A stretch of DNA of 64,000 nucleotides from Actinomycetota bacterium (GTDB lineage Bacteria; Actinomycetota; Acidimicrobiia; Spongiisociales; UBA4744): positions 12-64,011 of the forward strand of contig JAADGS010000036.1 of assembly GCA_013152275.1 (NCBI GenBank). Reading direction: 5' to 3'. This document shows positions 1 through 64,000 of the stretch, one piece after another. A program made the translations under genes and the position numbers. Numbering within the stretch: the first letter of the stretch is position 1; every line of letters begins with the position of its first letter. The notes below the pieces were generated by a model. The model ran no database searches. It had not been told where the DNA came from and worked only from the letters and a program-made list of their open reading frames with translations.

Positions 1-74
1 CAGAAACCCAGACCGCACAGGGCCTATCACCCGAACCGCCGGGTCCCGCAGGCGCGCGAAACTGCCTTTGGAAG

Positions 75-119
75 CCTTCACACGGCAGAGGTCACTGGTT
101 CGATCCCAGTATCGCCCAC
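75..119 (+). repeat. tRNA-Val(CAC) 3'-half-like segment (att-type repeat, not a complete tRNA)
   Basis: Reads as a tRNA from anticodon loop to discriminator: TTCACAC (anticodon CAC), GGCAG, AGGTC, T-arm ACTGG/TTCGATC/CCAGT, acceptor 3' strand ATCGCCC. No matching 5' acceptor strand (GGGCGAT) or D-arm lies upstream. The 21-nt core CCTTCACACGGCAGAGGTCAC recurs exactly at 7196-7216. Confidence 0.55.
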
Positions 120-358
120 GACCGGGATCCCTTGTGGTTGTTGGGTTCTGTGGCGTCTGGGGTTGGTCTTCGGAAATGCAGGAATAGGCGCAGGGACGCG
201 AATAGGACGCGTTCCGGTCGAGACTCTGGCTGGTCTGGATCGATCTTCGATGCACGCGAGCCGGACTCGACAAACAGACCGCCCAGCCATGGCAGGCCGC
301 ACGTGGGGCGTACGCTCCGACTCATGCGGTCTGCCCACTCTGACAGCCACGTTCCGCC

Positions 359-727
359 CTATCCGTTGGAACACCAGATGAGACCTTGACCGGGTTCCAA
401 GCCGCCAAAGGGCCGCCCATGTTCATCGATAAGCACCCACACGTCCCCTGCTCGAATCGCGTCTGCCGCCGCGCGCTGGTCATCCGTGCCCATGAGGTCT
501 TTGGCCGCGTCCACGACCTTCTTGGCGTTCCAGTCGATACTTGGTGATCCGATCAGCGAACCCGTCATAGTGGTCCACTGACCGTCGCAGTCCAGCCTGG
601 CCACCAGCTCGTCGGTGCTGGCGAATGCCTGACCTCGGATGTCGTCAGCGGTCAGGGTGGGAGATGAACACGCCGTCACCACAAGGACCACTCCGAGACC
701 CACGGCGAGGAGCCGTCGAGTTCTCAA
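359..727 (-). CDS. small lipoprotein, unknown function
   Basis: TTG start 7 nt after GGAGG. N-terminus LRTRRLLAVGLGVVLVVTAC has a lipobox-like VTAC. Forms the tail of ORF 359..1417. Confidence 0.45.
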   Translation of the reverse strand: MRTRRLLAVGLGVVLVVTACSSPTLTADDIRGQAFASTDELVARLDCDGQWTTMTGSLIGSPSIDWNAKKVVDAAKDLMGTDDQRAAADAIRAGDVWVLIDEHGRPFGGLEPGQGLIWCSNG

Positions 728-858
728 TGCGCCACCTCCACCAAATCGAATGCGACGACCACCTCCGCTCCGGTCGCGAACACTGCAACCGGAGCTGATC
801 TGTTGGCGATCAGCGAAAGTCGCAGTGGCGGTTGCGCCGTGTCCACGTTGTGTCCACA

Positions 859-1305
859 TTAGATGCGGCCCCGGGACGGGTTGAGAGTGTCGGCGGCGTT
901 GCGGTCGAGGCCTTCGTAGAGGTGCCCGTAGACGTCGAGGGCAGTTGTTGGTGTGTCCGAGCCGGGAGGCGATGACGGCGGGGTGGGTGTCCTCGGCGAA
1001 GAGGAGGGCGACGTGGCTGTCGGTGTCGAAGGCGATGAGTTCCCCGAGCGACAGCCGGTGTAGGCGGCGGTGGTGACGAGGGCCTTGTATCTGGGACGGA
1101 TCCTGTCGGCGAGCTGGCGCAGAGCTCCGGTTCCGGAGCGGGGGTGGGTGCGCGGTATCGTTCCATGTGTCACTTGGGCGTCCTTTGTCGCCTCGGCTGT
1201 GGGGGACGTCGGCACAGCGTGCTGCAGGGCAGCCCATGTAGCTCGACGGCCAGACCTGTCGGCGCGCATCAGCTGTCTCATCTGTGCCAGGGTGATTGGT
1301 GACAC
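859..1305 (-). pseudogene. tyrosine recombinase/integrase remnant (frameshifted, internally deleted)
   Basis: Integrase C-terminal motifs are split across two minus frames: ALVTTAAYTGCR then GELIAF..., and LGHT then ALDVYGHLYEGL. No single intact ORF covers them. Confidence 0.5.
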
Positions 1306-1358
1306 TCGTCCCAGCTACCGATGGAACCGTCGCCCGCTCTCGTGTGTCTCTTAGGTGG

Positions 1359-1850
1359 ATGAAGGAGCTGATGGAACGTCCAGACCCGCTGATCATACAT
1401 CCGGTGGATTTCGGCACGTTCTATCGCGTGACGTGGGAACGGGTGTATCGGCCGCTGGCGGTGACGCTCGGAGACCACGAACTCGCACGTGAGTCGGTTG
1501 ATGAGGCGATGGTGCGCGCTTTCCAGAAGTGGTCGAAGGTTCGCGGGTACAACAACCCGGTGGGGTGGGTGTATCGGGTGGCGTTGAACTACGCACGGAA
1601 CCGGCTTCGGCGGAGGTGGCGTGAGGTGCCATGGGGTTCGGTTGAGCCGACTTGGGAGATGAAGACTCCGGACTTTGATCTCGTGGAGGCGTTGCAGAAG
1701 CTGCCGTTGCGCCAACGCGAGGTCGTTGTGCTGCGTTTTCTCTTCGACTGGTCGGTCAGCGAGGTGGGGGAGGCCCTGGACATCCCGGATGGGACTGTGA
1801 AGAGCCGCCTTCATAGGGCGGTGGCCGTGTTGCGGGAGGTGATGCAGTGA
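1359..1850 (+). CDS. ECF (sigma-70 family) RNA polymerase sigma factor
   Basis: Region 2-like ARESVDEAMVRAFQKW and region 4 HTH LPLRQREVVVLRFLFDWSVSEVGEALDIPDGTVKSRLHRA. The start is uncertain (1296, 1359 or 1371). Confidence 0.9.
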   Translation: MKELMERPDPLIIHPVDFGTFYRVTWERVYRPLAVTLGDHELARESVDEAMVRAFQKWSKVRGYNNPVGWVYRVALNYARNRLRRRWREVPWGSVEPTWEMKTPDFDLVEALQKLPLRQREVVVLRFLFDWSVSEVGEALDIPDGTVKSRLHRAVAVLREVMQ

Positions 1851-2698
1851 GCATCGAGAACAGGATTCGGACTGGGCTGGAAGCTGCGGTTTGCACGGTG
1901 CCGGCTGCCACTCCCGCGCCGCTCGATGCCGTGGAGAGGCGTGGGCGCCGGCGCCTAGTCGTCACACGTGTTGGTCTGGTTGCTGCCGGCGTCGCTGTTG
2001 TTGCATCGATGGTGGGAACTTCGATCGCGATCGGGAGGATCGGCTATGTACCGTATGTGGCCGAGCCTACGGCTTCGTCGCTGACAACCACACCCGTAGC
2101 TGACGGCACCGTTCTGGTCGCCGGGGACGAGTTCCGTGTCGAGGGGTTGGTGGAGGCCTTTTCAGAGGTGCCGATGTACTTTGGCCAAGCGTCGCCGTCG
2201 CCGCGTTTCGACACTTCCCTGCTTGGTGAGGAGCAGCCGCTGGTGTTCGGTGAGGTCAAGGTTGCCGACGCCGATGTGCTCGATGGGCCAACTGTCTACG
2301 TGGGTGAGGTTGACAACGAGTCGGTCTTTGTGAACTCGCAGCCCTCCAACACTGGCGTGGTGAAATGCCTGTGGATCGGACCGACTCCTCAATTCTGCGG
2401 TGATTGGGGGGCGTTCGAACTGTCCGCTGCTCCCGCCCGTGGGGGACCCGTGTATGGGGTGTGGCTGGGCGTACCGGACGGCACCAGTGTGGTCGTGCTT
2501 CGTGACGGCGGCACTCTGCTTGCGTGGCAACGGCCCGTTGGTGACGTCACGCTGGTTGCGCTGCCCGGTTTGGGCGTCTACGAGCTGGCGGCTCTCGACG
2601 AAGTAGGAGGCGAGATCGAAGTGATCGACATCGAGGCCACCTCTCTTGATGATCAGGGTGCGACCAGCCCCGGTGATCCAACCACGACGCTGCCATGA
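1847..2698 (+). CDS. membrane-anchored protein, putative anti-sigma factor
   Basis: GTGA overlap with the sigma gene stop. Short cytoplasmic N-terminus, one TM segment (VGLVAAGVAVVASMVGTSIAIG), then an extracytoplasmic domain. No recognisable zinc anti-sigma motif. Confidence 0.55.
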   Translation: MSIENRIRTGLEAAVCTVPAATPAPLDAVERRGRRRLVVTRVGLVAAGVAVVASMVGTSIAIGRIGYVPYVAEPTASSLTTTPVADGTVLVAGDEFRVEGLVEAFSEVPMYFGQASPSPRFDTSLLGEEQPLVFGEVKVADADVLDGPTVYVGEVDNESVFVNSQPSNTGVVKCLWIGPTPQFCGDWGAFELSAAPARGGPVYGVWLGVPDGTSVVVLRDGGTLLAWQRPVGDVTLVALPGLGVYELAALDEVGGEIEVIDIEATSLDDQGATSPGDPTTTLP

Positions 2699-2734
2699 GG
2701 CGGGACGAGCCTGATTCGAGGAAAGGAATCGACC

Positions 2735-3562
2735 GTGAAGAACGCACTGGGCCTGGTTGCTCTGCTGGCGATGGTCTCGTTTCTTGGAGGTTGCAGCGGT
2801 GACACCACTGTCGTAGACCATTCCGACGAACAGCTCCTCGAGGTGTACCTTCCATGGGCCGATCCGCAAGAGACCGATCGCCTCGAGGGGGAGTTCCACG
2901 CGCGCGTCGAGGACCTAATCGCGGCGTGCATGCAGGACGCCGGCCTCGAGTACGTGCCGGTTCCGCTCGAAGCGGTGAGTTACGGGCCTGGTAGGGGTAT
3001 AAGCCGCTCTGAACACGCCCGCCGATTCGGATTCGGTATCTCGACAAACGACCAGCAATTCGCAGCGTTTGTTGCTTCCACCGCCTCGGTAGGTGATCCG
3101 AACCAGACGTACGAGGAGTCATTGTCGACCGAGCGGAAGATCGCGTATTCAGAGCAACACGCCAGGTGCACGGAACAGGCGTACAGGGTGGTCCCCCAAC
3201 GGGCCGACCAATTCAAGAAGGCAGTCGATGATCTCGTCAACCGCGTCAAAGCCGATCCGGCGGTGATTGAAGCCGAGGCGGAGTGGGTGGCCTGTGTCAG
3301 GTCGGACGACGAAGCGCTCCCACAGTTCTCGTCGCTGGACCAGCTCACAAGCTGGTTCTGGAAGGAATCGGAGCGGCTCAAAGATCGACCAAGCGAGCTG
3401 GCTCGGTTGCAGGACATGGAGCGGAAGGTTGCTCTGCGCCATCTCGAGTGTGAACCACGGTTGGTGGCGGTGATGAGGGATGTGGGAGCCCGATACCAGT
3501 CTGAGGTTGCCGCCGACTACCGCGGCCTGTTCGATCGCCAGAGGGCGTTCCTTGACTCCTAG
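2735..3562 (+). CDS. lipoprotein, unknown function
   Basis: GTG start after GAAAGGAA. Signal peptide with lipobox LGGC (MKNALGLVALLAMVSFLGGCSG). Several conserved-looking Cys residues. Confidence 0.7.
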   Translation: MKNALGLVALLAMVSFLGGCSGDTTVVDHSDEQLLEVYLPWADPQETDRLEGEFHARVEDLIAACMQDAGLEYVPVPLEAVSYGPGRGISRSEHARRFGFGISTNDQQFAAFVASTASVGDPNQTYEESLSTERKIAYSEQHARCTEQAYRVVPQRADQFKKAVDDLVNRVKADPAVIEAEAEWVACVRSDDEALPQFSSLDQLTSWFWKESERLKDRPSELARLQDMERKVALRHLECEPRLVAVMRDVGARYQSEVAADYRGLFDRQRAFLDS

Positions 3563-4661
3563 ACGCGTCGTTCGTCACGTGCTCCTCCTGGTGGCGGTCG
3601 TCGGGTTCGCGCTCGGGACCACCCTGCTGGTCAACCGCTTGGTGGCGCCAGAAGAGCTCGAGGAATTGCTCGCGCCGGTGAAGTCTCCGCCAGTGACCGT
3701 CGAGGTGGAGCGGCGGGTCATCGCGACGACCCTGGTCGGCCGAGGCCTGGTCGGCTACGAAGACGAGGACACCATCGTGCTGTCAGCGATACCTGGCCTC
3801 GATGGATCGACACCGCTGCTGACTTGGCTACCTGGACGCTCCAGCGAACTTCATGCCGGCGGTGTGCTCGCCGAGGTCGCGTATCGGCCGGTGATCCTTC
3901 TCGAAGGGGATGCGCCGCTGGTTCGGGACCTGATGCTGGGCGACCGCGGTCCTGACGTTGCGATGCTTCAGCGCGCTCTCGTAGGCGTCGGGCTGCTCGC
4001 GGAATTCGACGTCGACGAGGTGTTCGGGCAGGTCACGAGCACGGCTGTGGCTGCCCTGTACAAAGCTGCAGGCTATCCGGCACCCAGACTGGCCAACAAC
4101 TCTTACGCGCCGGTGGCCGAACTTCATCTGGTAACAGCGCTTCCCGTCGTTGTGCGTGAGTCGATGGCGAGCGTGGGAGATGCAATTGCTCCAGGCTCTC
4201 CGATCATGACCGTGTCATCGCCAGCTGCTCATCTGGTAGTAGGCCTGTCGAGCTTTGAGGCTGCCCTACTCACCGGTGGCGAGACCGCCCAGATCGTCGA
4301 CGATGCCACTGGCAACATCACCGTTGGTCGCATCCTGCATGTGGGAACGGTGTCCGATCCCGAGGTAGGAGGGGTCCCGGTCATCGTGAGCTTGGACGGT
4401 GTGCTCCCCGATGACCGGGACTACAAAGTCACGATCGAGGTTCAGACGACTGGACAACCGGTGCTTGCCGTACCGGAAACCGCCCTCTACCTCGGCAGCG
4501 GCGACTCCCCCTACGTGTTACGGACAACTGACGAGAGTGGCTCCGAACCCATCCCTGTAGAGGTTGGCATCGTCGGATCCGACGGATATGCACAGATCAC
4601 GCCCGCAGCCGCTACCCGCCTCGTCGCCGGTGACCATGTCGTAGTGGGGGCCGCGTCATGA
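3552..4661 (+). CDS. periplasmic adaptor (HlyD/MacA-like) with peptidoglycan-binding domain
   Basis: N-terminal TM (VLLLVAVVGFALGTTLLV). PG_binding_1-like stretch DVAMLQRALVGVGLL...VFGQVTSTAVAALYKAAGY. C-terminal beta-barrel-like region. ATGA-coupled to the ABC ATPase. The start is ambiguous (3480, 3552 TTG or 3579 GTG). Confidence 0.7.
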   Translation: MTPRRVVRHVLLLVAVVGFALGTTLLVNRLVAPEELEELLAPVKSPPVTVEVERRVIATTLVGRGLVGYEDEDTIVLSAIPGLDGSTPLLTWLPGRSSELHAGGVLAEVAYRPVILLEGDAPLVRDLMLGDRGPDVAMLQRALVGVGLLAEFDVDEVFGQVTSTAVAALYKAAGYPAPRLANNSYAPVAELHLVTALPVVVRESMASVGDAIAPGSPIMTVSSPAAHLVVGLSSFEAALLTGGETAQIVDDATGNITVGRILHVGTVSDPEVGGVPVIVSLDGVLPDDRDYKVTIEVQTTGQPVLAVPETALYLGSGDSPYVLRTTDESGSEPIPVEVGIVGSDGYAQITPAAATRLVAGDHVVVGAAS

Positions 4662-5329
4662 GCCTCGTGGCTGAATCCGTACGCGTGACATACCCGGGCC
4701 CTCCGCCAGTGGAAGCGGTCCACGGCGTGTCTCTCAGGGTCGATCCTGCCGAGTTCGTTACCATCATCGGACCGTCGGGATCCGGCAAGAGTTCACTCCT
4801 CCACGTCCTCGGTGCCCTGATGGCGCCTTCCCTGGGTCGGGTACTCATAGACGGTGTCGATGTCGGTGCCTTGTCCGAGCGAGCTCGCAACTCCCTGCGT
4901 GCCCACCGGCTCGGGTTCGTCTTCCAGGAGTTCCATCTCATCGATCATCGCACTGTGCTTGACAATGTTGCGGTCGGCTCCCTGTACCAGCGACGCTCAC
5001 TCCGCCGTCGACGCCGCGATGCTCTCGATGTGATCCACGAGGTCGGCCTCGACCGCTTCGCTCACACAACACCGCGCAACCTCTCGGGTGGGGAACGCCA
5101 GCGTGTTGGGATCGCCCGGGCACTCATCGGCAAGCCCTCGATCCTTCTTTGCGACGAACCTACCGGAAACCTGGACTCGGCCACCACAACCGCCGTTGTC
5201 TCGCTGCTCGACCGACTAAGAAGGGACAGCTCCCTCAGCGTCATCGTGGTCACCCACGATCTCACCGTGCAGCAGGCTTCGGATCGATCGATCTGGCTGC
5301 GTGATGGCACCGGGATCGCACAGCCATGA
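4658..5329 (+). CDS. ABC transporter ATP-binding protein (MacB/LolD type)
   Basis: Walker A GPSGSGKSS, signature LSGGERQRVGIARAL, Walker B LLCDEPTGNLD. Confidence 0.92.
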   Translation: MSLVAESVRVTYPGPPPVEAVHGVSLRVDPAEFVTIIGPSGSGKSSLLHVLGALMAPSLGRVLIDGVDVGALSERARNSLRAHRLGFVFQEFHLIDHRTVLDNVAVGSLYQRRSLRRRRRDALDVIHEVGLDRFAHTTPRNLSGGERQRVGIARALIGKPSILLCDEPTGNLDSATTTAVVSLLDRLRRDSSLSVIVVTHDLTVQQASDRSIWLRDGTGIAQP

Positions 5330-6525
5330 CCAGACTCGCGCGGTCAGGCATGACCGCTGGCAGCTTGCTGTTCGAAACTATGGCAGGTCTCACAGGTCGC
5401 CCTGTGCGCTCCGCCATCACCACACTGGGAATCGCCGTTGGGCTCGCCGCCCTCGTTGCTTCAATCGGGATCTCTCAATCGGCCGGTGCGCAGATCGTCA
5501 CTAGATTCTACAAAGCACAGGCCCCCTATCTCACAGCAATCGGGGCGGAGAACGCGACGCTGACTCTCCCAAACGGGACAATCGATGCACTCCGTCGTCG
5601 TCCCGGCGTCGTCGGAGCTGATAGCGTCACTCTGCATGGTGACAACCTGATCGCACGAGCCCGAGCACCCCAGGGCACACAGGCTGCCGTGGCAATCACG
5701 GTATCGCTGCTCGGAGCTGGACCCAGCTTCTTCGAGACAACCAACGCTGAGATTGGTACAGGCCGCTCTTTCGACGAAGGACACGTGCTTGGACACGCCC
5801 CGGTGGCCGTCATCGGAATCGGTGTTGCGCGACGACTGGGAATCGACACCATTGTTGGACAGCCAGTGGTCTTCGTCAATGGCCACCAGCTGCTCGTCAT
5901 CGGGATCCTCGACGACACAGCATTCTTCACCCAGACGCTGGATGCCATCGTGATCCCGTACACCACGGCAGTAGATCTCTTCGGCGACCCGCAGAACACG
6001 TCCGTGCTCGTCACGACCAAACGAGGCAGCACTTACGCCATCGCCCGCGATCTCCCATACCTCCTCCAACCCCTTCGACCCGAGGACATCAACGTCGCCG
6101 TACCGCCTCCACCTCCAGATGTAGCGGAGGCCGTCAGCAGCGACCTCGACACACTCGCTCTTACCCTCGCCGGTGTCGGCACAGTCGTTGCCGCGATAAG
6201 TGTCACCGCAATCATGACCATCACCGTTGTCGAACGCACGGCCGAGATAGGCCTCCGCCGGGCCTTCGGCGCTTCACGCCTCGACATCGCAACCCAGTTC
6301 CTTCTTGAGAGCCTCGCCATGGGCGCCATCGGAGGAACCGCAGGTGCCACCCTCGGAATCGTTCTCATCCACGGAGCGGCCAACCTACGCAACTGGGTCC
6401 CGGTCCTCGATGCCGGTGTCCCCTACCTCGCTGTCACCCTCGGCGCCTTCATCGGTCTTCTCGCCGGCACCTACCCTGCCGTCAGGGCCGCCAACATCCC
6501 ACCCACCAGAAGCCTCCGAGGCTGA
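5326..6525 (+). CDS. ABC transporter permease (MacB periplasmic domain plus FtsX-like)
   Basis: ATGA overlap with the ATPase. N-terminal TM, a large extracytoplasmic domain, then three C-terminal TM segments with FtsX-like RRAFGASRLDI. Confidence 0.9.
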   Translation: MTRLARSGMTAGSLLFETMAGLTGRPVRSAITTLGIAVGLAALVASIGISQSAGAQIVTRFYKAQAPYLTAIGAENATLTLPNGTIDALRRRPGVVGADSVTLHGDNLIARARAPQGTQAAVAITVSLLGAGPSFFETTNAEIGTGRSFDEGHVLGHAPVAVIGIGVARRLGIDTIVGQPVVFVNGHQLLVIGILDDTAFFTQTLDAIVIPYTTAVDLFGDPQNTSVLVTTKRGSTYAIARDLPYLLQPLRPEDINVAVPPPPPDVAEAVSSDLDTLALTLAGVGTVVAAISVTAIMTITVVERTAEIGLRRAFGASRLDIATQFLLESLAMGAIGGTAGATLGIVLIHGAANLRNWVPVLDAGVPYLAVTLGAFIGLLAGTYPAVRAANIPPTRSLRG

Positions 6526-6808
6526 ATCTGGACGACGGGCTGCAGCCGATAACCAACTCCGATCACCCGTGCGGCACAAAGGTGAGCGCGTGTGGAAGCC
6601 GAGCCGAGCGGCACTTCGAGCTCTTACCAGCAGAGCTCCACGATGAGCACCTCCAGGGTGACCTGTGCTGCGTATTTCCGCGACGTGGGCCGCGGCTCGA
6701 CCGCGAGAGGGCGAGAAACGATGAGAGTCAACGCGATCCTGTAGGCACTGAAAGACCAAGGGGCGACCGATGATTCGCCTGGCTACGAGCGCGCGAGCTC
6801 CCCCGGGA

Positions 6809-6858
6809 GCTGACTACGGATCAGAAGGTTGGGGGTTCGAGTCCCTCCGGGCATGCCA
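6809..6858 (+). other. tRNA-Arg(ACG)-like 3' fragment with encoded CCA
   Basis: Anticodon arm GCTGA/CTACGGA/TCAGA (anticodon ACG), variable AGGTT, T-arm GGGGG/TTCGAGT/CCCTC, then CGGGCAT-G-CCA. No 5' acceptor strand (ATGCCCG) or proper D-arm lies upstream. Confidence 0.45.
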
Positions 6859-7195
6859 CGGCACGGGCGAAGCTCGGGTTCGACGGCGGCTTCTTCATGG
6901 CGGAAAGACTCGGTGTGGGCGAGGAGCCGGTCGCTGATCTCGGCTCTGGTGCCGGCCTGAGCGATATCGGGGTCGATCGGCTCGTATGGCTTTCTCGAAT
7001 GGGTCTCAATCCAGCTGGTTGGTGTCCCATTCACGCGGAGCTGACCGATGTTGGATCCGCGACCACACCGCGTCCACATGACACTGGGAAACGGCGAGAA
7101 ACGGCGAGAAACGATGAAAGACGAGAACCCGCATGGTGCAAGGGAAAACGACACAACAACCCGATCCTGTGGAGGCGCGAGCAGGCGGCCAGAGA

Positions 7196-7240
7196 CCTTC
7201 ACACGGCAGAGGTCACCAGTTTGAAACCAGTATCGTTCAC
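7196..7240 (+). repeat. degenerate second copy of the tRNA-Val 3'-half repeat
   Basis: Exact 21-nt core, then 17/24 matches to 96-119. The T-arm no longer pairs (ACCAG/TTTGAAA/CCAGT). Confidence 0.5.
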
Positions 7241-7535
7241 CATGCGGAACCGCCCGAGGTTGGGCGGGTCCACCCACGTTTACTGGCGTTGTCACGAGCC
7301 GACAGATCTCACTGGAAGTGATTGCCGCTGGAAACGAAAGCCAACATGAGGCCCATTCCTGACTCATAGCGTCGGCCTCTCGGGGGGCTCTGCCGTCATT
7401 GTCTGGCGGCTTTGTGGCGGTGCTAGCATTTTGTGGCAGGTCACCGAGGGATCCCCAAGAGGGTCTGATCCGAGGTTTCGACCGCGAACATCAAGATATG
7501 GAAAACATGATGGTGCAATCTTGGGAGGGGACATC

Positions 7536-8504
7536 GTGACCGGTGAGAGTGCACAGACGGACTGGACGTTTCGTGTCCGCAACGTGACCAAGGTATTCGG
7601 GGACCTGCGAGCGAACGACGGGATCACGTTGGAGGTCCATCCGGGTGAGGTGTACGGGTTGCTCGGACCCAACGGGGCCGGCAAGACCACGCTCGTCAAG
7701 CAGATCATCGGTTTGCTGAAGCCCACTTCCGGGGAGTTGACGCTCGGTCCGTACGATCTCGTCGAGGACCCGGACGCCGCCCGCCAACTCTGCTCCTACC
7801 TGCCGCAGGCCCAAATGCCGATCGACTCGTTCAAGACCAGGAACGTGATCGCGCTGACCGGAATGATCCGTGGCGGTGATTCCGTGACGGTGCGGAAACG
7901 GGCCGACGAACTCATCGAGGAGCTCGATATCGGTGAGTGGGCCGACACGATCGGGGCCAAGCTCTCAGGTGGTGTGAAGCGGCTCGTCGGGTTCGCCATG
8001 GTGACGGCCTGGCCGGGCCGGGTGGTCATCATCGACGAACCGACCAACGACGTGGATCCGCGTCGCCGCCGGTTGCTGTGGGAACAGATCCGCCGGCTCG
8101 GTGATCAGGGCGCGGCGGTGTTGCTGGTGACCCACAACGTACTCGAGGCAGAGAAGTCGGTCGATCGTCTGGCGATCATCGACGAGGGTCGCCTGATCGC
8201 GGAGGGCACGCCTTCGTCGCTGAAGTCGGAGGACCGCGGTCGTATGCGGCTGCAGTTGATGATTGTGCCGGGCCGAGAAACTCCGGAGATGCCGGTGTTC
8301 ATCGAGGACCACACCAGGGTCGGCAACAACGTGATGACTGTCCTGGCCGAGACCGACTCGGCGCATGCGATCGGTTGGGCACAGGAGCTGATCGGTCTGG
8401 GCATCGCCGAGGAGTACGCCCTGGCGGCCACGACTCTCGAGGACGTGTACATCCGGCTGACCGGCCATACCTCCGAGGACCTCCACGCGAAAGCCCGGGC
8501 GTGA
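7536..8504 (+). CDS. ABC-2 type transporter ATP-binding protein (DrrA-like)
   Basis: GTG start 5 nt after GGGAGGGG. Walker A GPNGAGKTT, signature LSGGVKRLVG, Walker B VVIIDEPTNDVDP. Confidence 0.9.
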   Translation: MTGESAQTDWTFRVRNVTKVFGDLRANDGITLEVHPGEVYGLLGPNGAGKTTLVKQIIGLLKPTSGELTLGPYDLVEDPDAARQLCSYLPQAQMPIDSFKTRNVIALTGMIRGGDSVTVRKRADELIEELDIGEWADTIGAKLSGGVKRLVGFAMVTAWPGRVVIIDEPTNDVDPRRRRLLWEQIRRLGDQGAAVLLVTHNVLEAEKSVDRLAIIDEGRLIAEGTPSSLKSEDRGRMRLQLMIVPGRETPEMPVFIEDHTRVGNNVMTVLAETDSAHAIGWAQELIGLGIAEEYALAATTLEDVYIRLTGHTSEDLHAKARA

Positions 8505-9292
8505 CCGCGCAGCAGGCAAGCGTGGCAAGATCCGTCCCGGTGCGTTCCGGGCTTGGCCGCTGGGTGCAGAGCTATCTGATGATGACTCGCTGGGAGATCG
8601 GCAGCCTGCGGCGCGAATTCCCACTGATCATCGCTCTCCAGATCGTGATCGGTGGCGGCTTCGCCCTCGGGATCGGCCTCTTCTTCGACCGGATGCCGGC
8701 ACGCAACGCCCTCTTCCTTTCCACCGGGGTGGCGGTTGTGACGTTGATCACCGTCGGGATGGTTCTCGGGCCGCAACTCGTCAGCAATCAGAAAGTGGCC
8801 GGAACCTACGACTTTCTTTGGTCGCTGCCGGTGCCTCGCACCACACAGGCGGCCGCCTGGCTGACCGTCAATACCATCATCGCCATACCGGGCATGGTGG
8901 TGGCGCTGGTCATCGCCGACGCGAGGTACGACCTGTCGCTCCATGTCTCGGCGGCGATCGTTCCGGCGGTGCTGCTGACCATCGGCACGGCCACCCTGAT
9001 CGGGTACGCGTTTGCCCATGCCATTTCGAAGCCGATGGTCACCATGATGATCACCCAGTTGCTGGTCTTCACCATTCTCGGGTTCTCACCCATCAACTTC
9101 CCACCGGAGAACCTTCCCGGCTGGCTGGCAACGGTGAACGAATGGCTGCCCTTCGAGCACATGGCGGCGGTGGTCCGTGCGGCGCTGACCGACGGCCTCG
9201 TGGTCGATGTAGTGCGCTCCTACCTCATTCTCGGCATCTACGCCGCTCTGTCGACGATGGTGGCCGCCTGGGTGATCGGAAGGAGGCGCTGA
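8501..9292 (+). CDS. ABC-2 family permease (paralog 1)
   Basis: GTGA overlap with the ATPase stop. About 6 TM segments. Shared motif YDFLWSLPVPR. Confidence 0.8.
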   Translation: MTAQQASVARSVPVRSGLGRWVQSYLMMTRWEIGSLRREFPLIIALQIVIGGGFALGIGLFFDRMPARNALFLSTGVAVVTLITVGMVLGPQLVSNQKVAGTYDFLWSLPVPRTTQAAAWLTVNTIIAIPGMVVALVIADARYDLSLHVSAAIVPAVLLTIGTATLIGYAFAHAISKPMVTMMITQLLVFTILGFSPINFPPENLPGWLATVNEWLPFEHMAAVVRAALTDGLVVDVVRSYLILGIYAALSTMVAAWVIGRRR

Positions 9293-10104
9293 TGGCAAGC
9301 CGCGACCTGACCGTGACCTCAACGGGCGTTCCTACCGTTGACTCCTTGACGGTGACGACCGGCCTTCGTCGCTGGTTGCGCAGCTACATGATGATGTTGC
9401 GGTTCGACGTGCGCGGGCTCGGGCAGTGGCTGGCCTTCGGGTTCTTGATACAGATCCTGATGGGCGCCGGGTTGGCCGTCATGTACGGGTTCTATCTGGG
9501 AGATGTGACGCCGGTGGTCGGTACCTTCATGGCGAGCGGGGTACCGGCGATCGCCCTCATCCCGATCGGGTTCGTCATGATCCCCAACATGGTGGCCGAG
9601 CAGCGCATCTCGCAAACCTACGATTTCCTTTGGTCGCTGCCGGTTCCCAGGATGGCGGCCGCGGCATCGACCTTTACCGTCTTCACCCTGATGGCTCTGC
9701 CCGGCGTGGCGGTCGCGATGGGCGTCGGGGCCTGGAACTACGGGGTGCGGCTCTCCGTGTCGCCCATGATCGTCCCGGCGGTGCTGCTCACCTCCCTCAT
9801 GGCCACATCGGTCGGTTTCGGTATGGCCCACGGTGTCAAGAACCCGGTTGCGGTCAACTTTCTGGCCAACATGATCGTGTTCTTCGTGCTGCTGTTTACG
9901 CCGATCGTCGTGCCGATCTCCCAATTCCCGGACTGGTTGGCTTCGATCCACCGCGTTCTGCCCTTCTACCACATGGCGCAGGTGATCAGGGATGCGCTCA
10001 CCAACGGTCTCGTGGCCGATGTCGGGTTGAGTTACCTGGTGTTGGGTGCCTGGACGATCCTCGGGTGGCTCGCTACCGCCTGGGTGGTCGGACGACGCGG
10101 TTGA
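9292..10104 (+). CDS. ABC-2 family permease (paralog 2)
   Basis: TGATG overlap with paralog 1. Collinear similarity to 8501..9292 (YDFLWSLPVPR, IVPAVLLT, LPFxHMAxVxRxALTxGLV). Confidence 0.8.
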   Translation: MASRDLTVTSTGVPTVDSLTVTTGLRRWLRSYMMMLRFDVRGLGQWLAFGFLIQILMGAGLAVMYGFYLGDVTPVVGTFMASGVPAIALIPIGFVMIPNMVAEQRISQTYDFLWSLPVPRMAAAASTFTVFTLMALPGVAVAMGVGAWNYGVRLSVSPMIVPAVLLTSLMATSVGFGMAHGVKNPVAVNFLANMIVFFVLLFTPIVVPISQFPDWLASIHRVLPFYHMAQVIRDALTNGLVADVGLSYLVLGAWTILGWLATAWVVGRRG

Positions 10105-10472
10105 GGCGCCGACGGGTGGGGCTGCCGTCGGGAGCGCCCCATCCTGGAGTCACGGTCGACATCCGGAATGCATGTGGAAGCCGACGGCGTTCGCTTCACC
10201 ATCTACGCCGACCATTATCGGCCCACGACTCCCGACGAGCGACAAGCACGGCTCCTCCGGGCGGGTCCTCACCGGCCACGTCTCGACGGGGCACATAGAG
10301 GCCGGGTGCGTCGATTCGTGTACCCGGGCGATCTTGTCGGGCGACTCTGCCCGCCCTTCGGGACAGACAGCGTAGAGGTGCCCCATGCCGTGCGCGGTGA
10401 GCGATCTTGACCCGAGAAACGGCGTTGGTCCGGACATCTTCGCGGTCGTCGGCAAGGTAGAGCTCCAGGGAC

Positions 10473-10673
10473 CTACGAGCTACGCGCAGCCGGTTGCGCG
10501 ACGTCAACACTCGGTGGCGTCTTTGTCTCCGGCGAACTCCGTGGTTGCTTCTCTGCAACGGAGCCGACGGTCTCCTCGATCAGGCTCTCGGCGGCACAGC
10601 TGCTGCACAACGCCTCGTCCTCGGTGAGGATGACTGTGGCAGCGCCGCATCGGGTGCAAGGCAGATACGTCAT
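10473..10673 (-). CDS. small Cx2C-x13-Cx2C zinc-ribbon protein
   Basis: ATG 4 nt after GGAGGTGA. Sequence MTYLPCTRCGAATVILTEDEALCSSCAAES. A paralog lies at 40323..40544. Confidence 0.45.
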   Translation of the reverse strand: MTYLPCTRCGAATVILTEDEALCSSCAAESLIEETVGSVAEKQPRSSPETKTPPSVDVAQPAARSS

Positions 10674-11730
10674 GAGGTCACCTCCGTGCGCCAAGGAGAA
10701 TGTACAGGTGGGGGAGTCGACCCGAAGAGACCCTTACCGCCCGGGCGGCCTGTTTGAGTGCCGACCCAATGCCCATCATGTCGGACGTGCTGCAAGTCGA
10801 GCGCCGATGATCGGCGCCGATCCGGGTCGTGCGGAAGGAGTGGTGGTGGACGACTTTGCTCATGGTATGAAGATCGGCGGACGCCGGATCGGCCTGGAGA
10901 ATGGTTCGCGACACGTACGGGTGGACTAGTACGCAAAAGGCGTTTTGAAGTGGGCCTTTCACAAGGCGAGAAGGGTGTATCCGACATCGAAGACCGTGAG
11001 AGCTGCGATCGCTCGACTTTCGGGTGGTCGAGGATCCCTGACCGCCTGGCCCTCGGTCCGGAACCGTGCCCTCCGCCGAGAACGGTGCGAATTCGCTCTG
11101 CTCGTCGGGGATCGCCTGCCCCCGGAGAACACTCTTGGCAGATTCCTGTCTTGCCCTGTGCACGCCGAGGTAGAGGTGGTCGTAGACCGTGAGGGTCTCG
11201 GCGAGTTGCGCCGCGCCGGCCGCGCATACGAGGATTCCGGCGAGTCGCCGGCCGGCCACATCGCAGCGTTCGTGCTCACACCAATGGGCCGTTGGCATGG
11301 TCATGTCCGACCCGGCGACTCCAGAGCCGCCACGTCCACCAGGTATGTGGCAGCGACCCCGGTTGTTCGCCTCGATGTCGGCTTCGGCCAGGCCGGTCGG
11401 GGATCAGCAGCTCGTGACCTCCATCGACATCGAGCCCGACGTCGTGAACGAGACGCGGCGGCTTCTCGCCGACACTATGGCGACGTCCGGGTGCGTTGTC
11501 GTGATGGCATGGAGGGCGCTCTCGATCGCGAGTCGTCCGATCGTGTGATCGCCACGGCCGGTTGCCCTGACATGTCGTAGTGCCGGGCGGAGCAACTCGC
11601 TTCTGGCGGGATGATGCTCGATCCTTCTCGCCAGGGAGGAGCGGGCGTGACGTCTCTCGCCCGTCCGCATGCGACCGGTTCGGGGGAGCGAAGGTCTGTT
11701 TCTTCGCGTTGGTGGTGTCATCGTGATAGT

Positions 11731-11750
11731 ATTTCGGTAGTTACCGAAAT
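11731..11750. promoter_or_regulatory. perfect palindrome ATTTCGGTA-gt-TACCGAAAT, putative SdpR/ArsR operator
   Basis: 9+2+9 inverted repeat just upstream of the ArsR-family gene start. It overlaps a TAGTAT -10-like hexamer (11727-11732). Confidence 0.5.
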
Positions 11751-11753
11751 GGG

Positions 11754-12068
11754 TTGAATGTGGTGATGAACATCAATCGAACCTTGCGGGCTCTTTCGGA
11801 TCCGACGAGAAGGCGGATTCTGGATCTTCTCAAGGACGGCGACTTGACGGCCGGTGAGCTCGCGGACCATTTCGATCTGGCGAAGTCGACGATGTCCGGC
11901 CACTTCGGTGTGCTTCGGGATGCGGGATTGATCGTTTCGGAACGGAATCGCAACATGGTGGTGTACTCGATCAACACGGGTGTGTTCGAGGACGCGGCGG
12001 CTGCGGTGATCGCCTTGTTCGAGACGGGATCCGACGATCGACACCGCGAGATACCAAGGGAGGGCTGA
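11754..12068 (+). CDS. sdpR: ArsR/SmtB-family transcriptional regulator, SdpR-like
   Basis: LSDPTRRRILDLLKDGDLTAGELADHFDLAKSTMSGHFGVLRDAGLI, a winged HTH of the ArsR family. The alternative start is 11766. Confidence 0.88.
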   Translation: MNVVMNINRTLRALSDPTRRRILDLLKDGDLTAGELADHFDLAKSTMSGHFGVLRDAGLIVSERNRNMVVYSINTGVFEDAAAAVIALFETGSDDRHREIPREG

Positions 12069-12069
12069 G

Positions 12070-12762
12070 ATGTCTACACGCGCCAACAAGTGGGAGTATG
12101 TGCAGCTTGGTGTGATCGCCGCCATGTTCGTCTGGGCGGCGGTCGAGTGGTCTGCGTTGCCTGATCGTATCCCGGTGCATTGGAATGCCGCCGGGGTGGT
12201 GGACGGTTACGCGGGGAAGTTCGTCGGGCTGTTGTTGCCTCCTGTGGTCACCTTGGCGGTGTATCTGGCATTGCGTTACCTTCCTCGCATCGACCCGGTC
12301 CGTGCCAATTACGCGAGTTTCGCCGGGACCTACCTGCTGGTGCGCACAGTCGTGGTCGTCTCGATGGCGTTCAGTTTCGTGGTGGCCGTTGTGGCGATCG
12401 CCAACGAGGGGGCCGTGCCGAAGGATCGCCTGGAGGTAGGTGCGGTGGCGGTCCTGTTCGTGATCCTGGGCGGCGCGATGGGCAAGTTCCGGCCGAACTG
12501 GTTCGTGGGCATCCGGACACCGTGGACGCTGAGTTCGAAGGTGTCGTGGGTCAAGACGCATCGGGTGGGGGGCCGCGTGTTCGTCGGCGTCGGCCTGGCC
12601 ACCCTTGTTGTCGCTCTCATCAGCGGGAAAGCCGCCCTCTACACGTTGGTCGCCTTGACAGTCGTCGGGATCGTCTACCTGGTCATCTACTCATACATCG
12701 TGTGGCGGGACGACCCCGAGAAGGTGCCTGCCCAGGACACCGGTCCCGCAGACGACTCCTGA
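12070..12762 (+). CDS. sdpI: SdpI-family membrane immunity/signal protein
   Basis: Starts 2 nt after the regulator stop. N-terminal ALPDRIPVHWNAAGVVDGY (DUF1648-like), then a multi-TM SdpI-like FRPNWFVGIRTPWTLSS region. Confidence 0.8.
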   Translation: MSTRANKWEYVQLGVIAAMFVWAAVEWSALPDRIPVHWNAAGVVDGYAGKFVGLLLPPVVTLAVYLALRYLPRIDPVRANYASFAGTYLLVRTVVVVSMAFSFVVAVVAIANEGAVPKDRLEVGAVAVLFVILGGAMGKFRPNWFVGIRTPWTLSSKVSWVKTHRVGGRVFVGVGLATLVVALISGKAALYTLVALTVVGIVYLVIYSYIVWRDDPEKVPAQDTGPADDS

Positions 12763-13241
12763 CGCCAGCGAACCGTTCACACAGCCAAAGGTCCCGTTCC
12801 GACACCACACACGACGCGCCGCATCGTGGGCGCGGCCACCGGTGGCGGTGCCGGATCGAGAAGTCACCGTTCAGGCCTTCGAAAGGTCGCGAGCACTTGG
12901 GAAGGAAGCTCTCGTTCCAACACGATCAGTCGGGCGAATGGGGGCGCGATCGGGAACATGAACGAGTCTGCTCGGCTCGCCGCCCGCCATCGAGGCTATC
13001 TGGGGCTCCTCGATCTCGTTGCCGGCGGAGTTTGACCATGGAAGCGTCCTGCACGTGTCGGTCCCGTGGCTCGTCCCCTGGGGTCTTGGGGGTTCTGTTC
13101 GGGCTCTCTTCGATGCAGTTGATCGAGTTCACCCCGCGCTCATGGCGGCGATACCCGACGAGTACGCGTTCTCCGTGAGCGGGTGATCCTGAGAGAAGCC
13201 CGAGACGGGACGGTGTGGGGTGCATGGCGTCGAGCGCCATT

Positions 13242-13592
13242 TCAGTCTGCGTCCCCGAACTCGGAAAAGACAACCACTGCCTCGCGGATCACCCCGCCCT
13301 CGAGAACGAGGTATTCGGCGGTCCGGACCCGAACGCCGTCGGTCACGTTGACCCCTTCGTAGATGATGGAGGCGTCGTTGGCGCCGTACATCGCCGCGAG
13401 CATCACTACGTCCCGCCACTCGATCCCGCTCGCAGAGGCAGCGACGAAAACGTCGGGGTCGGTATAGGTCTCGATCCCCCAATCAAACCGGATCTCGTCG
13501 GCAAGACACGCACGCAGCGCCGACAGATCGCCCTCCTGCCAGGAGCGCACGTAACGGGCAATGAGGTGTTCCGTTGCCGTCGCCGAGGGCAT
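13242..13592 (-). CDS. SnoaL/NTF2-like fold protein
   Basis: MPSATATEHLIARYVRSWQEGDLSALRACLADEIRF..., about 116 aa. The longer ORF extension upstream is Arg/Pro-rich. Confidence 0.65.
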   Translation of the reverse strand: MPSATATEHLIARYVRSWQEGDLSALRACLADEIRFDWGIETYTDPDVFVAASASGIEWRDVVMLAAMYGANDASIIYEGVNVTDGVRVRTAEYLVLEGGVIREAVVVFSEFGDAD

Positions 13593-13907
13593 ATGCCCGA
13601 GCGTACCATCGACTGTCGAGGAGTGGTCAGGGTCGATCAGGACCTGCAGAACACCTGGGACGGCGCGACCGACGAGAGGCAAGAAGGCGTTCTCGTCGCA
13701 TGTCGTTGCCGGCGTCATTTGGGCCCGGCGAACAACGCAGGAGCGCCCAGGACCGGTACAGGACACAAACGCCGGCCTCGGTTCCGGTAGCCGCCGGCAA
13801 TGGCCGGCACCAGGGTCAGCCGACGGGTGGTTGCCCGGTGGGAACGCCGGATCGATGTCGCGCACCGAGGGCGGCGATTCGCGGCATCGACAGGTTGCCG
13901 GGCATCT

Positions 13908-14861
13908 TCATGTGGTGACGACGATCTTGCCTCGGGTGTGTCCGGTTTCGTAGTGGCGGTGCGCTGCGACGGTCCGGTCGAGAGGGAGCTGGAGTTCGAT
14001 GACCGATTTCAGCGATCCGGTGGCGGCGAGGTCGACGACGGGTTGAAGATCATCTCGCGGGATGCCGCCGGCCATCATGAAGTGGACCCGTCGCCTGGAG
14101 GGTCTGAGCGGGTTCAACGCCATCCCTGCGAGGACACCGGGCCTCGCAACGGTGGTCGAGTAGACGCCTCCAGGTCGCAGCGCCTCTCGGTAGGCGCCGA
14201 AGGAACCGACTGCCACCGTATCGAAGATCACGTCGTAGGCGTTTCGGCGGTCGGTCGGGTCGTTCCGCGTGTAGTCGATGACGTCGTCGGCACCCAGCGA
14301 GCGGACCAGATCCATGTTGCGTGTGCTGCACACTCCGGTCACTTTGGCGCCGTAGTGGTGGGCGAGCTGCACGGCGAACGTGCCGAGGCCTCCAGATGCT
14401 CCCACGATCAGCACCCGGCGGCCTGGCGCGAGGCTTGCGGTGGCGCGCAGGAAGATGAGCGCTCCCGAGCCTGCCCCGGCCAGCGCGGCGGCATCGACGT
14501 ACCCGATGTGGTCGGGGATCACAGTCATCGCGGTTGGCTCGACACACAGGTATTGGGCGTTGGCACCACCCGAGCGGGAGATTCCCACCACCCGATCGCC
14601 GACGCTCAACCCGCCGGCTTCGTCGCCGAGTGCCACGACCTCCCCGGCGAAGTCGAAGCCCAGGATCGAGAGTCTCGGTCGAAAGATCCCCGATAGCATT
14701 CGCCCCTTGCGTTGCCCGCTGCGGAAGATCACATCGATCGCGTTGATGGAGGTGGCGTGGATCCGCACCTTGGCGGTACTCGGCCGCGGCGACGGTTCGG
14801 GAATCTCGGTCACGTGCAGCACTTCGGGCGGTCCGAACCGTTCATACACGACTGCTTTCAT
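13908..14861 (-). CDS. NAD(P)H quinone oxidoreductase / zinc-type alcohol dehydrogenase-like (MDR)
   Basis: MKAVVYERFGPPEVL..., nucleotide-binding VLIVGASGGLGTFAVQLA. Internal ATG confirmed at 14859-14861 (CAT on the plus strand). Confidence 0.9.
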   Translation of the reverse strand: MKAVVYERFGPPEVLHVTEIPEPSPRPSTAKVRIHATSINAIDVIFRSGQRKGRMLSGIFRPRLSILGFDFAGEVVALGDEAGGLSVGDRVVGISRSGGANAQYLCVEPTAMTVIPDHIGYVDAAALAGAGSGALIFLRATASLAPGRRVLIVGASGGLGTFAVQLAHHYGAKVTGVCSTRNMDLVRSLGADDVIDYTRNDPTDRRNAYDVIFDTVAVGSFGAYREALRPGGVYSTTVARPGVLAGMALNPLRPSRRRVHFMMAGGIPRDDLQPVVDLAATGSLKSVIELQLPLDRTVAAHRHYETGHTRGKIVVTT

Positions 14862-15039
14862 GAGTGGTCTTTCCGCCACGCGGGCGAGGACGTCGCAATC
14901 GCGACTCTGCGGAGGATCTGCATGTGAGCGCCTCACTCTCCTTGGTCGGCTCGTGTGTCGTTGATCGACACCCGTTGCGCGCCCGCCCTTCGCCAGAACC
15001 GATTGCCGCAAGTTCGGCCGTGACGAGAACTCGGACCTG

Positions 15040-15423
15040 TCACGCGAGCACTCGCATCCACCAGCCAGGGTCCGTGAAGGTGAGCGTGAGTAGCCCGACG
15101 TCGATGAGGACACCCACCGCGATCCACGGGTGCCAGAACGCGACCAGCAAAAGCACCGAGGCCAGCGATCCGACGATGACCAACGGCTTCCACAGTGACC
15201 CCAAGCCCGGCACACCCCATGCGGCCAGGCTGAGACTCACGAATGCGACGGCGGCCATGAGGGCAAGCGTCACTCCGACGGCCCGGCGAATCGACGCAGG
15301 CAGGAGCCAGGATTCGTCGAGGGTGAATGGATAACTGGGGTCACTGGGGCCTGGTGTCAGATACCCGACCTGGACCAGGCCATGTCCCAACAGGCCCAGT
15401 CCGATCAGGATTCGTATGAACAT
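15040..15423 (-). CDS. small membrane protein
   Basis: MFIRILIGLGLLGHGLVQ..., about 4 TM segments. Start chosen at the internal ATG; the upstream extension is Cys/Arg-rich. Confidence 0.6.
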   Translation of the reverse strand: MFIRILIGLGLLGHGLVQVGYLTPGPSDPSYPFTLDESWLLPASIRRAVGVTLALMAAVAFVSLSLAAWGVPGLGSLWKPLVIVGSLASVLLLVAFWHPWIAVGVLIDVGLLTLTFTDPGWWMRVLA

Positions 15424-15436
15424 CGTTCTCTTTCCG

Positions 15437-15904
15437 TCAGTACGTATGCGGCGCACCACGCCGTCTCTGTGGGTGTTTCCCCAGGTCCCAGATCGCCGTG
15501 TCATACCGCCGTAAGGAGAGCACCCCTTGCAGCACGGCCAGCACGATATTGGTGAGCAGGTACGGCCATGCGAGGAACGGCAGCACCAGTAGCACCCACA
15601 GGACCGATGCGCCGACACCGATGTCCACGTAGGCGCCACGGTTCAGGATGAGGAACCCGATGATGATCTCGAACACGATGACGATGGCCATGAACAGCAC
15701 GCCGTTGGGTATGAACACGTCCCACATGAAATCTTCGAGGAACGGGAACCAGGCGCCTTGCGCGTATCCGCCCAACTCGTCCTGGTGGGGGAGCGTGTAG
15801 GCGGTGTTGAAGCCCGCGGCTGCCAGATAGGCGATGCCGATGCACCCGCGCCAGGTGTTCCAGCCGATCCCGCCGACTCTCCGCTCGTGTCCCCTCGTCG
15901 TCAT
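15437..15904 (-). CDS. membrane protein
   Basis: MTTRGHERRVGGIGWNTWRGCIGIAYLAAAGF..., 4 predicted TM segments. Lies 13 nt upstream of the next minus-strand gene. Confidence 0.6.
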   Translation of the reverse strand: MTTRGHERRVGGIGWNTWRGCIGIAYLAAAGFNTAYTLPHQDELGGYAQGAWFPFLEDFMWDVFIPNGVLFMAIVIVFEIIIGFLILNRGAYVDIGVGASVLWVLLVLPFLAWPYLLTNIVLAVLQGVLSLRRYDTAIWDLGKHPQRRRGAPHTY

Positions 15905-16288
15905 GATCCCCCCGGGTCCCTGTCCCCACTCTTGGCGGTTCACCGCGCTCCGGATGGTCGATCCCGGGCCCGGGCGGTCACTGCCAACCCGGTCTGCCGG
16001 TCTCGACCTCTCCGTCGCCGTCACAGCTCTGCACGGTGGTCCGTACGCCGGCAGTGGGGCTGAAAGCCGGTGACGTCCAGCCGCACTCACCACCATCAAG
16101 GGCACCGCGAATGTGAGTCGGATGCAACTTCTTGCATCGAAACCCACCCTACCCCGTCGCGTCTTTGCGGGGGGTCGCCTTTCTGATGCCCGAGTCGGTC
16201 GGGGAGCTGGGTGATGACGCGCCTATCTCCTGCGCTTTCGTACTGTGATCGACTCCACCGTGTGGAACGGCGCGCTACGGTGTCGGGC

Positions 16289-16771
16289 ATGTCGATGAGA
16301 GCCATCCGTCTCGCAGCCAAGGCCGTTATCGTTTCCGACGGGGCCATCTTGCTGACCCGCAACCTGCATCCTGACGATCCGGACGGCGACTTCTACCTGC
16401 TGCCGGGTGGGGGACAGCGCCACGGGGAATCGCTGACCGACTGTCTTCGTCGCGAGATCCGCGAAGAAACCGGCTACCCGCTGGTCGTCGGCGATGTGCT
16501 CTGGATCAGAGACTACATCGGTGCAAGGCACGAGTTCGCCGAGCACGAACGTGACGTCCACCAGGTCGAAGTGATGTTCTTCTGCTCGATCGATGCGACG
16601 GCCGACGTGTCCGAACCGACCGAGCCGGACCCGTGGCAGCTGTCAGTGGATTGGGTGCCGATCGGCGGCCTGTCGGACCTCCGCTTCTTCCCCGCCGCCC
16701 TCGTCCCGCACGTCGCCACCCTGGCCGCCCGCGGGCCAGATGGGCCGCACTACCTGGGTGACGTGAACTGA
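16289..16771 (+). CDS. NUDIX hydrolase
   Basis: Nudix box GGGQRHGESLTDCLRREIREETG. Confidence 0.85.
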   Translation: MSMRAIRLAAKAVIVSDGAILLTRNLHPDDPDGDFYLLPGGGQRHGESLTDCLRREIREETGYPLVVGDVLWIRDYIGARHEFAEHERDVHQVEVMFFCSIDATADVSEPTEPDPWQLSVDWVPIGGLSDLRFFPAALVPHVATLAARGPDGPHYLGDVN

Positions 16772-16915
16772 CCCGGTCGGAGCTCTCGACCCAGCACGCC
16801 GTTCTCCTTCCCGATCGACTCGCGCTGCCGTGCATACTCGGCGCGTTGCACCGGAAGTTCGTCCAGGTAGGTGTCGGCTCGTATCATCTCGGCCCGGCGG
16901 CCGCAGTGATATCAG

Positions 16916-18016
16916 GTGACGCGGCCGAGAACCATGAAATCGCCGATCACATCTACCAGGGGTTGGACCGAGCGCGTACTCGGAGAGTGGTTGCTGCTCG
17001 CGTCTGCATCGGCGCTGGTGGTCACTTCGGTCATGCTGGGCAGATGGCCGGTTGTGTCCGTGACCGAGTTCGAAGTGGTGATTCTCCTCTGGGCGTTGTT
17101 CGTGGCCATCAAAGGCCTCGAGAACGGCGGTCTCTTGCTGAGGCTGTCTCATCACATCGACAAGGGACGCTTGATACCCCTCAAGTTGGTTGCCGCCACG
17201 TTTGTCCTGTCGGCCATTGTGACCAACGATGTTGCGCTGGTTGTCGTTGTGCCGGTCACGCTGTCTCTTGGCATCAAGAAGAAAGGGACTCTTGTGGTGC
17301 TGGAGGCGCTCGCGGCGAACGCAGGCTCGGCATTGACGCCGTTCGGGAATCCTCAGAACCTCTTCATCTACTGGTTCTACGACGTTTCGTTGACGGACTT
17401 CGTTGCCTCCATCGCTCCACTTGCGTTCTTCTTGCTGGCGCTCCTTCTCATCGGGACGGTGTTCGTGAGAGCCGACACCGGCGTGAAGGTGCGCTCCGAC
17501 GCGGCCGCAATCGATCCGGCCGTGTTTCTCTATGGCGGCTTTCTGATCGTCGTGATCCTGACCGTGTTGCGCGTTCTGCCCGCAGCAGCCGGCCTGCTCG
17601 TGCTGATCTACGCGGCCGTGTTCGATCGGAAGGCACTGCGCGTCGACAACGGCCTGCTCGTCACGTTCGTCTGCCTGGCAGCCTTGGCGAACAACGTCGG
17701 TGCGCTGCTGGCAACCGATCTCCGTCATGCCGGGCACACGTTCCTGCTGGCAGCGCTTTCGAGTCAGATCATCGGCAATGTCCCGGCGACGATGCTGATC
17801 GCGAAGTTCACAACGCATTGGGAAGCGTTGCTCTGGGGCGTGAGTGTCGGCGGATTCGGGAGTCTCGTGGCCTCGTTCGCGAATCTGATCGCCTACAGGC
17901 TGTATGTGGTTGAGGAAGGCAGGAACAGGCGACTCGCTTTCACAGCCCAGTTCATGGGTGTCGGGTTCGTGATGTTTCTTGCAGGAACGGCGCTCTACTT
18001 CATCAGACAGGTGTAG
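16916..18016 (+). CDS. anion/citrate-transporter-like permease (ArsB/NhaD superfamily)
   Basis: About 10 TM segments. LTPFGNPQNLFIYW and SSQIIGNVPATML motifs typical of the CitMHS/ArsB-like fold. The start is 16916 (GTG) or 16934 (ATG). Confidence 0.75.
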   Translation: MTRPRTMKSPITSTRGWTERVLGEWLLLASASALVVTSVMLGRWPVVSVTEFEVVILLWALFVAIKGLENGGLLLRLSHHIDKGRLIPLKLVAATFVLSAIVTNDVALVVVVPVTLSLGIKKKGTLVVLEALAANAGSALTPFGNPQNLFIYWFYDVSLTDFVASIAPLAFFLLALLLIGTVFVRADTGVKVRSDAAAIDPAVFLYGGFLIVVILTVLRVLPAAAGLLVLIYAAVFDRKALRVDNGLLVTFVCLAALANNVGALLATDLRHAGHTFLLAALSSQIIGNVPATMLIAKFTTHWEALLWGVSVGGFGSLVASFANLIAYRLYVVEEGRNRRLAFTAQFMGVGFVMFLAGTALYFIRQV

Positions 18017-18141
18017 TTCGCGGATCGGGCCGGGATGTGCCTGTCTGCGAAGAGAGGGGACGGCGGTTCTCCGGCCGGGACGCCAACGCACCGGCAGTCA
18101 CGAGAACGAGTGCTCACGAGTCGCGGGCAGTCGCCCGATTC

Positions 18142-18711
18142 TCAGGGCGCCGGTGACGTCACGGGTTCGACGGTGACCGTGTGGATGCACTCGCGTCCCC
18201 GGGCCTTGAGACATTCATCCGTGGAGGGAGTCAGCTCATAGGTCAGGCCCAGGGCAGCGAGCCAGCCGGTCATTCGTGCGAAGATGCCACATCCGAATCC
18301 ACTGGTCACACCCGCTCGAGAAGCATTGTCATACGCGAAGCAACGCTGGACACTCAGTGCAAACGCATCGTCCCCAACCTTCGCCAGGTCGTATTCGAGC
18401 AGGTCGGGCCCGAGCAGTCCGATGAGGGTTTCTTGCGCCAAAAGGCACTCGTCGACGTCGGTCACCGGTGGGAGACGCAAGGCGCGGGCGATCCGGCGAG
18501 CCTCTGCCTTGCCGACCTCGTGGGCGGCGATGCGGTTGAGGCGGTTCGCGACCTGCAGGCCGCACTCTGCAGCAACCGCCATGTACCAGCGTGCGTCGTG
18601 TGACATCCAACACTTCACGAGCAGCGTTTCGCGTTCGGCCGGTGTCAGCCGGACGAGGATCTCGTCCGCCTTCTCGCTCAGGGCCTGCCTCAGATCGTAT
18701 CGAGCGTCCAT
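18142..18711 (-). CDS. hypothetical cytosolic protein
   Basis: ATG after GGAGGAG. MDARYDLRQALSEKADEILVRLTPAERETLLVKCWMSHDARWYM.... Plausible composition; several Cys in the C-terminal half (CFAYD, GCGIFARM, ECLKARGRECIH). I cannot name a family with confidence. Confidence 0.55.
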   Translation of the reverse strand: MDARYDLRQALSEKADEILVRLTPAERETLLVKCWMSHDARWYMAVAAECGLQVANRLNRIAAHEVGKAEARRIARALRLPPVTDVDECLLAQETLIGLLGPDLLEYDLAKVGDDAFALSVQRCFAYDNASRAGVTSGFGCGIFARMTGWLAALGLTYELTPSTDECLKARGRECIHTVTVEPVTSPAP

Positions 18712-19073
18712 CGGCTCTCCTCCGGTTGGGTGCTCCGCCCATGCTGACACACGAGGGTCGTCGAGGGCGGACCAATCGCGAGGCCGCACGGATTCTCTCG
18801 CTCCGAGTACCGATCGTCCTCTTCGTCGGAGCCTTGGCGGCTTGACGCCACGGTCACGGCGGCCTGGCTCTCGCGGCACACGAGCCGACGGTTCCGAACA
18901 GGTTCTCTGTGAGATGGGTGGGGCAGGAAGGCCGATGGTCATTCCTGCTCGTCGGGACGCCAGGGCAATGGAGACTGGCGGTTGTCCGGAAACCGTCTGA
19001 TCCCGGCTCTTCTCGACCCGTCCGCGCGGGTATGTCGGAGAGCGGAGAAGCCCCGCCGCTTCGTTGTGTTTGC

Positions 19074-20036
19074 CTACGCTCGATCGACACTCGTCTTGGC
19101 GTCGATGAAGGCATCGAGGTCGATTCGATTGGTGATGCCTGCGTCAGAGCCGAGTCCGGTTGCCACGAGGCTGCCGGCGGCGACGCCGAGCTCGGAGGCT
19201 CCGACCGGGTCGCGGCCCTCGATGAGACCGACGATGAATCCTGCGCTGAAAGCATCGCCACATCCGGTCGTGTCGACAACGTCGACGGCGTATGCAGGAA
19301 CCTGGGCCTCGATCGTGTTACCGACCCCGACGCAGGCGCCATCTGCGCCCAGGGTGATCACGGTGGCGCCGACGCCGCGGTGATGAAACCATTGCACGGC
19401 GTCGGACAGCGTCGACGTGCCCGAGAGCATGAAGGCGTCCTCATCGTTGGGAAGGAAGTAGTCGAGGTAGGGGAAGCACGGTCCGAGTACTGCGTCGACA
19501 TCGGCTCCAGGCATGCCGATGATGTCGAGCGTGGTGGTCACCCCTGCTTCCTTCGCGCGTTTGAGGGTGTTCGCCGTGGGCGCACCGTCGAAGGATTCCA
19601 GCAGGAACGTCCCACCAACGTGGAGCACGGTTGCAGACTCGATCTTCTCCCAGTCCAGGTGATCGCTGGAGAGGAGGGCGTTGGCGCCGATCACGTGCAG
19701 GGCGGGTCGCTCCCCGTTCGGTCGAATGGGGAGCATTGTCGCCGATGTGGGGGCGTGATGGTCAACGGTGAGTCCGGCAACGTCGATACCCTCTCGTTGC
19801 ATCTTCTCGATCAGCCAGACGCCGAGTTCGTCATTCCCGATGACTCCGAATGTTGCCACGCGCATCCCCAGGCGAGCCAGGTCGACCGATGTGCCCGCTG
19901 CCGTCCCCGCCACGGTCATGCGGATCTCTTCGAGGAGAGCGACACCTTGTCCTTCAGGAACCGCGGGAACCGGCCGACCGAGGATGTCGACGATGTGAAT
20001 GCCAACTGTTACAACGTCGATACCGTTGTCACTCAT
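19074..20036 (-). CDS. PfkB-family carbohydrate kinase
   Basis: Ribokinase-like; signature DTTGCGDAFSAGF near the C-terminus. Divergent from the ABC importer genes. Confidence 0.9.
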   Translation of the reverse strand: MSDNGIDVVTVGIHIVDILGRPVPAVPEGQGVALLEEIRMTVAGTAAGTSVDLARLGMRVATFGVIGNDELGVWLIEKMQREGIDVAGLTVDHHAPTSATMLPIRPNGERPALHVIGANALLSSDHLDWEKIESATVLHVGGTFLLESFDGAPTANTLKRAKEAGVTTTLDIIGMPGADVDAVLGPCFPYLDYFLPNDEDAFMLSGTSTLSDAVQWFHHRGVGATVITLGADGACVGVGNTIEAQVPAYAVDVVDTTGCGDAFSAGFIVGLIEGRDPVGASELGVAAGSLVATGLGSDAGITNRIDLDAFIDAKTSVDRA

Positions 20037-20129
20037 GTTCACTCCGTTCCTTCGAGTCATCCGCGTTCTCGGCCATCAGCGGCGACAAAGTCGCCGACGA
20101 ACGACCGACGCGTTTCGCAATACGGTCGG

Positions 20130-20159
20130 TTGACAGCAGTACTGTACAGCGCCTATGCT
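20130..20159 (+). promoter_or_regulatory. sigma-70-like promoter with embedded CTGTACAG palindrome
   Basis: TTGACA (20130-20135), 18-nt spacer, TATGCT (20154-20159). The palindrome CTGTACAG sits at 20142-20149. ATGTACAT (20171-20178) and ATGTAC (20191-20196) follow. Confidence 0.4.
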
Positions 20160-20241
20160 CCCGTGAACAAATGTACATGTCAGGGATCGAATGTACGCAT
20201 AGGGTGGTTTGGGCATAACCGGATGGTTGAGGAGGAAGTAG

Positions 20242-21327
20242 ATGAGATCTCGAAGACTGAGACGGCACCGGACGATACCCCTGCTCCTTGGACTCGTCTT
20301 GGTTCTGGCTGCATGTACGAATTCGGGTACTACGACGACAACCGCAGCTGATACCGAAGCAGCTACCGTGACGACCGGGGACGTATCGACAGACACGAGT
20401 GCACCGGAAGGGTCCGGTTCCGATGTCGCCGATTTGAGTCTTGCGGGGTACACGATTGGTGTTGCGGTGGTGGGTACGCAGCATTTCTGGGATCGTGAAG
20501 CGTTCGAGGGTGCGGTTGCCGAGGTGGAGCGCCTTGGTGGCGAGGTGGTTACGACCGATGGTGGTCGTGACAATGCGGTGCACGCGGAGAATCATGACAT
20601 CTTCTTGACACAGAAGGTCGATGCGGTGATCACCATTCTTGGTGATTCCGCGGTGGAGCCGAAGCTGGAGGCGTTGCAGGCTGCGGGGATTCCGGTGTTC
20701 GGTGTTGACCATGCGTCGCCGTTCGTTGTGAACAACACGGGTTCTGACAACTTCTATGCGGGTGAGAGTGCCGGCCGGTTGATGGCGGATGCCATTGGTG
20801 GCGAGGGCAAGGTCGCTGTGTTCAATGCTTTCTCTGAGGCGTTGAAGTTCTGTGGTGATCGCTACAACACATGGAAGTATGTCTTGGACTCCGCGTATCC
20901 GGGTATCGAGGTCATTCAGCCCGAGTTGGCCGAGGAGTTCGCGAATGCGCCTGAGAATGCTCGTCAGCAGACGTTGGATCTGCTCGAGCAGTATCCGGTC
21001 GGTGAGCTCGATGCCATCCATGTTGCGTGCTGGGATCAGCCTGCGATCGGTGTTGTGGAAGCGCTCAAGGAAGCCGGTCGCACCGAGATCGTGGTCTCTG
21101 CGATCGATGCCGGTCCCGACACGCTCGAGATCATGATGGAAGACGGCAGTCCGTGGGTCGTCAACGTTGCACAGCAGCCGAGGAAGATCGCGACGATCGC
21201 CGTTGACAATGCGGCACGTTACCTCGCCGGTGAGACCGTGCTGCCCCAGAGCTATGTCGACGTCGTTCCCGTGAGTGGACCGGCACAGGCAGCAGCCGTA
21301 TACGAACAACTCGGCTACGGCGACTGA
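20242..21327 (+). CDS. sugar ABC transporter substrate-binding lipoprotein (RbsB/Peripla_BP_4-like)
   Basis: SD GAGGAGGA. Signal peptide plus lipobox LAAC, Thr-rich linker, then a periplasmic-binding fold. Confidence 0.9.
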   Translation: MRSRRLRRHRTIPLLLGLVLVLAACTNSGTTTTTAADTEAATVTTGDVSTDTSAPEGSGSDVADLSLAGYTIGVAVVGTQHFWDREAFEGAVAEVERLGGEVVTTDGGRDNAVHAENHDIFLTQKVDAVITILGDSAVEPKLEALQAAGIPVFGVDHASPFVVNNTGSDNFYAGESAGRLMADAIGGEGKVAVFNAFSEALKFCGDRYNTWKYVLDSAYPGIEVIQPELAEEFANAPENARQQTLDLLEQYPVGELDAIHVACWDQPAIGVVEALKEAGRTEIVVSAIDAGPDTLEIMMEDGSPWVVNVAQQPRKIATIAVDNAARYLAGETVLPQSYVDVVPVSGPAQAAAVYEQLGYGD

Positions 21328-21443
21328 TTGGGACGGTCAGAGGGAACACACAGAGAAGTGACGGGAGAAGATGTGGTGCCGGATCGATACCGATCCGGCA
21401 CCGCATTGAGGCCGGTCGCTACGCTGCGAAAGGTGATGAGCTC

Positions 21444-23000
21444 TTGAACGACAGGTCGCTGGGCCAGACACGACAGGGCTCGTCGGAGACCGCCCTACGG
21501 ATGACGGCCATCTCGAAACGCTTTCCCGGTGTGCAAGCCCTGGATCGGGCCGACCTGCTCGTTGAGCGCGGCGAGGTCCATGGTCTCGTAGGCGAGAACG
21601 GTGCCGGGAAATCGACCATCATCAAGGTACTGGCCGGTGTCTATCGATGTGACGACGGTGTCGTCGAAATCGGCGGAACCGTCGTCGACCCGATAACGCC
21701 CCAAGTGGTGCATGACCTGGGTGTGAGGTTCATCCACCAGGAACTCAACCTGGTGCCGCACTTCACGGTTGCCGAGTCCGTATTCATGGGACAAGAGAAG
21801 AGCGGCCTGTTCGGCATACAGAAGCGAGCCATGAGGGCCGCAGCGGAGGCGTTCCTGCATGACGCACTACGCGCCGATATCGACGGCAACGCATTGATTC
21901 GAGCCCTGAGCGTCGCCGATCGAAAGCTGGTCCAGATAGCGAGAGCGCTGATCGACGGTCAGGCGCGTCTCGTCGTGTTCGACGAACCCACCGCGGTCCT
22001 GCCGGCAGCAGATGTCGATAGCGTGTTCGAGTCGATTCGTGTGCTGAAAGAGCGTGGCATCGCGATGGTCTACGTGTCCCACTACCTGGCCGAGATCACC
22101 GAGATATGTGACCGAGTCACGGTGTTCCGTAACGGCAGGACTGTCGGGGTCGTCGACGACGCCGCCGAGGCGGGTGTGGGAGAGATCATCAAACTCATGG
22201 TCGGGCGCGACCTGGGCGAGCTCTTTCCCGAGAAGAACCGCGTGCCGGCGGAACCGGTTCTTCAGATCGAGAACCTGTCGGACGGCCGCCACTTTCGTGG
22301 TGTGTCCTTCGAGGTTTGTGCCGGTGAGACCGTCGGTCTGGCCGGACTCGTCGGGTCCGGACGGGAGGAACTCGTCGATGCGATATACGGAATGCGCCGA
22401 ATACGGACCGGCAGTGTCAAGCTGAACTCGGAGCAGTTGCAGTTGGGCGACGCCGCCGATGCGGTGGCGAAAGGTCTTGTACTCGTGCCGCGAGACCGTC
22501 GCAACCACGGCCTCGTCCTCGGATTCTCGGTGGGGGACAACATCAATCTCGCCAGCCTGGACGAAGTGGCGGTGCGAGGATGGCTCAAGCCTGCCGCCGC
22601 CACGGCAAGGGCAAACGGGATGATCGAGAAGATCGATGTCCGTCCCCGCGACCCGAATCGGATAGCCCGATTCCTCAGCGGTGGCAATCAGCAGAAGGTT
22701 GTGCTGGCTCGGTGGCTTGTCACGAAATCCACCATGTTCCTCATGGACGAGCCGACGGTCGGAGTCGATGTCGGTGCGAAGGCCGAGATCTACCGCCTGA
22801 TCGCCGAGTTGGCGTCCGCCGGTGCCGGAGTGCTCGTTGCCTCGCATGATCTGGGGGAGTTGATGGGCTTGTGCGATCGGGTCCTCGTGATGGTTCGCGG
22901 CGAGATCGTTGCCAACGAAAGGGTGGAAGACCTCACACTCGATGAGCTGCTCGCGCTCACGACGGCCAGTCAATCCGAGGCCGCAGGCAAGGCGTCCTGA
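21444..23000 (+). CDS. sugar ABC transporter ATP-binding protein (two ABC domains, RbsA-like)
   Basis: GENGAGKST / VVFDEPTAVL in the first domain and LSGGNQQKVVLARWL / FLMDEPTVGVD in the second. The TTG start is uncertain. Confidence 0.9.
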   Translation: MNDRSLGQTRQGSSETALRMTAISKRFPGVQALDRADLLVERGEVHGLVGENGAGKSTIIKVLAGVYRCDDGVVEIGGTVVDPITPQVVHDLGVRFIHQELNLVPHFTVAESVFMGQEKSGLFGIQKRAMRAAAEAFLHDALRADIDGNALIRALSVADRKLVQIARALIDGQARLVVFDEPTAVLPAADVDSVFESIRVLKERGIAMVYVSHYLAEITEICDRVTVFRNGRTVGVVDDAAEAGVGEIIKLMVGRDLGELFPEKNRVPAEPVLQIENLSDGRHFRGVSFEVCAGETVGLAGLVGSGREELVDAIYGMRRIRTGSVKLNSEQLQLGDAADAVAKGLVLVPRDRRNHGLVLGFSVGDNINLASLDEVAVRGWLKPAAATARANGMIEKIDVRPRDPNRIARFLSGGNQQKVVLARWLVTKSTMFLMDEPTVGVDVGAKAEIYRLIAELASAGAGVLVASHDLGELMGLCDRVLVMVRGEIVANERVEDLTLDELLALTTASQSEAAGKAS

Positions 23001-24001
23001 TGACTTCTCTCGACACCGTCGCGTTCCGCAGATGGGATCGGTCTCGTATCAGCGGCTTCCTGATCGTACGCGGCCCGTTACTCGTATTCGTCGTCCTGCT
23101 GGTCTATATGGCGCTCAGCTCGCCGTTCTTCCTCGAGGGGAGGAACATCGCCAGCATCCTCAGACAGAGCGCGCCCGACGCCATCTTGGCAATGGGGTTG
23201 GCCGCAGTCGTCATGGCCGGTGGTGACGACATCGTCGTCGGAGGGATCGACATCAGTATTCCCGCAGCGTCGGTGCTCGGCGTTGCGATCATGGCGGACC
23301 TGCTCACCGCCGGTGATGCCCCGTTGGGCGTTGCCTTCCTTCTTGCGGCGTTGGCGGTCCTTGCCGTGGGGGTCGTGAACGCCCTTCTCGTCGAAGGAAT
23401 CGGCCTCACCCCACTGTTGGCGACACTCGCGACGTCGGTCGCCGTGGTCGGTATCACGCGATGGGTGACGAACAACCGCCGGATAACGGTGGAGAACGCC
23501 GTCATCAGCCAGATCCGGGATGGGAGCGTGCTCGGTGTTCCGATCCCGGCATTGATCATGGTGGTGACGTTCGGGATCGTCGGATTCTGGCTCCATCGAA
23601 CACGTTTCGGCCTCCGCCTCCAGGCCGTCGGCGGGTCTCGCAGTGCGGCGGAGATGTCCGGACTTTCCACCAGGAAGTACATCGCGAGCTCCTTCATCAT
23701 TGCGAGTGGGGCCGCTGTCGTTGCCTCTGTCGTTCTGATCGCCCGTGGATCCGGAATGTCGCCTGGGATCGAACAGCAGCTTCTGCTGGACATGGTGCTG
23801 GCGACATTTGTCGGTGCGGCATTCTCTTCGCGGCGTGTCGTCACGATTCCGGGAGCTTTGTTGGGTGCTGTGCTCGTCAAGGCGCTCTCGATCGGATTCC
23901 AGCTGCTCAACGTCGACATCTTCAAGGTCGGCATGGTGAAGGGTGTGCTCATTCTCTTCGTGGTAGCGACGGCCGCGGTTGACAGTCGGGAGAGCCAATG
24001 A
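23000..24001 (+). CDS. sugar ABC transporter permease (RbsC-like) 1
   Basis: Start overlaps the previous stop (TGATG). Multi-TM, BPD_transp_2-like. Confidence 0.9.
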   Translation: MTSLDTVAFRRWDRSRISGFLIVRGPLLVFVVLLVYMALSSPFFLEGRNIASILRQSAPDAILAMGLAAVVMAGGDDIVVGGIDISIPAASVLGVAIMADLLTAGDAPLGVAFLLAALAVLAVGVVNALLVEGIGLTPLLATLATSVAVVGITRWVTNNRRITVENAVISQIRDGSVLGVPIPALIMVVTFGIVGFWLHRTRFGLRLQAVGGSRSAAEMSGLSTRKYIASSFIIASGAAVVASVVLIARGSGMSPGIEQQLLLDMVLATFVGAAFSSRRVVTIPGALLGAVLVKALSIGFQLLNVDIFKVGMVKGVLILFVVATAAVDSRESQ

Positions 24002-25002
24002 TCTCCGCAGAGGAAAGAGCACGGACGGGAGCAGAGGAGACGACTGCGTTCAACCTTCGCGCGCTGCTCGGTCGGTACGCCTTTCTCCTCGTACTCATGG
24101 GGTTCGTCGTCTTCTTCTCGGTGCGAACCGACGCATTCCTGAGCCTCGGCAATCTCGTGAATGTTCTCGAAGGGAACGCGGTCCTCTTGATCGTCGCTTT
24201 GGCGATGACCCTGGTGGTCGCATCGGGGGGAATCGATCTGTCCGTCGGTATCGCGGTGGATTTCGGGGCGGCGTTTGCCGTGGTCGCGATGAAGGACTAC
24301 TCGGTCACTTGGCAGATCGCCGTGGTGATCGCGGTGATGGGAGGAGCCATCGTCGGATTGCTGAATGCATTTCTCATCGTGCGTCTTCGAGTGAGCCCGT
24401 TCCTTGCCACGCTCGGCACACTCTTCATCGGCGGCAGCGTCCAGCGGATCTACACGAACGGAGGAGGACAGGTCTCGTTCCGCAAGATGCCGGAGGGTTA
24501 TCGCAACCTCGCCGTCGGGTCCATCTTCGGGATACCTACCGAGATCGTGATCGCAGCCGCCGTGCTCGTGGTGTACTTCGTCATGCTGGAGCGCTCGACA
24601 CACGGGAAGCGAATCCACGCCATCGGTCTCCAGTCCGAAGCTTCCGTCGTGGCGGGGATACGCGTCAAGCGATACCGATGGTTCGTCTATGTCGCAGCGG
24701 CGGCCACCTGCGCCATCGGCGGTGTGATCCTCACCGCCGGACTGCGTCAGTACACCCCGCTGGCCGGTTTCTCGTACCTGCTCGATGCGATCGGGGCGGT
24801 GTTCATCGGTGCGGCCATGCACCCTCGCCGCCGACCCAACATTCCCGGAACTCTGATCGGCGTGTTGTTCCTGGGTGTGGCGACCAACGGATTGAATCTG
24901 ATGGGTGTCGACTTCAACTTGAAGGCGGCACTCACCGGGATCATCCTCGTCGGGGCGCTGGCGTTCTCTGCACTACAGCGCCGTGTCACCGCGGACGGCT
25001 AG
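23998..25002 (+). CDS. sugar ABC transporter permease (RbsC-like) 2
   Basis: ATGA overlap. Multi-TM paralog of the preceding permease. Confidence 0.9.
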   Translation: MISAEERARTGAEETTAFNLRALLGRYAFLLVLMGFVVFFSVRTDAFLSLGNLVNVLEGNAVLLIVALAMTLVVASGGIDLSVGIAVDFGAAFAVVAMKDYSVTWQIAVVIAVMGGAIVGLLNAFLIVRLRVSPFLATLGTLFIGGSVQRIYTNGGGQVSFRKMPEGYRNLAVGSIFGIPTEIVIAAAVLVVYFVMLERSTHGKRIHAIGLQSEASVVAGIRVKRYRWFVYVAAAATCAIGGVILTAGLRQYTPLAGFSYLLDAIGAVFIGAAMHPRRRPNIPGTLIGVLFLGVATNGLNLMGVDFNLKAALTGIILVGALAFSALQRRVTADG

Positions 25003-25035
25003 GACACGACAATCGATACACAGCTGCGCTTTCGT

Positions 25036-26193
25036 TTGGCTTTGCCCCGCTCCCTCCACATCGGTCGGGGGTCGGCATCCGAGCTACCGAACCTCGTTGC
25101 ACGCCCGGGACAACGAGTCGCAGTGATCGGTGGTGCGGGCGCGGCGGCGACGAACGTGGCGGACATCCTGACGCGCGCAGGGTGTTCGACACAGAGATTC
25201 ACTCGACATGGAGAGCCGACACTCGAATCTGTCGAAGAACTCGTCGGCGTGGTAGCGGAGTTCCTGCCGCAAGTCGTCGTCGGCGTAGGAGGCGGCAGCG
25301 CCATCGACTCGGCGAAGGCAGTTGCGGCATTGATTCCCAATCGCGGCCGGCCGTTGTCCGACTATTTCCAGGCGGGAGCAGAAGCGCCGGCGCTCGGTCA
25401 TGACCCACTTCCCTGCATCGCAGTCCCGACCACCGCCGGCACCGGGGCGGAAGCCACGGCGAACGCCGTTGTATCGATTGCCGGGCGCAAGGTCTCGCTG
25501 CGGGACGCCCGACTGGTTCCCTCTGCGGCGGTCGTCGACGCCGACCTCGGTGGCGGCGTTCCCTTTGGTGCGCGCGTTGCTGCGGCGTTCGATGCGGTGG
25601 TGCAGCTGATCGAGGCGTATGCGACACCGCTGGGAAACTCGTTCTCCTCGGGCCTGGCGTACGCAGGGGCGAAGTTGGCCTTTCCGGTCCTGGAGCGCAT
25701 CATCTCCGGATCCGAGAGTGCGGACGATCGGCAGGTGATGGCAACCGGAGCCACGTTGAGCGGCCTGGCCCTGGCCAACGCCAAGTTGGGTACGGTGCAC
25801 GGTCTCGCCGGTGTCGTCGGTGGGCGAACCGGCCAGGCACACGGCTCACTGTGCGGACTCTTTGCCGGACCGGTGCTGGGCACCACCATCTCGATTCTGC
25901 GCAAAGCCGCATCTCCCGACCCTGCCTTGGCGCGGTATCGGGACCTTGCCCGGTTGTGCACCGGGCATCCATTCGCCGAGGCGGAGGATCTCGCAGAGTG
26001 GATCGGTGGCCACGCCATGGCGGCAGATCTGCCTCGGCCCGATATCCCGATCGCCGTGCGACGTGAAATCGCCACCGGCGCGACCGGGGCATCTTCCACC
26101 GCAGGGAATCCCGTCGCCATTCCGGTTCAGGAGTTGGTCGGCATTCTCGCGAAGGTCGCGAGAGGAAACGTGGAGGACGTCAACGATGGCTGA
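25036..26193 (+). CDS. iron-containing (group III) alcohol dehydrogenase family protein
   Basis: VGVGGGSAIDSAKAVA and TTAGTGAEAT motifs. TTG start assumed. Confidence 0.82.
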   Translation: MALPRSLHIGRGSASELPNLVARPGQRVAVIGGAGAAATNVADILTRAGCSTQRFTRHGEPTLESVEELVGVVAEFLPQVVVGVGGGSAIDSAKAVAALIPNRGRPLSDYFQAGAEAPALGHDPLPCIAVPTTAGTGAEATANAVVSIAGRKVSLRDARLVPSAAVVDADLGGGVPFGARVAAAFDAVVQLIEAYATPLGNSFSSGLAYAGAKLAFPVLERIISGSESADDRQVMATGATLSGLALANAKLGTVHGLAGVVGGRTGQAHGSLCGLFAGPVLGTTISILRKAASPDPALARYRDLARLCTGHPFAEAEDLAEWIGGHAMAADLPRPDIPIAVRREIATGATGASSTAGNPVAIPVQELVGILAKVARGNVEDVNDG

Positions 26194-27655
26194 ACTCATT
26201 GTCTCCATCGACATCGGCACATCCGTGATCAAGGCCGGGGCCTACACAGAAGTCGCCGGGCTCGTTGCGATGGAGCACCAACGAACAACAAGCCTGCCAG
26301 ACGGTTCGGTCGATGCCGAGGCTGTCTGGGGAACCACATGTCGAGCGATCCGATCGCTGTTGGACCGGCCTGAGATGGCAGGCCACCGCGTTGCAGCCGT
26401 GGTGGTAACGGGGCAGGGGGATGGTCTCTGGACCATCACTGCGGATGGAACGGCGGCCGGTCCGGCATATCAATGGAACGACGCCCGTGCCGACGAGGTC
26501 GTGGCGGGGTGGGAGGCGGACGGGACGATCGCGGCCGCCTATCGCCTCAACGACACGGTCGTGTGGCCGGGAACGTCCGGCGCGCTGTGGGTGTGGCTGC
26601 ACGAGAACTCTCCCGATCATGTGCGGCGGACGCGTTGGGTCGTCTGTGCCCCGGATTGGATCAACTACCGCCTGACAGGCGAGGTCGCGACGGACGTCTC
26701 CAACGCCGGCATCCCCTTTCTCGATCCGGATTCACGGACGTGGAGCACCGAGCTCATCGGCATCCTTGGCTGTGAGGACATCGCAGCGCGCCTGCCAAAG
26801 GTGCTTCTGCCGGGAGATTCGCTGGGGACGGTCACCCAGAGAGCGTCTCGTGAGACCGGGCTGGCTGCCGGCACACCTGTGGTGATGGGAGCGATCGACG
26901 TTGTGGCCATGTTTCGAGGTGTGGGTTTCGAAGACCCGGGTACCGTTGTTGCGGTGCTCGGTACGACGGCGGTGGCACTGGCATGCGTGACGGGTCGTGC
27001 AGATCCGACGGTGCAGGTCGGGGCAACGGTGCCGTTTCCAGAGCCGGGACGGTTCCTGCGCGTCATCGGTGCGAACTCGGGAACGTCCACGTTGGACTGG
27101 TATGTGCGAGAGGTTCTCGGAGGTCCCCTCGACGCTGCGGCGCTGGATCGTTTCTGGAAGGAGGTCGGCAACGTGTCTGCAGAGTCGGCCCATGTGATGC
27201 TCCTGCCGTTTCTCGCCGGGGAACGGGCGCCATTCTTGGCCCCGGATGCGACAGGGACGTTCCTGGGCATCAAACCGACGACCAAGCGAGCGGACCTGTC
27301 ATACGCGGTAGCCGAAGGCATCACCATGTCCCTGCGTCACTGTGTCGAAAGCGCCGCCGGGGAGCCCACGGCAATTCTTCTGTCAGGTGGGGGGGCGACG
27401 AGTCGTGAGTGGCAGCAGATGGTGGCCGACGCCTTGGGGCACGAGATCATGGTCGACGGCCATCACGATCGTGCATGTGCAGGTGCAGTCTCGTTCGTCA
27501 CGGGGTCGCTGCCCGGCGTTCCTCACGATATCGATCGGCTGAAACCGGCCAGATCGGAGGCGATCGAGGAGCGCTTCGCCGCCTATGTGGCGTTGACCGG
27601 CCTCATGCAGCCGATCTGGCGCCGTCTGCATTTCACCACGAGGAGAGTTCCATGA
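26186..27655 (+). CDS. FGGY-family carbohydrate kinase (xylulokinase-like)
   Basis: MAELIVSIDIGTSVIKAG N-terminus and C-terminal LLSGGGATSREWQQMVADALG. The internal ATG at 26186 overlaps the ADH stop by 8 nt. Confidence 0.88.
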   Translation: MAELIVSIDIGTSVIKAGAYTEVAGLVAMEHQRTTSLPDGSVDAEAVWGTTCRAIRSLLDRPEMAGHRVAAVVVTGQGDGLWTITADGTAAGPAYQWNDARADEVVAGWEADGTIAAAYRLNDTVVWPGTSGALWVWLHENSPDHVRRTRWVVCAPDWINYRLTGEVATDVSNAGIPFLDPDSRTWSTELIGILGCEDIAARLPKVLLPGDSLGTVTQRASRETGLAAGTPVVMGAIDVVAMFRGVGFEDPGTVVAVLGTTAVALACVTGRADPTVQVGATVPFPEPGRFLRVIGANSGTSTLDWYVREVLGGPLDAAALDRFWKEVGNVSAESAHVMLLPFLAGERAPFLAPDATGTFLGIKPTTKRADLSYAVAEGITMSLRHCVESAAGEPTAILLSGGGATSREWQQMVADALGHEIMVDGHHDRACAGAVSFVTGSLPGVPHDIDRLKPARSEAIEERFAAYVALTGLMQPIWRRLHFTTRRVP

Positions 27656-28719
27656 TTCCTGAGAGGATGCGCGTCGGCGTCTACTACGGACCGGATGACA
27701 TTCGCGTCGAGGAGCGCCCCGTTCCCGAGATCGGACCCGACGAGGCGCTGGTGCGCACCTTGGCATGCGGTTTATGCGCCGGTGAGGCGATGGAGTGGTA
27801 TTCCACCAAAGAGGGTGGCAAGGTGCTCGGGCACGAGCCGGTGGGTGTCGTCGTCGCGGCAGGAGTGGACGTCGACGCAGTGCATGTGGGCGACCGCGTC
27901 TTCGTCAACCATCATGTCGGCAGACTCCAATCTCATTGGGCGATCCGGGGCCACTACACACGTGATCCGTTCTATGCCGGCAACCGCCTGGATCCGGGAG
28001 GGATGGCCGAGTACTTCCGGGTCAGTGCCAACCATCTCAGGGCGGACGTGCATGTGCTTCCCGAGTCGATCGGAGATTCCGTTGCGACGACGATCGAGCC
28101 GTGGTCGTGCGTACTGGGCGGTCTCAAGACATGTGGTGTGCAACCGGGGGATACCGTGGTGGTTCTTGGGTGTGGCTTCATGGGCCTGGGGTTCGTTCAC
28201 ATGGCGCCGCTGTTCGGCGCCGGGACGGTGATCGCGGTCGATTTCTCGAGTTGGAGACGCGACAAGGCCACCGAGCTTGGCGCAACCCATGTGTTGGATG
28301 CCGCCGACCCGGATCTGGCATCGAAGGTTCGCTCGCTCAACGGGGGGTTGCTCGCCGACGTCGTCGTTGCCGCCGTGCCTGCCATCTCCGCTTGGGATTC
28401 TGCCAGGACGCTCGTCGAACCAGGTGGGACGGTGCACCTTGGAGCTCCCACCAAGCCTGGAACGGTGTGGGCGCTCGACGGCTTCGATGCGTATTTCGAC
28501 GAGGTGACGATTACCTCCAAGTACTCCGCAGACCATCGGGACACCTATCAGCTCATCCGTCTGATCGAGTCGGGTCGGGTCAACCCGCTTGCAGCCATAA
28601 CCCACCACTTCGCACTGGACGATCTTGCCGACGGCTTCCGGCTTCTCACCGAGGCAGATGAATCGCTCAAGATCGTTGTGTATCCACACATCCATGAGGA
28701 GGAGAACGATGCTCGATAG
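27652..28719 (+). CDS. zinc-dependent alcohol/polyol dehydrogenase (MDR)
   Basis: ATGA overlap. CGLCAGE, GHEPVGVV and VLGCGFMGLGF motifs. Confidence 0.9.
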   Translation: MIPERMRVGVYYGPDDIRVEERPVPEIGPDEALVRTLACGLCAGEAMEWYSTKEGGKVLGHEPVGVVVAAGVDVDAVHVGDRVFVNHHVGRLQSHWAIRGHYTRDPFYAGNRLDPGGMAEYFRVSANHLRADVHVLPESIGDSVATTIEPWSCVLGGLKTCGVQPGDTVVVLGCGFMGLGFVHMAPLFGAGTVIAVDFSSWRRDKATELGATHVLDAADPDLASKVRSLNGGLLADVVVAAVPAISAWDSARTLVEPGGTVHLGAPTKPGTVWALDGFDAYFDEVTITSKYSADHRDTYQLIRLIESGRVNPLAAITHHFALDDLADGFRLLTEADESLKIVVYPHIHEEENDAR

Positions 28720-29353
28720 CCTGCGGGAAGAAGTGCTCGAGATGAATCTCGAACTGCCGAGGAACCGGTTGGTCATCTGGAGCGGTGGCAATGTCAGCGG
28801 GAAGGATCCGGAAACGGGCCTCATTGTCATCAAGCCGAGCGGTGTGCCGTTCGCCAATCTCACCGCCCGGTCACTGGTGGTTGTCGACATCGATGGAAAC
28901 GTGGTCGAGGGAGATCTCACCCCTTCGGTCGATCTCGGAGTGCATCTCTACGTGTACCGGCGACGTTCCGATGTCGGTGGCATAACGCACACACATTCAC
29001 CGTATGCGACGAGCTTCGCCCTCAACGGGCAAGGGATTCCCGCGGCGCTCACCGCCCTCACCCACCTCATCGGGAGCGGGGTTCCGTGCAGCCGGTATGC
29101 CACACCGGGTGCCGAGGACACCGGGTCTGCGATCATCGAGGTCACCCAGGACCATGGCATGGCGGCCTTGGTGGAACGTCACGGAGTGTTCACGATGGGG
29201 CGCTCGGCAAGCGAATCCGTCAAGATCGCACTCCATGTCGAGGAAGCGGCGATGACGATCAGGCTGGCGGAGCAGTCATGCACCGTCACCGAAATGGACC
29301 CCGTCGAGATCGACCGGTGCCACCGCTGGTACCAGGTCAACTACGGCCAGTAG
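28709..29353 (+). CDS. class II aldolase/adducin-family protein (L-ribulose-5-P 4-epimerase-like)
   Basis: GNVSGKD...IKPSGV and GITHTHSPYATSFA motifs. 11-nt overlap with the upstream gene. Confidence 0.88.
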   Translation: MLDSLREEVLEMNLELPRNRLVIWSGGNVSGKDPETGLIVIKPSGVPFANLTARSLVVVDIDGNVVEGDLTPSVDLGVHLYVYRRRSDVGGITHTHSPYATSFALNGQGIPAALTALTHLIGSGVPCSRYATPGAEDTGSAIIEVTQDHGMAALVERHGVFTMGRSASESVKIALHVEEAAMTIRLAEQSCTVTEMDPVEIDRCHRWYQVNYGQ

Positions 29354-29355
29354 CC

Positions 29356-30267
29356 CTATTCGGCGATGAGGCGCTGAGCGGTCTCGATATCGGTCACGAG
29401 GCCGTTGAGCAAGTTGCCGCGCAACGCTCCCCGCAGCGCTTCGACCTTGTCGGGCCCTCCCGCTATCCCGACCCGCACGGGGATCATCGAGAAGCTCTCC
29501 AGGTTGAGTGCCAGCACGAGGTCGGTCACCGGCGAATCCACCGGAGAACCGTCTTTGTCGAAGAAGTGGGCGTTGATGTCGCCGACGGCTCCGGCAGCCT
29601 TCAGCTCGTCGGCCTGCTCCTTGGTGAGTGTTCCGGTCAACATGATGGAACTTCCGGGGGTCGATCCTCCGACGCCGACGAGGGCGAGATCGCACGTCCT
29701 TGCCATGTCGAACACCCGTTGGACGTCGGGCTCCGATCGCAGCATCATCGCCGTCTCGCGTGCCTGGGGCAGGACCGGAACGGCGAGGTCATGCGAGGAA
29801 CCGCCGAACTTGTGAGCCAATTCAAGAGCGATATTGCTTGGCGTTGGTGGCACGACAAGACCGGGATTCGTTCCCTGGAGCGGAATGAACTCGGCGGATA
29901 CGCTCGACGAGGGCTTCATGTACGAGACTGCCAGGGCCAGGGTTGTCGAAAGCCCCACGCCGATCCGCATGCCGTTGGTGATGAGATGCACGATGCAGTC
30001 GGCGGCCAGGTGGGCGATCGGATCGGCCCGGTTTGCGGAGTTGGTGGGTGCAACCCAGACATGGTCGAGGTCGTACTTGTCGGCGAGGGCGTTCTCCTCG
30101 GCGATGAAGAGACCCTCATCGGTGTGCACCTCGATGGTCACGATGCCAACCCGACGCGCCTCGGCGAGAGCACGGGTGACACGGATGCGGGAGACCCCCA
30201 ACAGATCGGCGATCTCTTGGTGGGTGAGGTCGTACTCGTAGTAAAGGCGAGCAACACGTCCGAGCAC
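29356..30267 (-). CDS. SorC/DeoR-family sugar-binding transcriptional regulator
   Basis: N-terminal VARLYYEYDLTHQEIADLLGVSRIRVTRALAEARRVGIV plus a sugar-bind domain. GTG start. Confidence 0.9.
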   Translation of the reverse strand: MLGRVARLYYEYDLTHQEIADLLGVSRIRVTRALAEARRVGIVTIEVHTDEGLFIAEENALADKYDLDHVWVAPTNSANRADPIAHLAADCIVHLITNGMRIGVGLSTTLALAVSYMKPSSSVSAEFIPLQGTNPGLVVPPTPSNIALELAHKFGGSSHDLAVPVLPQARETAMMLRSEPDVQRVFDMARTCDLALVGVGGSTPGSSIMLTGTLTKEQADELKAAGAVGDINAHFFDKDGSPVDSPVTDLVLALNLESFSMIPVRVGIAGGPDKVEALRGALRGNLLNGLVTDIETAQRLIAE

Positions 30268-30451
30268 TAGGGTCCACTCCTACCTGTTGTTGGACGAAAG
30301 TTCGTGGACAGACTAGAGCCCCGACTCGGCCGGCGCGGGGTCGGTCGATTCGCAAGATGCCTCCGGACGGTACCGTGGGTTCGTTGGTTTTGCATTACTC
30401 CCGCCACTCATTTTGAACACTGGTGCGACCACCTGTACCATTGTACACCGA

Positions 30452-31618
30452 ATGAAGGGTCATCACACACCTGTCTCGCCCTTGTCGCCGGTCCGGCTCG
30501 CCTTGTCCGGGGAGCGCTTCGGGGCGGTCTATGCCTTGGTCGGGGACAGGGAATCCGTGAGGAGGGTTGCCGACCAGCTCGTTGTTGAGCAGACGATCGA
30601 GTTTCCGCGTGATCTCGTGCCCGATGACGACATCCAGCGCGAAGTGATCGCGCACATCGAGCGGCTCGACGAGGTGGGAGACGGGGCGTTCGAACTGGAG
30701 GTGTCCTTTGCCGTCGAGTTGGCCGGCGGACTCCTCTCCCAGCTTCTCAATGTTCTCTTTGGGAACATCTCGATGGTCGCCGGCGTCCGCCTTGTCGACG
30801 TTGCCTTACCCGCGAGCCTGCTCGCGAACTTCGCCGGACCTCGCAACGGTATCGAAGGGCTCCGAAGGTTGTTCGATCGAGAGACGGGCCCGCTTCTGGC
30901 AACCGCGCTGAAACCGATGGGCACCCCTGTGGGCGATCTGGCCGGTTTCGCCTTCGATCTTGCCGCGAACGGAATCGACCTGATCAAGGAAGATCACTCC
31001 TTCGCAACCCAGCCGTTTCTTCCGTTTGCGGACCGCGTTCCGGTCTTGGCCGAGGCAGTGCGGCGGGGAGCTGACGTGCGGGGCGCACCGGCGGTCTTCC
31101 TTCCGGCCTTGAATGTGGCACACGAGGATGTCGAATCTTCCATAGATCTCTGCATCGAAGCCGGAGCCGGGGGCGTGTTGGTGCTTCCAGGGTTGGGAGG
31201 TCATGACACGATGCGGTGGATTGCCGGCAATACTCCCGACGACTTCGTCATACAGGCGCATCCGGCATTCCTCGGTTCTTTCGTCACATCCCCGGATTCC
31301 GGGATAGCGCATGAAGTGCTGTTCGGTGTGTTTCCCCGCCTCGCCGGCGCCGACATGTCCATCTTTCCGAATTTCGGAGGCCGGTTCAGCTTCTCTCGAG
31401 ACGCCTGTTCGCGTATCGCCGAACGGTGTCGATCGCCTCTGGGAAACCTCCGAGCGGTGTGGCCTGCTCCGGCAGGAGGCATGAGTGTGGAGAAGGTGGG
31501 TGCAACGCTCGAGTTCTACGGGCCCGACACGACCCTGTTGATCGGAGGCGAGCTGTATCGAGGGTCGATCGAAGAACAGGTGAAGCGGATGGTGGACGCA
31601 GCTCTGGAAGGACAATGA
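30452..31618 (+). CDS. RuBisCO-like protein (form IV large-subunit homolog)
   Basis: RuBisCO large-chain core with TALKPMG (cf. KPKLG), GIDLIKEDHSF (cf. FTKDDE) and PAPAGGM. The start may be 30413 (TTG) or 30452 (ATG). Confidence 0.85.
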   Translation: MKGHHTPVSPLSPVRLALSGERFGAVYALVGDRESVRRVADQLVVEQTIEFPRDLVPDDDIQREVIAHIERLDEVGDGAFELEVSFAVELAGGLLSQLLNVLFGNISMVAGVRLVDVALPASLLANFAGPRNGIEGLRRLFDRETGPLLATALKPMGTPVGDLAGFAFDLAANGIDLIKEDHSFATQPFLPFADRVPVLAEAVRRGADVRGAPAVFLPALNVAHEDVESSIDLCIEAGAGGVLVLPGLGGHDTMRWIAGNTPDDFVIQAHPAFLGSFVTSPDSGIAHEVLFGVFPRLAGADMSIFPNFGGRFSFSRDACSRIAERCRSPLGNLRAVWPAPAGGMSVEKVGATLEFYGPDTTLLIGGELYRGSIEEQVKRMVDAALEGQ

Positions 31619-32532
31619 TGGAAGATTGGAAGGTCGAGGTCAGCCAGGCTGCACTCGGGATCCGGCGGCAGGTTCTGGACTACACGGTCCGTAACGGTGG
31701 TGGGTACTTGAGCCAGGCCTGCTCCTCGGCGGAGCTGTTCGCTTTGCTGTACCTGCGGATCATGAACATCGGGCCGAGCGAGGCTCCGATGGTCCCGGAA
31801 CCGTTCCTTGGAGTGCCGGGACCGAAGAACCTCAACTACCGAACGGGGGCGGCGTACAACGGACCGATCGCCCCGGATCTGGACCGCTTCATCCTGTCCC
31901 CGTCGCACTATGCGCTCGTTCACTACGCAACGCTGGTCGAGGTGGGTCGCATGTCGGCAGAGGGATTGGCGATGTTCAATCAGGACGGCCAGTCGGTGGA
32001 GATGATTGCAGCAGAGCATTCTCCCGGCAGCGAAGTGATGGGTGGCTCCCTGGGACAGGCCCTGAGCCAGGCGTCGGGCATCGCCTTTGCCAGGAGGCTC
32101 AAGGGCGACACCGGTCGTGTCTGGGTGTTCATGTCCGATGGCGAGTTCCAGGAAGGGCAGACCTGGGAGGCGATCGAAGTCATGTCGTTCCAGAACCTGG
32201 ACAACATCGGCATCTATGTGGATGTCAACGGTCAGCAGGTCGATGGGCGGATGGAAGATGTCATGCGGATCGAGCCCTTGGCAAGTCGCCTCGAAGCGTT
32301 CGGTGCCCGCACATTCTCGGTGGATGGGCACGATCTCGACGCTCTTGCCGAGCCTGCAACGCTGGATCCCGACGGTCGTCCCCTGGTTGTTCTGGCCTAC
32401 ACCGACCCCTGTCGCGGAATCCCACTTCTCGAGGAGCGACGGCCGATGCTTCATTACGTCCGGTTCAAGAGTGAGGACGAACGACAGATGTACGCGAACA
32501 CGCTCGCCGGCTGGCAGAAAGGCGTCCACTGA
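31615..32532 (+). CDS. transketolase, N-terminal (TPP-binding) subunit
   Basis: ATGA overlap with the RLP stop. GSLGQALSQASGIA and MSDGEFQEGQTWEA motifs. Confidence 0.9.
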   Translation: MMEDWKVEVSQAALGIRRQVLDYTVRNGGGYLSQACSSAELFALLYLRIMNIGPSEAPMVPEPFLGVPGPKNLNYRTGAAYNGPIAPDLDRFILSPSHYALVHYATLVEVGRMSAEGLAMFNQDGQSVEMIAAEHSPGSEVMGGSLGQALSQASGIAFARRLKGDTGRVWVFMSDGEFQEGQTWEAIEVMSFQNLDNIGIYVDVNGQQVDGRMEDVMRIEPLASRLEAFGARTFSVDGHDLDALAEPATLDPDGRPLVVLAYTDPCRGIPLLEERRPMLHYVRFKSEDERQMYANTLAGWQKGVH

Positions 32533-33539
32533 TGGAGATGGTTGCGAACGCTCACGAACGAACCTTTGTCGAGTGGGCCAAGGACAAACCGGAGGTGCTC
32601 GTCCTCTCTGCCGACCTGACAAGCTCGGTGGAGATCAGGCTCTTCAAGCAGACCTACCCCGAACGATTCATATCGATGGGCCTGACCGAGCAGCACATGA
32701 TGAGTTTTGCCGCCGGTTTGGCTCGCGAGGGCTATTACCCGTTCCTGCACACCTTTGCGGTATTCCTCTACCGGCGTCCTTACGACCAGCTGGCGATGTC
32801 GGTGGCATATGCGAATCTCCCGGTACGCCTGGTCGGATTCCTGCCCGGCATCACGACACCCGGTGGTGCAAGTCACCAGGCCATCGATGACATCGGAGTC
32901 GTACGGATGCTTCCCAATATGACGATCGTCGAAGCAGGCGATGCGAGCGAGGTCGAACAGATCATCGGCGTTGCCCACCAAGTCGACGGACCCGTGTACA
33001 TCCGGCAGCTTCGAGGGGAAGTTCCGCGCCTTTTCGATCCCTCCGAGCGAATGGCGCTCGGCAGGGCCCGTCATCTCAGCACCGGGACCGACATCACCCT
33101 GTTGTCGTCCGGCATCTGCACGGAGGAGGCGATGCGAGCGACGGCGGTCCTCAAGTCGCGCGGGGTCGGTATCGAGCATTTACACGTTTCCACTCTCAAG
33201 CCCTTCGACGATCCGGCGGTTACCGAAGCGGTGGCGTCGGCAAACCGCGGTGTGATCACCATGGAGAATCATTCCGTGGTCGGGGGCCTGGGCTCGGCGG
33301 TGGCCGACCTGATTGCAGAGAACGGACTCGGTTCCCATTTGCGCAAGATCGGCTTGCGCGACACATTTGCCCATGGCGCCTCTCGTCCTTATCTGATGAA
33401 GCACTATGGTCTCGATGCCACGGCTCTGGTTCGGGAAGTGGAACAGGCCATCGGGGAACCGTTGGGGATCACGGCGGACGATCTCGCCTCCGCCCGTCTG
33501 GATGCTGTGCACAGCCTCGCAAAGGCAGAGGCACTGTAG
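32532..33539 (+). CDS. transketolase, C-terminal (pyrimidine-binding) subunit
   Basis: TGATG overlap. GLTEQHMMSFAAGLA motif, followed by a C-terminal transketolase domain. Confidence 0.9.
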   Translation: MEMVANAHERTFVEWAKDKPEVLVLSADLTSSVEIRLFKQTYPERFISMGLTEQHMMSFAAGLAREGYYPFLHTFAVFLYRRPYDQLAMSVAYANLPVRLVGFLPGITTPGGASHQAIDDIGVVRMLPNMTIVEAGDASEVEQIIGVAHQVDGPVYIRQLRGEVPRLFDPSERMALGRARHLSTGTDITLLSSGICTEEAMRATAVLKSRGVGIEHLHVSTLKPFDDPAVTEAVASANRGVITMENHSVVGGLGSAVADLIAENGLGSHLRKIGLRDTFAHGASRPYLMKHYGLDATALVREVEQAIGEPLGITADDLASARLDAVHSLAKAEAL

Positions 33540-33765
33540 GTCCATCGTCATCGCCGACGTCGTGTTTGTCGCCGAGCACGAGTGCCGCATCGGAACCGCA
33601 GGAGGCGAACTCTTTCAAGATCGGGAATGGTGGTTTCCCGAAGTCCCTACAACCGACCTTGCCGACGCCCCGGGCCCCGACCCGCCGGCCGGGCGCCTTC
33701 CCATCGAGTCGGAGGCAATCTCATCCTTCTCGTCCCTGATCGGCTGCTGCCCACCTCCGTATCGG

Positions 33766-33915
33766 GGCTTCTGGTCACTTCGGTCTTGCTGGGCAGGTGG
33801 CCGGCTGTGTCCGTGACGGAGGGCAGGAACGGACGGCGCTCCTTCACGGCCAAGTTCATGGGGGTGGATTCGTGATGTTCCTTGCAGGAAGGACCCTTGC
33901 CTTCGTCAAACAGGC
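33766..33915 (+). pseudogene. remnant of a paralog of permease 16916..18016 (internal deletion plus frameshift)
   Basis: The DNA aligns by eye to 17015-17068 and then directly to 17918-18016 of the intact gene. Translation reads LLVTSVLLGRWPAVSVTE|GRNGRRSFTAKFMG, then a 1-nt deletion gives a stop. Confidence 0.65.
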
Positions 33916-34115
33916 ATGGCCCAGAGGCTCGATCGGGAGGAGCATCGGTGGGAGGTCGATGTCGGAGAAACCACCTCTGAGAGGTCGGCGACGTGTGATG
34001 GTGGCGCTTCCCCTTGCGCTCAGCCGCAAAGAATGCGGTTCTCCACTCATGGGCGATCGACGGCAACCGTGCGGGCGCGGTTCAGCATCCTCCATGGTTT
34101 GCCGATAGCAGGTTC

Positions 34116-35225
34116 ATGAGTCTCAGGGCGGTGATCGTGGCGCTGGCCTTGGTGGTTGGCGGCTGCACCGTCGCAGACACGGCGCCGTCATCGACCGCGG
34201 TTGCATCCACGGTGACGGTGTCCAGCACGTCGATCGCTCCCGTCTCCGGCGAGCGGACGCCTACCACCCGCTGGGGTTTCGTTCCCTTTCCCGCCGGCCC
34301 GAACGAACAGTCCGTCGGTGACGCGTTTCGGTTTGTTGCTGCCGAAGGTGACCTCGTCGCCTTCCATTTCGACGACGGAATACCTTGGGAGGGCCTGCTG
34401 GCGGACTCCGACCTGCCACCGGCGCTCGTCGGGGAGATGGCGTCCCTGAAGGCGTTCGCCGCGCAGAACCCGCAACTCGGCGTGTATGTCGCGACCGCCA
34501 TCACCGACCAGACTCGCAGCGGTATCCCCGGTTCGTGGAGGGCAGGGGGCCCGCCGGCGTCGGTCGCCGGGCGGTCATTCGACGACCCGGAGGTCCGGGA
34601 GGGGATTCGGCGTTGGGTGCGGTACCTGGCCGACGAGTTCGAACCGGACTGGTTCAACCTGGCTGTCGAGATCAACATGTACGAAGTTGCCCAGCCGACG
34701 GACTATCCGAATCTCGTGTCGCTGTACCGGGAGTTGTACGAAGAAATCAAGGCGGCACACCCCAAGACCGTGGTTTTCGCATCGTTCCAGATGGAACTGG
34801 GCGACCCTCGTGCCGCAGCCGACCTCGTCGACACTCTCGACATCATCGGCATCTCCACGTATCCATACGTGACAGGGAACGGCTTTCCTGCGGAGGAGTA
34901 CTTCGATTCCATCGCCGATCTCGGTCTGCCCCTTGCGGTGGCCGAGACCGGGTATCCGGCGGCGGCGCTCCCCACTCTGGCAGGCAGACAGACGTTCTCG
35001 CCATCCGACCAGGCCGACTACGTCGAATGGCTGGGGCGGAGGGCAGAGACGCCGGGTCTGGTCTTCGTGGCCTGGTTCTTCCCGACCGACATCACCGCCT
35101 GGATCGACGCACTTCCCCCGTCGGAGCAGGACGTGCCGCGTCTCTTCGAATCTCTCGGTATGCGCACCGCCGACGGAACCGCCCGACCGGCTCTCGACGT
35201 GTGGCGCAGGTTGGTCTCACCTTGA
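34116..35225 (+). CDS. secreted lipoprotein, clan GH-A-like glycoside hydrolase (tentative)
   Basis: Lipobox VVGGC. TIM-barrel-like pattern with NLAVEINMY (acid/base-like E) and LAVAETGYP (nucleophile-like E). Confidence 0.6.
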   Translation: MSLRAVIVALALVVGGCTVADTAPSSTAVASTVTVSSTSIAPVSGERTPTTRWGFVPFPAGPNEQSVGDAFRFVAAEGDLVAFHFDDGIPWEGLLADSDLPPALVGEMASLKAFAAQNPQLGVYVATAITDQTRSGIPGSWRAGGPPASVAGRSFDDPEVREGIRRWVRYLADEFEPDWFNLAVEINMYEVAQPTDYPNLVSLYRELYEEIKAAHPKTVVFASFQMELGDPRAAADLVDTLDIIGISTYPYVTGNGFPAEEYFDSIADLGLPLAVAETGYPAAALPTLAGRQTFSPSDQADYVEWLGRRAETPGLVFVAWFFPTDITAWIDALPPSEQDVPRLFESLGMRTADGTARPALDVWRRLVSP

Positions 35226-35681
35226 CCGGCGGGTAGCTCGCCGTGGCGGATGGCCGTGAGCCGTCACCCGGTCGTGTTCGTCGATCTCGCCGTGGTGGTC
35301 GAAGCTCGACGGCACGACTTCCGTCGGCGGGCTCGGGTCCGGAGGAGAGTTCACGCCGACGATCTGCCTGCACGAGGACGGTCCCTGCTCCTCGTGTCTG
35401 GAACCATGTTCGGCCGCACCTGAGACTGTCGCAGATGCCGATTTCGCCTCCATGCCGTGTTGCCCCCACACGAGAGATGCCCAGGAAGGGAACAGGTGCC
35501 TTCGAGTCCTGCTTCTGTCTGCGGCGATTCGGAGAATCGAGCCGGTTCGGGTTTGTCGGACACCATCACGTCCTTCGAGGTTCAGATCGATCCTGCACTT
35601 CTGCCCGTACCGGGCCGGTGCCTGACGATCACGTATCGGTCACCTCGTGCTCAGGCTCGATATCCCAGGTGTCTCGCAGCG

Positions 35682-38261
35682 TCACACGGCCAGCTCGGCC
35701 GCTGCAACACCTGTCGCTTGAGTCCCTTGGCGTAGGCACAGTTCCTTCAGGTTCATTGCCAGGAGTGGTGTGATCGTGAGAGCATCCATCGGTCGGGCGA
35801 AGAGGTAACCCTGGCCCGTACGGCACCCCAACTGGCGAAGCCACTGGAACTCTTCGGGTGTCTCGATGCCCTCGGCCACCGTGCTCAACCCGAGGATGTC
35901 GCCGATTTGTACGATCAGGCGTGCAAGCGGGGATTGCTGTTCGAGTGCCGCCCCATGAACGAACGTCCGGTCGATCTTGACGATGTCGATTGGTAGCCGG
36001 TGCAGGTACGCCAACGACGAGTACCCGGTCCCGAAGTCATCCAATGCAATCCGGATTCCGAGTTCTTTGAGCTGGTGGAGGACCTGCGTGTATGGCTGCA
36101 GCATCACGTTCTCGGTGATCTCGACGACGAGGTATTGCGCGTCGAGTCCCGACTCGGTGAGGGCCCGGCGTACCTCGTCGATGATGTCTGGCTCCTCCAA
36201 CTCCCGGGGAGAGAGGTTGACCGAGATAGTGGGCTTGGACCCTTTGCTCTCGTCATGCCAGCGGCGCATCTGACGGCAGGCAGTGGGCAGGACCCACCGT
36301 CCCAGCGCGACGATCTGTCCGGACTGTTCGGCTGCAGGGATGAACATGTCGGGGAAGAGGAGACCGCGTTCCGGATGGTTCCATCGGACGAGTGCTTCCA
36401 CGCCGGTAACGCGGCCGGTCTCCAGGTTCACGATGGGTTGGTAGTGGAGGACGAGTTCGTTGCGTTCAATGGCCAGAGCGAGTTCCGTATGCAGCATCGC
36501 AGCGCCTATCCACCGGTCCTGGAAACCCTCTTCGAACACCTGATAGGATCCCTTGCACCTGCTCTTGGCGGCGTACATGGCCTGGTCGGCGCGATGGATC
36601 AGCTCTTCGGGGCCCAGGTTCGCTTCCACCAGGGCGATTCCCAGACTCGCTTGGGCCGTGACGGCCTGACCGGCGATGACGAGCGACTCCTTGAGTGACT
36701 CGGCGATTCGTGCGGCCACGACGGTGGCGTCGCCGGGTGCGGAGAGGTGATCCAACAAGATGGCGAATTCATCGCCACCCAGTCGGGCGACCGTATCTTC
36801 GGGCCGACAGCAGGCTTCGAGACGGCGCGCCACCCTGATCAGGACCTGGTCGCCGGCCACGTGGCCCAGCGTGTCGTTGATCGTCTTGAAATCGTCGAGA
36901 TCGAGGACCAGCACCGCCGATTGTCTGTCTTGTGTGTTTGCCATTTCGAGTGCTTCTGTGAGTCGCTCCCAAAGAAGGGCTCGGTTCGCCAGTCCGGTGA
37001 GGACGTCATGAAGAGCCCGGTCTCGGAGGTCGTCTTTCAGCTTCGTAACCTGCGCGAGGGAATCTTCGAGCCTTCCGTTCTCCAAGGACACGGTGACCTG
37101 GCTCGCCAGAGTTTCGAGCATGCGGAGATCCTGCGCCGTGAAGTTCCGCAGGTCGCCCATCGGCTCGCTCACGACCATCACGCCATTGACTTTCCCTGGT
37201 CCGTGCACCGGTACCAACATCCGATGCCGCCCATTCGACCGCCGCGCGTGTTGATCGGATCCACACGACAGGAGGCGTGAGCGACCCGAGTTCAACACGT
37301 CTCGCCATGCCTCGCCACCGGTGTCCGGTTCGATACGGTGGATGACCCGCGTGTGTTCATCGGGTCCGGCGGCGGCCAGAAAACCGTCACCGTTCGGACC
37401 AGTCGGGAAGACACGGAGCTCGGCACGTTCCGCGTCGAACATCGACCGGGCGTGTGTGACGGCTGCAAGCATTGCGGCTTCGACCTGGGGCGACCGGTGC
37501 AGAGCCCGGGTTGCCTCGTACAAGCCCTGGATCCGCTGCCTTTCCTCGCGCTGTGCGACGTAGGCACGGTAGGCCAGATAGAGGGCCACCGGAGGTACCG
37601 CAGCAGTCCAGGCGGTGCCGGGTCGGGTCCACATGACGGTGACCGCCACCAAGCCCAAGGCGGCGTTGATCGCCGACGACACGGTCAGTAGCTTCAATGC
37701 GTCGATCCGCTCCGAAGCAGAGAGGTCGCCGCCGGAGAGGGCGATGGCGGTATTGACGAGCACGCTTGCGAGCACGAGCCCGACCGCAACTGCAACCAGA
37801 GTGCCGATCCAGCCGGCAACACCGAGAGGGTCTCGTGTCCCAAGGATCAGTCGAAATACGACGATGCCGATCCCGGTCTGGAGAGTGAGCATGGCAAGGT
37901 TGAACGCCGCTTTCAACGGCGACTGCCTGCGGTAGAGAATCAACGCCAACGCGTTGCCGACGATCTGCGCGGCGATCAGACCGAGCGGGTCCACGAAGTA
38001 CAGCCCCACCACCAAGGGAACTTCTCCCATGGCGAATACGTGGGCGTTCCTTCGGAACTGTAGGGATACGACGGCGACCTCACCGGCAAAAACGAGCGGC
38101 ACCATCACCATCCAGTTGAGGTGGAACGGCGCATCCAGAAGGGAGAATCCTGAAGCCACGTAAGCCAGGGCCACTGCTGCCGCACTCATGACCCCCGTGA
38201 GTGCCCACACTCTGCCCGGTCCGGTCAGGTGGCGTCGCAAGGACTGATGTGCTTCTGCCAT
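35682..38261 (-). CDS. membrane sensor diguanylate cyclase/phosphodiesterase (multi-TM, GAF, GGDEF, EAL)
   Basis: About 8 N-terminal TM segments and a GAF-like region. Motifs [27 protein letters not shown] and VAEGIET. Confidence 0.92.
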
Positions 38262-38291
38262 TGGGTCCTCGGCACTACGCCTGGGAACAGA

Positions 38292-39860
38292 TCAGTTCCA
38301 CAGGTAGGAGCCCCAGGTGAGATTCCCCCAGGTGAGGTTCCCCCAGGTGAGATTGCCCCAGGTGAGGTTGCCCCAGGTGAGATTGTCCCAGGACCCGTCG
38401 ACGGCGTTCGGGTCGTAGGCTCCGGGGTTCGTTGCGGGCTGCCACTCTTGTGTCGTGTCGGGTGTTGGGGCTTTGTACGCCGCTTTCAGATTGATGAGCC
38501 CTGCGCCCTGACAAAGAGCCGATGCTTCAGGGATGGGGCGTGCCGTCGAGGTCAGCAGCGCCTTGACCTGGTCGGGCGTGAGATCCGGACGTTGCTGCAG
38601 CAGCAACGCCGACGAACCTGAGACGATCGCTGCCGCCTGTGATGTGCCCGTGCCCCGGAAGAATCGATCGCCGACACGCGCTTCGGGATAGAAGTAGTCG
38701 GCGAAGGAGCCAGGATCGCGAAGACTGATGATCGAGTGACCGGGAGCGATGAGGTCGACCGATCGGTTGCCGGTACCACAGTTCGAGAACTCGGGAACTT
38801 CATCGTCTCTGACGGTCGATGTGCCCTGCGGGTCATCGGCTCCGACCGCGATCACGAACGGGTCGAACGCCGGGCTTCGCAACGCCGCATCGTTTCCATC
38901 GTTTCCGGCGGCCACGACGACCACGATGCCGGCCTTCCATGCCGCCTCGACGGCGTAGGCGAGCGGTTCATAGCGGTAGTCCTGGTCGCTGTCGACGCTG
39001 AATGCGAGGTTCAACACCCGCACGTTCATGTCGTTGTCGTCGCGATGTTTGACGACCCATCCGATTGCCGCGATCACCTGGGAGATATCGGCCTCCCCGG
39101 CCGCATCACCCACCTTGACGTTGAGGATCCGGGCCCCCGGCGCCACGCCGACGAAATGGCGTTTGAGGTCCCTGTTCCTGGGGATGTTTGGCACGCCATC
39201 GTCACGTCCTGCGATGATGCCCGCCAGGTGCGTGCCGTGACCGTAGGCGTCCAGATACCGAAGATTCTCATATGAGGATTCCAGCGACAGGTCCGGTCCA
39301 TTGATGATCTTGCCGGGAACCGTCAGGCCAGGTACCGGGACGATGCCGGTATCGATCATGGCCACCGTCACACCGGCACCCGTGTAGCCGCGACGCCAGA
39401 AATACGTCGAGTTGATCACCCGCTTGTTGATCTTGTACATCGAGCCGTCGTCGGTCCTGTCGTGCGTCTCCCATCTGGACACACGCATGTGGGCGTTCGG
39501 AGTGACCGAACGAACGCCCGGATCGGCTGCAAGGGTCTCTACGGCGCTCTCAGGAAGGATCGCGGAGAAGCCGTTGATGATCTCGAGCCGCTGCTCGACC
39601 CGACCGCCGAGATCCTCGACGAGGGATTGCGGTCCCTCGCCTGCTCCCGGCATTTCGACGACCACGACCGGGACACCTGTGCTGTCATCGGCGAGAGCCG
39701 GACTGGCCGAGGCCAGTGGCAACAGTGCCACGATCATGAACACGATGGCGGCGATGACACCGAGTCTCCGCCTGGGAGAAAGACTCGAGTCGAGGATCTC
39801 TGCTGCAGGAACGCTGGTAGGACGAGTGGAACCGGCAGTCGAGAACGGGTGGATATCCAT
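38292..39860 (-). CDS. secreted subtilisin-like serine protease (S8) with I9 propeptide and C-terminal W-x4 repeats
   Basis: Signal peptide. Catalytic triad motifs AMIDTGI, GHGTHLAGII and GTGTSQAAAIVSG. The C-terminus is SWDNLTWGNLTWGNLTWGNLTWGNLTWGNLTWGSYLWN. Confidence 0.9.
   Translation of the reverse strand: MDIHPFSTAGSTRPTSVPAAEILDSSLSPRRRLGVIAAIVFMIVALLPLASASPALADDSTGVPVVVVEMPGAGEGPQSLVEDLGGRVEQRLEIINGFSAILPESAVETLAADPGVRSVTPNAHMRVSRWETHDRTDDGSMYKINKRVINSTYFWRRGYTGAGVTVAMIDTGIVPVPGLTVPGKIINGPDLSLESSYENLRYLDAYGHGTHLAGIIAGRDDGVPNIPRNRDLKRHFVGVAPGARILNVKVGDAAGEADISQVIAAIGWVVKHRDDNDMNVRVLNLAFSVDSDQDYRYEPLAYAVEAAWKAGIVVVVAAGNDGNDAALRSPAFDPFVIAVGADDPQGTSTVRDDEVPEFSNCGTGNRSVDLIAPGHSIISLRDPGSFADYFYPEARVGDRFFRGTGTSQAAAIVSGSSALLLQQRPDLTPDQVKALLTSTARPIPEASALCQGAGLINLKAAYKAPTPDTTQEWQPATNPGAYDPNAVDGSWDNLTWGNLTWGNLTWGNLTWGNLTWGSYLWN
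38311..38385. repeat. 15-bp tandem repeat x5 (CCCCAGGTGAGRTTS) inside the S8 protease 3' end
   Basis: Five head-to-tail units that differ only at positions 12 and 15. They encode the TWGNL repeats on the minus strand. Confidence 0.9.
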
Positions 39861-40322
39861 AGTTCGGGTATCGGCAACAGTCGGAAAAACTTGAGGGAGG
39901 ATGACCACGCTACGCGCGAACACCGTCCCTGTCTCTTTGAGAAATACACGCCAAATACCCAGGTGGGTAAAGGTGTAGGCGCTGTACATGGGATTTGCCG
40001 AGTGTCTGAGGTGGCCACGGACCGTGGTGTTCTGGGTGGATCGGTTCAGCAGGATCCGACCCGCCTGGACGCAAGGTGAACGCACCTGTCAGGCAGGCAC
40101 CAGGTCAACGCTCGGCTTGGCGCAGAGTGTTCGAGCAGACACCCTCGTTCGTATCGGATGCTCCGTCCGACGACTCGGATTCACGCGTCGGGGAGTGTCT
40201 TGTCGCACAGCTCTGTGCGCTCAGGAATCTCGAGGCTTCCCGGCACCTGCCGGGCTCCGCCTCGAGCGGCAAACGGTGCATGGAGGGCAACACTCTGTGC
40301 GAGGGTTCGGTTCCGGCCACGA

Positions 40323-40544
40323 CTACGCTTCCTCGGCCGGGTGATGAAGATCCTCTGTTTTCGGCACCGTTCGGGCATGTCTGCCACGATCCAGGAACAG
40401 GATCCGGATGTCGGGGCTGCCGGTCTCAGGGCCGGGAGGCTCGGTGCCGGAGACCGACGCCGCTGCACACGCACTGCACAGTGCCTCGTCACCGGTGACG
40501 ACCATGGCAGGCGCTGCGCAGCTCGAACAGAAGAGATCGGTCAT
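40323..40544 (-). CDS. small Cx2C-x13-Cx2C zinc-ribbon protein (paralog of 10473..10673)
   Basis: MTDLFCSSCAAPAMVVTGDEALCSACAAAS. DNA-level similarity to locus 1 is visible across the zinc-ribbon region. Weak SD. Confidence 0.4.
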   Translation of the reverse strand: MTDLFCSSCAAPAMVVTGDEALCSACAAASVSGTEPPGPETGSPDIRILFLDRGRHARTVPKTEDLHHPAEEA

Positions 40545-40702
40545 CTCGACAGCTCGGCTCGGGTTTCCGGGTCACTCCTGCATTCGTGCATCACATGCCT
40601 CCGAGTGTTCTTGATGTGGTTATCGGCATGAAGCCCCCGAAAGGGCAGAACCGATCTACTTCGACACCCGGTGACTAGTTCCCGTCGTCGGTTTACCTGC
40701 GC

Positions 40703-42634
40703 CTACGAGACATCGATCCGGTATCTGATCGTGTAGTGCCCCAGCGCCGTAGCGATCGCATCGCGAACCTCGTCCGGCTCGGATCCCTCCGTTCTCACCA
40801 CAGAGATCTCCGCGACGACTCCGTAGCGCGAATCCGGACGCGCGAGCACCTCGACAGATCGTACGCCGTCGATGCCTGCCACCACGTTGTGGAATTCGTC
40901 AACGATCTCGCGCCGTACCAATTCGGGCTTGAAGATCTTGCCGACGGCGGTGAGTGGAATCGTGTCGACGATGCGGATCTGTTTCGGCACCGCGGCGCGC
41001 TCGCCGATATGGTCGCGGGCGAACTCCAGGAGATCATCGACGGTCACCTCGACCCCGGGCTTGAGCTGCACATAGGCGACCGGCATCTCACCGACCCTCG
41101 GATCTGGCCGGCTTACGGCGGCCGCCAGCGCCACCGCAGGGTGCCTGTGCAGAGGCCCTTCGATGAGCTTCGGATCGATGTTGTGGCCACCTCGGATGAT
41201 CAGCTCCTTCTTGCGCCCTGCAAGCCAGAAGTATCCATCGGCGTCCTGGCGTCCGAGGTCGCCGGTGTTGAACCATGGGCGGCCTCCGTCGCAGGTATCG
41301 ACCCAGGCCGTACGGTTGTGCTCGTCGTTCTTGTAGCCGGGCATCACGTTCGGTCCACGAATGATCACGATGCCGATCTCGTCGGTGTCACAGTCCCGCA
41401 CGTACCGATCCTTCTCATCGAGGACGACGGTCTTCATCTCCTGGTACGGGATTCGGAAACCGATCGAGCCGATTCTACGTTCCCCGGCGGCGGGGTTCAC
41501 CGAGCTGACACAGGTCCCTTCGGTCAGCCCGTATCCTTCCAGGATCCGAAGTCCCGTTCGCTCTTCGAACGCCCGGAACACCTCTACGGGCATCGGGGCC
41601 GCCCCGCAGATCGCGAATTGAAGCGAGCCGATGTCCTGGTCTGCCACAGGCACACGGAGCAGACCCGCATAGACGGTGGGGACACCGCTGAAGAAGTTGA
41701 CACCGTAGTGCTCGACGATCTTCCAGAAGTTCTGGAGCAGGTCGGCGTCCCGATAACCCTGCGCTGTGGCGAGAACCGTGGAGGCACCTCTACTCCACGG
41801 GATGAGGCCGGTGACGGTTACGCCGTTGACGTGATAGAGGGGGAGTCCGCACAGCATCACCGTGTCGGGGACGATGTCGAGGATCTCGGCCGACTGCCAG
41901 GTGTCCGCAACCTCGTTGCCGTGTGTGTGTAGTGCCAGCTTCGGTGTGCCGGTCGTTCCACCGGTGTGAAACATCGAGGCGATGTCGTCGGGACGGATGA
42001 CACGTTCGGCGACGAGTCGATCCGCCGGCCTTCCGGTCAGCGCCTCCGCGTAGTCGATCACCTGGACGGAGACGTCGGGGGCACCCGAACGCATCTGGCC
42101 GACGGCCTGCCGCTGCCGTGGCGGCAGGTAGGAAGCGAGATCGATCTGGACGATCGATTCGAGGGTAGGCACCGAATCGGCGATCGCCGCCACCCGATCC
42201 CAGATCGGCACGCCGGGGAATGGCGCCGCGGTCACCAGCACCTTGGTGGCCGCGGCGTTCATGATGTCGGCTATCACCGCCGGTTCGAGCAGCGGGTTGA
42301 TGGGATTGACGATCCCTGCCGCCTCGGCGCCGAAGATCGTGAAGAACCCTTCGGGTAGATTCGGGAGGATCATCGAGACGACATCGTCGGAGCCGACACC
42401 GAGCTCATGGAACAGGTTTGCGGTCCGGGTGATGGCGTCGAGGAACTCCCGGTAGGTCCATGTGACCGGGTGCTCGTACATTGCTCCCTGCAAGAAGAAC
42501 TGCAGGGCCGTCGCATCCGGGTTGATCGCGGCGCCCCGTGCGAGCATCTCGTACGTGCTACCGGCCAGGTTTCGCTCCTCGATCGGAACCGCCTCGATCG
42601 CCTCGATGTCGTGTTGGGTCGTGATCATGCCCAT
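40703..42634 (-). CDS. AMP-forming acyl-CoA synthetase/ligase
   Basis: AMP-binding motif MFHTGGTTGTPKLALHTH, plus GYGLTE and C-terminal GKIFK. Confidence 0.9.
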   Translation of the reverse strand: MGMITTQHDIEAIEAVPIEERNLAGSTYEMLARGAAINPDATALQFFLQGAMYEHPVTWTYREFLDAITRTANLFHELGVGSDDVVSMILPNLPEGFFTIFGAEAAGIVNPINPLLEPAVIADIMNAAATKVLVTAAPFPGVPIWDRVAAIADSVPTLESIVQIDLASYLPPRQRQAVGQMRSGAPDVSVQVIDYAEALTGRPADRLVAERVIRPDDIASMFHTGGTTGTPKLALHTHGNEVADTWQSAEILDIVPDTVMLCGLPLYHVNGVTVTGLIPWSRGASTVLATAQGYRDADLLQNFWKIVEHYGVNFFSGVPTVYAGLLRVPVADQDIGSLQFAICGAAPMPVEVFRAFEERTGLRILEGYGLTEGTCVSSVNPAAGERRIGSIGFRIPYQEMKTVVLDEKDRYVRDCDTDEIGIVIIRGPNVMPGYKNDEHNRTAWVDTCDGGRPWFNTGDLGRQDADGYFWLAGRKKELIIRGGHNIDPKLIEGPLHRHPAVALAAAVSRPDPRVGEMPVAYVQLKPGVEVTVDDLLEFARDHIGERAAVPKQIRIVDTIPLTAVGKIFKPELVRREIVDEFHNVVAGIDGVRSVEVLARPDSRYGVVAEISVVRTEGSEPDEVRDAIATALGHYTIRYRIDVS

Positions 42635-42659
42635 TCCTGCTCCTCTCCGATACTTGGCG

Positions 42660-43625
42660 TCAGTGCCAGTGCCGCAAAGGAAGCCCGGGCACCGGCGAGT
42701 CGAACGTCACCAGGTGGGTCATGGCGAGCGAGCCGAGGTACACCGTGCGCAGATCCGGTCCGGCAAACGTCACGCTGGTCGGAAACTGGAGTGTCGGTCC
42801 CACACACGCGAAGAGGTCTTCCGGTGCGAGCGTGTTCGACTCGATCTTCGCTATGGCGCTTTCCAAAGCGGGCTCGTTCACATCCTCGAAGACGGCGTGA
42901 TAGTCCCCGTCGGGTGTGATGATCCCCAGGCCGTTGCGGGTGATCGGCGTCACCCAGAGGTTGCCCTCGGCGTCGAACGCGAACCCGTCGACGTAGGCGC
43001 CGCGGTCCAGACCGTCGGGCCCGTATACCTCCGCATCGCCGAGGGTGCCGTCCTCGTGCACCGGGAAACGCAGGATCCGTGCCTTCATCGTCTCGGCTGC
43101 GTAGAGGTACCGTTCGTCGGCATCCATCTTGATCTCGTTCGTGAAGTAGATGCCGTCGGCGACGACACGCGGCCCCTTCTCATCCCACAGGATGATGTAG
43201 CCGTCGGGTCGCGGCGCAGCGGCGGCGAGGAACCACGGGTTGGCGCGTGTCGAGATGGAGATCCATATGCGGTCCTTGCTGTCGATGAACACGTCGTTCG
43301 CCGACCCGAGGGGATGACCGTCGATCTCGTCGAGGAGCACCGAATGGTTGCCGTCACGGTCCATGGTGTAGATGGTGCCGTCGCCGATATTCGCGATCGT
43401 GAAGGTCGTTCCGTCGGCGTTGAGGGCGAAGCCGTTGCACTCGGGGCCGATTGAGCCGACAGTGGTCATCGTCCCGTCGGGGTCGATGCGAGTGAGCGCG
43501 CCTCGATTGTCGGGCGTCCATAGCGTTCCGTCGCGTTCGGCGAGCACGTTCTCGGGACGGGCGAGGCCTTCATAGACGAACCGAAGCTCGGAGAGATCGA
43601 GCGTGAAGTCGTTGATCGAACCCAT
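42660..43625 (-). CDS. SMP-30/gluconolactonase/LRE-like beta-propeller protein
   Basis: Six-bladed-propeller-like repeats (ARPENVLAERDGTLW, NGFALNADG, ANDVFIDSKDRIW, TNEIKMDADERYLY). Internal ATG confirmed. Confidence 0.8.
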   Translation of the reverse strand: MGSINDFTLDLSELRFVYEGLARPENVLAERDGTLWTPDNRGALTRIDPDGTMTTVGSIGPECNGFALNADGTTFTIANIGDGTIYTMDRDGNHSVLLDEIDGHPLGSANDVFIDSKDRIWISISTRANPWFLAAAAPRPDGYIILWDEKGPRVVADGIYFTNEIKMDADERYLYAAETMKARILRFPVHEDGTLGDAEVYGPDGLDRGAYVDGFAFDAEGNLWVTPITRNGLGIITPDGDYHAVFEDVNEPALESAIAKIESNTLAPEDLFACVGPTLQFPTSVTFAGPDLRTVYLGSLAMTHLVTFDSPVPGLPLRHWH

Positions 43626-43772
43626 GGGGCACCTCCAGAAGTCGCGAACTGCTCCTGTGCATGCTACGACCGCCCCTGTGGGCATGTTGCCGAAAGATGG
43701 CCTGGCCTCACGACGTTTCCCCGTGAGAGGATGTCACACCATCGCACGTGAGCGAGATCTGGCAGTACGATC

Positions 43773-45323
43773 ATGACGATGAATGCCGATCAGCGGGCGA
43801 TCACAGACGGTTTCCTCTTCACGGACCTGTACCAGCTCACCATGGCGCAGGTCTACTACCGGCTCGGCGTGCATGAGCAGCCCGCCGAGTTCGATCACTA
43901 CTTCCGCTCGTACCCCGATTACGGAAAGCATCAGGCAGGATACGCGGTGAACGCGGGACTCGAATGGCTGCTCGACTGGATGGCCGAGACCCATGTGCAG
44001 GACGCCGACACCGACTACCTGAGAACCCTGACCGGCACCACCGGCAAGCGTTTGTTCGCCGATGACTTCTTGCATTGGCTGCGGATGAATGGGGACTTCT
44101 CCGGGCTCAGCGTCACGGCGATCCCGGAAGGACGCATCATCCATCGCAATGTGCCGATCACGGTGATCGTGGGACCTCTCGCCATGGCGCAAGTGCTGGA
44201 AACATCTCTTCTCAACCGCCTGAACTACCCGACGCTCATCGCCACGAAGGCCTCGCGGGTGCACGAGGCGGGTCGGGGCAGACCGGTGCTCGAGTTCGGG
44301 ATGCGCCGGGGACCGGAACGGGGCACCGATGCGGGGACACGTGCCGCGCTGATCGGCGGCGCCGACTTCAGCTCCAACGTCGGCACATCGGCGACTCTCG
44401 GCCTTCCTGCGAAGGGCACACATGCGCATTCGTTGATTCAACTGTTCCTGGCAAAGGGAGAGGGCGAGATCGATGCCTTTCGAGCCTACGCGGACGTCTT
44501 TCCCGACGACTGCCTTCTCCTCGTCGATACGATCGACACGATCGAGAGTGGCATTCCCAATGCCATCACCGTGTTCGAGGAGCTGCGCCGCAAGGGCCAT
44601 GAGCCGCTTGGGATTCGCCTCGATTCGGGTGATCTCGCCTACCTGGCGATTCAGGCGGCGGCCATGCTCAACGCGGCAGGTTTTCCGAATGCGTCCATCG
44701 TGCTCTCCTCCAATCTGGATGAGCTCGCCATCTGGCAGATTGTCTCTCAGATCGAGGGAGAGGCACCTCGGTACGGTGTGGACGCCGACCGGCTCATCAA
44801 CCGCCTCAGTTATGGCGTCGGAACCCGCCTCATCACCTCACACGGCGACGCGTCCCTCGATGGCGTGTACAAGCTCGTGGCGATCGAAGAGCAGGGGAAG
44901 TGGATGCCGGCGATCAAAGTGTCGGAGTCGCAGGCCAAGATCCCCAATCCCGGCCGGAAGCAGATCTGGCGGCTCTACGACCGGCGAGGCACGGCGACGG
45001 CCGACGTGCTCGGCACCGTCGATGAGCGCCTTTCGATGGATGAGCCGCTGACGCTGCATCATCCGGTCATTCCGACCGCGGTTCGGCGGCTGGAGGCCGG
45101 TGCGATCTCCGAGGTCGAGGTACTGCCTATCCCCGTCGTTCGGGAGGGCAGACGGGTATCGGAGCCGCCGTCCATGGAGGAGCTGCGGAGACGCCGGATT
45201 GCCGACCTCGATCGTCTCGATCCCGGGGTGCGGCGACTCATCAACCCGCACGTCTATCACGTGTCGCTCACCGAAGCGATGTGGAACCTGAAGGTCGGGC
45301 TCGTTCGCTCACTGCGAGTGTGA
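43773..45323 (+). CDS. pncB: nicotinate phosphoribosyltransferase
   Basis: N-terminal [15 protein letters not shown] and central GMRRGPERG...GTHAHS motifs typical of the NAPRTase family. Confidence 0.88.
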
Positions 45324-45362
45324 CAGGGCGTCGCGGCGCGACCGGGCCGTTTCCATCAGGCG

Positions 45363-47669
45363 TTACGAGTTCGACATGGCACGCCAGATCGTCTCCGAGG
45401 TGAACGGCGGTTTCGTCAACCGGACACCCACGGCGTCGTAGATGGCGTTGGCGAGGGTGGGGATCGGGGCGTTGATACCGATCTCCGCGATGGACTTGGC
45501 CCCCATCGGTCCGGTATCTTCGTATGTCTCGACGAGGATCACTTCCAGGGGGGGCATGTCCGTCGTCGCGGGGATCTTGTAGCGGCCGAGGTCCGGGTTG
45601 CGCATGCGGCCGTACTTGTCGAAACGCATCTCTTCCATCAGCGCATACCCGATTCCATTCGCGATCGCCCCTTCGAGCTGCCCTTCTGCCAGGCGAGGAT
45701 TGATCGGGGTGCCACAGTCGGCTGCGGCGACGTAACTCACGATCTTCAGCTTCCCGGTCTCGACATCGACGGCAACTTCCGCAAACGATGCCAGGAACGG
45801 CGGTGGGGATACGTCGGCGACGAACGAGGCGGTCGCCCCGATCTGGAACTGCTCCACACCGTAGAGAGAGCGCAGGGCCACATCGGAAAGCGTGACACTC
45901 CTGGTGTCTCTCGCGATCACCGTGCCATCGACGAACTCGAGGTCGTCGGCATCGACCTTGAGCATGGCCGAGGCGACTCCGGCGATCTGAGAACGAACGG
46001 TCTCCGCTGCACGCACGACGGCGGAGCCGGATACATAAGTCGTCGACGATGCGTAGGCACCGACGTCGAACGGGGTGACGTCGGTATCGGAGGACAGCAC
46101 GAGGATCTTGGAGAGCGGGACACCGAGTACTTCTGCGGCCATCTGGGCGAGGATGGTGTCCGAGCCGGTCCCCAGGTCCGTTGCACCGATGAGAAGGTTG
46201 AACGAGCCGTCATCGTTCATCTTGATCGTTGCTGCGGCCATGTCGACGGCGGGAATACCGGATCCCTGCATATGGATCGACATGCCGACGCCGTGGATCC
46301 ACGGTCCTTCGCGCCGTCGAGCACCGCGCTTCTCGGCCCAGCCGATACGTTCGGCACCGATCTCGATGCATTCGTCGAGACCACAGCTTCCAACGGTCTG
46401 CGGCACTCCCTTGCGCCCCTCGCCGAGTTCTTCAAAGATCGGACTGGTCTCTCCGGACCGGATGTGGTTGATGCGCCGTAGCTCGAGAGCGTCCATGCCC
46501 AGCTTCTCGGCGAGCAGGTCGATCGCCGTCTCCAATGGGAAGATCCCCTGGGTGGCCCCGTAGCCCCGGTACGCGCCGCCGACGGGAAGGTTCGTGTAGA
46601 TCCCACGGGCGGAGAAGCGCACATTCGGTGCCTTGTTGTACATCGGCAGGGTTTTGGAACCCGTGTTGGAGACGACGGTGAGGTTGTGGGCGCCGTAGGC
46701 TCCGGTGTTCTCGAGCGCCTTCATGTCGATGGCCTGAAGCTGTCCGGTCTCGTCGGCGGCAAGCCGGACGGTCACCCTCATGGGGTGGCGGGTCCGGGAT
46801 GCGTAGAACTCTTCCGCCCTGGTGTATTCGAGACGGCTCGGCATGCCGGTCCGTAGGGTGACGAGACCGACGAGGTCTTCGATGAGGATTTCCTGCTTGA
46901 CGCCGAACCCTCCACCGATACGTGGCTTGATGACGCGGATCCGACTCGCGGGTACTCCCAGGACGCGAGCAATGATCCTGCGCACGTGGAACGGAACCTG
47001 CGTGCTCGTGTACAACACCAGCCGGGCGTTGTCGTCCAGGTAGGCGACCGAGATGTGTGGTTCGAGGGGAACGTGCTGCGCATACTGGGTCTCGCCGGTG
47101 AATTCGGCCGACGCGAAGGCATCGGCGATCGCCTTGTCGACGTCGCCTATGTTTGCCTCGACCGCTCCGGCGATGTTGTGTTCCGCATCCCAGATTCCCG
47201 AAGCGTCGGGTTCGTCGTGGATCACCGGAGCGCCAGGGGCCATGGCCGCGTCGATGGAGAGCACGGGTTCCAGGGGCTCGTAGTCGACTTCGATCAACTC
47301 GAGAGCCTTCTCTGCGACCGCGCGTGAGGCGGCGGCAACGGCGGCAACCCGATCGCCGATGAAGCGGACCTTCTCATCGAACATGCGGGTGTCGTAGGGG
47401 GAGGGTTCGGGATGTCCCTGGCCGGCCGTCGTGTAACGGACGGCGGGGGTGTTGGCATATGTGAGAACGAGTGCGACGCCTTCGAGCGCCTCGGCCTTCC
47501 GGGTGTCGATGGCCTTGATGCGCGCGTGGGCATGCCGGGAGCCGAGCACGGCGATGTGCAACATTCCGGGAAGATCGAGGTCGCCGGCGAACACGGGCTT
47601 GCCGGTGACCAGCGCCCTGCCGTCGACTCGTCGTTCGTTCTGTCCGACGACGTTGAACCTCTCAGTCAT
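45363..47669 (-). CDS. xanthine dehydrogenase family, molybdopterin-binding large subunit
   Basis: RVDGRALVTGKPVFAGDL N-terminus and aldehyde oxidase/XDH a/b-hammerhead plus MoCo domains. 8-nt overlap with the Fe-S subunit gene. Confidence 0.92.
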   Translation of the reverse strand: MTERFNVVGQNERRVDGRALVTGKPVFAGDLDLPGMLHIAVLGSRHAHARIKAIDTRKAEALEGVALVLTYANTPAVRYTTAGQGHPEPSPYDTRMFDEKVRFIGDRVAAVAAASRAVAEKALELIEVDYEPLEPVLSIDAAMAPGAPVIHDEPDASGIWDAEHNIAGAVEANIGDVDKAIADAFASAEFTGETQYAQHVPLEPHISVAYLDDNARLVLYTSTQVPFHVRRIIARVLGVPASRIRVIKPRIGGGFGVKQEILIEDLVGLVTLRTGMPSRLEYTRAEEFYASRTRHPMRVTVRLAADETGQLQAIDMKALENTGAYGAHNLTVVSNTGSKTLPMYNKAPNVRFSARGIYTNLPVGGAYRGYGATQGIFPLETAIDLLAEKLGMDALELRRINHIRSGETSPIFEELGEGRKGVPQTVGSCGLDECIEIGAERIGWAEKRGARRREGPWIHGVGMSIHMQGSGIPAVDMAAATIKMNDDGSFNLLIGATDLGTGSDTILAQMAAEVLGVPLSKILVLSSDTDVTPFDVGAYASSTTYVSGSAVVRAAETVRSQIAGVASAMLKVDADDLEFVDGTVIARDTRSVTLSDVALRSLYGVEQFQIGATASFVADVSPPPFLASFAEVAVDVETGKLKIVSYVAAADCGTPINPRLAEGQLEGAIANGIGYALMEEMRFDKYGRMRNPDLGRYKIPATTDMPPLEVILVETYEDTGPMGAKSIAEIGINAPIPTLANAIYDAVGVRLTKPPFTSETIWRAMSNS

Positions 47670-48129
47670 CGGTGACCTCCCGCATCCTGGCTGCGGCGAG
47701 CTGCACTGCTTCGATCGGTTTGACGTAGCCGGTGCAACGACACAGGTTTCCACGAAGAGCCGCGCGGACGTCGGCTTCGGAGGGATGGGGGTCGCTGTTC
47801 AGCAACGCGGCCGCGCTCAGAAGCATCCCCGGGGTGCAGAATCCGCACTGGACGGCACCCGTATCGAGGAAGGCGTTCTGGAGAGGGTGCAGCACCCCTT
47901 CCGAAGCGAGGCCTTCCACCGTGAGGATTCGCTTGCCGTCTGCCGCCGGAGCCGGGTAGTTGCAGGAGGTGATGGCTCGCCCATCGACGAGTACGGCACA
48001 TGCGCCGCAGTCACCGTTGTCACAGCCGTTCTTGACGCCTTTGAAACCCAGTCTCCTCAGCAGAACGAGCAGACTCTCGCCGGCGCCCACGTGTTCGTCG
48101 AACGGCTGATCGTTGACGGTGAATCTCAC
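47662..48129 (-). CDS. xanthine dehydrogenase family, [2Fe-2S] small subunit
   Basis: CDNGDCGACAV, CGFCTPG and CRCTGY cysteine motifs. The GTG start overlaps the FAD-subunit stop (GTGA). Confidence 0.92.
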   Translation of the reverse strand: MRFTVNDQPFDEHVGAGESLLVLLRRLGFKGVKNGCDNGDCGACAVLVDGRAITSCNYPAPAADGKRILTVEGLASEGVLHPLQNAFLDTGAVQCGFCTPGMLLSAAALLNSDPHPSEADVRAALRGNLCRCTGYVKPIEAVQLAAARMREVTDD

Positions 48130-48956
48130 ACGTACACCTCCTCGCCGGTGGTCTCGGTGAGGCAACGGCGCACCAAGACTCTTGTCAGGTGGCGGCGGTA
48201 GTCGGCGCTCGCCCGGGGGTCGTTGCGCACCTCGACGGTCTCCATGGCCTTTTCCGATGCTCGGCCGATGGTTGCGGCGTCGAGGCGGTGGCCGACCAGA
48301 ACCGATGAGGCCTCACTCAGCTCGACGGCCAGGGCCGGTCGCTCGCCGACGACGACCCTGGCCCAGGAGACGACATCGCCTTCGAGACGGATCGCGCAGG
48401 CGACGTTCAAGATGGCGAGGTCATACGTGGTGCGGGCAAACTTTCTGAAGGCGGCTCTTCCCGTGTCGCGCTCGAGATGAACCCCGGTCACGACCAACCG
48501 GGTTCTGTTCTTGCGCGTCGAGTAAAAGTCCGCCAGCGGCATGTGGTGATGGCCCCCGTCGAAGAAGGAGATCCTCGCGTCGACGGAGAGGAGGACCGGC
48601 ACGACATCGGAGAGCCTGCCTCGTGCCAGGTGCCCGCCGATCGAGGCGGCGTTGCGATGCAGCGGAGACGCGACCTGGGCGAGCATCGTCGGGATCACAC
48701 CGGACCAGATATCGGCGAACGGCGAGTAGTCGAGTACATCGGTCAGTGTCGTCAGCGCTCCGATATGGAAGCCTGTGTCGTCGGCCGTGATTCCCCCGAG
48801 ACCCGTGCGCGAGAGATCGACGAGTGTGGTGACATCGGCCGGAGGGTGCACGGTGAGGTCGGTGCCACCAGCGACGAGGCGGGCGCGCGTCCCCAACTTC
48901 TGAAGAGTCCTGAACGCCTCCTCGACGGACGCAGGGTGGAGGTATTCGGTGAACAT
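48126..48956 (-). CDS. xanthine dehydrogenase family, FAD-binding medium subunit (CoxM-like)
   Basis: RLVAGGTDL motif and FAD_binding_5 plus CO-dehydrogenase flavoprotein C-terminal pattern. Confidence 0.9.
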   Translation of the reverse strand: MFTEYLHPASVEEAFRTLQKLGTRARLVAGGTDLTVHPPADVTTLVDLSRTGLGGITADDTGFHIGALTTLTDVLDYSPFADIWSGVIPTMLAQVASPLHRNAASIGGHLARGRLSDVVPVLLSVDARISFFDGGHHHMPLADFYSTRKNRTRLVVTGVHLERDTGRAAFRKFARTTYDLAILNVACAIRLEGDVVSWARVVVGERPALAVELSEASSVLVGHRLDAATIGRASEKAMETVEVRNDPRASADYRRHLTRVLVRRCLTETTGEEVYV

Positions 48957-49206
48957 GCTTCACGAGCCTAGTTGTGTTGCTGCGTTGGTTGGTCACATGG
49001 CTCATGGGCCGTTTCTTCCCGATGGCGGTCTGGGTTCAGGTGTGATCGTGCGTGAGGAATGGGCCGTAGAGGTCCTCGTGGCATTGCCGTTTCGAGTGGA
49101 TCGGCACTGGACGGTCGCTCGACCGGGAGACGGTCGAGGGATGCATGCCACCCGCCTCGGTGAGCGCTCATCACCCATCGACAGAGAGCAACCCGACGGT
49201 TGTCGA

Positions 49207-49251
49207 CGCCGGTTGAATTCTGCGCGCTTTGCGCCGGTTGAATTCTGCGCG
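49207..49251. repeat. 20-mer CGCCGGTTGAATTCTGCGCG repeated directly with 25-bp period
   Basis: Exact copies at 49207-49226 and 49232-49251, just downstream (minus-strand sense) of the istB-like remnant. Confidence 0.85.
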
Positions 49252-49400
49252 GTTTGGTGGATGTCGTCCGTGGCGGCCGGTTGCTTGTGTTTGTCTTCGA
49301 GTCGGCAGAAGCCGCCTTTGAGGATGATGATGTGCGAGTGGTGGACGAGGAGGTCGCCTTGGCCGTGGCCGGAGGCGATGGTGGGAGGTGCCGCCCTTCG
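49207..49400 (-). mobile_element. IS21-family right-end scar (istB C-terminal remnant plus terminal direct repeats), tentative
   Basis: Minus-frame translation of 49293-49355 gives DLLVHHSHIIILKGGFCRLED. This resembles the IstB C-terminus (LDRLxHHxxxxxxxGxSYRL, from memory). IS21 ends carry multiple short direct repeats. No intact transposase is present. Confidence 0.35.
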
Positions 49401-49591
49401 GCGGAGGGAGTTCCGCCAATGGACACCTCGAGACGCGCACCGATTGGCGAGGCCGTTGTGTCCGGGCCGCGATGCCTACCCCGCGGCCTTTCATCACTGC
49501 CGCGTCGCGGTACAAACGAAGCGCCGAGTGCCGGGTGCGGCGAGCGAAGTGGACCGCCGATCCACGCGCCGGCATCACTCGGCGGGCGCTT

Positions 49592-51139
49592 CTAGGGCTT
49601 TGCCCAGTCCGGGAGCGTGACTTCTTTCCAGCTGTCGTAGCTCCAGTCGTTGTCCAGGAGCGGGAACATCGGCGGGCGAAGGTACTCGAGCCGCGAGTCG
49701 AAGCCGTAGTGCCGATACTTGATGTACGAGGCGATGGCACCGACGTTGCGGGTCGCAATGGATCCGTTGGTATAGAGGTGGGATTCGGGCGGAGCGTACC
49801 CGCTGAATCGCCACCGGGCGTACTGGCCCAGGAGTGCTGCGTTGATGTACATCTTGCGGTCGGAACCGACTGCATTGTGATTCACGACAATCTCGTCGGA
49901 GGCCACGAGACCCAAAATGTCCTGAGAGTTTGGATCGTCGTAGTAGGTGTCGGCGTTGATGATGAGGTTCTTTCGCGAAGCCGCCGAACCCGCATACATG
50001 GTCAACGACCCGCGCAGAATCGAGTCCTTGAAGCCGTCGCCGTCTTGGTCCACGCCAACGGGCGCGTACCGATCGCCCACGACGAGGTGCTGGTTGGCCC
50101 ACAGCGTTCCACTGACAGGCATGTCGAACGTGCCGTAGAGGGTCCATCCCGCCGATCCCGACTGCGCATTCGACCACCACCATGTCTCGCTGTGTGAGGT
50201 CGTCGACTTCAGGATCCGGAGCTTTCCCACGCCTCCATCCACGTAGGCGTGCACCAGCCACGCGGTTGCGTTGGCGTCGTCGAGACAGATGCCGCTGCCG
50301 CCGCAGGCCGTGCTCTTCACCAGGTCGAGATCATCCCAGAAGTCGTTGAAGTCGAGCGGCTGGGGATACGCATCGCGGATGTTGTTGAAACTTCCGGTCG
50401 GGGAGCTCTCCCATCCCTGGGCGCCGTCTGCCCAAACTGCCGGAGGGGAGGTGATCTTGCCTTCGGCGAACACGTCTGCGTGAGCCGTCGTGTCGCCGGC
50501 GAAGGAGATGTTGCCGCCGGCGTAGATCTTGCCGAACGTCTCGGCATAGGCACCGTATGACAGGTCGGTCTGCACTGCTCGGTAGAACTCCGACAAGGCG
50601 GTTGCATGGATGCTTGCCGTGATGGCGCGACGTTGCACCGACGTCCCGCGCTTACCGACAACCATCACTTCGACGGGTCCACTGATCGGCGGTGTGACTT
50701 CCATGAGCACACCGATGTCGTTCCTGCTGGCCGCCGCGTTCAACACCGGGTGTACGTACCAGTCAGGATCCGGTATGCCGTCTCCATTCCGATCGGGGTC
50801 GAGGTACGACCACGTCTGACAGCCTGCGAGCCACGCGTTGCCTGGTTGGACTATCTGCCCGTAGCCCGCCGCCGTGACCGTTTCGCAGCGCCGAGCCCGC
50901 TCTGCCTCGTCGACCCAATGAAGGTAGTAGAGGGGATCGATGGTCAGCTTGGAGGCGTAGCGGTCCAGCATTGCCTCTGCACCTGCCACGACGGTATCTT
51001 CACGCTGCTGGGAGCGTGCCTGCTCATACTGGATGGTGGCCTCTTTCAGCAGGGCAACGATGACCAGACTGACGAGCAGCAGCATCATCATCACCGTGAT
51101 GAGAGCGATGCCCTGGTCGTTTCGGTCAGTCCGTCGCAT
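49592..51139 (-). CDS. PilX-N-domain minor pilin-like protein
   Basis: N-terminus MRRTDRNDQGIALITVMMMLLLVSLVIVALL is typical of the PilX N-terminal domain. Large extracellular C-terminal part. Confidence 0.72.
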   Translation of the reverse strand: MRRTDRNDQGIALITVMMMLLLVSLVIVALLKEATIQYEQARSQQREDTVVAGAEAMLDRYASKLTIDPLYYLHWVDEAERARRCETVTAAGYGQIVQPGNAWLAGCQTWSYLDPDRNGDGIPDPDWYVHPVLNAAASRNDIGVLMEVTPPISGPVEVMVVGKRGTSVQRRAITASIHATALSEFYRAVQTDLSYGAYAETFGKIYAGGNISFAGDTTAHADVFAEGKITSPPAVWADGAQGWESSPTGSFNNIRDAYPQPLDFNDFWDDLDLVKSTACGGSGICLDDANATAWLVHAYVDGGVGKLRILKSTTSHSETWWWSNAQSGSAGWTLYGTFDMPVSGTLWANQHLVVGDRYAPVGVDQDGDGFKDSILRGSLTMYAGSAASRKNLIINADTYYDDPNSQDILGLVASDEIVVNHNAVGSDRKMYINAALLGQYARWRFSGYAPPESHLYTNGSIATRNVGAIASYIKYRHYGFDSRLEYLRPPMFPLLDNDWSYDSWKEVTLPDWAKP

Positions 51140-51827
51140 TGCGCAGTCTCACTTCTTCGTGGAGGGCCATCGGGTTCAGCCCGGTGCTTGACGCATACGC
51201 GATACGCAGATCGACGATGATGAGTGGAGCGTTGCAGCGCGTCGACTCGACAGAACTCTCACATGAGGCAACCTCGGTACGAGTCGCAGGGCTACCCACC
51301 CATTCCACCGCCCGGAAGATGGGGCCCACGGACACGTACGGGTCTGCCAGCACGTTCTCGAGGGTGATGAACTGGCGATGGATCACGTTGTCGTCGAAGG
51401 TGTAGTCGGGAGGTACGGACGAGGTGTCCGCGGTATAGATCGTCTCTTTGAGATCGCACGTGCCACCTTGCGCGCCGTTGGAGCAATCGACCAGCTCGTA
51501 GACGTATTTCTCCGGAGCCGGATGCGGTTGGAGGCGGTCGCTATAGAAGACGAGCCTGTTCCACGCGACCTCCTGGATCGGCCGGCTCGACGCGATCGAC
51601 AAAGGAGCACTGGCCTGGCGAAGCTCCACGACCAGGCCTTCGAGCATCGGTCGGGCCTCCCGCTGAACTTGCGCGAGGGAGGATTGACGTGCAAGGTCGG
51701 TCATGAGGCCGGTCACGACGGCGAAGATCGACGCGAGGGTGAGCGAGGTGATCGCGGTGGCGATCATCATTTCGACCACGGTGAAACCTTCGTCTCGGTG
51801 CCGGAGGAACGCGAAGATGTGCTTCAT
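51126..51827 (-). CDS. prepilin-type N-terminal cleavage/methylation domain protein (PilW-like)
   Basis: RDEG|FTVVEMMIATAITSL, with Glu at +5. Confidence 0.75.
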   Translation of the reverse strand: MKHIFAFLRHRDEGFTVVEMMIATAITSLTLASIFAVVTGLMTDLARQSSLAQVQREARPMLEGLVVELRQASAPLSIASSRPIQEVAWNRLVFYSDRLQPHPAPEKYVYELVDCSNGAQGGTCDLKETIYTADTSSVPPDYTFDDNVIHRQFITLENVLADPYVSVGPIFRAVEWVGSPATRTEVASCESSVESTRCNAPLIIVDLRIAYASSTGLNPMALHEEVRLRNATD

Positions 51828-53461
51828 GACGCCGGACACGTCTTCCTGGAATAGGTTGACCACACCTTGTGAGACCCGGAATACACTCGGAGTCTGCTGG
51901 TGCTCTTGGTCGAGCCGTTCAGGCAAACCTTCTTGACGGTCCAGTTACCTGCCGCCACTGCTGCCGAGCCTTGGCCGTTCACATTCGGGTATACGAGGAT
52001 CACGTCGTCGGGGTTGCCGCCCCTGGGCAGGTACTCGTAGTGCTCGACCGCCTGGTTGTTGTCGGTGAACGTGATCAGTCCGTATCCGGACGGCGTGGAG
52101 AGGGTCATGATCAGCGTCTGATCGTTCGAAACCGTGACGTTCTGCGTCCGCGATTGGTGCCCGAATGGGGACGTCGCGGTGACGGTGACGGTGACGTGGT
52201 TTCCTTCGACGAAGTGGGCAACCTCACCGTTCTGGTCGGTTGTCGCCGTGCTGGTGCCGGCAGCCACGACGAAGGTGAGTCCTACGCCGCGAATCGGAAC
52301 GCCTGTGGCGTCCTTGACCTGCACCGTGAGGGTGGAACCGACAGCGACCGTCAGTGCGAATGTCTCGGTGTGGTCCGCGGTGTCGGGGTAGCCGGACGGG
52401 ACCAGCACGTTGGAACGGTCGACCTGGGAGTAGCCGTTGGCCAGCAGGGAGAACGAGTAGGAGCCCGGGATGAGCGGGGCACCGTTTGCCTCGGTGATAT
52501 CCCAGCCGCTCCCGTTCCATTCGGGGGAGGCTTCGGTAAAGGTGACCACGCCGAGCGGTTCGGTGAGCGTCAGGGTCGCAGGTCCTCCGACAGGTAATCC
52601 GTTCGCGTCGTCGTACATCTCGACGTGAAGGACGGCGGGATGGTAGATGCGCACCGTCATATTTGCGGTCTGGGTTGGTGCGACGTGGATTCGCTCTGCT
52701 TCGGTCCCGATGTCGCCCGGATGGATGCGCCACCCGCCGGAGTCGAGAGAACCCATCGAGCCTCCGAGCCTGGCGTAGTAGTAATAGTCGACCCCGGAAC
52801 TGGTGTTGGCATCCAGTCCGGCGAAGATCTGGGTCGCGTCGGGTGTTCCCGGAAAGGCGACGAAGCCCGTGTCTTCCACGAGGAAGACCTTCGGGTAGGG
52901 CAGGATGCTCGGTGAAGCACCGTCCGGTTCCACTTTCACGAGGCTGACAATCGCATTCGCCTTGTTGTCGTCGGCGGCCATCGACGGTGGAGCGATGATC
53001 GTCGTCATCGCGATCGGCTTGAAATCGCCGGTGGTACGGCTGACCGTGACGATGACCTGTTTGTAGTCGATGCCAGAGTCGAAATGCCCTTGTACGCCGT
53101 CACCGCCTTGGGGAATGACGTCTTCGCCGGGATTGATGCTTCCGAAGTACTTGATGTCGGTGGAGACGGTGAAGTTCAGCCCGTTGACCGTCACCGTCTC
53201 AGAGGGCTGCAACACCCCCGAAGGCAGGCTGGACGTGTAGCCGACGTCTTGGTAGGCGAGACTGCGCAGTTCCTCGATACGGCCCTGAGCGATGTTCGTG
53301 GCGATGGTGGCCTGGCTCGACCTGCGCAGAATGTCGAATCCACTGGAGATCGGCCCGATGGTCATGACGATGACTGCACCGAGGATCGCCAAGGCAACCG
53401 CGACCTCCACCACGGTGAAACCATGGTCGGACCGGACATTCGGTTTCATACCGTTGTCCAT
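51824..53461 (-). CDS. large prepilin-type pseudopilin (PilV-like N-terminus, beta-sandwich C-terminal domains)
   Basis: SDHG|FTVVEVAVALAILG. PilV-like ATNIAQGRIEELRSL. C-terminal carboxypeptidase-regulatory-like stretch VQVKDATGVPIRGVGLTFV...TDQNGEVAHF. ATGA overlap with the next gene. Confidence 0.75.
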   Translation of the reverse strand: MDNGMKPNVRSDHGFTVVEVAVALAILGAVIVMTIGPISSGFDILRRSSQATIATNIAQGRIEELRSLAYQDVGYTSSLPSGVLQPSETVTVNGLNFTVSTDIKYFGSINPGEDVIPQGGDGVQGHFDSGIDYKQVIVTVSRTTGDFKPIAMTTIIAPPSMAADDNKANAIVSLVKVEPDGASPSILPYPKVFLVEDTGFVAFPGTPDATQIFAGLDANTSSGVDYYYYARLGGSMGSLDSGGWRIHPGDIGTEAERIHVAPTQTANMTVRIYHPAVLHVEMYDDANGLPVGGPATLTLTEPLGVVTFTEASPEWNGSGWDITEANGAPLIPGSYSFSLLANGYSQVDRSNVLVPSGYPDTADHTETFALTVAVGSTLTVQVKDATGVPIRGVGLTFVVAAGTSTATTDQNGEVAHFVEGNHVTVTVTATSPFGHQSRTQNVTVSNDQTLIMTLSTPSGYGLITFTDNNQAVEHYEYLPRGGNPDDVILVYPNVNGQGSAAVAAGNWTVKKVCLNGSTKSTSRLRVYSGSHKVWSTYSRKTCPAS

Positions 53462-53538
53462 CGGTAGGAGCGCCTGTTCGCTTGAGGGTTGTTGGACATC
53501 GAAATGAAGTGACTAGTGCCCTTTGCCGCCAGATCTCT

Positions 53539-53588
53539 GAACCCAGGGCTCAGGGGGGTCGCCACGACCCCTACGAACCCAGGGTTCG
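53539..53588. promoter_or_regulatory. two GAACCCAGGG(C/T)TC palindromes flanking a GGGGTCG-CCA-CGACCCC hairpin
   Basis: 53539-53551 is a near-palindrome. 53574-53588 is a perfect CGAACCC-A-GGGTTCG. The hairpin lies at 53555-53571. All sit in the divergent intergenic region between the pilin operon and ssnA. Confidence 0.35.
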
Positions 53589-53682
53589 CAGGTACCCGTG
53601 TGTCGGCGTGATCGGTCTCGATGACATCAGCACGAACCTACGACTCGGAACACTAGGTTGAAGTTGACGAACGGGAGATCCC

Positions 53683-54705
53683 ATGCCGGCGACAACTCCA
53701 GGAATGGTCTGCGCACACCACCACCTCTACTCGGTGCTTGCACGGGGCATGCCTGCTCCGCCAAAAACACCGACCAATTTCCTCGAGATTCTCGAACAGG
53801 TGTGGTGGCGCCTCGATATCGCTCTCGATCTCGACATGTTGGAGTGGTCGGCAAAGCTGGGCGCACTGGAGGCTCTGGAGCAAGGCACCACGGTGATCGT
53901 GGATCACAACGAATCGCCAAACGCCATCGAGGGCAGTCTTTCTGTCATCGCGGACGCCTGCGCGGAAGTCGGGGTGCGAGTGGTGTGTGCGTACGGCATC
54001 ACGGATCGTCACGGGCATGAGGCGGCGCTGAGAGGCCTGGCGGAGAACGAACGTTTCATCAGGGGCGGTGGCAGGGGATTGGTCGGCATTCACGCAGCGT
54101 TCACCTGTGCCGACGAGAGTCTCGAATCTGCAGCGGGGATCGCGAGAGACCTCGGCGTGGGAGTGCACATCCACGTCGCGGAAGGCGAGGTGGACATCGA
54201 AGCCTGCCGGCGACTTGGTGCGCTGACACAGGATGATTGGCTTCTCATCCACGCGGTCCACCTGCCCACCGATCATGGCCTCTCCGGAACGATCGTGCAC
54301 AACCCACGCTCGAATCTCAACAATGCCGTTGGATATGCGAACCCTGCCCGGTTCACCAACCCGGTCGCCTTGGGAACGGACGGAATCGGTGCTGCCATGA
54401 TCGAGTCGTTCCGTCTCGCCTACGTCATGCAACGGTCCGTGGACGTGACGGCGAGCCCGGAGACGGCATGGGGCTGGCTGGAAGAAGGCTGGTGTATCGC
54501 CCCAGAGGCACTCGATGATCTGGTGACCTGGTCGTACGATCCTGTGGACCCGTGGCATCTTGCGTTCACATCCGGCGTGCATCCGGTGAGGGTCGAGATC
54601 GCGGGAGAGGTCGTCTTCGAGGACGGGAAACCGACGCGGGTCGATGCAAAGGAGATTCGGGCGAAAGCCCGAGAGCAGGCCATGCGCCTCCACGCCCGGC
54701 TATGA
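53683..54705 (+). CDS. ssnA: SsnA-like amidohydrolase (N-terminally short form)
   Basis: PGMVCAHHHLYSVLARG...LEQVWWRLDIALD, HIHVAEG, VHNPRSNLNNAVGY and GTDG motifs. SD GGGAGA. An in-frame TGA lies 18 nt upstream of the ATG. Confidence 0.85.
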   Translation: MPATTPGMVCAHHHLYSVLARGMPAPPKTPTNFLEILEQVWWRLDIALDLDMLEWSAKLGALEALEQGTTVIVDHNESPNAIEGSLSVIADACAEVGVRVVCAYGITDRHGHEAALRGLAENERFIRGGGRGLVGIHAAFTCADESLESAAGIARDLGVGVHIHVAEGEVDIEACRRLGALTQDDWLLIHAVHLPTDHGLSGTIVHNPRSNLNNAVGYANPARFTNPVALGTDGIGAAMIESFRLAYVMQRSVDVTASPETAWGWLEEGWCIAPEALDDLVTWSYDPVDPWHLAFTSGVHPVRVEIAGEVVFEDGKPTRVDAKEIRAKAREQAMRLHARL

Positions 54706-54747
54706 GTGGCCACGAGCATCGGCCGGCGAGAAGAAGGAGAGCAAAGG

Positions 54748-57700
54748 ATGTCTGACCGATTCCACCCGATCTCGATGCGTCAACTCAGCCATTGGATCTT
54801 CTCTGATCTTGCGGAAAACGACTGTGTCTTTGGTGTCCCGCGCTCGGCGTTCTTCGTCCCCGGCCCGGACGATCACTTTCGCACAAACAACTACGGCTAC
54901 CCGATGGACAACCCGTTTGGCGTGGCAGCCGGGCCGCACACGCAGATGGCGCAGAACATCGTCGTCGCCTGGCTGAACGGCGCACGTTTCATCGAGTTGA
55001 AAACGGTCCAGACGCTCGACGAGTTGGACGTGCCCAAACCGTGTATCGACTGTCAGGACGAGGGCTACAACGTCGAATGGTCCCAAGAGTTGAAGATTCA
55101 CGAATCGTTCGACGAGTACCTGCGTGCCTGGGTGCTGATCCATGCGCTCCATCGCAAGCTCGGATTCGCCGGGGACGGTCCCGGGATGATCTTCAACATG
55201 AGTGTCGGGTACGACTACGCGGGTATCCGTAGGCCCAACGTGCAGTGGTATCTCGACCAGATGCACGACGCCTCCGCCTATCTCGACGAGTATGTCGACA
55301 TCGTGGCGGAGGACTGTCCCGAGGTGCGGGACATCGACATCCCTGCCCGGCTGTCCGACACGATCACCCTCTCCACGATGCACGGCTGCCCACCCGACGA
55401 GATCGAGAAGATCAGCAAGTACCTGATGAGGGAGCGGGCGCTCCACACGAGTGTGAAGTCGAATCCGACGCTTCTCGGTCCGGGGAAGGTTCGTGAGATC
55501 CTTCACGACGACCTGGGGTACGTCGACGTTACCGTGCCGGACGAGGCCTTCGAACACGACCTGCGCTACGAGGATGCCGTGGCGATGTTTCACCGTCTCC
55601 TTCGTGTCGCACACTCGATGGGGGTCACCTTCGGTGTGAAGCTCTCCAATACCCTCGAGGTTCTGAACTTCAGAGAGGTCTTCGAGGAAGCGACGATGTA
55701 CATGTCCGGGCGCGCGCTGCACGCGATCACGGTGAATGTCGCCAACGAGCTCAACGAGGAGTTCAAGGGAGATCTCCCCATCTCGTTCGCCGGCGGAGCC
55801 GACGCATTCAATGTTCCGGCGCTGCTGCGCTCGGGGATGAAGAGTGTCACCGTGTGCTCCGACCTGCTCAAATCGGGCGGCTACATGCGAATGCTGCAGT
55901 ACTTCGAGACGACCGACGCGGCAATGGGCCTCGTCGGAGCGACGGACCTCGCCGACTTCATCGCCCGCTCTGCAATCCGTGACCCGGGGTTCGGCGATTT
56001 CGCATCGATCCTGAGCACGACATCGTTCAGCGATACCGGCCTGAATCCTGACATGGACGAGTGCGAAGCGCTGGCCGCCTTTCTCTCTGCGGGGTTCGAA
56101 GGAAGCGCGTCGGAGGCGATTCGGGATTGGGGAGTGCGACGAGGTTTGACGGAGACGGAGGTCGGGGAGTTCGCCGATGAGGTCGTGAAGGCCCTGGCGA
56201 GGATCAACCTGCGCTCCTATGCGAGCCAGGTTCGACGGGCGTTTGAGCTCAAGAAGAGCTCATTCCTTCGTGACAGGTCCAAGACTGCCCGTCCGTTGGG
56301 GCTCTTCGACTGCATCGAAGCTCCCTGTGAGGACGAATGTCCCGTGAATCAGCGTGTCCCCGAGTACATGCGCGCGGTTCAGGATGGGGACTGGGCTCGA
56401 GCCGTCGAGGTGACTCGCCAGGACAACCCGATTCCGACGATCCTGGGCGAGGTCTGCGACCACCTCTGTGAGCTCACGTGCATCAGGACCCACTACGACG
56501 AGCCCCTTGCGATTCGCGGCATCAAGCGTTTCATCATGAAGCACGAAACAGACCCGAATCTGGTGCCCCAGGCACCGCCGAACGGCATACGGGTCGCGAT
56601 CATCGGTACGGGACCGGCCGGAATCTCGGCTGCCGAGCGTCTCGCGATGAACGGATTCTCGGTAACGATGTTCGAACAACACCTCTATGCGGGTGGCATG
56701 GTGGCCGGAGCGATTCCCGAGTACCGCCTGCCCCAGCCCGAAATCGACCACGATCTCGAGGTGCTCGACGAACTCGGTGTGGAGATTCGCTACGGACAGA
56801 CGGCAGGCAAGGATTTCACCGTCTCTGATCTGCGGGAACAGGGGTACGCATACATCGTCGTGGGCGTCGGGGCACAGATCGGCAAGAGGCTCGGTCTGGA
56901 GGGCGAAGACGCCGCCGGAGTGATCGACGCCTTGCACTTCTTGAGAGAGGCGCGGGAGGGGCACCCGGTACGGGTCGGGAAACGTGTGGCAGTCATCGGG
57001 GCCGGTGACACGGCGATGGACTGTGCGCGGACGGCCTGGCGCCTCGGGGCGGACGAAGTGACGGTCGTCTACCGGCGGACGATCGACCAGATGCCGGCCG
57101 ATCGGGAAGAAGTCCACGCGCTCCTCGAGGAGGGCATCGGCGTGGTGGAGTTGGCAAGTCCCGTCGCTCTCCACATCGAAGGCGGTGCTCTCACAGGATT
57201 GGTCTGTGTCCGCAACGAATACCGGGGAGATCGGGACGGGTCCGGGCGCAAGATTCCGCATCCGATCGAGGGCTCCGAGTTCGAGCTTCCATTCGACATG
57301 TTGATCTTGGCCATCAGTCAGCACGCGTCGATCGACTTCTTCGGAGAGGAGGTGCCACGCCTCACCGATCGCGGATATCTCGAAGTCGATCCGTTGACGT
57401 TGGAGACTTCGGTCCCAGGGATCTTCGCCGCGGGCGATGTTGCGGGGTCGGGTCCGGCCTCGATCGTCAAGGCCGCGGCCGATGGCAAGGCGGTGGCGGC
57501 AGCAATCATTGCTCGAGAAGGCGGCGTGGTCGAGCCTGCGCCCCGGGTGCTACCCGACATTCCCGTTGCGGACCTTCAGGTACGAAAAGCCCATCGGGAG
57601 TATCGCGTTCCGATCACTCATGCGCCGGTCGCCGAGCGGAAGAACTTCGCCGTCTCGACCTTCCCGTACACGGTCGAGGAGGCCCGGGCGGAGGCTGCTC

Positions 57701-58305
57701 GCTGCCTCGACTGCGACCTGTACTGCAGTATCTGCGTGGGAGTGTGTCCCAACATGGCGCTCATGACATATGTTTCGAAGCCGATCAGCGTGGATCTCCC
57801 GGTCGTTACGATCAACGACGGTGCGCATGAGGTGATCGATCACACTCCGTTTCGTGTGGAGCAGGACTATCAGATCGCTGTGCTGACGGATTTCTGCAAT
57901 GAATGCGGCAACTGTGTGACGTTCTGTCCGACCGCGGGCGAGCCGTATCGTGACAAGCCCCGTTTGTACCTGAACCGCGAAGACTTCCTTGCCGAGACCG
58001 GCAATGCCTTCATGCTGTCCGAGAGGGACGGGGTGGCATCGATGCAGGGGCGGTTCTCGGGAGAGACCCACGAGATCGAGCTGAACGACTCCCTGTCGTA
58101 TCGGGGGCCAGGGGTGTCGGCTCGCCTCGACCCGGGCACATTCGCAGTTCTCGATGTGACCGGTTCCGACGGCTCTGTTCTCCGGTTCGAGGAGGTCGCC
58201 ATCATGTACGCGCTCCTGCGTGGGCTGCAGGAGTCGATGCCGCAACTTCCTCGATTCGGAGCCGAGGACAGAGGGCGCATCGCGCCGCCCCAGTTTGCCT
58301 CCTGA
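54748..58305 (+). CDS. ygfK: YgfK-like multidomain Fe-S flavoprotein oxidoreductase
   Basis: N-terminal DHOD/DPD-like barrel (NPFGVAAGPHTQ). GltD-like RVAIIGTGPAGISAA...AGGM and VIGAGDTAMDCA. C-terminal ferredoxin motifs CLDCDLYCSICVGVCP and CNECGNCVTFCP. SD GGAGAG precedes the ATG at 54748. Confidence 0.9.
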   Translation: MSDRFHPISMRQLSHWIFSDLAENDCVFGVPRSAFFVPGPDDHFRTNNYGYPMDNPFGVAAGPHTQMAQNIVVAWLNGARFIELKTVQTLDELDVPKPCIDCQDEGYNVEWSQELKIHESFDEYLRAWVLIHALHRKLGFAGDGPGMIFNMSVGYDYAGIRRPNVQWYLDQMHDASAYLDEYVDIVAEDCPEVRDIDIPARLSDTITLSTMHGCPPDEIEKISKYLMRERALHTSVKSNPTLLGPGKVREILHDDLGYVDVTVPDEAFEHDLRYEDAVAMFHRLLRVAHSMGVTFGVKLSNTLEVLNFREVFEEATMYMSGRALHAITVNVANELNEEFKGDLPISFAGGADAFNVPALLRSGMKSVTVCSDLLKSGGYMRMLQYFETTDAAMGLVGATDLADFIARSAIRDPGFGDFASILSTTSFSDTGLNPDMDECEALAAFLSAGFEGSASEAIRDWGVRRGLTETEVGEFADEVVKALARINLRSYASQVRRAFELKKSSFLRDRSKTARPLGLFDCIEAPCEDECPVNQRVPEYMRAVQDGDWARAVEVTRQDNPIPTILGEVCDHLCELTCIRTHYDEPLAIRGIKRFIMKHETDPNLVPQAPPNGIRVAIIGTGPAGISAAERLAMNGFSVTMFEQHLYAGGMVAGAIPEYRLPQPEIDHDLEVLDELGVEIRYGQTAGKDFTVSDLREQGYAYIVVGVGAQIGKRLGLEGEDAAGVIDALHFLREAREGHPVRVGKRVAVIGAGDTAMDCARTAWRLGADEVTVVYRRTIDQMPADREEVHALLEEGIGVVELASPVALHIEGGALTGLVCVRNEYRGDRDGSGRKIPHPIEGSEFELPFDMLILAISQHASIDFFGEEVPRLTDRGYLEVDPLTLETSVPGIFAAGDVAGSGPASIVKAAADGKAVAAAIIAREGGVVEPAPRVLPDIPVADLQVRKAHREYRVPITHAPVAERKNFAVSTFPYTVEEARAEAARCLDCDLYCSICVGVCPNMALMTYVSKPISVDLPVVTINDGAHEVIDHTPFRVEQDYQIAVLTDFCNECGNCVTFCPTAGEPYRDKPRLYLNREDFLAETGNAFMLSERDGVASMQGRFSGETHEIELNDSLSYRGPGVSARLDPGTFAVLDVTGSDGSVLRFEEVAIMYALLRGLQESMPQLPRFGAEDRGRIAPPQFAS

Positions 58306-58598
58306 CCCGAGAGCAAGGCCCAAGGCTCGAGGTTGCCTGCTTTGATGAAGGCGTCTTCTCGCCCGCCGTGTGCCCACGTGTCGAACGGCGGCGCACGGTC
58401 CTGGAAGAGGGAAGAGTCCGCTTCGAAAGGCACCCGTCGCATCGAGCGCCTCGTCGAGAGGGCAATTCGGCGGATGCGGCGAGGATCACGGCAGGAAAGA
58501 GTGGGGGGCGACGAGACACCACGCGAAAAGCGATAGGCTTGGATCAATCCGCACCCGTTTCTCGGTCGAGACGCGGCCTCGAGATGAAGGAGAGAGTC

Positions 58599-59552
58599 AT
58601 GAGAAGCTTCGCCGGTCGGGACATCTTGTCCCTCAAAGGATTCGAACGTGCCGAATTCGAGCACGTGTTCCAGACCGCCACCGAGCTGGAGCCGATCGCC
58701 CGGGAGCGCCGGAACACCGATCTGCTGGCGGACAAGACGCTTCTCACCGCCTTCTACCAGCCGTCGACCCGAACGAGGATGGCCCACGAAGCCGCGATGC
58801 ACCGACTTGGCGGCCATGTGCTGGGCTTCGCCGACGCGAAGATGACCCGCGCGGGTGACTTCTACCAGGAGTCGATCAAGGACACGGTTCACATGCTGGA
58901 GTACTACGGCGACGTGATCGTGATGCGGCACTTCCAGCAAGGTGCTCCACAAGAGGCGGCCAAATGGTCCAGCGTGCCGGTCATCAACGCCGGGGACGGC
59001 TGGGGCGAACACCCCACACAGATACTGACCGACCTGTACACGGTGCTGACCGAGAAGGGCACGATCGACGGGTTGACATTCGTCGCGATCGGAGACATGC
59101 GGATGCGCACGATGCATTCGCTCGGCTACGCCCTCACACAATTCGATGCCCAGATGATCTCGGTTGCACCGCCCGAAATGTCGCTCACCGACGACTTCAA
59201 GGCCGAACTCGCCGAGCAGAATCTCTTCGTCAGAACGGCCGAGCATGTCGCCGACGTCATCGGCGAGGCGGACGTGATCTACATGGAGCCGGTGGTCCAG
59301 GCCGACTACACCAAGGGTCGGGACGAGCGTGCCGGTGAGGCAGGCTCCACACCGGACAACTACAAGGTGACCCGTGCACTGCTGGCCGACAAGGCAAAGT
59401 CGGATGCGATCATCCTGCACTCGCTCCCGCGTATGGACGAGCTTCCTGCCGACGTGGATGCAACCAAGCACGCCCGGTACTGGCAGGAGGCCTACAACGG
59501 CGTCGTCATGCGGATGGCGCTGCTGGCACTCGTGCTGGGCGCAACGGAGTAG
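58599..59552 (+). CDS. aspartate carbamoyltransferase catalytic-chain-like protein
   Basis: Motifs QPSTRTR, GEHPTQILTDLYT and HSLPRMDELP. SD AAGGAGAG precedes the ATG at 58599. No pyrI or pyrC neighbours. Confidence 0.82.
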   Translation: MRSFAGRDILSLKGFERAEFEHVFQTATELEPIARERRNTDLLADKTLLTAFYQPSTRTRMAHEAAMHRLGGHVLGFADAKMTRAGDFYQESIKDTVHMLEYYGDVIVMRHFQQGAPQEAAKWSSVPVINAGDGWGEHPTQILTDLYTVLTEKGTIDGLTFVAIGDMRMRTMHSLGYALTQFDAQMISVAPPEMSLTDDFKAELAEQNLFVRTAEHVADVIGEADVIYMEPVVQADYTKGRDERAGEAGSTPDNYKVTRALLADKAKSDAIILHSLPRMDELPADVDATKHARYWQEAYNGVVMRMALLALVLGATE

Positions 59553-59553
59553 G

Positions 59554-59588
59554 GAAGTACCTGGTACTTCGTACTTGGTACGAAGTAC
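59554..59588. promoter_or_regulatory. overlapping palindromes GAAGTACC-T-GGTACTTC and GTACTTCGTAC-TTG-GTACGAAGTAC
   Basis: Begins 2 nt after the stop at 59552 and lies 36 nt before the ygeW-like start. The 18-mer 59557-59574 recurs inverted at 62902-62919. Confidence 0.45.
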
Positions 59589-59623
59589 GAAACACCCGAT
59601 ACGGCTCAACGCAGGAGGACGAG

Positions 59624-60598
59624 ATGCAGACTGGACTGAGGGGTCGTGACATGATCACGACCCAGGAGTGGACCAAAGACGAGATCGACACCGTTCTGGA
59701 TCTTGCGTTCGATCTCAAGCGCAAGCAGGCAGTCGGCGAGCCGCACGCCTACCTTCGTGACAAGGTGCTGGCGATGTTGTTTTTCTTCTCGAGTACCCGA
59801 ACGAGGGCGAGCTTCGAGGCAGGGATGGCGCAGCTCGGTGGACACGCGATGTTCATGGAGTCACGAACGACACAGATCAGCCATGGCGACACGGCAACCG
59901 AGATCGGCGAGATCCTCGGCCGCTACAGCGCGGGAATCGCGATTCGGCAGGTCGACTGGGGAGTCGGCAACGCCTATCAGCGAGCCGTGGCGGACGCGAG
60001 CCGTGTTCCGGTGCTGAACATGCAGTGTGAGATGTATCACCCCCACCAGATCCTTGCCGATGTGATGACCATCATCGAGAAGAAGGGCGACCCGCGCGGG
60101 CGCACGCTCAACGTGAGTTATGCGTATGCTTCGAGCTACCAGAAGCCGCTCAGTGTGCCGCAGAGTCTCATCTTGCTGGCGACCAGATTTGGCATGAACG
60201 TGCGCCTGACTCGTCCGCCCGAGTTCAAGCTGATGCCCGAGATCGTCGCCCAGGCCGAAGAGAATGCTCGGCGGTCCAAGGGCTCGTTCGAGATCCTCGA
60301 GGATTTCGAGGACGGTTTCCGTGATGCCGACGTTGTATACGCGAAGAGCTGGGGAGCGATGCTCACCACCACGGACGATGAGAAGTCGGCGGCAATCGGG
60401 TCCAAGTACACGGACTGGATCACCGACGAGCGGCGAATGGCTCTGGCGAAGGAGGACGCGATCTACATGCATCCGCTTCCGGCCGACCGTAATGTCGAGG
60501 TGACCGACGGAGTTCTCGACGGGCCGCACAGCGTCGTGTTCGATCAGGCGGAGAACCGGCTCCACGCACAGAAAGCAGTGATGGCGTTGACGATGTAG
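59624..60598 (+). CDS. ygeW: YgeW-type (knotted, catabolic-type) carbamoyltransferase
   Basis: SSTRTR, GNAYQRAV...VLNMQCEMYHPHQILAD, YAYASSYQKPLSVPQSLILLATRFGMNV and MHPLPADR. These track my recollection of E. coli YgeW more closely than OTC or ATC. SD AGGAGG. Confidence 0.85.
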   Translation: MQTGLRGRDMITTQEWTKDEIDTVLDLAFDLKRKQAVGEPHAYLRDKVLAMLFFFSSTRTRASFEAGMAQLGGHAMFMESRTTQISHGDTATEIGEILGRYSAGIAIRQVDWGVGNAYQRAVADASRVPVLNMQCEMYHPHQILADVMTIIEKKGDPRGRTLNVSYAYASSYQKPLSVPQSLILLATRFGMNVRLTRPPEFKLMPEIVAQAEENARRSKGSFEILEDFEDGFRDADVVYAKSWGAMLTTTDDEKSAAIGSKYTDWITDERRMALAKEDAIYMHPLPADRNVEVTDGVLDGPHSVVFDQAENRLHAQKAVMALTM

Positions 60599-60643
60599 CA
60601 CCGGGTGTGAACCAGCCGGTGCGGGGCATCGAGAAGGAGAGAT

Positions 60644-61603
60644 TTGTTGAGCAACACCAGACGTCCGCTCGCCGTGGTGGCCATTGGGGGCAATTCGCTG
60701 ATCAGGGACGCCGAGCATCGCTCGGTGGAAGATCAGTACATTGCGGCCGGAGAGACGGATCAGCACATCGCCGAGTTGATTCGTACGGGTTGGGATGTAG
60801 CTATCACTCATGGGAACGGACCTCAGGTGGGTTTCATCCTGAGACGCTCCGAGCTCGCAAAGCACGAATTGCACGAGGTTCCGCTCGATGCCTGCGGTGC
60901 CGATACACAGGGAGCGATCGGCTACGCGCTCCAGCAGAATCTGTATAACGACTTCCTCCAGCTCGGCATCGACAAGACCGTGGCAACGGTTGTGACGCAG
61001 GTCGAGGTGGACGCCACCGATCCGGCGTTCGAGCATCCGGCAAAGCCGATTGGCACGTTCATGGATGCCGAGGCGGCCGCCCGCCGACGGGAAGTCGACG
61101 GCTGGGAGGTCGTGGAGGACGCAGGCCGGGGCTGGCGCAGGGTCGTGGCATCACCTCTCCCGAAGAGGATCGTCGAGATCGAGGCCATCCGGGAGTTGCT
61201 CGGAGCGGGGATGGCGGTCATCTGTGTCGGGGGAGGAGGCATCCCTGTCGTCGCCGACGAGACTGGTGCCCTCACGGGAGTCCCTGCAGTGATCGACAAG
61301 GACCGTGCCTCCGCCCTACTCGCAAAGGAACTCGATGCGGACCTGCTGCTGATCAGCACCGCGGTCGAGAAAGTGGCGTTGGGCTGGGGTACGCCGGAGC
61401 AGCGCTGGGTCGATCGGATGAGTCTCGAGGAGGCGAAGCAGTACCTTGGCGAAGGCATCCATTTCGCCAAAGGGAGCATGGCGCCGAAGATCGAGGCGGC
61501 GATCACCTTCCTCGAGGGCGGCGGTCGGGAAGTTCTCATCACGGACCCGGCGAACATCGAACGAGGTGTTGCGGGTGAGACCGGGACCCGGATCGTGCAA
61601 TGA
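60644..61603 (+). CDS. arcC: carbamate kinase
   Basis: VVAIGGNSL, ITHGNGPQVG and GGGGIPV motifs. TTG start after GAAGGAGAG. Confidence 0.92.
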   Translation: MLSNTRRPLAVVAIGGNSLIRDAEHRSVEDQYIAAGETDQHIAELIRTGWDVAITHGNGPQVGFILRRSELAKHELHEVPLDACGADTQGAIGYALQQNLYNDFLQLGIDKTVATVVTQVEVDATDPAFEHPAKPIGTFMDAEAAARRREVDGWEVVEDAGRGWRRVVASPLPKRIVEIEAIRELLGAGMAVICVGGGGIPVVADETGALTGVPAVIDKDRASALLAKELDADLLLISTAVEKVALGWGTPEQRWVDRMSLEEAKQYLGEGIHFAKGSMAPKIEAAITFLEGGGREVLITDPANIERGVAGETGTRIVQ

Positions 61604-62856
61604 CACCAGATCATGTCACGGGTTTGCGCTGCGTCATCTGTGGAAAGATCTACGCACCTGACGAAGTGGAGTATGTCTGCCCCGAGCACGGGTATGACGG
61701 CATTCTCGATGTCCTGTATGACTATGACCTGATCGCTTCTCGGACACGGCGGGACGATCTCGGGGCGGAGTGGTCCATGTGGAGGTACCGGCCACTGCTT
61801 CCCATCGCGGCGGACGCTGCAGTCCCACCCCTCGCCGTCGGGTGGACCCCTCTCTACGAGCTGCCCAAACAGGCCGAGAAGCTCGGGCTTGCCAGGCTCT
61901 GGATCAAAGACGGCGGGAGGGAACCGACCGCGTCGTTCAAGGATCGGGCGAGCGCAATCGCCATCGTCAAGGCCCATGAGAGAGGAGCAACGGTGATCAC
62001 CACCGCCTCGACGGGGAATGCCGCCGCCGCGCTCAGCGGCCTCAGCGCGTCGGTGGGCCAGGAGAACGTGATCTTCGTCCCCCGTTCCGCTCCAGAGGCG
62101 AAGATCGCCCAGCTCCTTGCCTTCGGCTCGACGGTATTCGCGGTTCGAGGCACGTACGACGATGCATTCGAACTCTGTCTTCGCGTCGCGGATGCATATG
62201 GCTGGTACAACCGCAACACCGCCTACAACCCCTACATGAGCGAAGGCAAGAAGACGGCGGCGTATGAGATCGCGGAGCAGCTCGGGTGGGAATCGCCGGA
62301 CGCCGTGCTCGTGAGTGTCGGAGACGGGTGCATCATCGGAGGTCTCCACAAGGGTTTCAAGGACCTGCTTGCCCTCGGCTGGATCGATCGGATTCCACGG
62401 CTCATCGGTGTCCAGGCCGAGGGAAGCAACTATCTGGCGGAGGCTTGGGAGACAGGTGAGGACGTGTTGACCAAGCCGGCCATCGACGCCCAAACCGTCG
62501 CGGATTCGATCTCGGCAGGGTTGCCGAGGGACCGGATCAAGGCGATGGCGGCGGTCGTCGAGACCGACGGCGCGTACGTGACCGTCAGTGACGACGAGAT
62601 CCTGGCGGCAATCCCCGCGATGGCGAGAGCCAGCGGCGTGTTCGGTGAACCGGCCGGCGCTGCCGCATACGCCGGGCTCCTCAAAGCGAAGGAACTCGGG
62701 TTGCTCACCGCGGGAGACAAGGCAGTTGTCCTGAACACCGGAAGCGGTCTGAAAGACGTGGCGTCGGCAGTTCGAGCCGCCGGCATGGCAGGAAGTGTCT
62801 CGTATGAGATCACGCCCACCCTGGAAGCCGTACGGGCGGTGATGGAGGCCCCGTGA
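61600..62856 (+). CDS. threonine-synthase-family PLP enzyme with N-terminal zinc ribbon
   Basis: ATGA overlap with the carbamate kinase. CVICGKIY...CPEHG, PLP-lysine motif TASFKDRAS, and TASTGNAAAA. Confidence 0.85.
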   Translation: MTPDHVTGLRCVICGKIYAPDEVEYVCPEHGYDGILDVLYDYDLIASRTRRDDLGAEWSMWRYRPLLPIAADAAVPPLAVGWTPLYELPKQAEKLGLARLWIKDGGREPTASFKDRASAIAIVKAHERGATVITTASTGNAAAALSGLSASVGQENVIFVPRSAPEAKIAQLLAFGSTVFAVRGTYDDAFELCLRVADAYGWYNRNTAYNPYMSEGKKTAAYEIAEQLGWESPDAVLVSVGDGCIIGGLHKGFKDLLALGWIDRIPRLIGVQAEGSNYLAEAWETGEDVLTKPAIDAQTVADSISAGLPRDRIKAMAAVVETDGAYVTVSDDEILAAIPAMARASGVFGEPAGAAAYAGLLKAKELGLLTAGDKAVVLNTGSGLKDVASAVRAAGMAGSVSYEITPTLEAVRAVMEAP

Positions 62857-62894
62857 TTCTGCACGAGCCGCACCTTCCTCCCGTGTACGAAGTA

Positions 62895-62922
62895 CGAAGT
62901 ACCAGGTACGAGATACCTCTCA
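62895..62922. repeat. inverted copy of the GTAC-rich motif (GTACGAAGTAC GAAGTACC-A-GGTACGAG)
   Basis: 62902-62919 is the exact reverse complement of 59557-59574. Intergenic, 20 nt before the next start codon. Confidence 0.45.
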
Positions 62923-62941
62923 CCCCAGACTGGAGATACTC

Positions 62942-64000
62942 ATGATCGACCTCACCATCCACGAAGGCCCGCTGGAACGGGCGCTGCAACGCGCCAGAGA
63001 GCGCAACATCATCATCCCCACGTTCGCTCAGCAGCGTGATCCGCGTCTCATCCCGGACGCCATCAAGGAGAAGTTGCGGGGTGTGGGTCTCTGGGACCTC
63101 GACCCGATCAACCTGTTCAGGATCACCTGGAAGAACGAGCCGGTCTCCAGCGGCGGTGGCTTTGGGGGAGTGAACTTCATCGAGTATCCGAAGGAACTGA
63201 CCGGCATCGAGGCGCGCATCGTGTCGCTGGTAGGGAAGTGGTTCCCGACAGGTGCCCACAAGGTCGGTGCGGCATTCGGCTGCCTGGTGCCACGACTGGT
63301 CACCGGACAGTTCGATCCGACGACCCAGAAGGCCGTGTGGCCTTCAACCGGCAACTACTGCAGAGGAGGAGCCTATGACTCGCATCTCCTCGCGTGCGAC
63401 TCGGTCGCGATCCTGCCGGAGGGGATGAGCAAGGAGCGGTTCGAGTGGCTGGCGAAGGTCGCCGGTGAGGTCATCGCCACTCCGGGCACCGAGAGCAACG
63501 TGAAGGAGATCTTCGACAAGACCTGGGATCAGAGCGTCGGGAGAAGACGTCGTGATCTTCAACCAGTTCGACGAGTTCGGGAACTATCTCTGGCACTACA
63601 CGATCACAGGTCCCGCCATGGCCGAAGTGCTCGCGCAAGTCATGGGCGCGCAAGACCGCTATCGAGGGGTCGCTCTCACCACGGGATCCGCGGGAACGAT
63701 CGGGTCGGGTGACTACCTCAAGCAGCAGTATCCGACCTCGAAGATCGTTGCCAGTGAGGCGCTGCAATGTCCCACGTTGCTCGAAAACGGGTTCGGGTCC
63801 CATCGCATCGAGGGCATCGGTGACAAGCACGTGCCATGGATTCACAACGTGAAGAACACGGACTTCGTCACCGCCATCGACGACGAGGCGACGATGCAGC
63901 TCCTGCGACTGTTCAACGAGCCTGTCGGTCAGGAGTACCTCGTCGAACGTGGCGTGGCGGCAGAGTTCGTGGAGAAACTGCCCCTTCTCGGCATCTCCAG
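62942..64000 (+). pseudogene. PLP-dependent fold-type II (TrpB-like TGAHK motif) enzyme, reading frame broken near 63525; runs off the window
   Basis: Frame 1 is convincing up to ...NVKEIFDKTW and then turns Arg-rich. The +1 frame from 63528 reads IRASGEDVVIFNQFDEFGNYLWHY...TTGSAGTIGSGDYLK...HRIEGIGDKHVPW and stays open to the window end. Confidence 0.6.

Follow-up and report, generated by a model that had tools for sequence, protein, structure and literature searches.

The locus examined here raises the question of why a gene for a RuBisCO-like protein (RLP) should be tied to the two genes of a split transketolase, and what the encoded enzymes might do together. The window (the whole stretch of DNA that was analysed, 64,000 nt) carries the three genes in a row on the forward strand. 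The RLP gene (30452..31618; ATG at 30452, TGA at 31616-31618) encodes a form IV protein of 388 aa with the Pfam domain RuBisCO_large. It is followed by the genes for the N-terminal, diphosphate-binding subunit of a transketolase-like ThDP enzyme (TK-N, 31615..32532; 305 aa, TGA at 32530-32532, Pfam Transketolase_N) and for its C-terminal subunit, which holds the pyrimidine-binding and C-terminal domains (TK-C, 32532..33539; 335 aa, Pfam Transket_pyr and Transketolase_C).

One conserved, translationally coupled cassette

The RLP stop and the TK-N start (ATG at 31615) overlap as ATGA, and the TK-N stop and the TK-C start (ATG at 32532) overlap by 1 nt as TGATG. The initial annotation had read both overlaps and proposed translational coupling of the three genes; its coordinates were exact, and the coupling was borne out by overlapping junctions here and in relatives. 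A simple promoter and terminator scan returned nothing exceeding its shuffled background. The genome-neighbourhood comparison that the same annotation had suggested covered 80 species-level loci holding relatives of the RLP. The split transketolase adjoined the RLP gene in 72 of them, and a contig end interrupted three or four of the other eight. Within 56 complete cassettes, 99 of the 112 gene junctions were overlapping or at most 10 nt long (median -1 nt). The cassette was present in more than 70 bacterial species from many phyla and in two gene orders, the usual one elsewhere being mtnA-TKN-TKC-RLP, and at least 201 species representatives of the RLP clade matched two clade-specific peptide patterns. 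Stand-alone three-gene modules were detected in Myxococcota, Clostridia, Nitrospirota, and Acidobacteriota. The RLP and the transketolase form one functional unit, as their pairing has been kept in many phyla and in both gene orders. This pairing is not due to chance, and the cassette is a single metabolic unit whose three genes are conserved and translationally coupled.

A separate RLP clade and a distinct transketolase subfamily

The RLP scored 60.7 bits against Pfam RuBisCO_large (PF00016, cut-off 30.1) and matched 99 solved RuBisCO and RLP sequences, the best of them being RLP1 of Rhodopseudomonas palustris (PDB 3QFW; E 1e-67, 36% identity). Alignment to a bona fide RuBisCO (PDB 6HUN) paired ALKPMG of the RLP with PKPKLG, so that K175 is kept as K154 and K177 is replaced by M156, and LIKEDH with LVKDDE, where K201 and D203 are kept as K179 and D181 and E204 is replaced by H182. 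Of the further positions, H294 is kept as H270, while R295 and H298 are replaced by P271 and L274. The protein thus lacks residues needed for carboxylation and keeps the carbamylatable Lys. These results agree with the residue calls of the initial annotation (the Lys of KPxG and of LIKEDH retained, His for an acidic metal ligand, Met for Lys), and the RuBisCO_large domain together with the lost carboxylation residues supports its assignment to form IV.

The cassette RLPs resemble the DeepYkr group, to which RLP1 belongs, in their short length (about 370-390 aa) and in the motifs Lys-Pro-x-Gly, KDDH (whose His occupies the second metal-ligand position), HPA, FPNxGGRF, and LLIGG, and most active-site motif positions are identical between the two clades. 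The Glu of KEDH is peculiar to the RLP studied here; the clade consensus KDDH is present in 80 of 81 sequences. In the K-P-x-G motif, at the position of RuBisCO K177, Met is found in 77 of 81 clade sequences versus Gln in 12 of 12 DeepYkr sequences. Identity to DeepYkr proteins is 34-36%, compared with a mean of 47% inside the RLP's own clade. Models for YkrW/MtnW enolases (NF007095, 145.8 bits against a cut-off of 409; TIGR03332, 95.3 against 513.6) and for the apiose RLP OiaX, a 3-oxo-isoapionate-4-phosphate decarboxylase (NF042437, 57.6 against 700), all scored the RLP below their cut-offs. Phylogenetic placement, a check proposed in the initial annotation, was obtained by neighbor joining: the RLP clade is sister to DeepYkr, and the RLP does not fall inside the clade of the Rhodospirillum rubrum and R. 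palustris RLP1 proteins. By these sequence comparisons, the RLP belongs to a clade that is linked to the transketolase and whose sister group is the DeepYkr RLPs.

In the MTA-isoprenoid shunt of R. rubrum and R. palustris, the DeepYkr RLP (RLP1) works with a cupin methylsulfurylase (PMC5893883). A cupin gene was indeed found beside two DeepYkr RLPs, one of them R. palustris RLP1, whereas no cupin adjoins the cassette in the window or in the 80 loci, where the transketolase is found instead. The initial annotation had considered that the RLP might belong to a clade of known function whose members always have this transketolase neighbor; this is not the case because the nearest characterized clade, DeepYkr, has a cupin as its neighbor.

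The best solved matches of TK-N and TK-C were 6YAK and 6YAJ, respectively, both from the split transketolase of Carboxydothermus hydrogenoformans. Like that enzyme, the cassette proteins distribute three transketolase domains (Pfam) in the same order over two chains, between which the active site lies, and conserve the ThDP/Mg motif (SDG...N) and the cofactor-activating Glu of MGxxEQ. Unlike it, TK-N has NGGY in place of SGH, with His replaced by Tyr in all 16 aligned TK-N sequences, SDGEF for GDGE, and an insertion of about 25 residues. TK-C also differs from the C. hydrogenoformans subunit, with a one-residue deletion and with Leu and Gly for the His and Asp of the donor tail site. Its signature FLPGITTPGGxTHQ stands where canonical enzymes have THAGLTVGEDGASHQ, and both replacements occur in 70 or 71 of 72 sequences. 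The transketolases of Brucella anthropi and Agrobacterium carry the same substitutions. We take the three replaced substrate-binding residues to be His30, His469, and Asp477 of the yeast enzyme; in canonical enzymes the last two, now Leu and Gly, bind the donor tail through its C4-OH and its phosphate. An extra invariant Arg lies near the cofactor segment (TFAVF[IL]YRR). Judging from these alignments, the cassette transketolase is a distinct subfamily in which three canonical substrate-binding residues are replaced. The enzyme does not qualify as a 1-deoxy-D-xylulose-5-phosphate synthase: TK-C alone matched model TIGR00204 and did so below the cut-off (164 versus 466), there are two chains rather than one, and the closest solved structure is that of a transketolase.

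Genes surrounding the cassette

A SorC/DeoR-type sugar-phosphate-binding transcriptional regulator (29356..30267, reverse strand; Pfam Sugar-bind 199 bits, plus HTH) is divergent from the RLP gene, a layout that recurs in the closest relative (locus L089). For the 184 bp between them (30268..30451) we infer a promoter/operator role. A weak, GC-rich imperfect palindrome at 30319-30340 was the only repeat in this spacer, and no sigma-70 consensus was found in it. Next to the regulator, a tightly packed uptake and catabolic operon (20242..29353, forward strand; Pfam and NCBIfam assignments, gene starts checked) encodes a solute-binding protein (20242-21327), an ABC ATPase (about 21501-23000), two permeases (23000-24001 and 23998-25002), an Fe-alcohol dehydrogenase (25036-26193), a xylulokinase-like FGGY sugar kinase (26186-27655), a Zn-dehydrogenase (27652-28719), and a class II aldolase/epimerase similar to L-ribulose-5-phosphate-4-epimerase (about 28709-29353). 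The nearest solved relatives of the solute-binding protein are 3L49 and 4WT7, presumably ribose/polyol binders and not apiose binders. The same operon adjoins SorC and RLP in L089 and in two further loci (L001 and L004). It looks like an operon of polyol catabolism and is a possible supplier of a ketose phosphate in this lineage. No homologues of mtnK or mtnA were matched within the 64 kb.

Among the 80 loci, an IF-2B isomerase (mtnA) was found upstream of the cassette in 46 and an APH-type kinase (mtnK) in 35; these are salvage genes of the methylthioribose type. The former scored 390-435 bits against the MtnA equivalog (cut-off 279) and the latter 395 bits against the MtnK equivalog (cut-off 275); identity of the isomerases as ribose-1,5-bisphosphate isomerase was rejected (166-200 bits, cut-off 314). 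RefSeq annotation names the order mtnK-mtnA-TK-TK-RLP both on plasmid pOANT04 of B. anthropi ATCC 49188 and in Agrobacterium sp. MA01. Culturable, genetically tractable bacteria in which the RLP clade occurs include Brucella (Ochrobactrum) anthropi ATCC 49188, Ensifer adhaerens, Agrobacterium, and Chloroflexus sp. MS-G. One locus (L094) combines a uridine/purine-type nucleoside phosphorylase, a Bmp-type nucleoside ABC transporter, and an IF-2B isomerase with TK-N, TK-C, RLP, and SorC. In another (L054) the isomerase lies directly beside the RLP and the transketolase is absent, which suggests that the RLP takes the isomerase product. A third (L086) has a ribulose-phosphate 3-epimerase in addition to the cassette, which would fit a mixture of xylulose- and ribulose-5-phosphate forms as the product. 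About 19 loci have, beside the cassette, a homologue of D-ribose pyranase that scores above its cut-off, and about one third have a fusion of a class II aldolase with a short-chain dehydrogenase. A SorC-type regulator, the commonest regulator there, accompanies the cassette in 43 of the loci examined. An all-against-all census of neighboring ORFs detected no recurrent acetate kinase, phosphotransacetylase, cupin, MTA phosphorylase, or O-acetylhomoserine sulfhydrylase, and the neighborhoods therefore give no clue to the fate of a two-carbon fragment or of any methanethiol. Recurrent apiose-pathway enzymes were likewise absent from the 80 loci.

A proposed pathway and its alternatives

From the observed anatomy, conservation, clade, neighbors, and transketolase residues we infer a substrate, an order of action (RLP, then transketolase), and a chemistry. 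In our main reading, to which we assign a probability of about 0.5, the RLP would isomerize a pentulose-1-phosphate, possibly 5-substituted, and the transketolase would cleave the product. Specifically, and by analogy with its nearest characterized relatives, the cassette in other genomes would act downstream of a ribose-1-phosphate-type isomerase. In most of them the substrate would be supplied by an MtnA-like isomerase working after an MtnK-like kinase or a nucleoside phosphorylase, and it would most likely be a 5-substituted D-ribulose-1-phosphate from 5-methylthioribose or 5-deoxyribose. The RLP would shift the carbonyl along the chain via enolization to yield a 2-keto-pentose-5-phosphate (a 1-substituted xylulose- or ribulose-5-phosphate), which the two-subunit ThDP enzyme would cut at C2-C3 into a triose phosphate and a two-carbon fragment, filling the slot of the cupin methylsulfurylase in the known RLP1 pathway. 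In the window, the neighboring importer/dehydrogenase/FGGY-kinase operon would be the source of the ketose phosphate, and the SorC regulator would be shared.

The nearest characterized relative, RLP1, is a 5-methylthioribulose-1-phosphate 1,3-isomerase (PMC5893883), and the active-site motifs common to both clades are consistent with this model, as are the position of the transketolase where DeepYkr RLPs have the cupin and its retained cofactor motif and activating Glu. On the other hand, mtnK and mtnA are missing from the window and the neighboring operon is polyol-like, and the RLP is only 36% identical to RLP1, belongs to a sister clade, and has Met where DeepYkr has Gln. The loss of the Asp477 and His469 equivalents would also be unexpected if glyceraldehyde-3-phosphate were the leaving aldehyde.

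The DeepYkr system likewise needs an MtnA-type isomerase upstream and has the RLP gene immediately beside that of the enzyme for the next step. The cassette differs from it in having a two-subunit ThDP enzyme, not a cupin, as the partner and in its spread over many phyla, often inside sugar- or nucleoside-uptake operons. The DHAP shunt and 5-deoxyribose salvage employ MtnK or DrdK, MtnA or DrdI, and the class II aldolase Ald2 or DrdA (PMC6079011, PMC8102628). Cassette loci have the same first two enzyme types and optional sugar transporters, and those with the aldolase-dehydrogenase fusion hold both branches, much as R. palustris runs both routes. Unlike the DHAP shunt, the committed step would be that of the RLP and the transketolase and not of an aldolase, and the window is without the kinase and the isomerase.

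The best-surviving alternative, a reading that deserves consideration though we find it doubtful, is ordinary pentose, nucleoside, or pentitol catabolism, in which the RLP would turn plain D-ribulose-1-phosphate or another unsubstituted pentulose phosphate into xylulose- or ribulose-5-phosphate and the transketolase would feed the pentose phosphate pathway. The D-ribose pyranase homologue of some 19 loci and the nucleoside phosphorylase and Bmp transporter of L094 point to ordinary ribose and nucleosides rather than to by-products of S-adenosylmethionine (SAM). The polyol-type binding protein, two dehydrogenases, xylulokinase-like kinase, and epimerase-like protein beside the cassette, in the window and in its closest relative, also argue for such a route. 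It would be the bacterial equivalent, without the carboxylation, of the archaeal pentose bisphosphate (AMP) pathway. The archaeal pathway uses an IF-2B-family ribose-1,5-bisphosphate isomerase and a form III RuBisCO in the catabolism of nucleoside ribose. Like it, cassette loci pair an IF-2B-family isomerase with a RuBisCO-superfamily enzyme, and in L094 genes for a nucleoside phosphorylase and a nucleoside transporter come first; unlike it, the isomerases score as MtnA and the RLP is without carboxylation residues. A dedicated enzyme is moreover hard to justify because the housekeeping transketolase would handle xylulose-5-phosphate, whose tail is bound by the very canonical residues that the cassette enzyme lacks. 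By their scores the kinase is of the MtnK and the isomerase of the MtnA type, not ribokinase or ribose-1,5-bisphosphate isomerase, and the substrate of the closest characterized RLP is a methylthio sugar.

A bolder reading, which we regard as unlikely, is that many bacteria use the cassette as a third route by which the ribose moiety of SAM by-products (5'-methylthioadenosine and/or 5'-deoxyadenosine) is discarded or recycled. The new-clade RLP would make 1-methylthio- or 1-deoxy-xylulose-5-phosphate, on which the remodelled transketolase-family enzyme would carry out non-transketolase chemistry. After cleavage, the cofactor-bound fragment could lose methanethiol by beta-elimination and become an acetyl unit, as happens in phosphoketolase or sulfoacetaldehyde acetyltransferase; alternatively, the chemistry could be hydroxyethyl transfer. 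Such a route would be oxygen-independent and would require no thiol reductant.

It is less probable again that the ketose-1-phosphate itself is the substrate of the transketolase-like enzyme. C2-C3 cleavage would then free lactaldehyde or 3-methylthiolactaldehyde, the cofactor-bound fragment would lose phosphate in a phosphoketolase-like manner, and the RLP would be a C3 epimerase making the xylulo-configured substrate or would act on a different intermediate. We know of no transketolase that accepts a 1-phosphorylated donor, the RLP active site matches the 1,3-isomerase clade, and the isomerase of L054 lies beside the RLP where the transketolase is absent. Direct cleavage would nonetheless suit the now hydrophobic or small residues (Leu, Gly, Phe) at the site of the phosphorylated tail, the extra invariant Arg, and the usual order mtnA-TKN-TKC-RLP; for Methanocaldococcus jannaschii, PMC8102628 cites a suggestion that 5-deoxyribulose-1-phosphate undergoes cleavage of the transketolase type.

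The initial annotation had framed the locus in terms of D-apiose or acid sugars, and a variant pathway of this kind, in which the product of an apiose-type RLP would feed an apulose-4-phosphate-type transketolase, now appears highly improbable. The outline of the neighboring operon does resemble an oxidoreductive route from aldose through polyol and ketose to ketose phosphate, like the apiose transketolase pathway. Carter et al. reportedly described, in 2018, D-apiose pathways with the RLP decarboxylase OiaX, an RLP transcarboxylase/hydrolase, and an apulose-4-phosphate split transketolase. As in the cassette, RLPs and a split transketolase are said to be used there, with unusual keto-sugar phosphates as substrates and ABC transporters encoded in the same clusters; unlike in the cassette, the RLP and the transketolase are said to belong to alternative routes. 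Against this framing, the RLP falls far below the OiaX cut-off and groups with DeepYkr-type isomerases, RLP1 being its nearest characterized relative, the recurrent partners over 80 loci are mtnA and mtnK and not apiose genes, and the binding protein, nearest to the presumed ribose/polyol binders, has no specific match to apiose binders. Finally, mere adjacency of three genes with unrelated functions is effectively refuted by the 72 of 80 loci, the many phyla, the two gene orders, and the overlapping junctions.

The initial annotation did not recognize the combination of RLP and transketolase, and our full-text literature search, which does not prove absence from the literature, found neither a paper on the cassette nor biochemical or genetic data on any of its members. 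The cassette seems to be an undescribed sugar-phosphate pathway. Few RLP functions are known, and all those discovered to date have brought new chemistry of the RuBisCO scaffold to light. Because the partner here is a transketolase subfamily with three replaced substrate-binding residues, solving the pathway would assign function to two enzyme families together. If its substrates are sugars left from SAM use, the cassette would be relevant to the recycling of sulfur and carbon in soils and waters, habitats rich in Acidimicrobiia and Chloroflexota.

Organization and conservation of the cassette

The RuBisCO-like protein (RLP; 30452-31618, plus strand, 388 aa, Pfam RuBisCO_large) is followed on the same strand by the two subunits of a split transketolase, TK-N (31615-32532, 305 aa, Transketolase_N) and TK-C (32532-33539, 335 aa, Transket_pyr and Transketolase_C). 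These coordinates bear out the three reading frames proposed in the initial annotation and the overlaps read at their junctions, ATGA between RLP and TK-N and TGATG between TK-N and TK-C. An AGGA-type ribosome-binding motif lies 5' of the TK-N start.

Relatives were retrieved by scanning one genome per species, and the best 80 of the 201 loci obtained (39-61% identity over the best-matching segment) were examined using our own ORF calls supported by homology. The operon coupling described for the window recurs among them: a split transketolase adjoined the RLP in 72 of these best 80, arranged as TKN-TKC-RLP in 67 and as RLP-TKN-TKC in five. Three or four of the eight transketolase-less loci end at a contig edge. 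Junctions were mostly tight, and 99 of the 112 in 56 complete cassettes overlapped or were at most 10 nt apart (median -1). Among the hosts are Actinomycetota, Chloroflexota, Myxococcota, Alpha- and Gammaproteobacteria, Nitrospirota, and Bacillota; a further set of look-ups extended the range to Acidobacteriota and Symbiobacteriaceae. In several phyla only unrelated genes surround the trio, and the cassette is therefore the conserved unit. The pairing of RLP and transketolase is thus conserved and not accidental. At a single locus (L086, 10940-11611), a Cytidylate_kin2-family gene of 223 aa with no NCBIfam match sits between the two subunit genes.

A separate RLP clade and a remodelled transketolase

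Alignment to the bona fide RuBisCO 6HUN shows that the K-P-x-G Lys, the carbamylatable Lys and the first acidic ligand are conserved in the window RLP, with K177 replaced by Met, E204 by His, R295 by Pro, and H298 by Leu. On the basis of these retained and replaced residues it is a form IV protein, as first assigned, and the alignment confirms the conserved lysines and the Met and His exchanges that had been read by eye. The Glu of its KEDH motif is peculiar to the window protein, since the clade has KDDH. Curated model cut-offs were reached neither for the MtnW enolase nor for the apiose enzyme OiaX, and the latter result does not support the suggested link to apiose.

The top solved relative was 3QFW (E 1e-67, 232 bits; runner-up 4NAS, 129 bits), which is 100% identical to the Rhodopseudomonas palustris RLP and 36% identical to the window RLP. 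Both in vivo and in vitro work has established this protein, RLP1 of the DeepYkr clade, as the 5-methylthioribulose-1-phosphate 1,3-isomerase of the MTA-isoprenoid shunt (PMC5893883). Neighbour-joining analysis (a distance tree with a single partial outgroup) recovered the DeepYkr proteins as one clade and the transketolase-linked RLPs, including those of the window and B. anthropi and all of the few transketolase-less members, as its sister. Phylogenetic placement, which had been recommended as a check, thus locates the window RLP beside DeepYkr and outside it. Nearly all active-site motifs are common to both groups, and the clearest difference is in K-P-x-G, with Met in the transketolase-linked clade versus Gln in DeepYkr. 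The initial annotation had named as a refuting case an RLP belonging to a clade of known function whose characterised members always have this transketolase beside them; in DeepYkr, the nearest characterised clade, the next gene is a cupin (the known methylsulfurylase position), whereas in the present cassette the transketolase takes that place.

By sequence, the cassette transketolase forms a subfamily of its own. The Asp/Asn motif that binds the cofactor and the activating Glu are both conserved, but in every member examined the His of the SGH motif is Tyr, GDGE has become SDGEF, TK-N carries an insertion of ~25 residues, and TK-C has FLPGITTPGGxTHQ in place of the THAGLTVGEDGASHQ found in the canonical split enzyme from C. 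hydrogenoformans. In the yeast and E. coli transketolases, the SGH His helps deprotonate the donor C3-OH, and the His and Asp that are lost here contact the phosphate and C4-OH of the donor tail. The cassette enzyme is probably functional yet tailored to an unusual substrate. The window TK-N and TK-C resemble Chloroflexota/Anaerolineae homologues (72-77% and 67-69%, respectively) more than those of Nitriliruptoraceae (53-63%), while the RLP is nearest to Nitriliruptoraceae (about 60%) and more distant from Chloroflexota (44-52%). The window cassette may be a mosaic whose transketolase genes were acquired separately.

Gene neighbourhoods

Unbiased clustering of all adjacent ORFs and targeted tblastn gave an identical ranking of partners: an IF-2B-family isomerase (46 of 80 loci), a SorC-type regulator (43), a sugar ABC transporter (about 34), an APH-type kinase (31-35), a class II aldolase fused to a short-chain dehydrogenase (25), a DeoC-family protein (21), and an RbsD-like protein (19). 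Against NCBI curated models, the IF-2B isomerases scored 390-435 bits (MtnA equivalog cut-off, 279) and did not pass the ribose-1,5-bisphosphate isomerase model. The kinase scored 395 bits (MtnK cut-off, 275), the DeoC-family protein 349-401 bits (cut-off 297 for LsrF, the 3-hydroxy-5-phosphonooxypentane-2,4-dione thiolase equivalog), and the RbsD-like protein passed the D-ribose pyranase model. For cultured strains, the order mtnK-mtnA-transketolase-transketolase-RLP is annotated in RefSeq on pOANT04, a plasmid of Brucella (Ochrobactrum) anthropi ATCC 49188, and likewise in Agrobacterium sp. MA01, both flanked by a divergent sugar ABC transporter and an aldolase/dehydrogenase; replicons of Ensifer, Rhizobium, and Shinella hold RLP matches (36-40% identity, at match level). 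One further locus carries an additional ribulose-phosphate 3-epimerase.

A GhrA-like 2-hydroxyacid dehydrogenase of the glyoxylate/hydroxypyruvate reductase family lies beside the RLP in unrelated genomes (pOANT04, 10203-11132; L001, 11191-12177; L071, 7483-8571). Because hydroxypyruvate is a classic irreversible transketolase donor, this may bear on two-carbon chemistry. In L071 (3339-17629), which has an RLP and no transketolase, the neighbours of the RLP are this 2-hydroxyacid dehydrogenase, an FGGY kinase, SorC, two YeeE/YedE-type sulfur-transport proteins, a class V aminotransferase, a molybdopterin oxidoreductase, and an E1-alpha/E1-beta/E2 thiamine diphosphate (ThDP) dehydrogenase complex. 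A related molybdopterin oxidoreductase lies after the cassette in L006, and in L001 one stands in place of the Fe-dehydrogenase.

No mtnK or mtnA homologue was found within the 64-kb window. Here a SorC regulator is divergent from the cassette, and on its far side lies a tightly packed operon for a solute-binding protein (nearest solved relatives 3L49 and 4WT7, both ribose/polyol-type binders), an ABC ATPase, two permeases, an Fe-alcohol dehydrogenase, a xylulokinase-like FGGY kinase, a Zn-dehydrogenase, and a class II aldolase-family protein resembling L-ribulose-5-phosphate 4-epimerase. In L089, the closest relative found (RLP 73% identical), the layout is exactly the same; another Nitriliruptoraceae genome shares the operon, the regulator and the RLP but carries a 2-hydroxyacid dehydrogenase and a second aldolase instead of the transketolase. 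FGGY kinases such as rhamnulokinase are known to make ketose-1-phosphates and, given this common layout, the ketose phosphate of the window lineage may come from a dehydrogenase plus FGGY-kinase route.

Other genes in the window include a PfkB-family sugar kinase upstream of the ABC operon (19074-20060); another directly follows TK-C in L090 (13230-14159), and for both the top models, 5-dehydro-2-deoxygluconokinase and ribokinase, were below cut-off. Located 475-575 nt downstream of TK-C, a predicted lipoprotein (34116-35225; signal peptide and Cys lipobox-like VVGGC; no match in Pfam or NCBIfam) is probably a separate unit. A large membrane protein (35682-38261, minus strand), convergent with the cassette region, has GGDEF and EAL motifs in its translation, and the occurrence of such genes also near the cassettes of L090 and L092 is probably coincidence. 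Farther away, the minus strand encodes a xanthine-dehydrogenase-family molybdoenzyme (45363-47753) and its FAD subunit (48126-48956); nearby, a run of plus-strand genes (53683-62856) encodes an amidohydrolase, a 1199-aa Fer4_20/Pyr_redox_2 protein, a carbamate-kinase-like protein, a PLP enzyme, and two aspartate/ornithine-carbamoyltransferase-family proteins; together they look like a fermentative catabolic cluster for N-heterocycles (purine-type).

Candidate pathway and substrates

The best-supported reading is a four-step route through a kinase or phosphorylase, MtnA, the RLP, and a ThDP enzyme. MtnK or a phosphorylase would make a pentose-1-phosphate, which MtnA would isomerise to the pentulose-1-phosphate; the RLP, by enolisation and by analogy with RLP1, would move the carbonyl to give a 2-keto-pentose-5-phosphate, and the ThDP enzyme would cleave this product. 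Methylthio, hydrogen, and hydroxyl are candidates for the 5-substituent.

One candidate substrate is a SAM by-product sugar, in favour of which are the MtnK and MtnA scores of the neighbours, the kinship of the RLP with DeepYkr, the sulfur-transport genes of L071, and the LsrF-like thiolase near the cassette. The known substrate of LsrF is a 1-deoxy-pentodiulose-5-phosphate. A dedicated and remodelled transketolase is an oddity that points the same way. In many Acidimicrobiia loci, the LsrF-passing protein and a 94-aa muconolactone-isomerase-like protein adjoin mtnK (L083, 4663-5746; L086, 5830-6618). With the adjacent dehydrogenase, these could convert 5-deoxyribulose-1-phosphate to DHAP and acetyl-CoA, an aldolase-free branch of which we know no description.

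Plain ribose is the other candidate, to which point the D-ribose pyranase homologue beside the cassette, a Chloroflexota-type locus that opens with a nucleoside phosphorylase and a Bmp-type nucleoside transporter, and the polyol-type operon of the window. For the cleavage step of the four-step route, the Asp and His lost from the transketolase count against the simple picture with glyceraldehyde-3-phosphate as the leaving group. The same losses keep alive a different final step, in which the ThDP enzyme would cleave the ketose-1-phosphate directly; a comparable cleavage has been suggested for M. jannaschii, as cited in PMC8102628. L071 has no transketolase but encodes its E1-alpha/E1-beta/E2 ThDP complex downstream of the RLP, a hint that what is constantly required is a ThDP-dependent cleavage.

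A full-text literature search of incomplete coverage retrieved no publication on the cassette, in agreement with the initial view that the combination was unrecognised, and NCBI curated models give its proteins generic names only. The protein families are already known, as is the nearest pathway, that of RLP1 and the cupin. The new element is that a separate RLP clade is tied firmly to a remodelled transketolase, which makes the cassette relevant to workers on RuBisCO-like proteins, on methionine and 5-deoxyadenosine salvage, and on ThDP enzymes.

Follow-up and report, generated by a model that had tools for sequence, protein, structure and literature searches.

Two carbamoyltransferases beside one carbamate kinase in a predicted variant of the reductive urate pathway

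Introduction

A 64,000 nt stretch of DNA from an Actinomycetota bacterium (GCA_013152275.1 JAADGS010000036.1:12-64011; here termed the window) carries two different carbamoyltransferase genes directly upstream of a single gene for carbamate kinase, the enzyme that makes ATP from carbamoyl phosphate and ADP. This arrangement raises the question of what two such enzymes might do beside one kinase, and whether the first of them, whose family is named aspartate carbamoyltransferase (ATCase) in databases, is an ATCase at all.

Two bodies of earlier work bear on this question. The reductive urate (2,8-dioxopurine) pathway, for which ssnA and ygfK are marker genes, was worked out only in 2025; as described, it contains a single step by phosphorolysis, that of YgeW, and one by hydrolysis, that of YgeY. 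Its intermediate 2,3-diureidopropionate carries two ureido groups, and which of these is removed by E. coli YgeW is disputed in the literature. In addition, two groups of pseudo-ATCases have been described. Group 2 comprised a single member in 2013, Nocardioides sp. JS614 A1SH59 ('ATC_III_HSLP'), which lies beside a ygeW homologue and for which no function was proposed (Barba et al., 2013; PMC4016543). Group 1 is ureidoglycine carbamoyltransferase (UGTCase, Rxyl_2847), which phosphorolyses one ureido group of the diureido acid allantoate in place of the amidohydrolase AAHase, and whose gene adjoins that for carbamate kinase in a purine-degradation cluster. AAHase is a member of peptidase family M20.

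Results and discussion

A conserved gene block follows ssnA and ygfK

Translation of the window confirmed what the earlier note on this DNA had reported, namely that an ATCase-like and a YgeW-like gene are adjacent and followed by arcC. The three genes form one operon-like block on the plus strand: CT1 (58599..59552, 317 aa), CT2 (59624..60598, 324 aa) and a carbamate kinase of the ArcC/YqeA type (60644..61603). The ATG of CT1 at 58599 is preceded by a GAAGGAG ribosome-binding site, and this Met is the start in all 80 CT1 homologues. The carbamate kinase shares 51% identity with E. coli YqeA and scores 385 bits on NF009007 (cut-off 266), although it falls slightly below the cut-off of TIGR00746 (354 versus 358 bits).

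The block comes directly after ssnA and ygfK. The SsnA-type amidohydrolase (53683..54705, plus strand; NF005540, 253 bits, profile positions 58-442) is 33% identical to E. coli SsnA and is a natural short form of 340 aa. Truncation by a nearby insertion was considered and rejected, as four Acidimicrobiia relatives have the same short form with the same start. It is followed by a YgfK-type Fe-S flavoprotein, the pathway's dearomatising reductase (54706..58305, plus strand; TIGR03315 Se_ygfK, 907 versus 835 bits). On the minus strand lies a molybdenum hydroxylase gene set (45363..48956; Pfam MoCoBD_1/2 and FAD_binding_5) that consists of an XdhD-like subunit (45363-47753), a small Fe-S subunit (about 47725-48135) and a YgfM-like FAD subunit (48126-48956). 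No other protein of the genome matches E. coli XdhD as well as the XdhD-like one does (40% identity, 542 bits). The set also matches XdhC and YgfM and is a candidate for the reductase that converts urate to 2,8-dioxopurine. The same contig carries a second XDH, an 8-oxoguanine deaminase and an adenosine deaminase. Furthermore, SsnA-type genes were present in all five further CT1 genomes tested.

The gene order is widely conserved. We compared 80 CT1-related loci from at least six phyla (Chloroflexota, Actinomycetota, Verrucomicrobiota, Spirochaetota, Zixibacteria and Thermotogae), and found CT2 downstream of CT1 in 66 of the 68 with enough flank and arcC downstream in 58 of 65. Given this synteny, the adjacency of CT1 and CT2 is not due to chance. 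The commonest other neighbour is an 8-oxoguanine-deaminase-like gene (50 of 80 loci), and the clusters of Chloroflexota also include unknown genes. The CT1 family as a whole is present in at least 594 species genomes from several phyla.

CT1 is an ATCase-derived enzyme that has lost the aspartate site

CT1 and CT2 each possess both Pfam OTCace domains, and CT1 displays the motifs STRTR, HPTQ and HSLPR. Its carbamoyl-phosphate site is intact, with SxRT, HPxQ and R105 invariant among 81 CT1 sequences; specifically, S52-T55, R105, H134, Q137, R167 and L267 are kept in all of them. In ATCase, aspartate binding is defined by R229, Q231 and K84, of which the first two hold the beta-carboxylate (PMC4581275) and the last is contributed by the neighbouring subunit. 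The earlier note had asked whether aspartate-binding residues persist in CT1, and they do not. The substitutions E50Q, K84Y and R229P occur in 81 of 81 sequences, as do HSLP, a change from HPLP within the ATCase motif HP[LG]P, and a 5-aa insertion that lengthens the 240s loop. The RxQxER motif is lost, this loop reading EPVVQ[AP]DYTK with P-V at the RxQ positions. Relative to PyrB of the E. coli/archaeal type, CT1 shares the fold, the carbamoyl-phosphate site and R167, and is 37% identical to the E. coli protein, but has K84, R229, RxQxER, E50 and P266 replaced and lacks both PyrI and a pyr gene context.

Elsewhere in the genome, a canonical pyrB (306 bits on TIGR00670) lies beside pyrC on contig C84, and the idea that CT1 is the sole pyrB, which the earlier note had named among the findings that would overturn its view, is rejected. 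Its statement that pyrI, pyrC and carAB are absent nearby also held, since none is found on the 90-kb contig; carB is on contig C90, and a search with E. coli PyrI gave no match anywhere in the genome. Likewise, no PyrI was found in the 80 CT1 loci. Separate pyrB-pyrC pairs exist in each of the genomes G000, G001 and G002. In G003 (a complete chromosome) and G005, CT1 is present with no other gene at the ATCase cut-off, and searches of these two genomes found no pyrC, pyrE or carB.

Could CT1 nevertheless be a genuine ATCase, serving biosynthesis as an additional PyrB or acting catabolically on carbamoyl-aspartate? Its score exceeds the TIGR00670 equivalog cut-off (256 versus 237 bits), ATCases head its PDB matches (1ML4, 246 bits), its predicted model aligns to PALA-complexed ATCases with a TM-score of 0.85, and the family name in databases agrees. 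However, CT1 homologues score 246-274 bits on TIGR00670, and this model fails to separate the CT1 family from true ATCases. The predicted structure (pLDDT 78.7 from a shallow alignment, with the 80s and 240s loops below 50) confirms the fold and no more. The invariant loss of RxQxER and K84, the lack of pyrI or pyr context in any of the 80 loci, the separate pyrB-pyrC pair, the retention of CT1 by genomes in which pyrC, pyrE and carB were not found, and the prior separation of the family as a 'pseudo-ATCase' all argue against this reading, which we consider highly improbable. The label 'aspartate carbamoyltransferase' is thus very likely wrong for CT1. The view that CT1 is probably catabolic, put forward in the earlier note, is supported by its reductive-urate gene surroundings and by the pyrB located elsewhere; a candidate substrate is proposed below.

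CT1 matches pseudo-ATCase group 2

By sequence and gene context, CT1 matches pseudo-ATCase group 2: it has the H[ST]LP motif, has lost RxQ and branches at the root of ATC II. In our tree it is sister to E. coli-type PyrB (support 98/93), and A1SH59 likewise branches off at the base of the ATCases of E. coli/archaeal type. The two proteins have in common the signatures AFYQPSTRTR, AKMTRAGFYQES, GDGWGEHPTQ, GDMRMRTMHS, IYMEPVVQADYT and HSLPRMDEL (supplementary alignment of PMC4016543), and both neighbour a ygeW homologue and xdh genes. We could assign no column of our alignment to the 'GX[SC]' motif listed in PMC4016543. Beyond the 2013 description, CT1 is now tied to ssnA/ygfK and carbamate kinase, and a candidate substrate can be assigned.

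UGTCase offers a parallel for the proposed catabolic role of CT1. Both enzymes are ATCase-derived and are encoded in purine-degradation clusters beside carbamate kinase. In contrast, UGTCase has the motifs HPLA and AIA/AIS/SIA where CT1 has HSLP and P-V, and is listed with a K84 equivalent (K106; PMC4581275) where CT1 has Y. The oxidative route (uricase, allantoinase), of which UGTCase is part, is not the context in which CT1 is found. Neither uricase nor HIU hydrolase was found in the five CT1 genomes searched, so that nothing in them points to allantoate being formed by oxidation.

CT2 groups with YgeW but is more compact

The label 'YgeW-like' that the earlier note gave to CT2 is upheld both by a maximum-likelihood tree, in which CT2 forms a clade with E. 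coli YgeW (100/99), and by its pocket residues. Specifically, the proposed second-substrate residues of YgeW (Q98, Q160, S200, K203, K270, L331 and E344) are invariant among 66 CT2 sequences, and YgeW-specific insertions are present, although D124 and D334 align to gaps. CT2 also falls below the NCBIfam YgeW equivalog cut-offs (TIGR03316, 171 versus 500 bits; NF005538, 177 versus 453 bits). Its motifs are STRTR, HPHQ and HPLPADR. By the sequence criteria of PMC4581275, CT2 has the signatures of the knotted transcarbamylases (AOTCase/SOTCase/YTCase), namely a Pro-rich loop and an extended 120s loop, both of which it shares with E. coli YgeW (YTCase). The best fold match of its predicted model is AOTCase 3KZM, which supports the fold only (pLDDT 72.4, shallow alignment). 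CT2 is not an ornithine carbamoyltransferase by motif, with AKSWGAM and HPLP instead of DxxxSMG and HCLP, and is below the TIGR00658 cut-off for that enzyme (251 versus 281 bits).

As with YgeW, CT2 has a carbamate kinase partner (YqeA in E. coli) and ssnA and ygfK as cluster mates. The two differ in that CT2 has 324 aa rather than 396, its alignment lacks the extra N- and C-terminal helices and the two-helix 240s-loop insertion of YgeW, and it has HPLP in place of HCLP. Moreover, unlike YgeW, CT2 is paired with a second carbamoyltransferase, and it occurs here without YgeY or YgeX.

A proposed pathway with two phosphorolytic steps

These features suggest that CT1, CT2 and arcC represent the energy-conserving end of a new variant of the known reductive urate pathway. 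The XdhD-like enzyme would act together with YgfK and the short SsnA to convert urate to ureidomethyl-hydantoin, and ring opening by a hydantoinase would give 2,3-diureidopropionate. CT2, as a proposed 2,3-diureidopropionate carbamoyltransferase, would then phosphorolyse one ureido group as E. coli YgeW does. CT1 would phosphorolyse the other, most likely the 2-ureido (N-carbamoyl-alpha-amino) group; it retains the carbamoyl-phosphate site and R167, the arginine for the alpha-carboxylate, but has lost the residues that hold the beta-carboxylate of aspartate. Both carbamoyl phosphates would pass to the single carbamate kinase, yielding two ATP per urate and not one. The identities of the genes, the substituted residues, the conserved gene order, the gene content of the genomes and the placement in families are observed; from them we infer which compound each enzyme acts on, which step comes first and how much ATP results. 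That CT2 and CT1 together remove both ureido groups in this manner appears to us modestly probable. UGTCase, which phosphorolyses one ureido group of allantoate beside a carbamate kinase, sets a precedent for such a role of CT1.

The interpretation in the earlier note is thereby supported and made more specific. It had allowed for two successive or alternative ureido intermediates; the successive form fits the pathway, 2,3-diureidopropionate having exactly two ureido groups, whereas the alternative form becomes a lower-rated rival (see below).

In the proposed scheme CT1 would stand in for the hydrolase YgeY, which was not found in this genome. Among 10 CT1 genomes searched, no YgeY orthologue was found in eight. 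CT1 and YgeY are nevertheless found together in G002 and G005. At the level of loci, YgeY orthologues accompany CT1 in 18 of 80 cases, and in 14 of 77 the two genes are immediate neighbours, so that CT1 has not simply replaced YgeY one for one. The product 2,3-diaminopropionate may be processed by two unusual PLP enzymes encoded downstream. One is ThrC-like (61600..62856, plus strand) and paralogous to the housekeeping thrC, which lies on contig C7; its start overlaps the arcC stop (ATGA). The other is CysK/TrpB-like (62942..64000, plus strand; 5' part of a protein of about 490 aa that extends past the end of the window). In some relatives, these enzymes occupy the place expected of the diaminopropionate ammonia-lyase YgeX. 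Two clusters from genomes that lack YgeY, L010 and L016, contain, respectively, a gene with 387 bits against the diaminopropionate ammonia-lyase model and a YgeX-like match at the corresponding position. It counts against the scheme that no hydantoinase is encoded in the CT1 cluster of this genome; the sole candidate in the genome is on contig C7, unlinked to the cluster and within an apparent F420-type pyrimidine-degradation cluster.

The co-occurrence of CT1 with YgeY invites a different account, in which CT1 is active and catabolic but acts on a ureido compound other than the one left after the CT2 step, and YgeY or another hydrolase ends the pathway. Candidate substrates include allantoate, ureidomethyl-hydantoin, N-carbamoyl-beta-alanine or an intermediate of an undescribed purine route. 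The 14-18 of 80 loci where CT1 adjoins or coexists with YgeY are consistent with this account, as are two loci (L011 and L012) that pair CT1 with YgeY and have no CT2 or arcC nearby, the action of the sister group UGTCase on allantoate, and the frequent 8-oxoguanine-deaminase-like neighbours and unknown Chloroflexota genes noted above. We regard it as rather unlikely, however, because the uricase and HIU hydrolase searches in five CT1 genomes were negative, CT1 lacks the UGTCase motifs, and the eight of 10 genomes without YgeY still require a second decarbamoylation to reach diaminopropionate.

A further account, which the earlier note also left room for, treats CT1 and CT2 as alternatives for one step, each acting on D or L forms or on regio-isomers, with the second ureido group removed by an unrecognised hydrolase. 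Hydantoins racemise readily, which counts in its favour. E. coli YgeX accepts both D- and L-diaminopropionate, and SsnA gives two products in vitro, according to the literature. Yet CT1 and CT2 belong to the two branches that split deepest in the family, and their second-substrate sites differ considerably, so that different chemical groups fit better than mirror images, and the loci without YgeY show no conserved candidate hydrolase. Consequently, we judge this account improbable.

Returning to the successive removal of both groups, a more specific and more tentative assignment is that the CT1 family is a 2-ureido-3-aminopropionate (or diureidopropionate) carbamoyltransferase that, with a YgeW-type enzyme, draws two substrate-level ATP from anaerobic urate breakdown; we consider this quite possible. 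Ancestry would then settle the order of cleavage as '3-ureido first by YgeW', with an enzyme of ATCase-type ancestry for the N-carbamoyl-alpha-amino group and one of AOTCase/YgeW type for the omega-ureido group. In this way the pairing of the two enzymes would provide an indirect handle on the ureido group that YgeW removes.

If correct, two phosphorolytic steps would double the ATP yield of the reductive urate pathway and give a function to an enzyme family that has been an orphan in the literature since 2013. This would bear on the purine-based life of environmental anaerobes and also on how urate-degrading probiotics are designed, where flux must be weighed against energy conservation. Furthermore, the very likely systematic mislabelling of the CT1 family as PyrB can mislead metabolic reconstructions, because some carriers are wholly without pyrimidine synthesis.

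Other features of the locus

The CysK/TrpB-like gene shows an apparent frameshift after 63528, which corresponds to 2 nt (AC) missing from the assembly. The extra AC is carried by contigs from each of four public runs, and an intact 504-aa orthologue occurs at locus L026; the gene is therefore not a pseudogene. Upstream of CT1 is a 293-nt non-coding gap (58306..58598) that probably serves the CT1 operon as promoter or leader. An Rfam scan of 53000-64000 returned no match at E<=1, and a promoter and terminator scan found no consensus element in the gap, with no more matches than in shuffled sequence. The sole ORF within it is Arg-rich GC-frame noise. Finally, the spacer between CT1 and CT2 contains a GTAC-heptad repeat (59557..59602), a possible operator, for which a repeat search identified an inverted partner at 62885-62909 (25 nt, 96% complementary).

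Genes of the reductive urate pathway surround two carbamoyltransferases

From 53683 onwards the window carries a compact row of plus-strand genes that continues to its end. It opens with a short SsnA-type amidohydrolase gene (53683-54705), followed by ygfK (TIGR03315, 907 bits, above the cut-off) and, after a 293 nt gap (58306-58598), by an ATCase-derived carbamoyltransferase (CT1, 58599-59552), a second carbamoyltransferase (CT2, 59624-60598) and the carbamate kinase gene arcC (60644-61603). The earlier note had described the order of the two carbamoyltransferases and arcC, and all the motifs it listed (STRTR, HPTQ and HSLPR in CT1; STRTR, HPHQ and HPLPADR in CT2) are present in the translations. 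Next come a ThrC-like PLP enzyme gene (61600-62856), whose start overlaps the arcC stop, and a second, CysK/TrpB-like PLP enzyme gene (62942 to beyond the window end at 64000). The contig extends 26 kb past the window, carrying a Zn-alcohol-dehydrogenase-like gene, a PucD-type xanthine dehydrogenase, 8-oxoguanine deaminase and adenosine deaminase. On the minus strand lies an XdhD-like gene with Fe-S and YgfM-like subunits (45363-48956); no other gene of this genome matches E. coli XdhD better.

The genes ssnA, ygfK, xdhD/ygfM, ygeW and yqeA were reported in 2025 to belong to a reductive urate (2,8-dioxopurine) pathway (10.1101/2025.05.19.654654, also PMC12507026; 10.1101/2025.04.24.650524; commentary PMC12990295). 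In these accounts 2,8-dioxopurine is formed from urate, YgfK reduces it and SsnA opens the ring to give ureidomethyl-hydantoin, which HyuA opens in turn to 2,3-diureidopropionate. YgeW removes one ureido group by phosphorolysis, giving ATP via YqeA; YgeY hydrolyses the other, and YgeX converts 2,3-diaminopropionate to pyruvate. The two research teams assign different ureido groups to YgeW (PMC12507026; 10.1101/2025.04.24.650524); in the account of Liu et al. the 3-ureido group is removed first. A second carbamoyltransferase is mentioned in neither account, nor in the commentary.

Of 80 related loci, 68 have sufficient flank to look for CT2, which comes after CT1 in 66 of them (directly adjacent in 57); arcC follows in 58 of 65. 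An 8-oxoguanine-deaminase-like gene is near CT1 in 50 loci and a ThrC-like gene in 35; other frequent neighbours are a 504-aa PLP enzyme, XDH subunits, SsnA/YgfK, XdhD-like and HyuA-like genes. SsnA-type genes occur in all five further CT1 genomes tested, not always within the cluster. In a Chloroflexota CT1 cluster (locus L026), the HyuA-like gene lies between two genes that look conserved and encode 203 and 523 aa (L026:16818-17429 and 18903-20474); neither matches a Pfam or NCBIfam model, and the window's genome has no homologue of either.

The start of CT1 at 58599 is set by a GAAGGAG site and by the same starting Met in 80 homologues. In the preceding gap, neither an Rfam match nor a consensus promoter or terminator was found. 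Because gene order around CT1 varies among relatives, this gap is probably the junction of two operons. Runs of GTACNNN heptads, which may be an operator, lie in the CT1-CT2 spacer (59557-59602) and in the spacer after the ThrC-like gene (62874-62915), forming a 25 nt inverted pair (96%) that brackets CT2, arcC and the ThrC-like gene. In Chloroflexota relatives the gene immediately preceding CT1 encodes a GntR/UTRA regulator (L026:9234-9971). Compared with its family profile, the SsnA homologue is missing some 57 residues at the N-terminus. Its start (..TPG[ML]VCAHHHLY) is shared by four Acidimicrobiia relatives, where nothing but GC-rich non-coding DNA precedes it; it is a natural short form and a trait of the lineage.

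CT2 is a compact YgeW-type enzyme by sequence

CT2 falls below every NCBIfam equivalog cut-off (score/cut-off: OTCase 251/281, AOTCase 250/288, YgeW 171-177/453-500). Like E. coli YgeW and unlike OTCases, it has an extended 120s loop (IR..xxGxGNxY), N[LM]QC[DE]..HPxQ, a Pro-rich AYxxSYxKP[LI]SVPQ stretch, Y[AP]KSW and LPAD. The proposed second-substrate residues of YgeW (Q98, Q160, S200, K203, K270, L331 and E344) are kept in all 66 CT2 sequences, whereas the extra terminal helices and 240s-loop insertion of YgeW are absent. In a midpoint-rooted maximum-likelihood tree of only 36 rows with several long reference branches, CT2 grouped with E. coli YgeW (support 100/99), an AOTCase-like sequence was sister to this clade (99/95), and CT1 formed a long-stemmed clade (100/100) sister to E. 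coli-type PyrB (98/93). These features mark CT2 as a compact YgeW-type enzyme.

CT1 is very probably not an aspartate carbamoyltransferase

CT1 exceeds the NCBIfam ATCase cut-off (256 versus 237 bits). Among solved structures its closest matches are ATCases (1ML4, 246 bits), and a model of CT1 (pLDDT 78.7) fits PALA-bound ATCases at a TM-score of 0.85. We compared 81 members of the family with five canonical PyrB sequences in an alignment. The carbamoyl-phosphate site (S52-T55, R105, H134, Q137, L267) and R167 are invariantly kept. Equally invariant are E50 to Q, HPLP to HSLP, deletion of G166, insertion of five residues after position 229 (EPVVQ[AP]DYTK) and, at aspartate-binding residues, K84 to Y and R229 to P.

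The genome complements point in the same direction as these residue changes. The window's genome has, on contig C84, a pyrC with a separate canonical pyrB (306 bits) next to it; carB is on contig C90, and PyrI was not found in the genome, in keeping with the earlier note's remark that pyrI, pyrC and carAB are not nearby. Separate pyrB-pyrC pairs are present in two further CT1 carriers as well. Furthermore, CT1 is kept where pyrimidine synthesis is absent, since a complete 2.5-Mb Anaerolineaceae chromosome (locus L037) and a Thermotogae MAG carry CT1 while pyrC, pyrE and carB were not found in them. In both, no gene besides CT1 reaches the ATCase cut-off, the remaining family members being OTCase and putrescine carbamoyltransferase. 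CT1 is thus very probably not an aspartate carbamoyltransferase, and the catabolic role proposed in the earlier note gains support from the reductive urate context. As OTCase is present in these two genomes without carB, pyrC, pyrE or canonical pyrB, their carbamoyl phosphate for arginine synthesis may come from catabolic carbamoyltransferases or carbamate kinase.

Barba et al. (2013; PMC4016543) set 'pseudo-ATCases' apart from true ATCases. Group 1, which adjoins carbamate kinase, is an assayed ureidoglycine carbamoyltransferase from Rubrobacter (allantoate + Pi to ureidoglycine + carbamoyl phosphate). Group 2 was then one protein without assigned function, A1SH59 of Nocardioides sp. JS614, with a ygeW homologue, xdhABC and hyuA as neighbours. 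Because A1SH59 carries the CT1 signatures stretch for stretch (supplementary alignment, PMC4016543), CT1 is by these signatures an orthologue of group 2. CT1 relatives occur in at least 594 GTDB species genomes and are unusually conserved (75-85% identity between phyla). The window's own class has about 11 orthologues (at least 67% identity), patchily distributed among 151 sampled genomes, which suggests lateral spread of an accessory module.

A candidate role for CT1 in a second decarbamoylation

We somewhat favour a reading in which CT2 and CT1 together remove both ureido groups of 2,3-diureidopropionate, yielding two ATP. CT1 is the only conserved candidate for the second decarbamoylation, sits between the partner genes of the YgeW-type enzyme and would feed the same kinase as CT2. 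If CT2 acts as Liu et al. describe for YgeW, CT1 would remove the 2-ureido group, and we infer that this second group is its target. The chemistry agrees with this: an ATCase-derived enzyme that keeps R167 and has lost K84 and R229 would be expected to act on an N-carbamoyl-alpha-amino acid bearing, as beta-substituent, an amine or ureido group in place of a carboxylate. Group 1 offers a close precedent, allantoate being another diureido acid. Allantoate itself is unlikely to be what CT1 cleaves, as searches of five carriers found neither uricase nor HIU hydrolase.

No YgeY orthologue was found in 8 of 10 CT1 genomes, including the window's own (100% complete by marker genes), and no YgeX in the five tested. 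Two MAGs called Nocardia-like and Nitriliruptoraceae (L010, L016) have a YgeX-like gene in the cluster (L010:3447-4631, 387 against a cut-off of 276 for the diaminopropionate ammonia-lyase model). YgeY was not found in either genome, so diaminopropionate would still be the end point and a second decarbamoylation would be needed. Counting against CT1 as the second-ureido enzyme, a YgeY orthologue lies directly upstream of CT1 in 14 of 77 loci and coexists with it in genomes G002 and G005 (the latter the Thermotogae MAG), and in two Verrucomicrobiae loci CT1 is accompanied by YgeY but not by CT2 or arcC. The roles of CT1 and YgeY may therefore differ, or the two enzymes may be parallel options, one conserving energy and the other irreversible. 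Also against the assignment, the only D-hydantoinase/dihydropyrimidinase of the window's genome is unlinked to the CT1 cluster. It lies at C7:62748-70277 (locus L099) with genes for a TIGR03842 F420-dependent LLM oxidoreductase, a class III aminotransferase and an ABC exporter; this cluster may serve reductive degradation of pyrimidines (or hydantoins) of the F420 type. The CT1 family was already known as an orphan; as far as the literature consulted shows, the function proposed here and the proposed two-ATP variant of the pathway have no earlier description.

PLP enzymes, an assembly error and a possible second one

The ThrC-like enzyme (61600-62856) and the 504-aa PLP enzyme (62942-64000) travel with CT1 in many phyla. 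Their position in relatives L017 and L019 is held in L010 and L016 by the YgeX-like gene, which suggests that the pair is a non-orthologous replacement of YgeX. The last PLP gene has an apparent frameshift after 63528. Contigs of four public runs (three hydrothermal-vent runs of one study, one possibly the source sample, and one marine-sediment run) have two extra letters (AC) there, restoring a frame of about 490 aa that matches the intact 504-aa orthologue in L026. We therefore rejected a pseudogene in favour of an assembly omission of AC. The ThrC-like gene passes threonine synthase cut-offs, and a separate housekeeping thrC lies on contig C7 (18134-19082). The latter is matched as two adjoining pieces in different frames, which may be another small assembly error like that at 63528.
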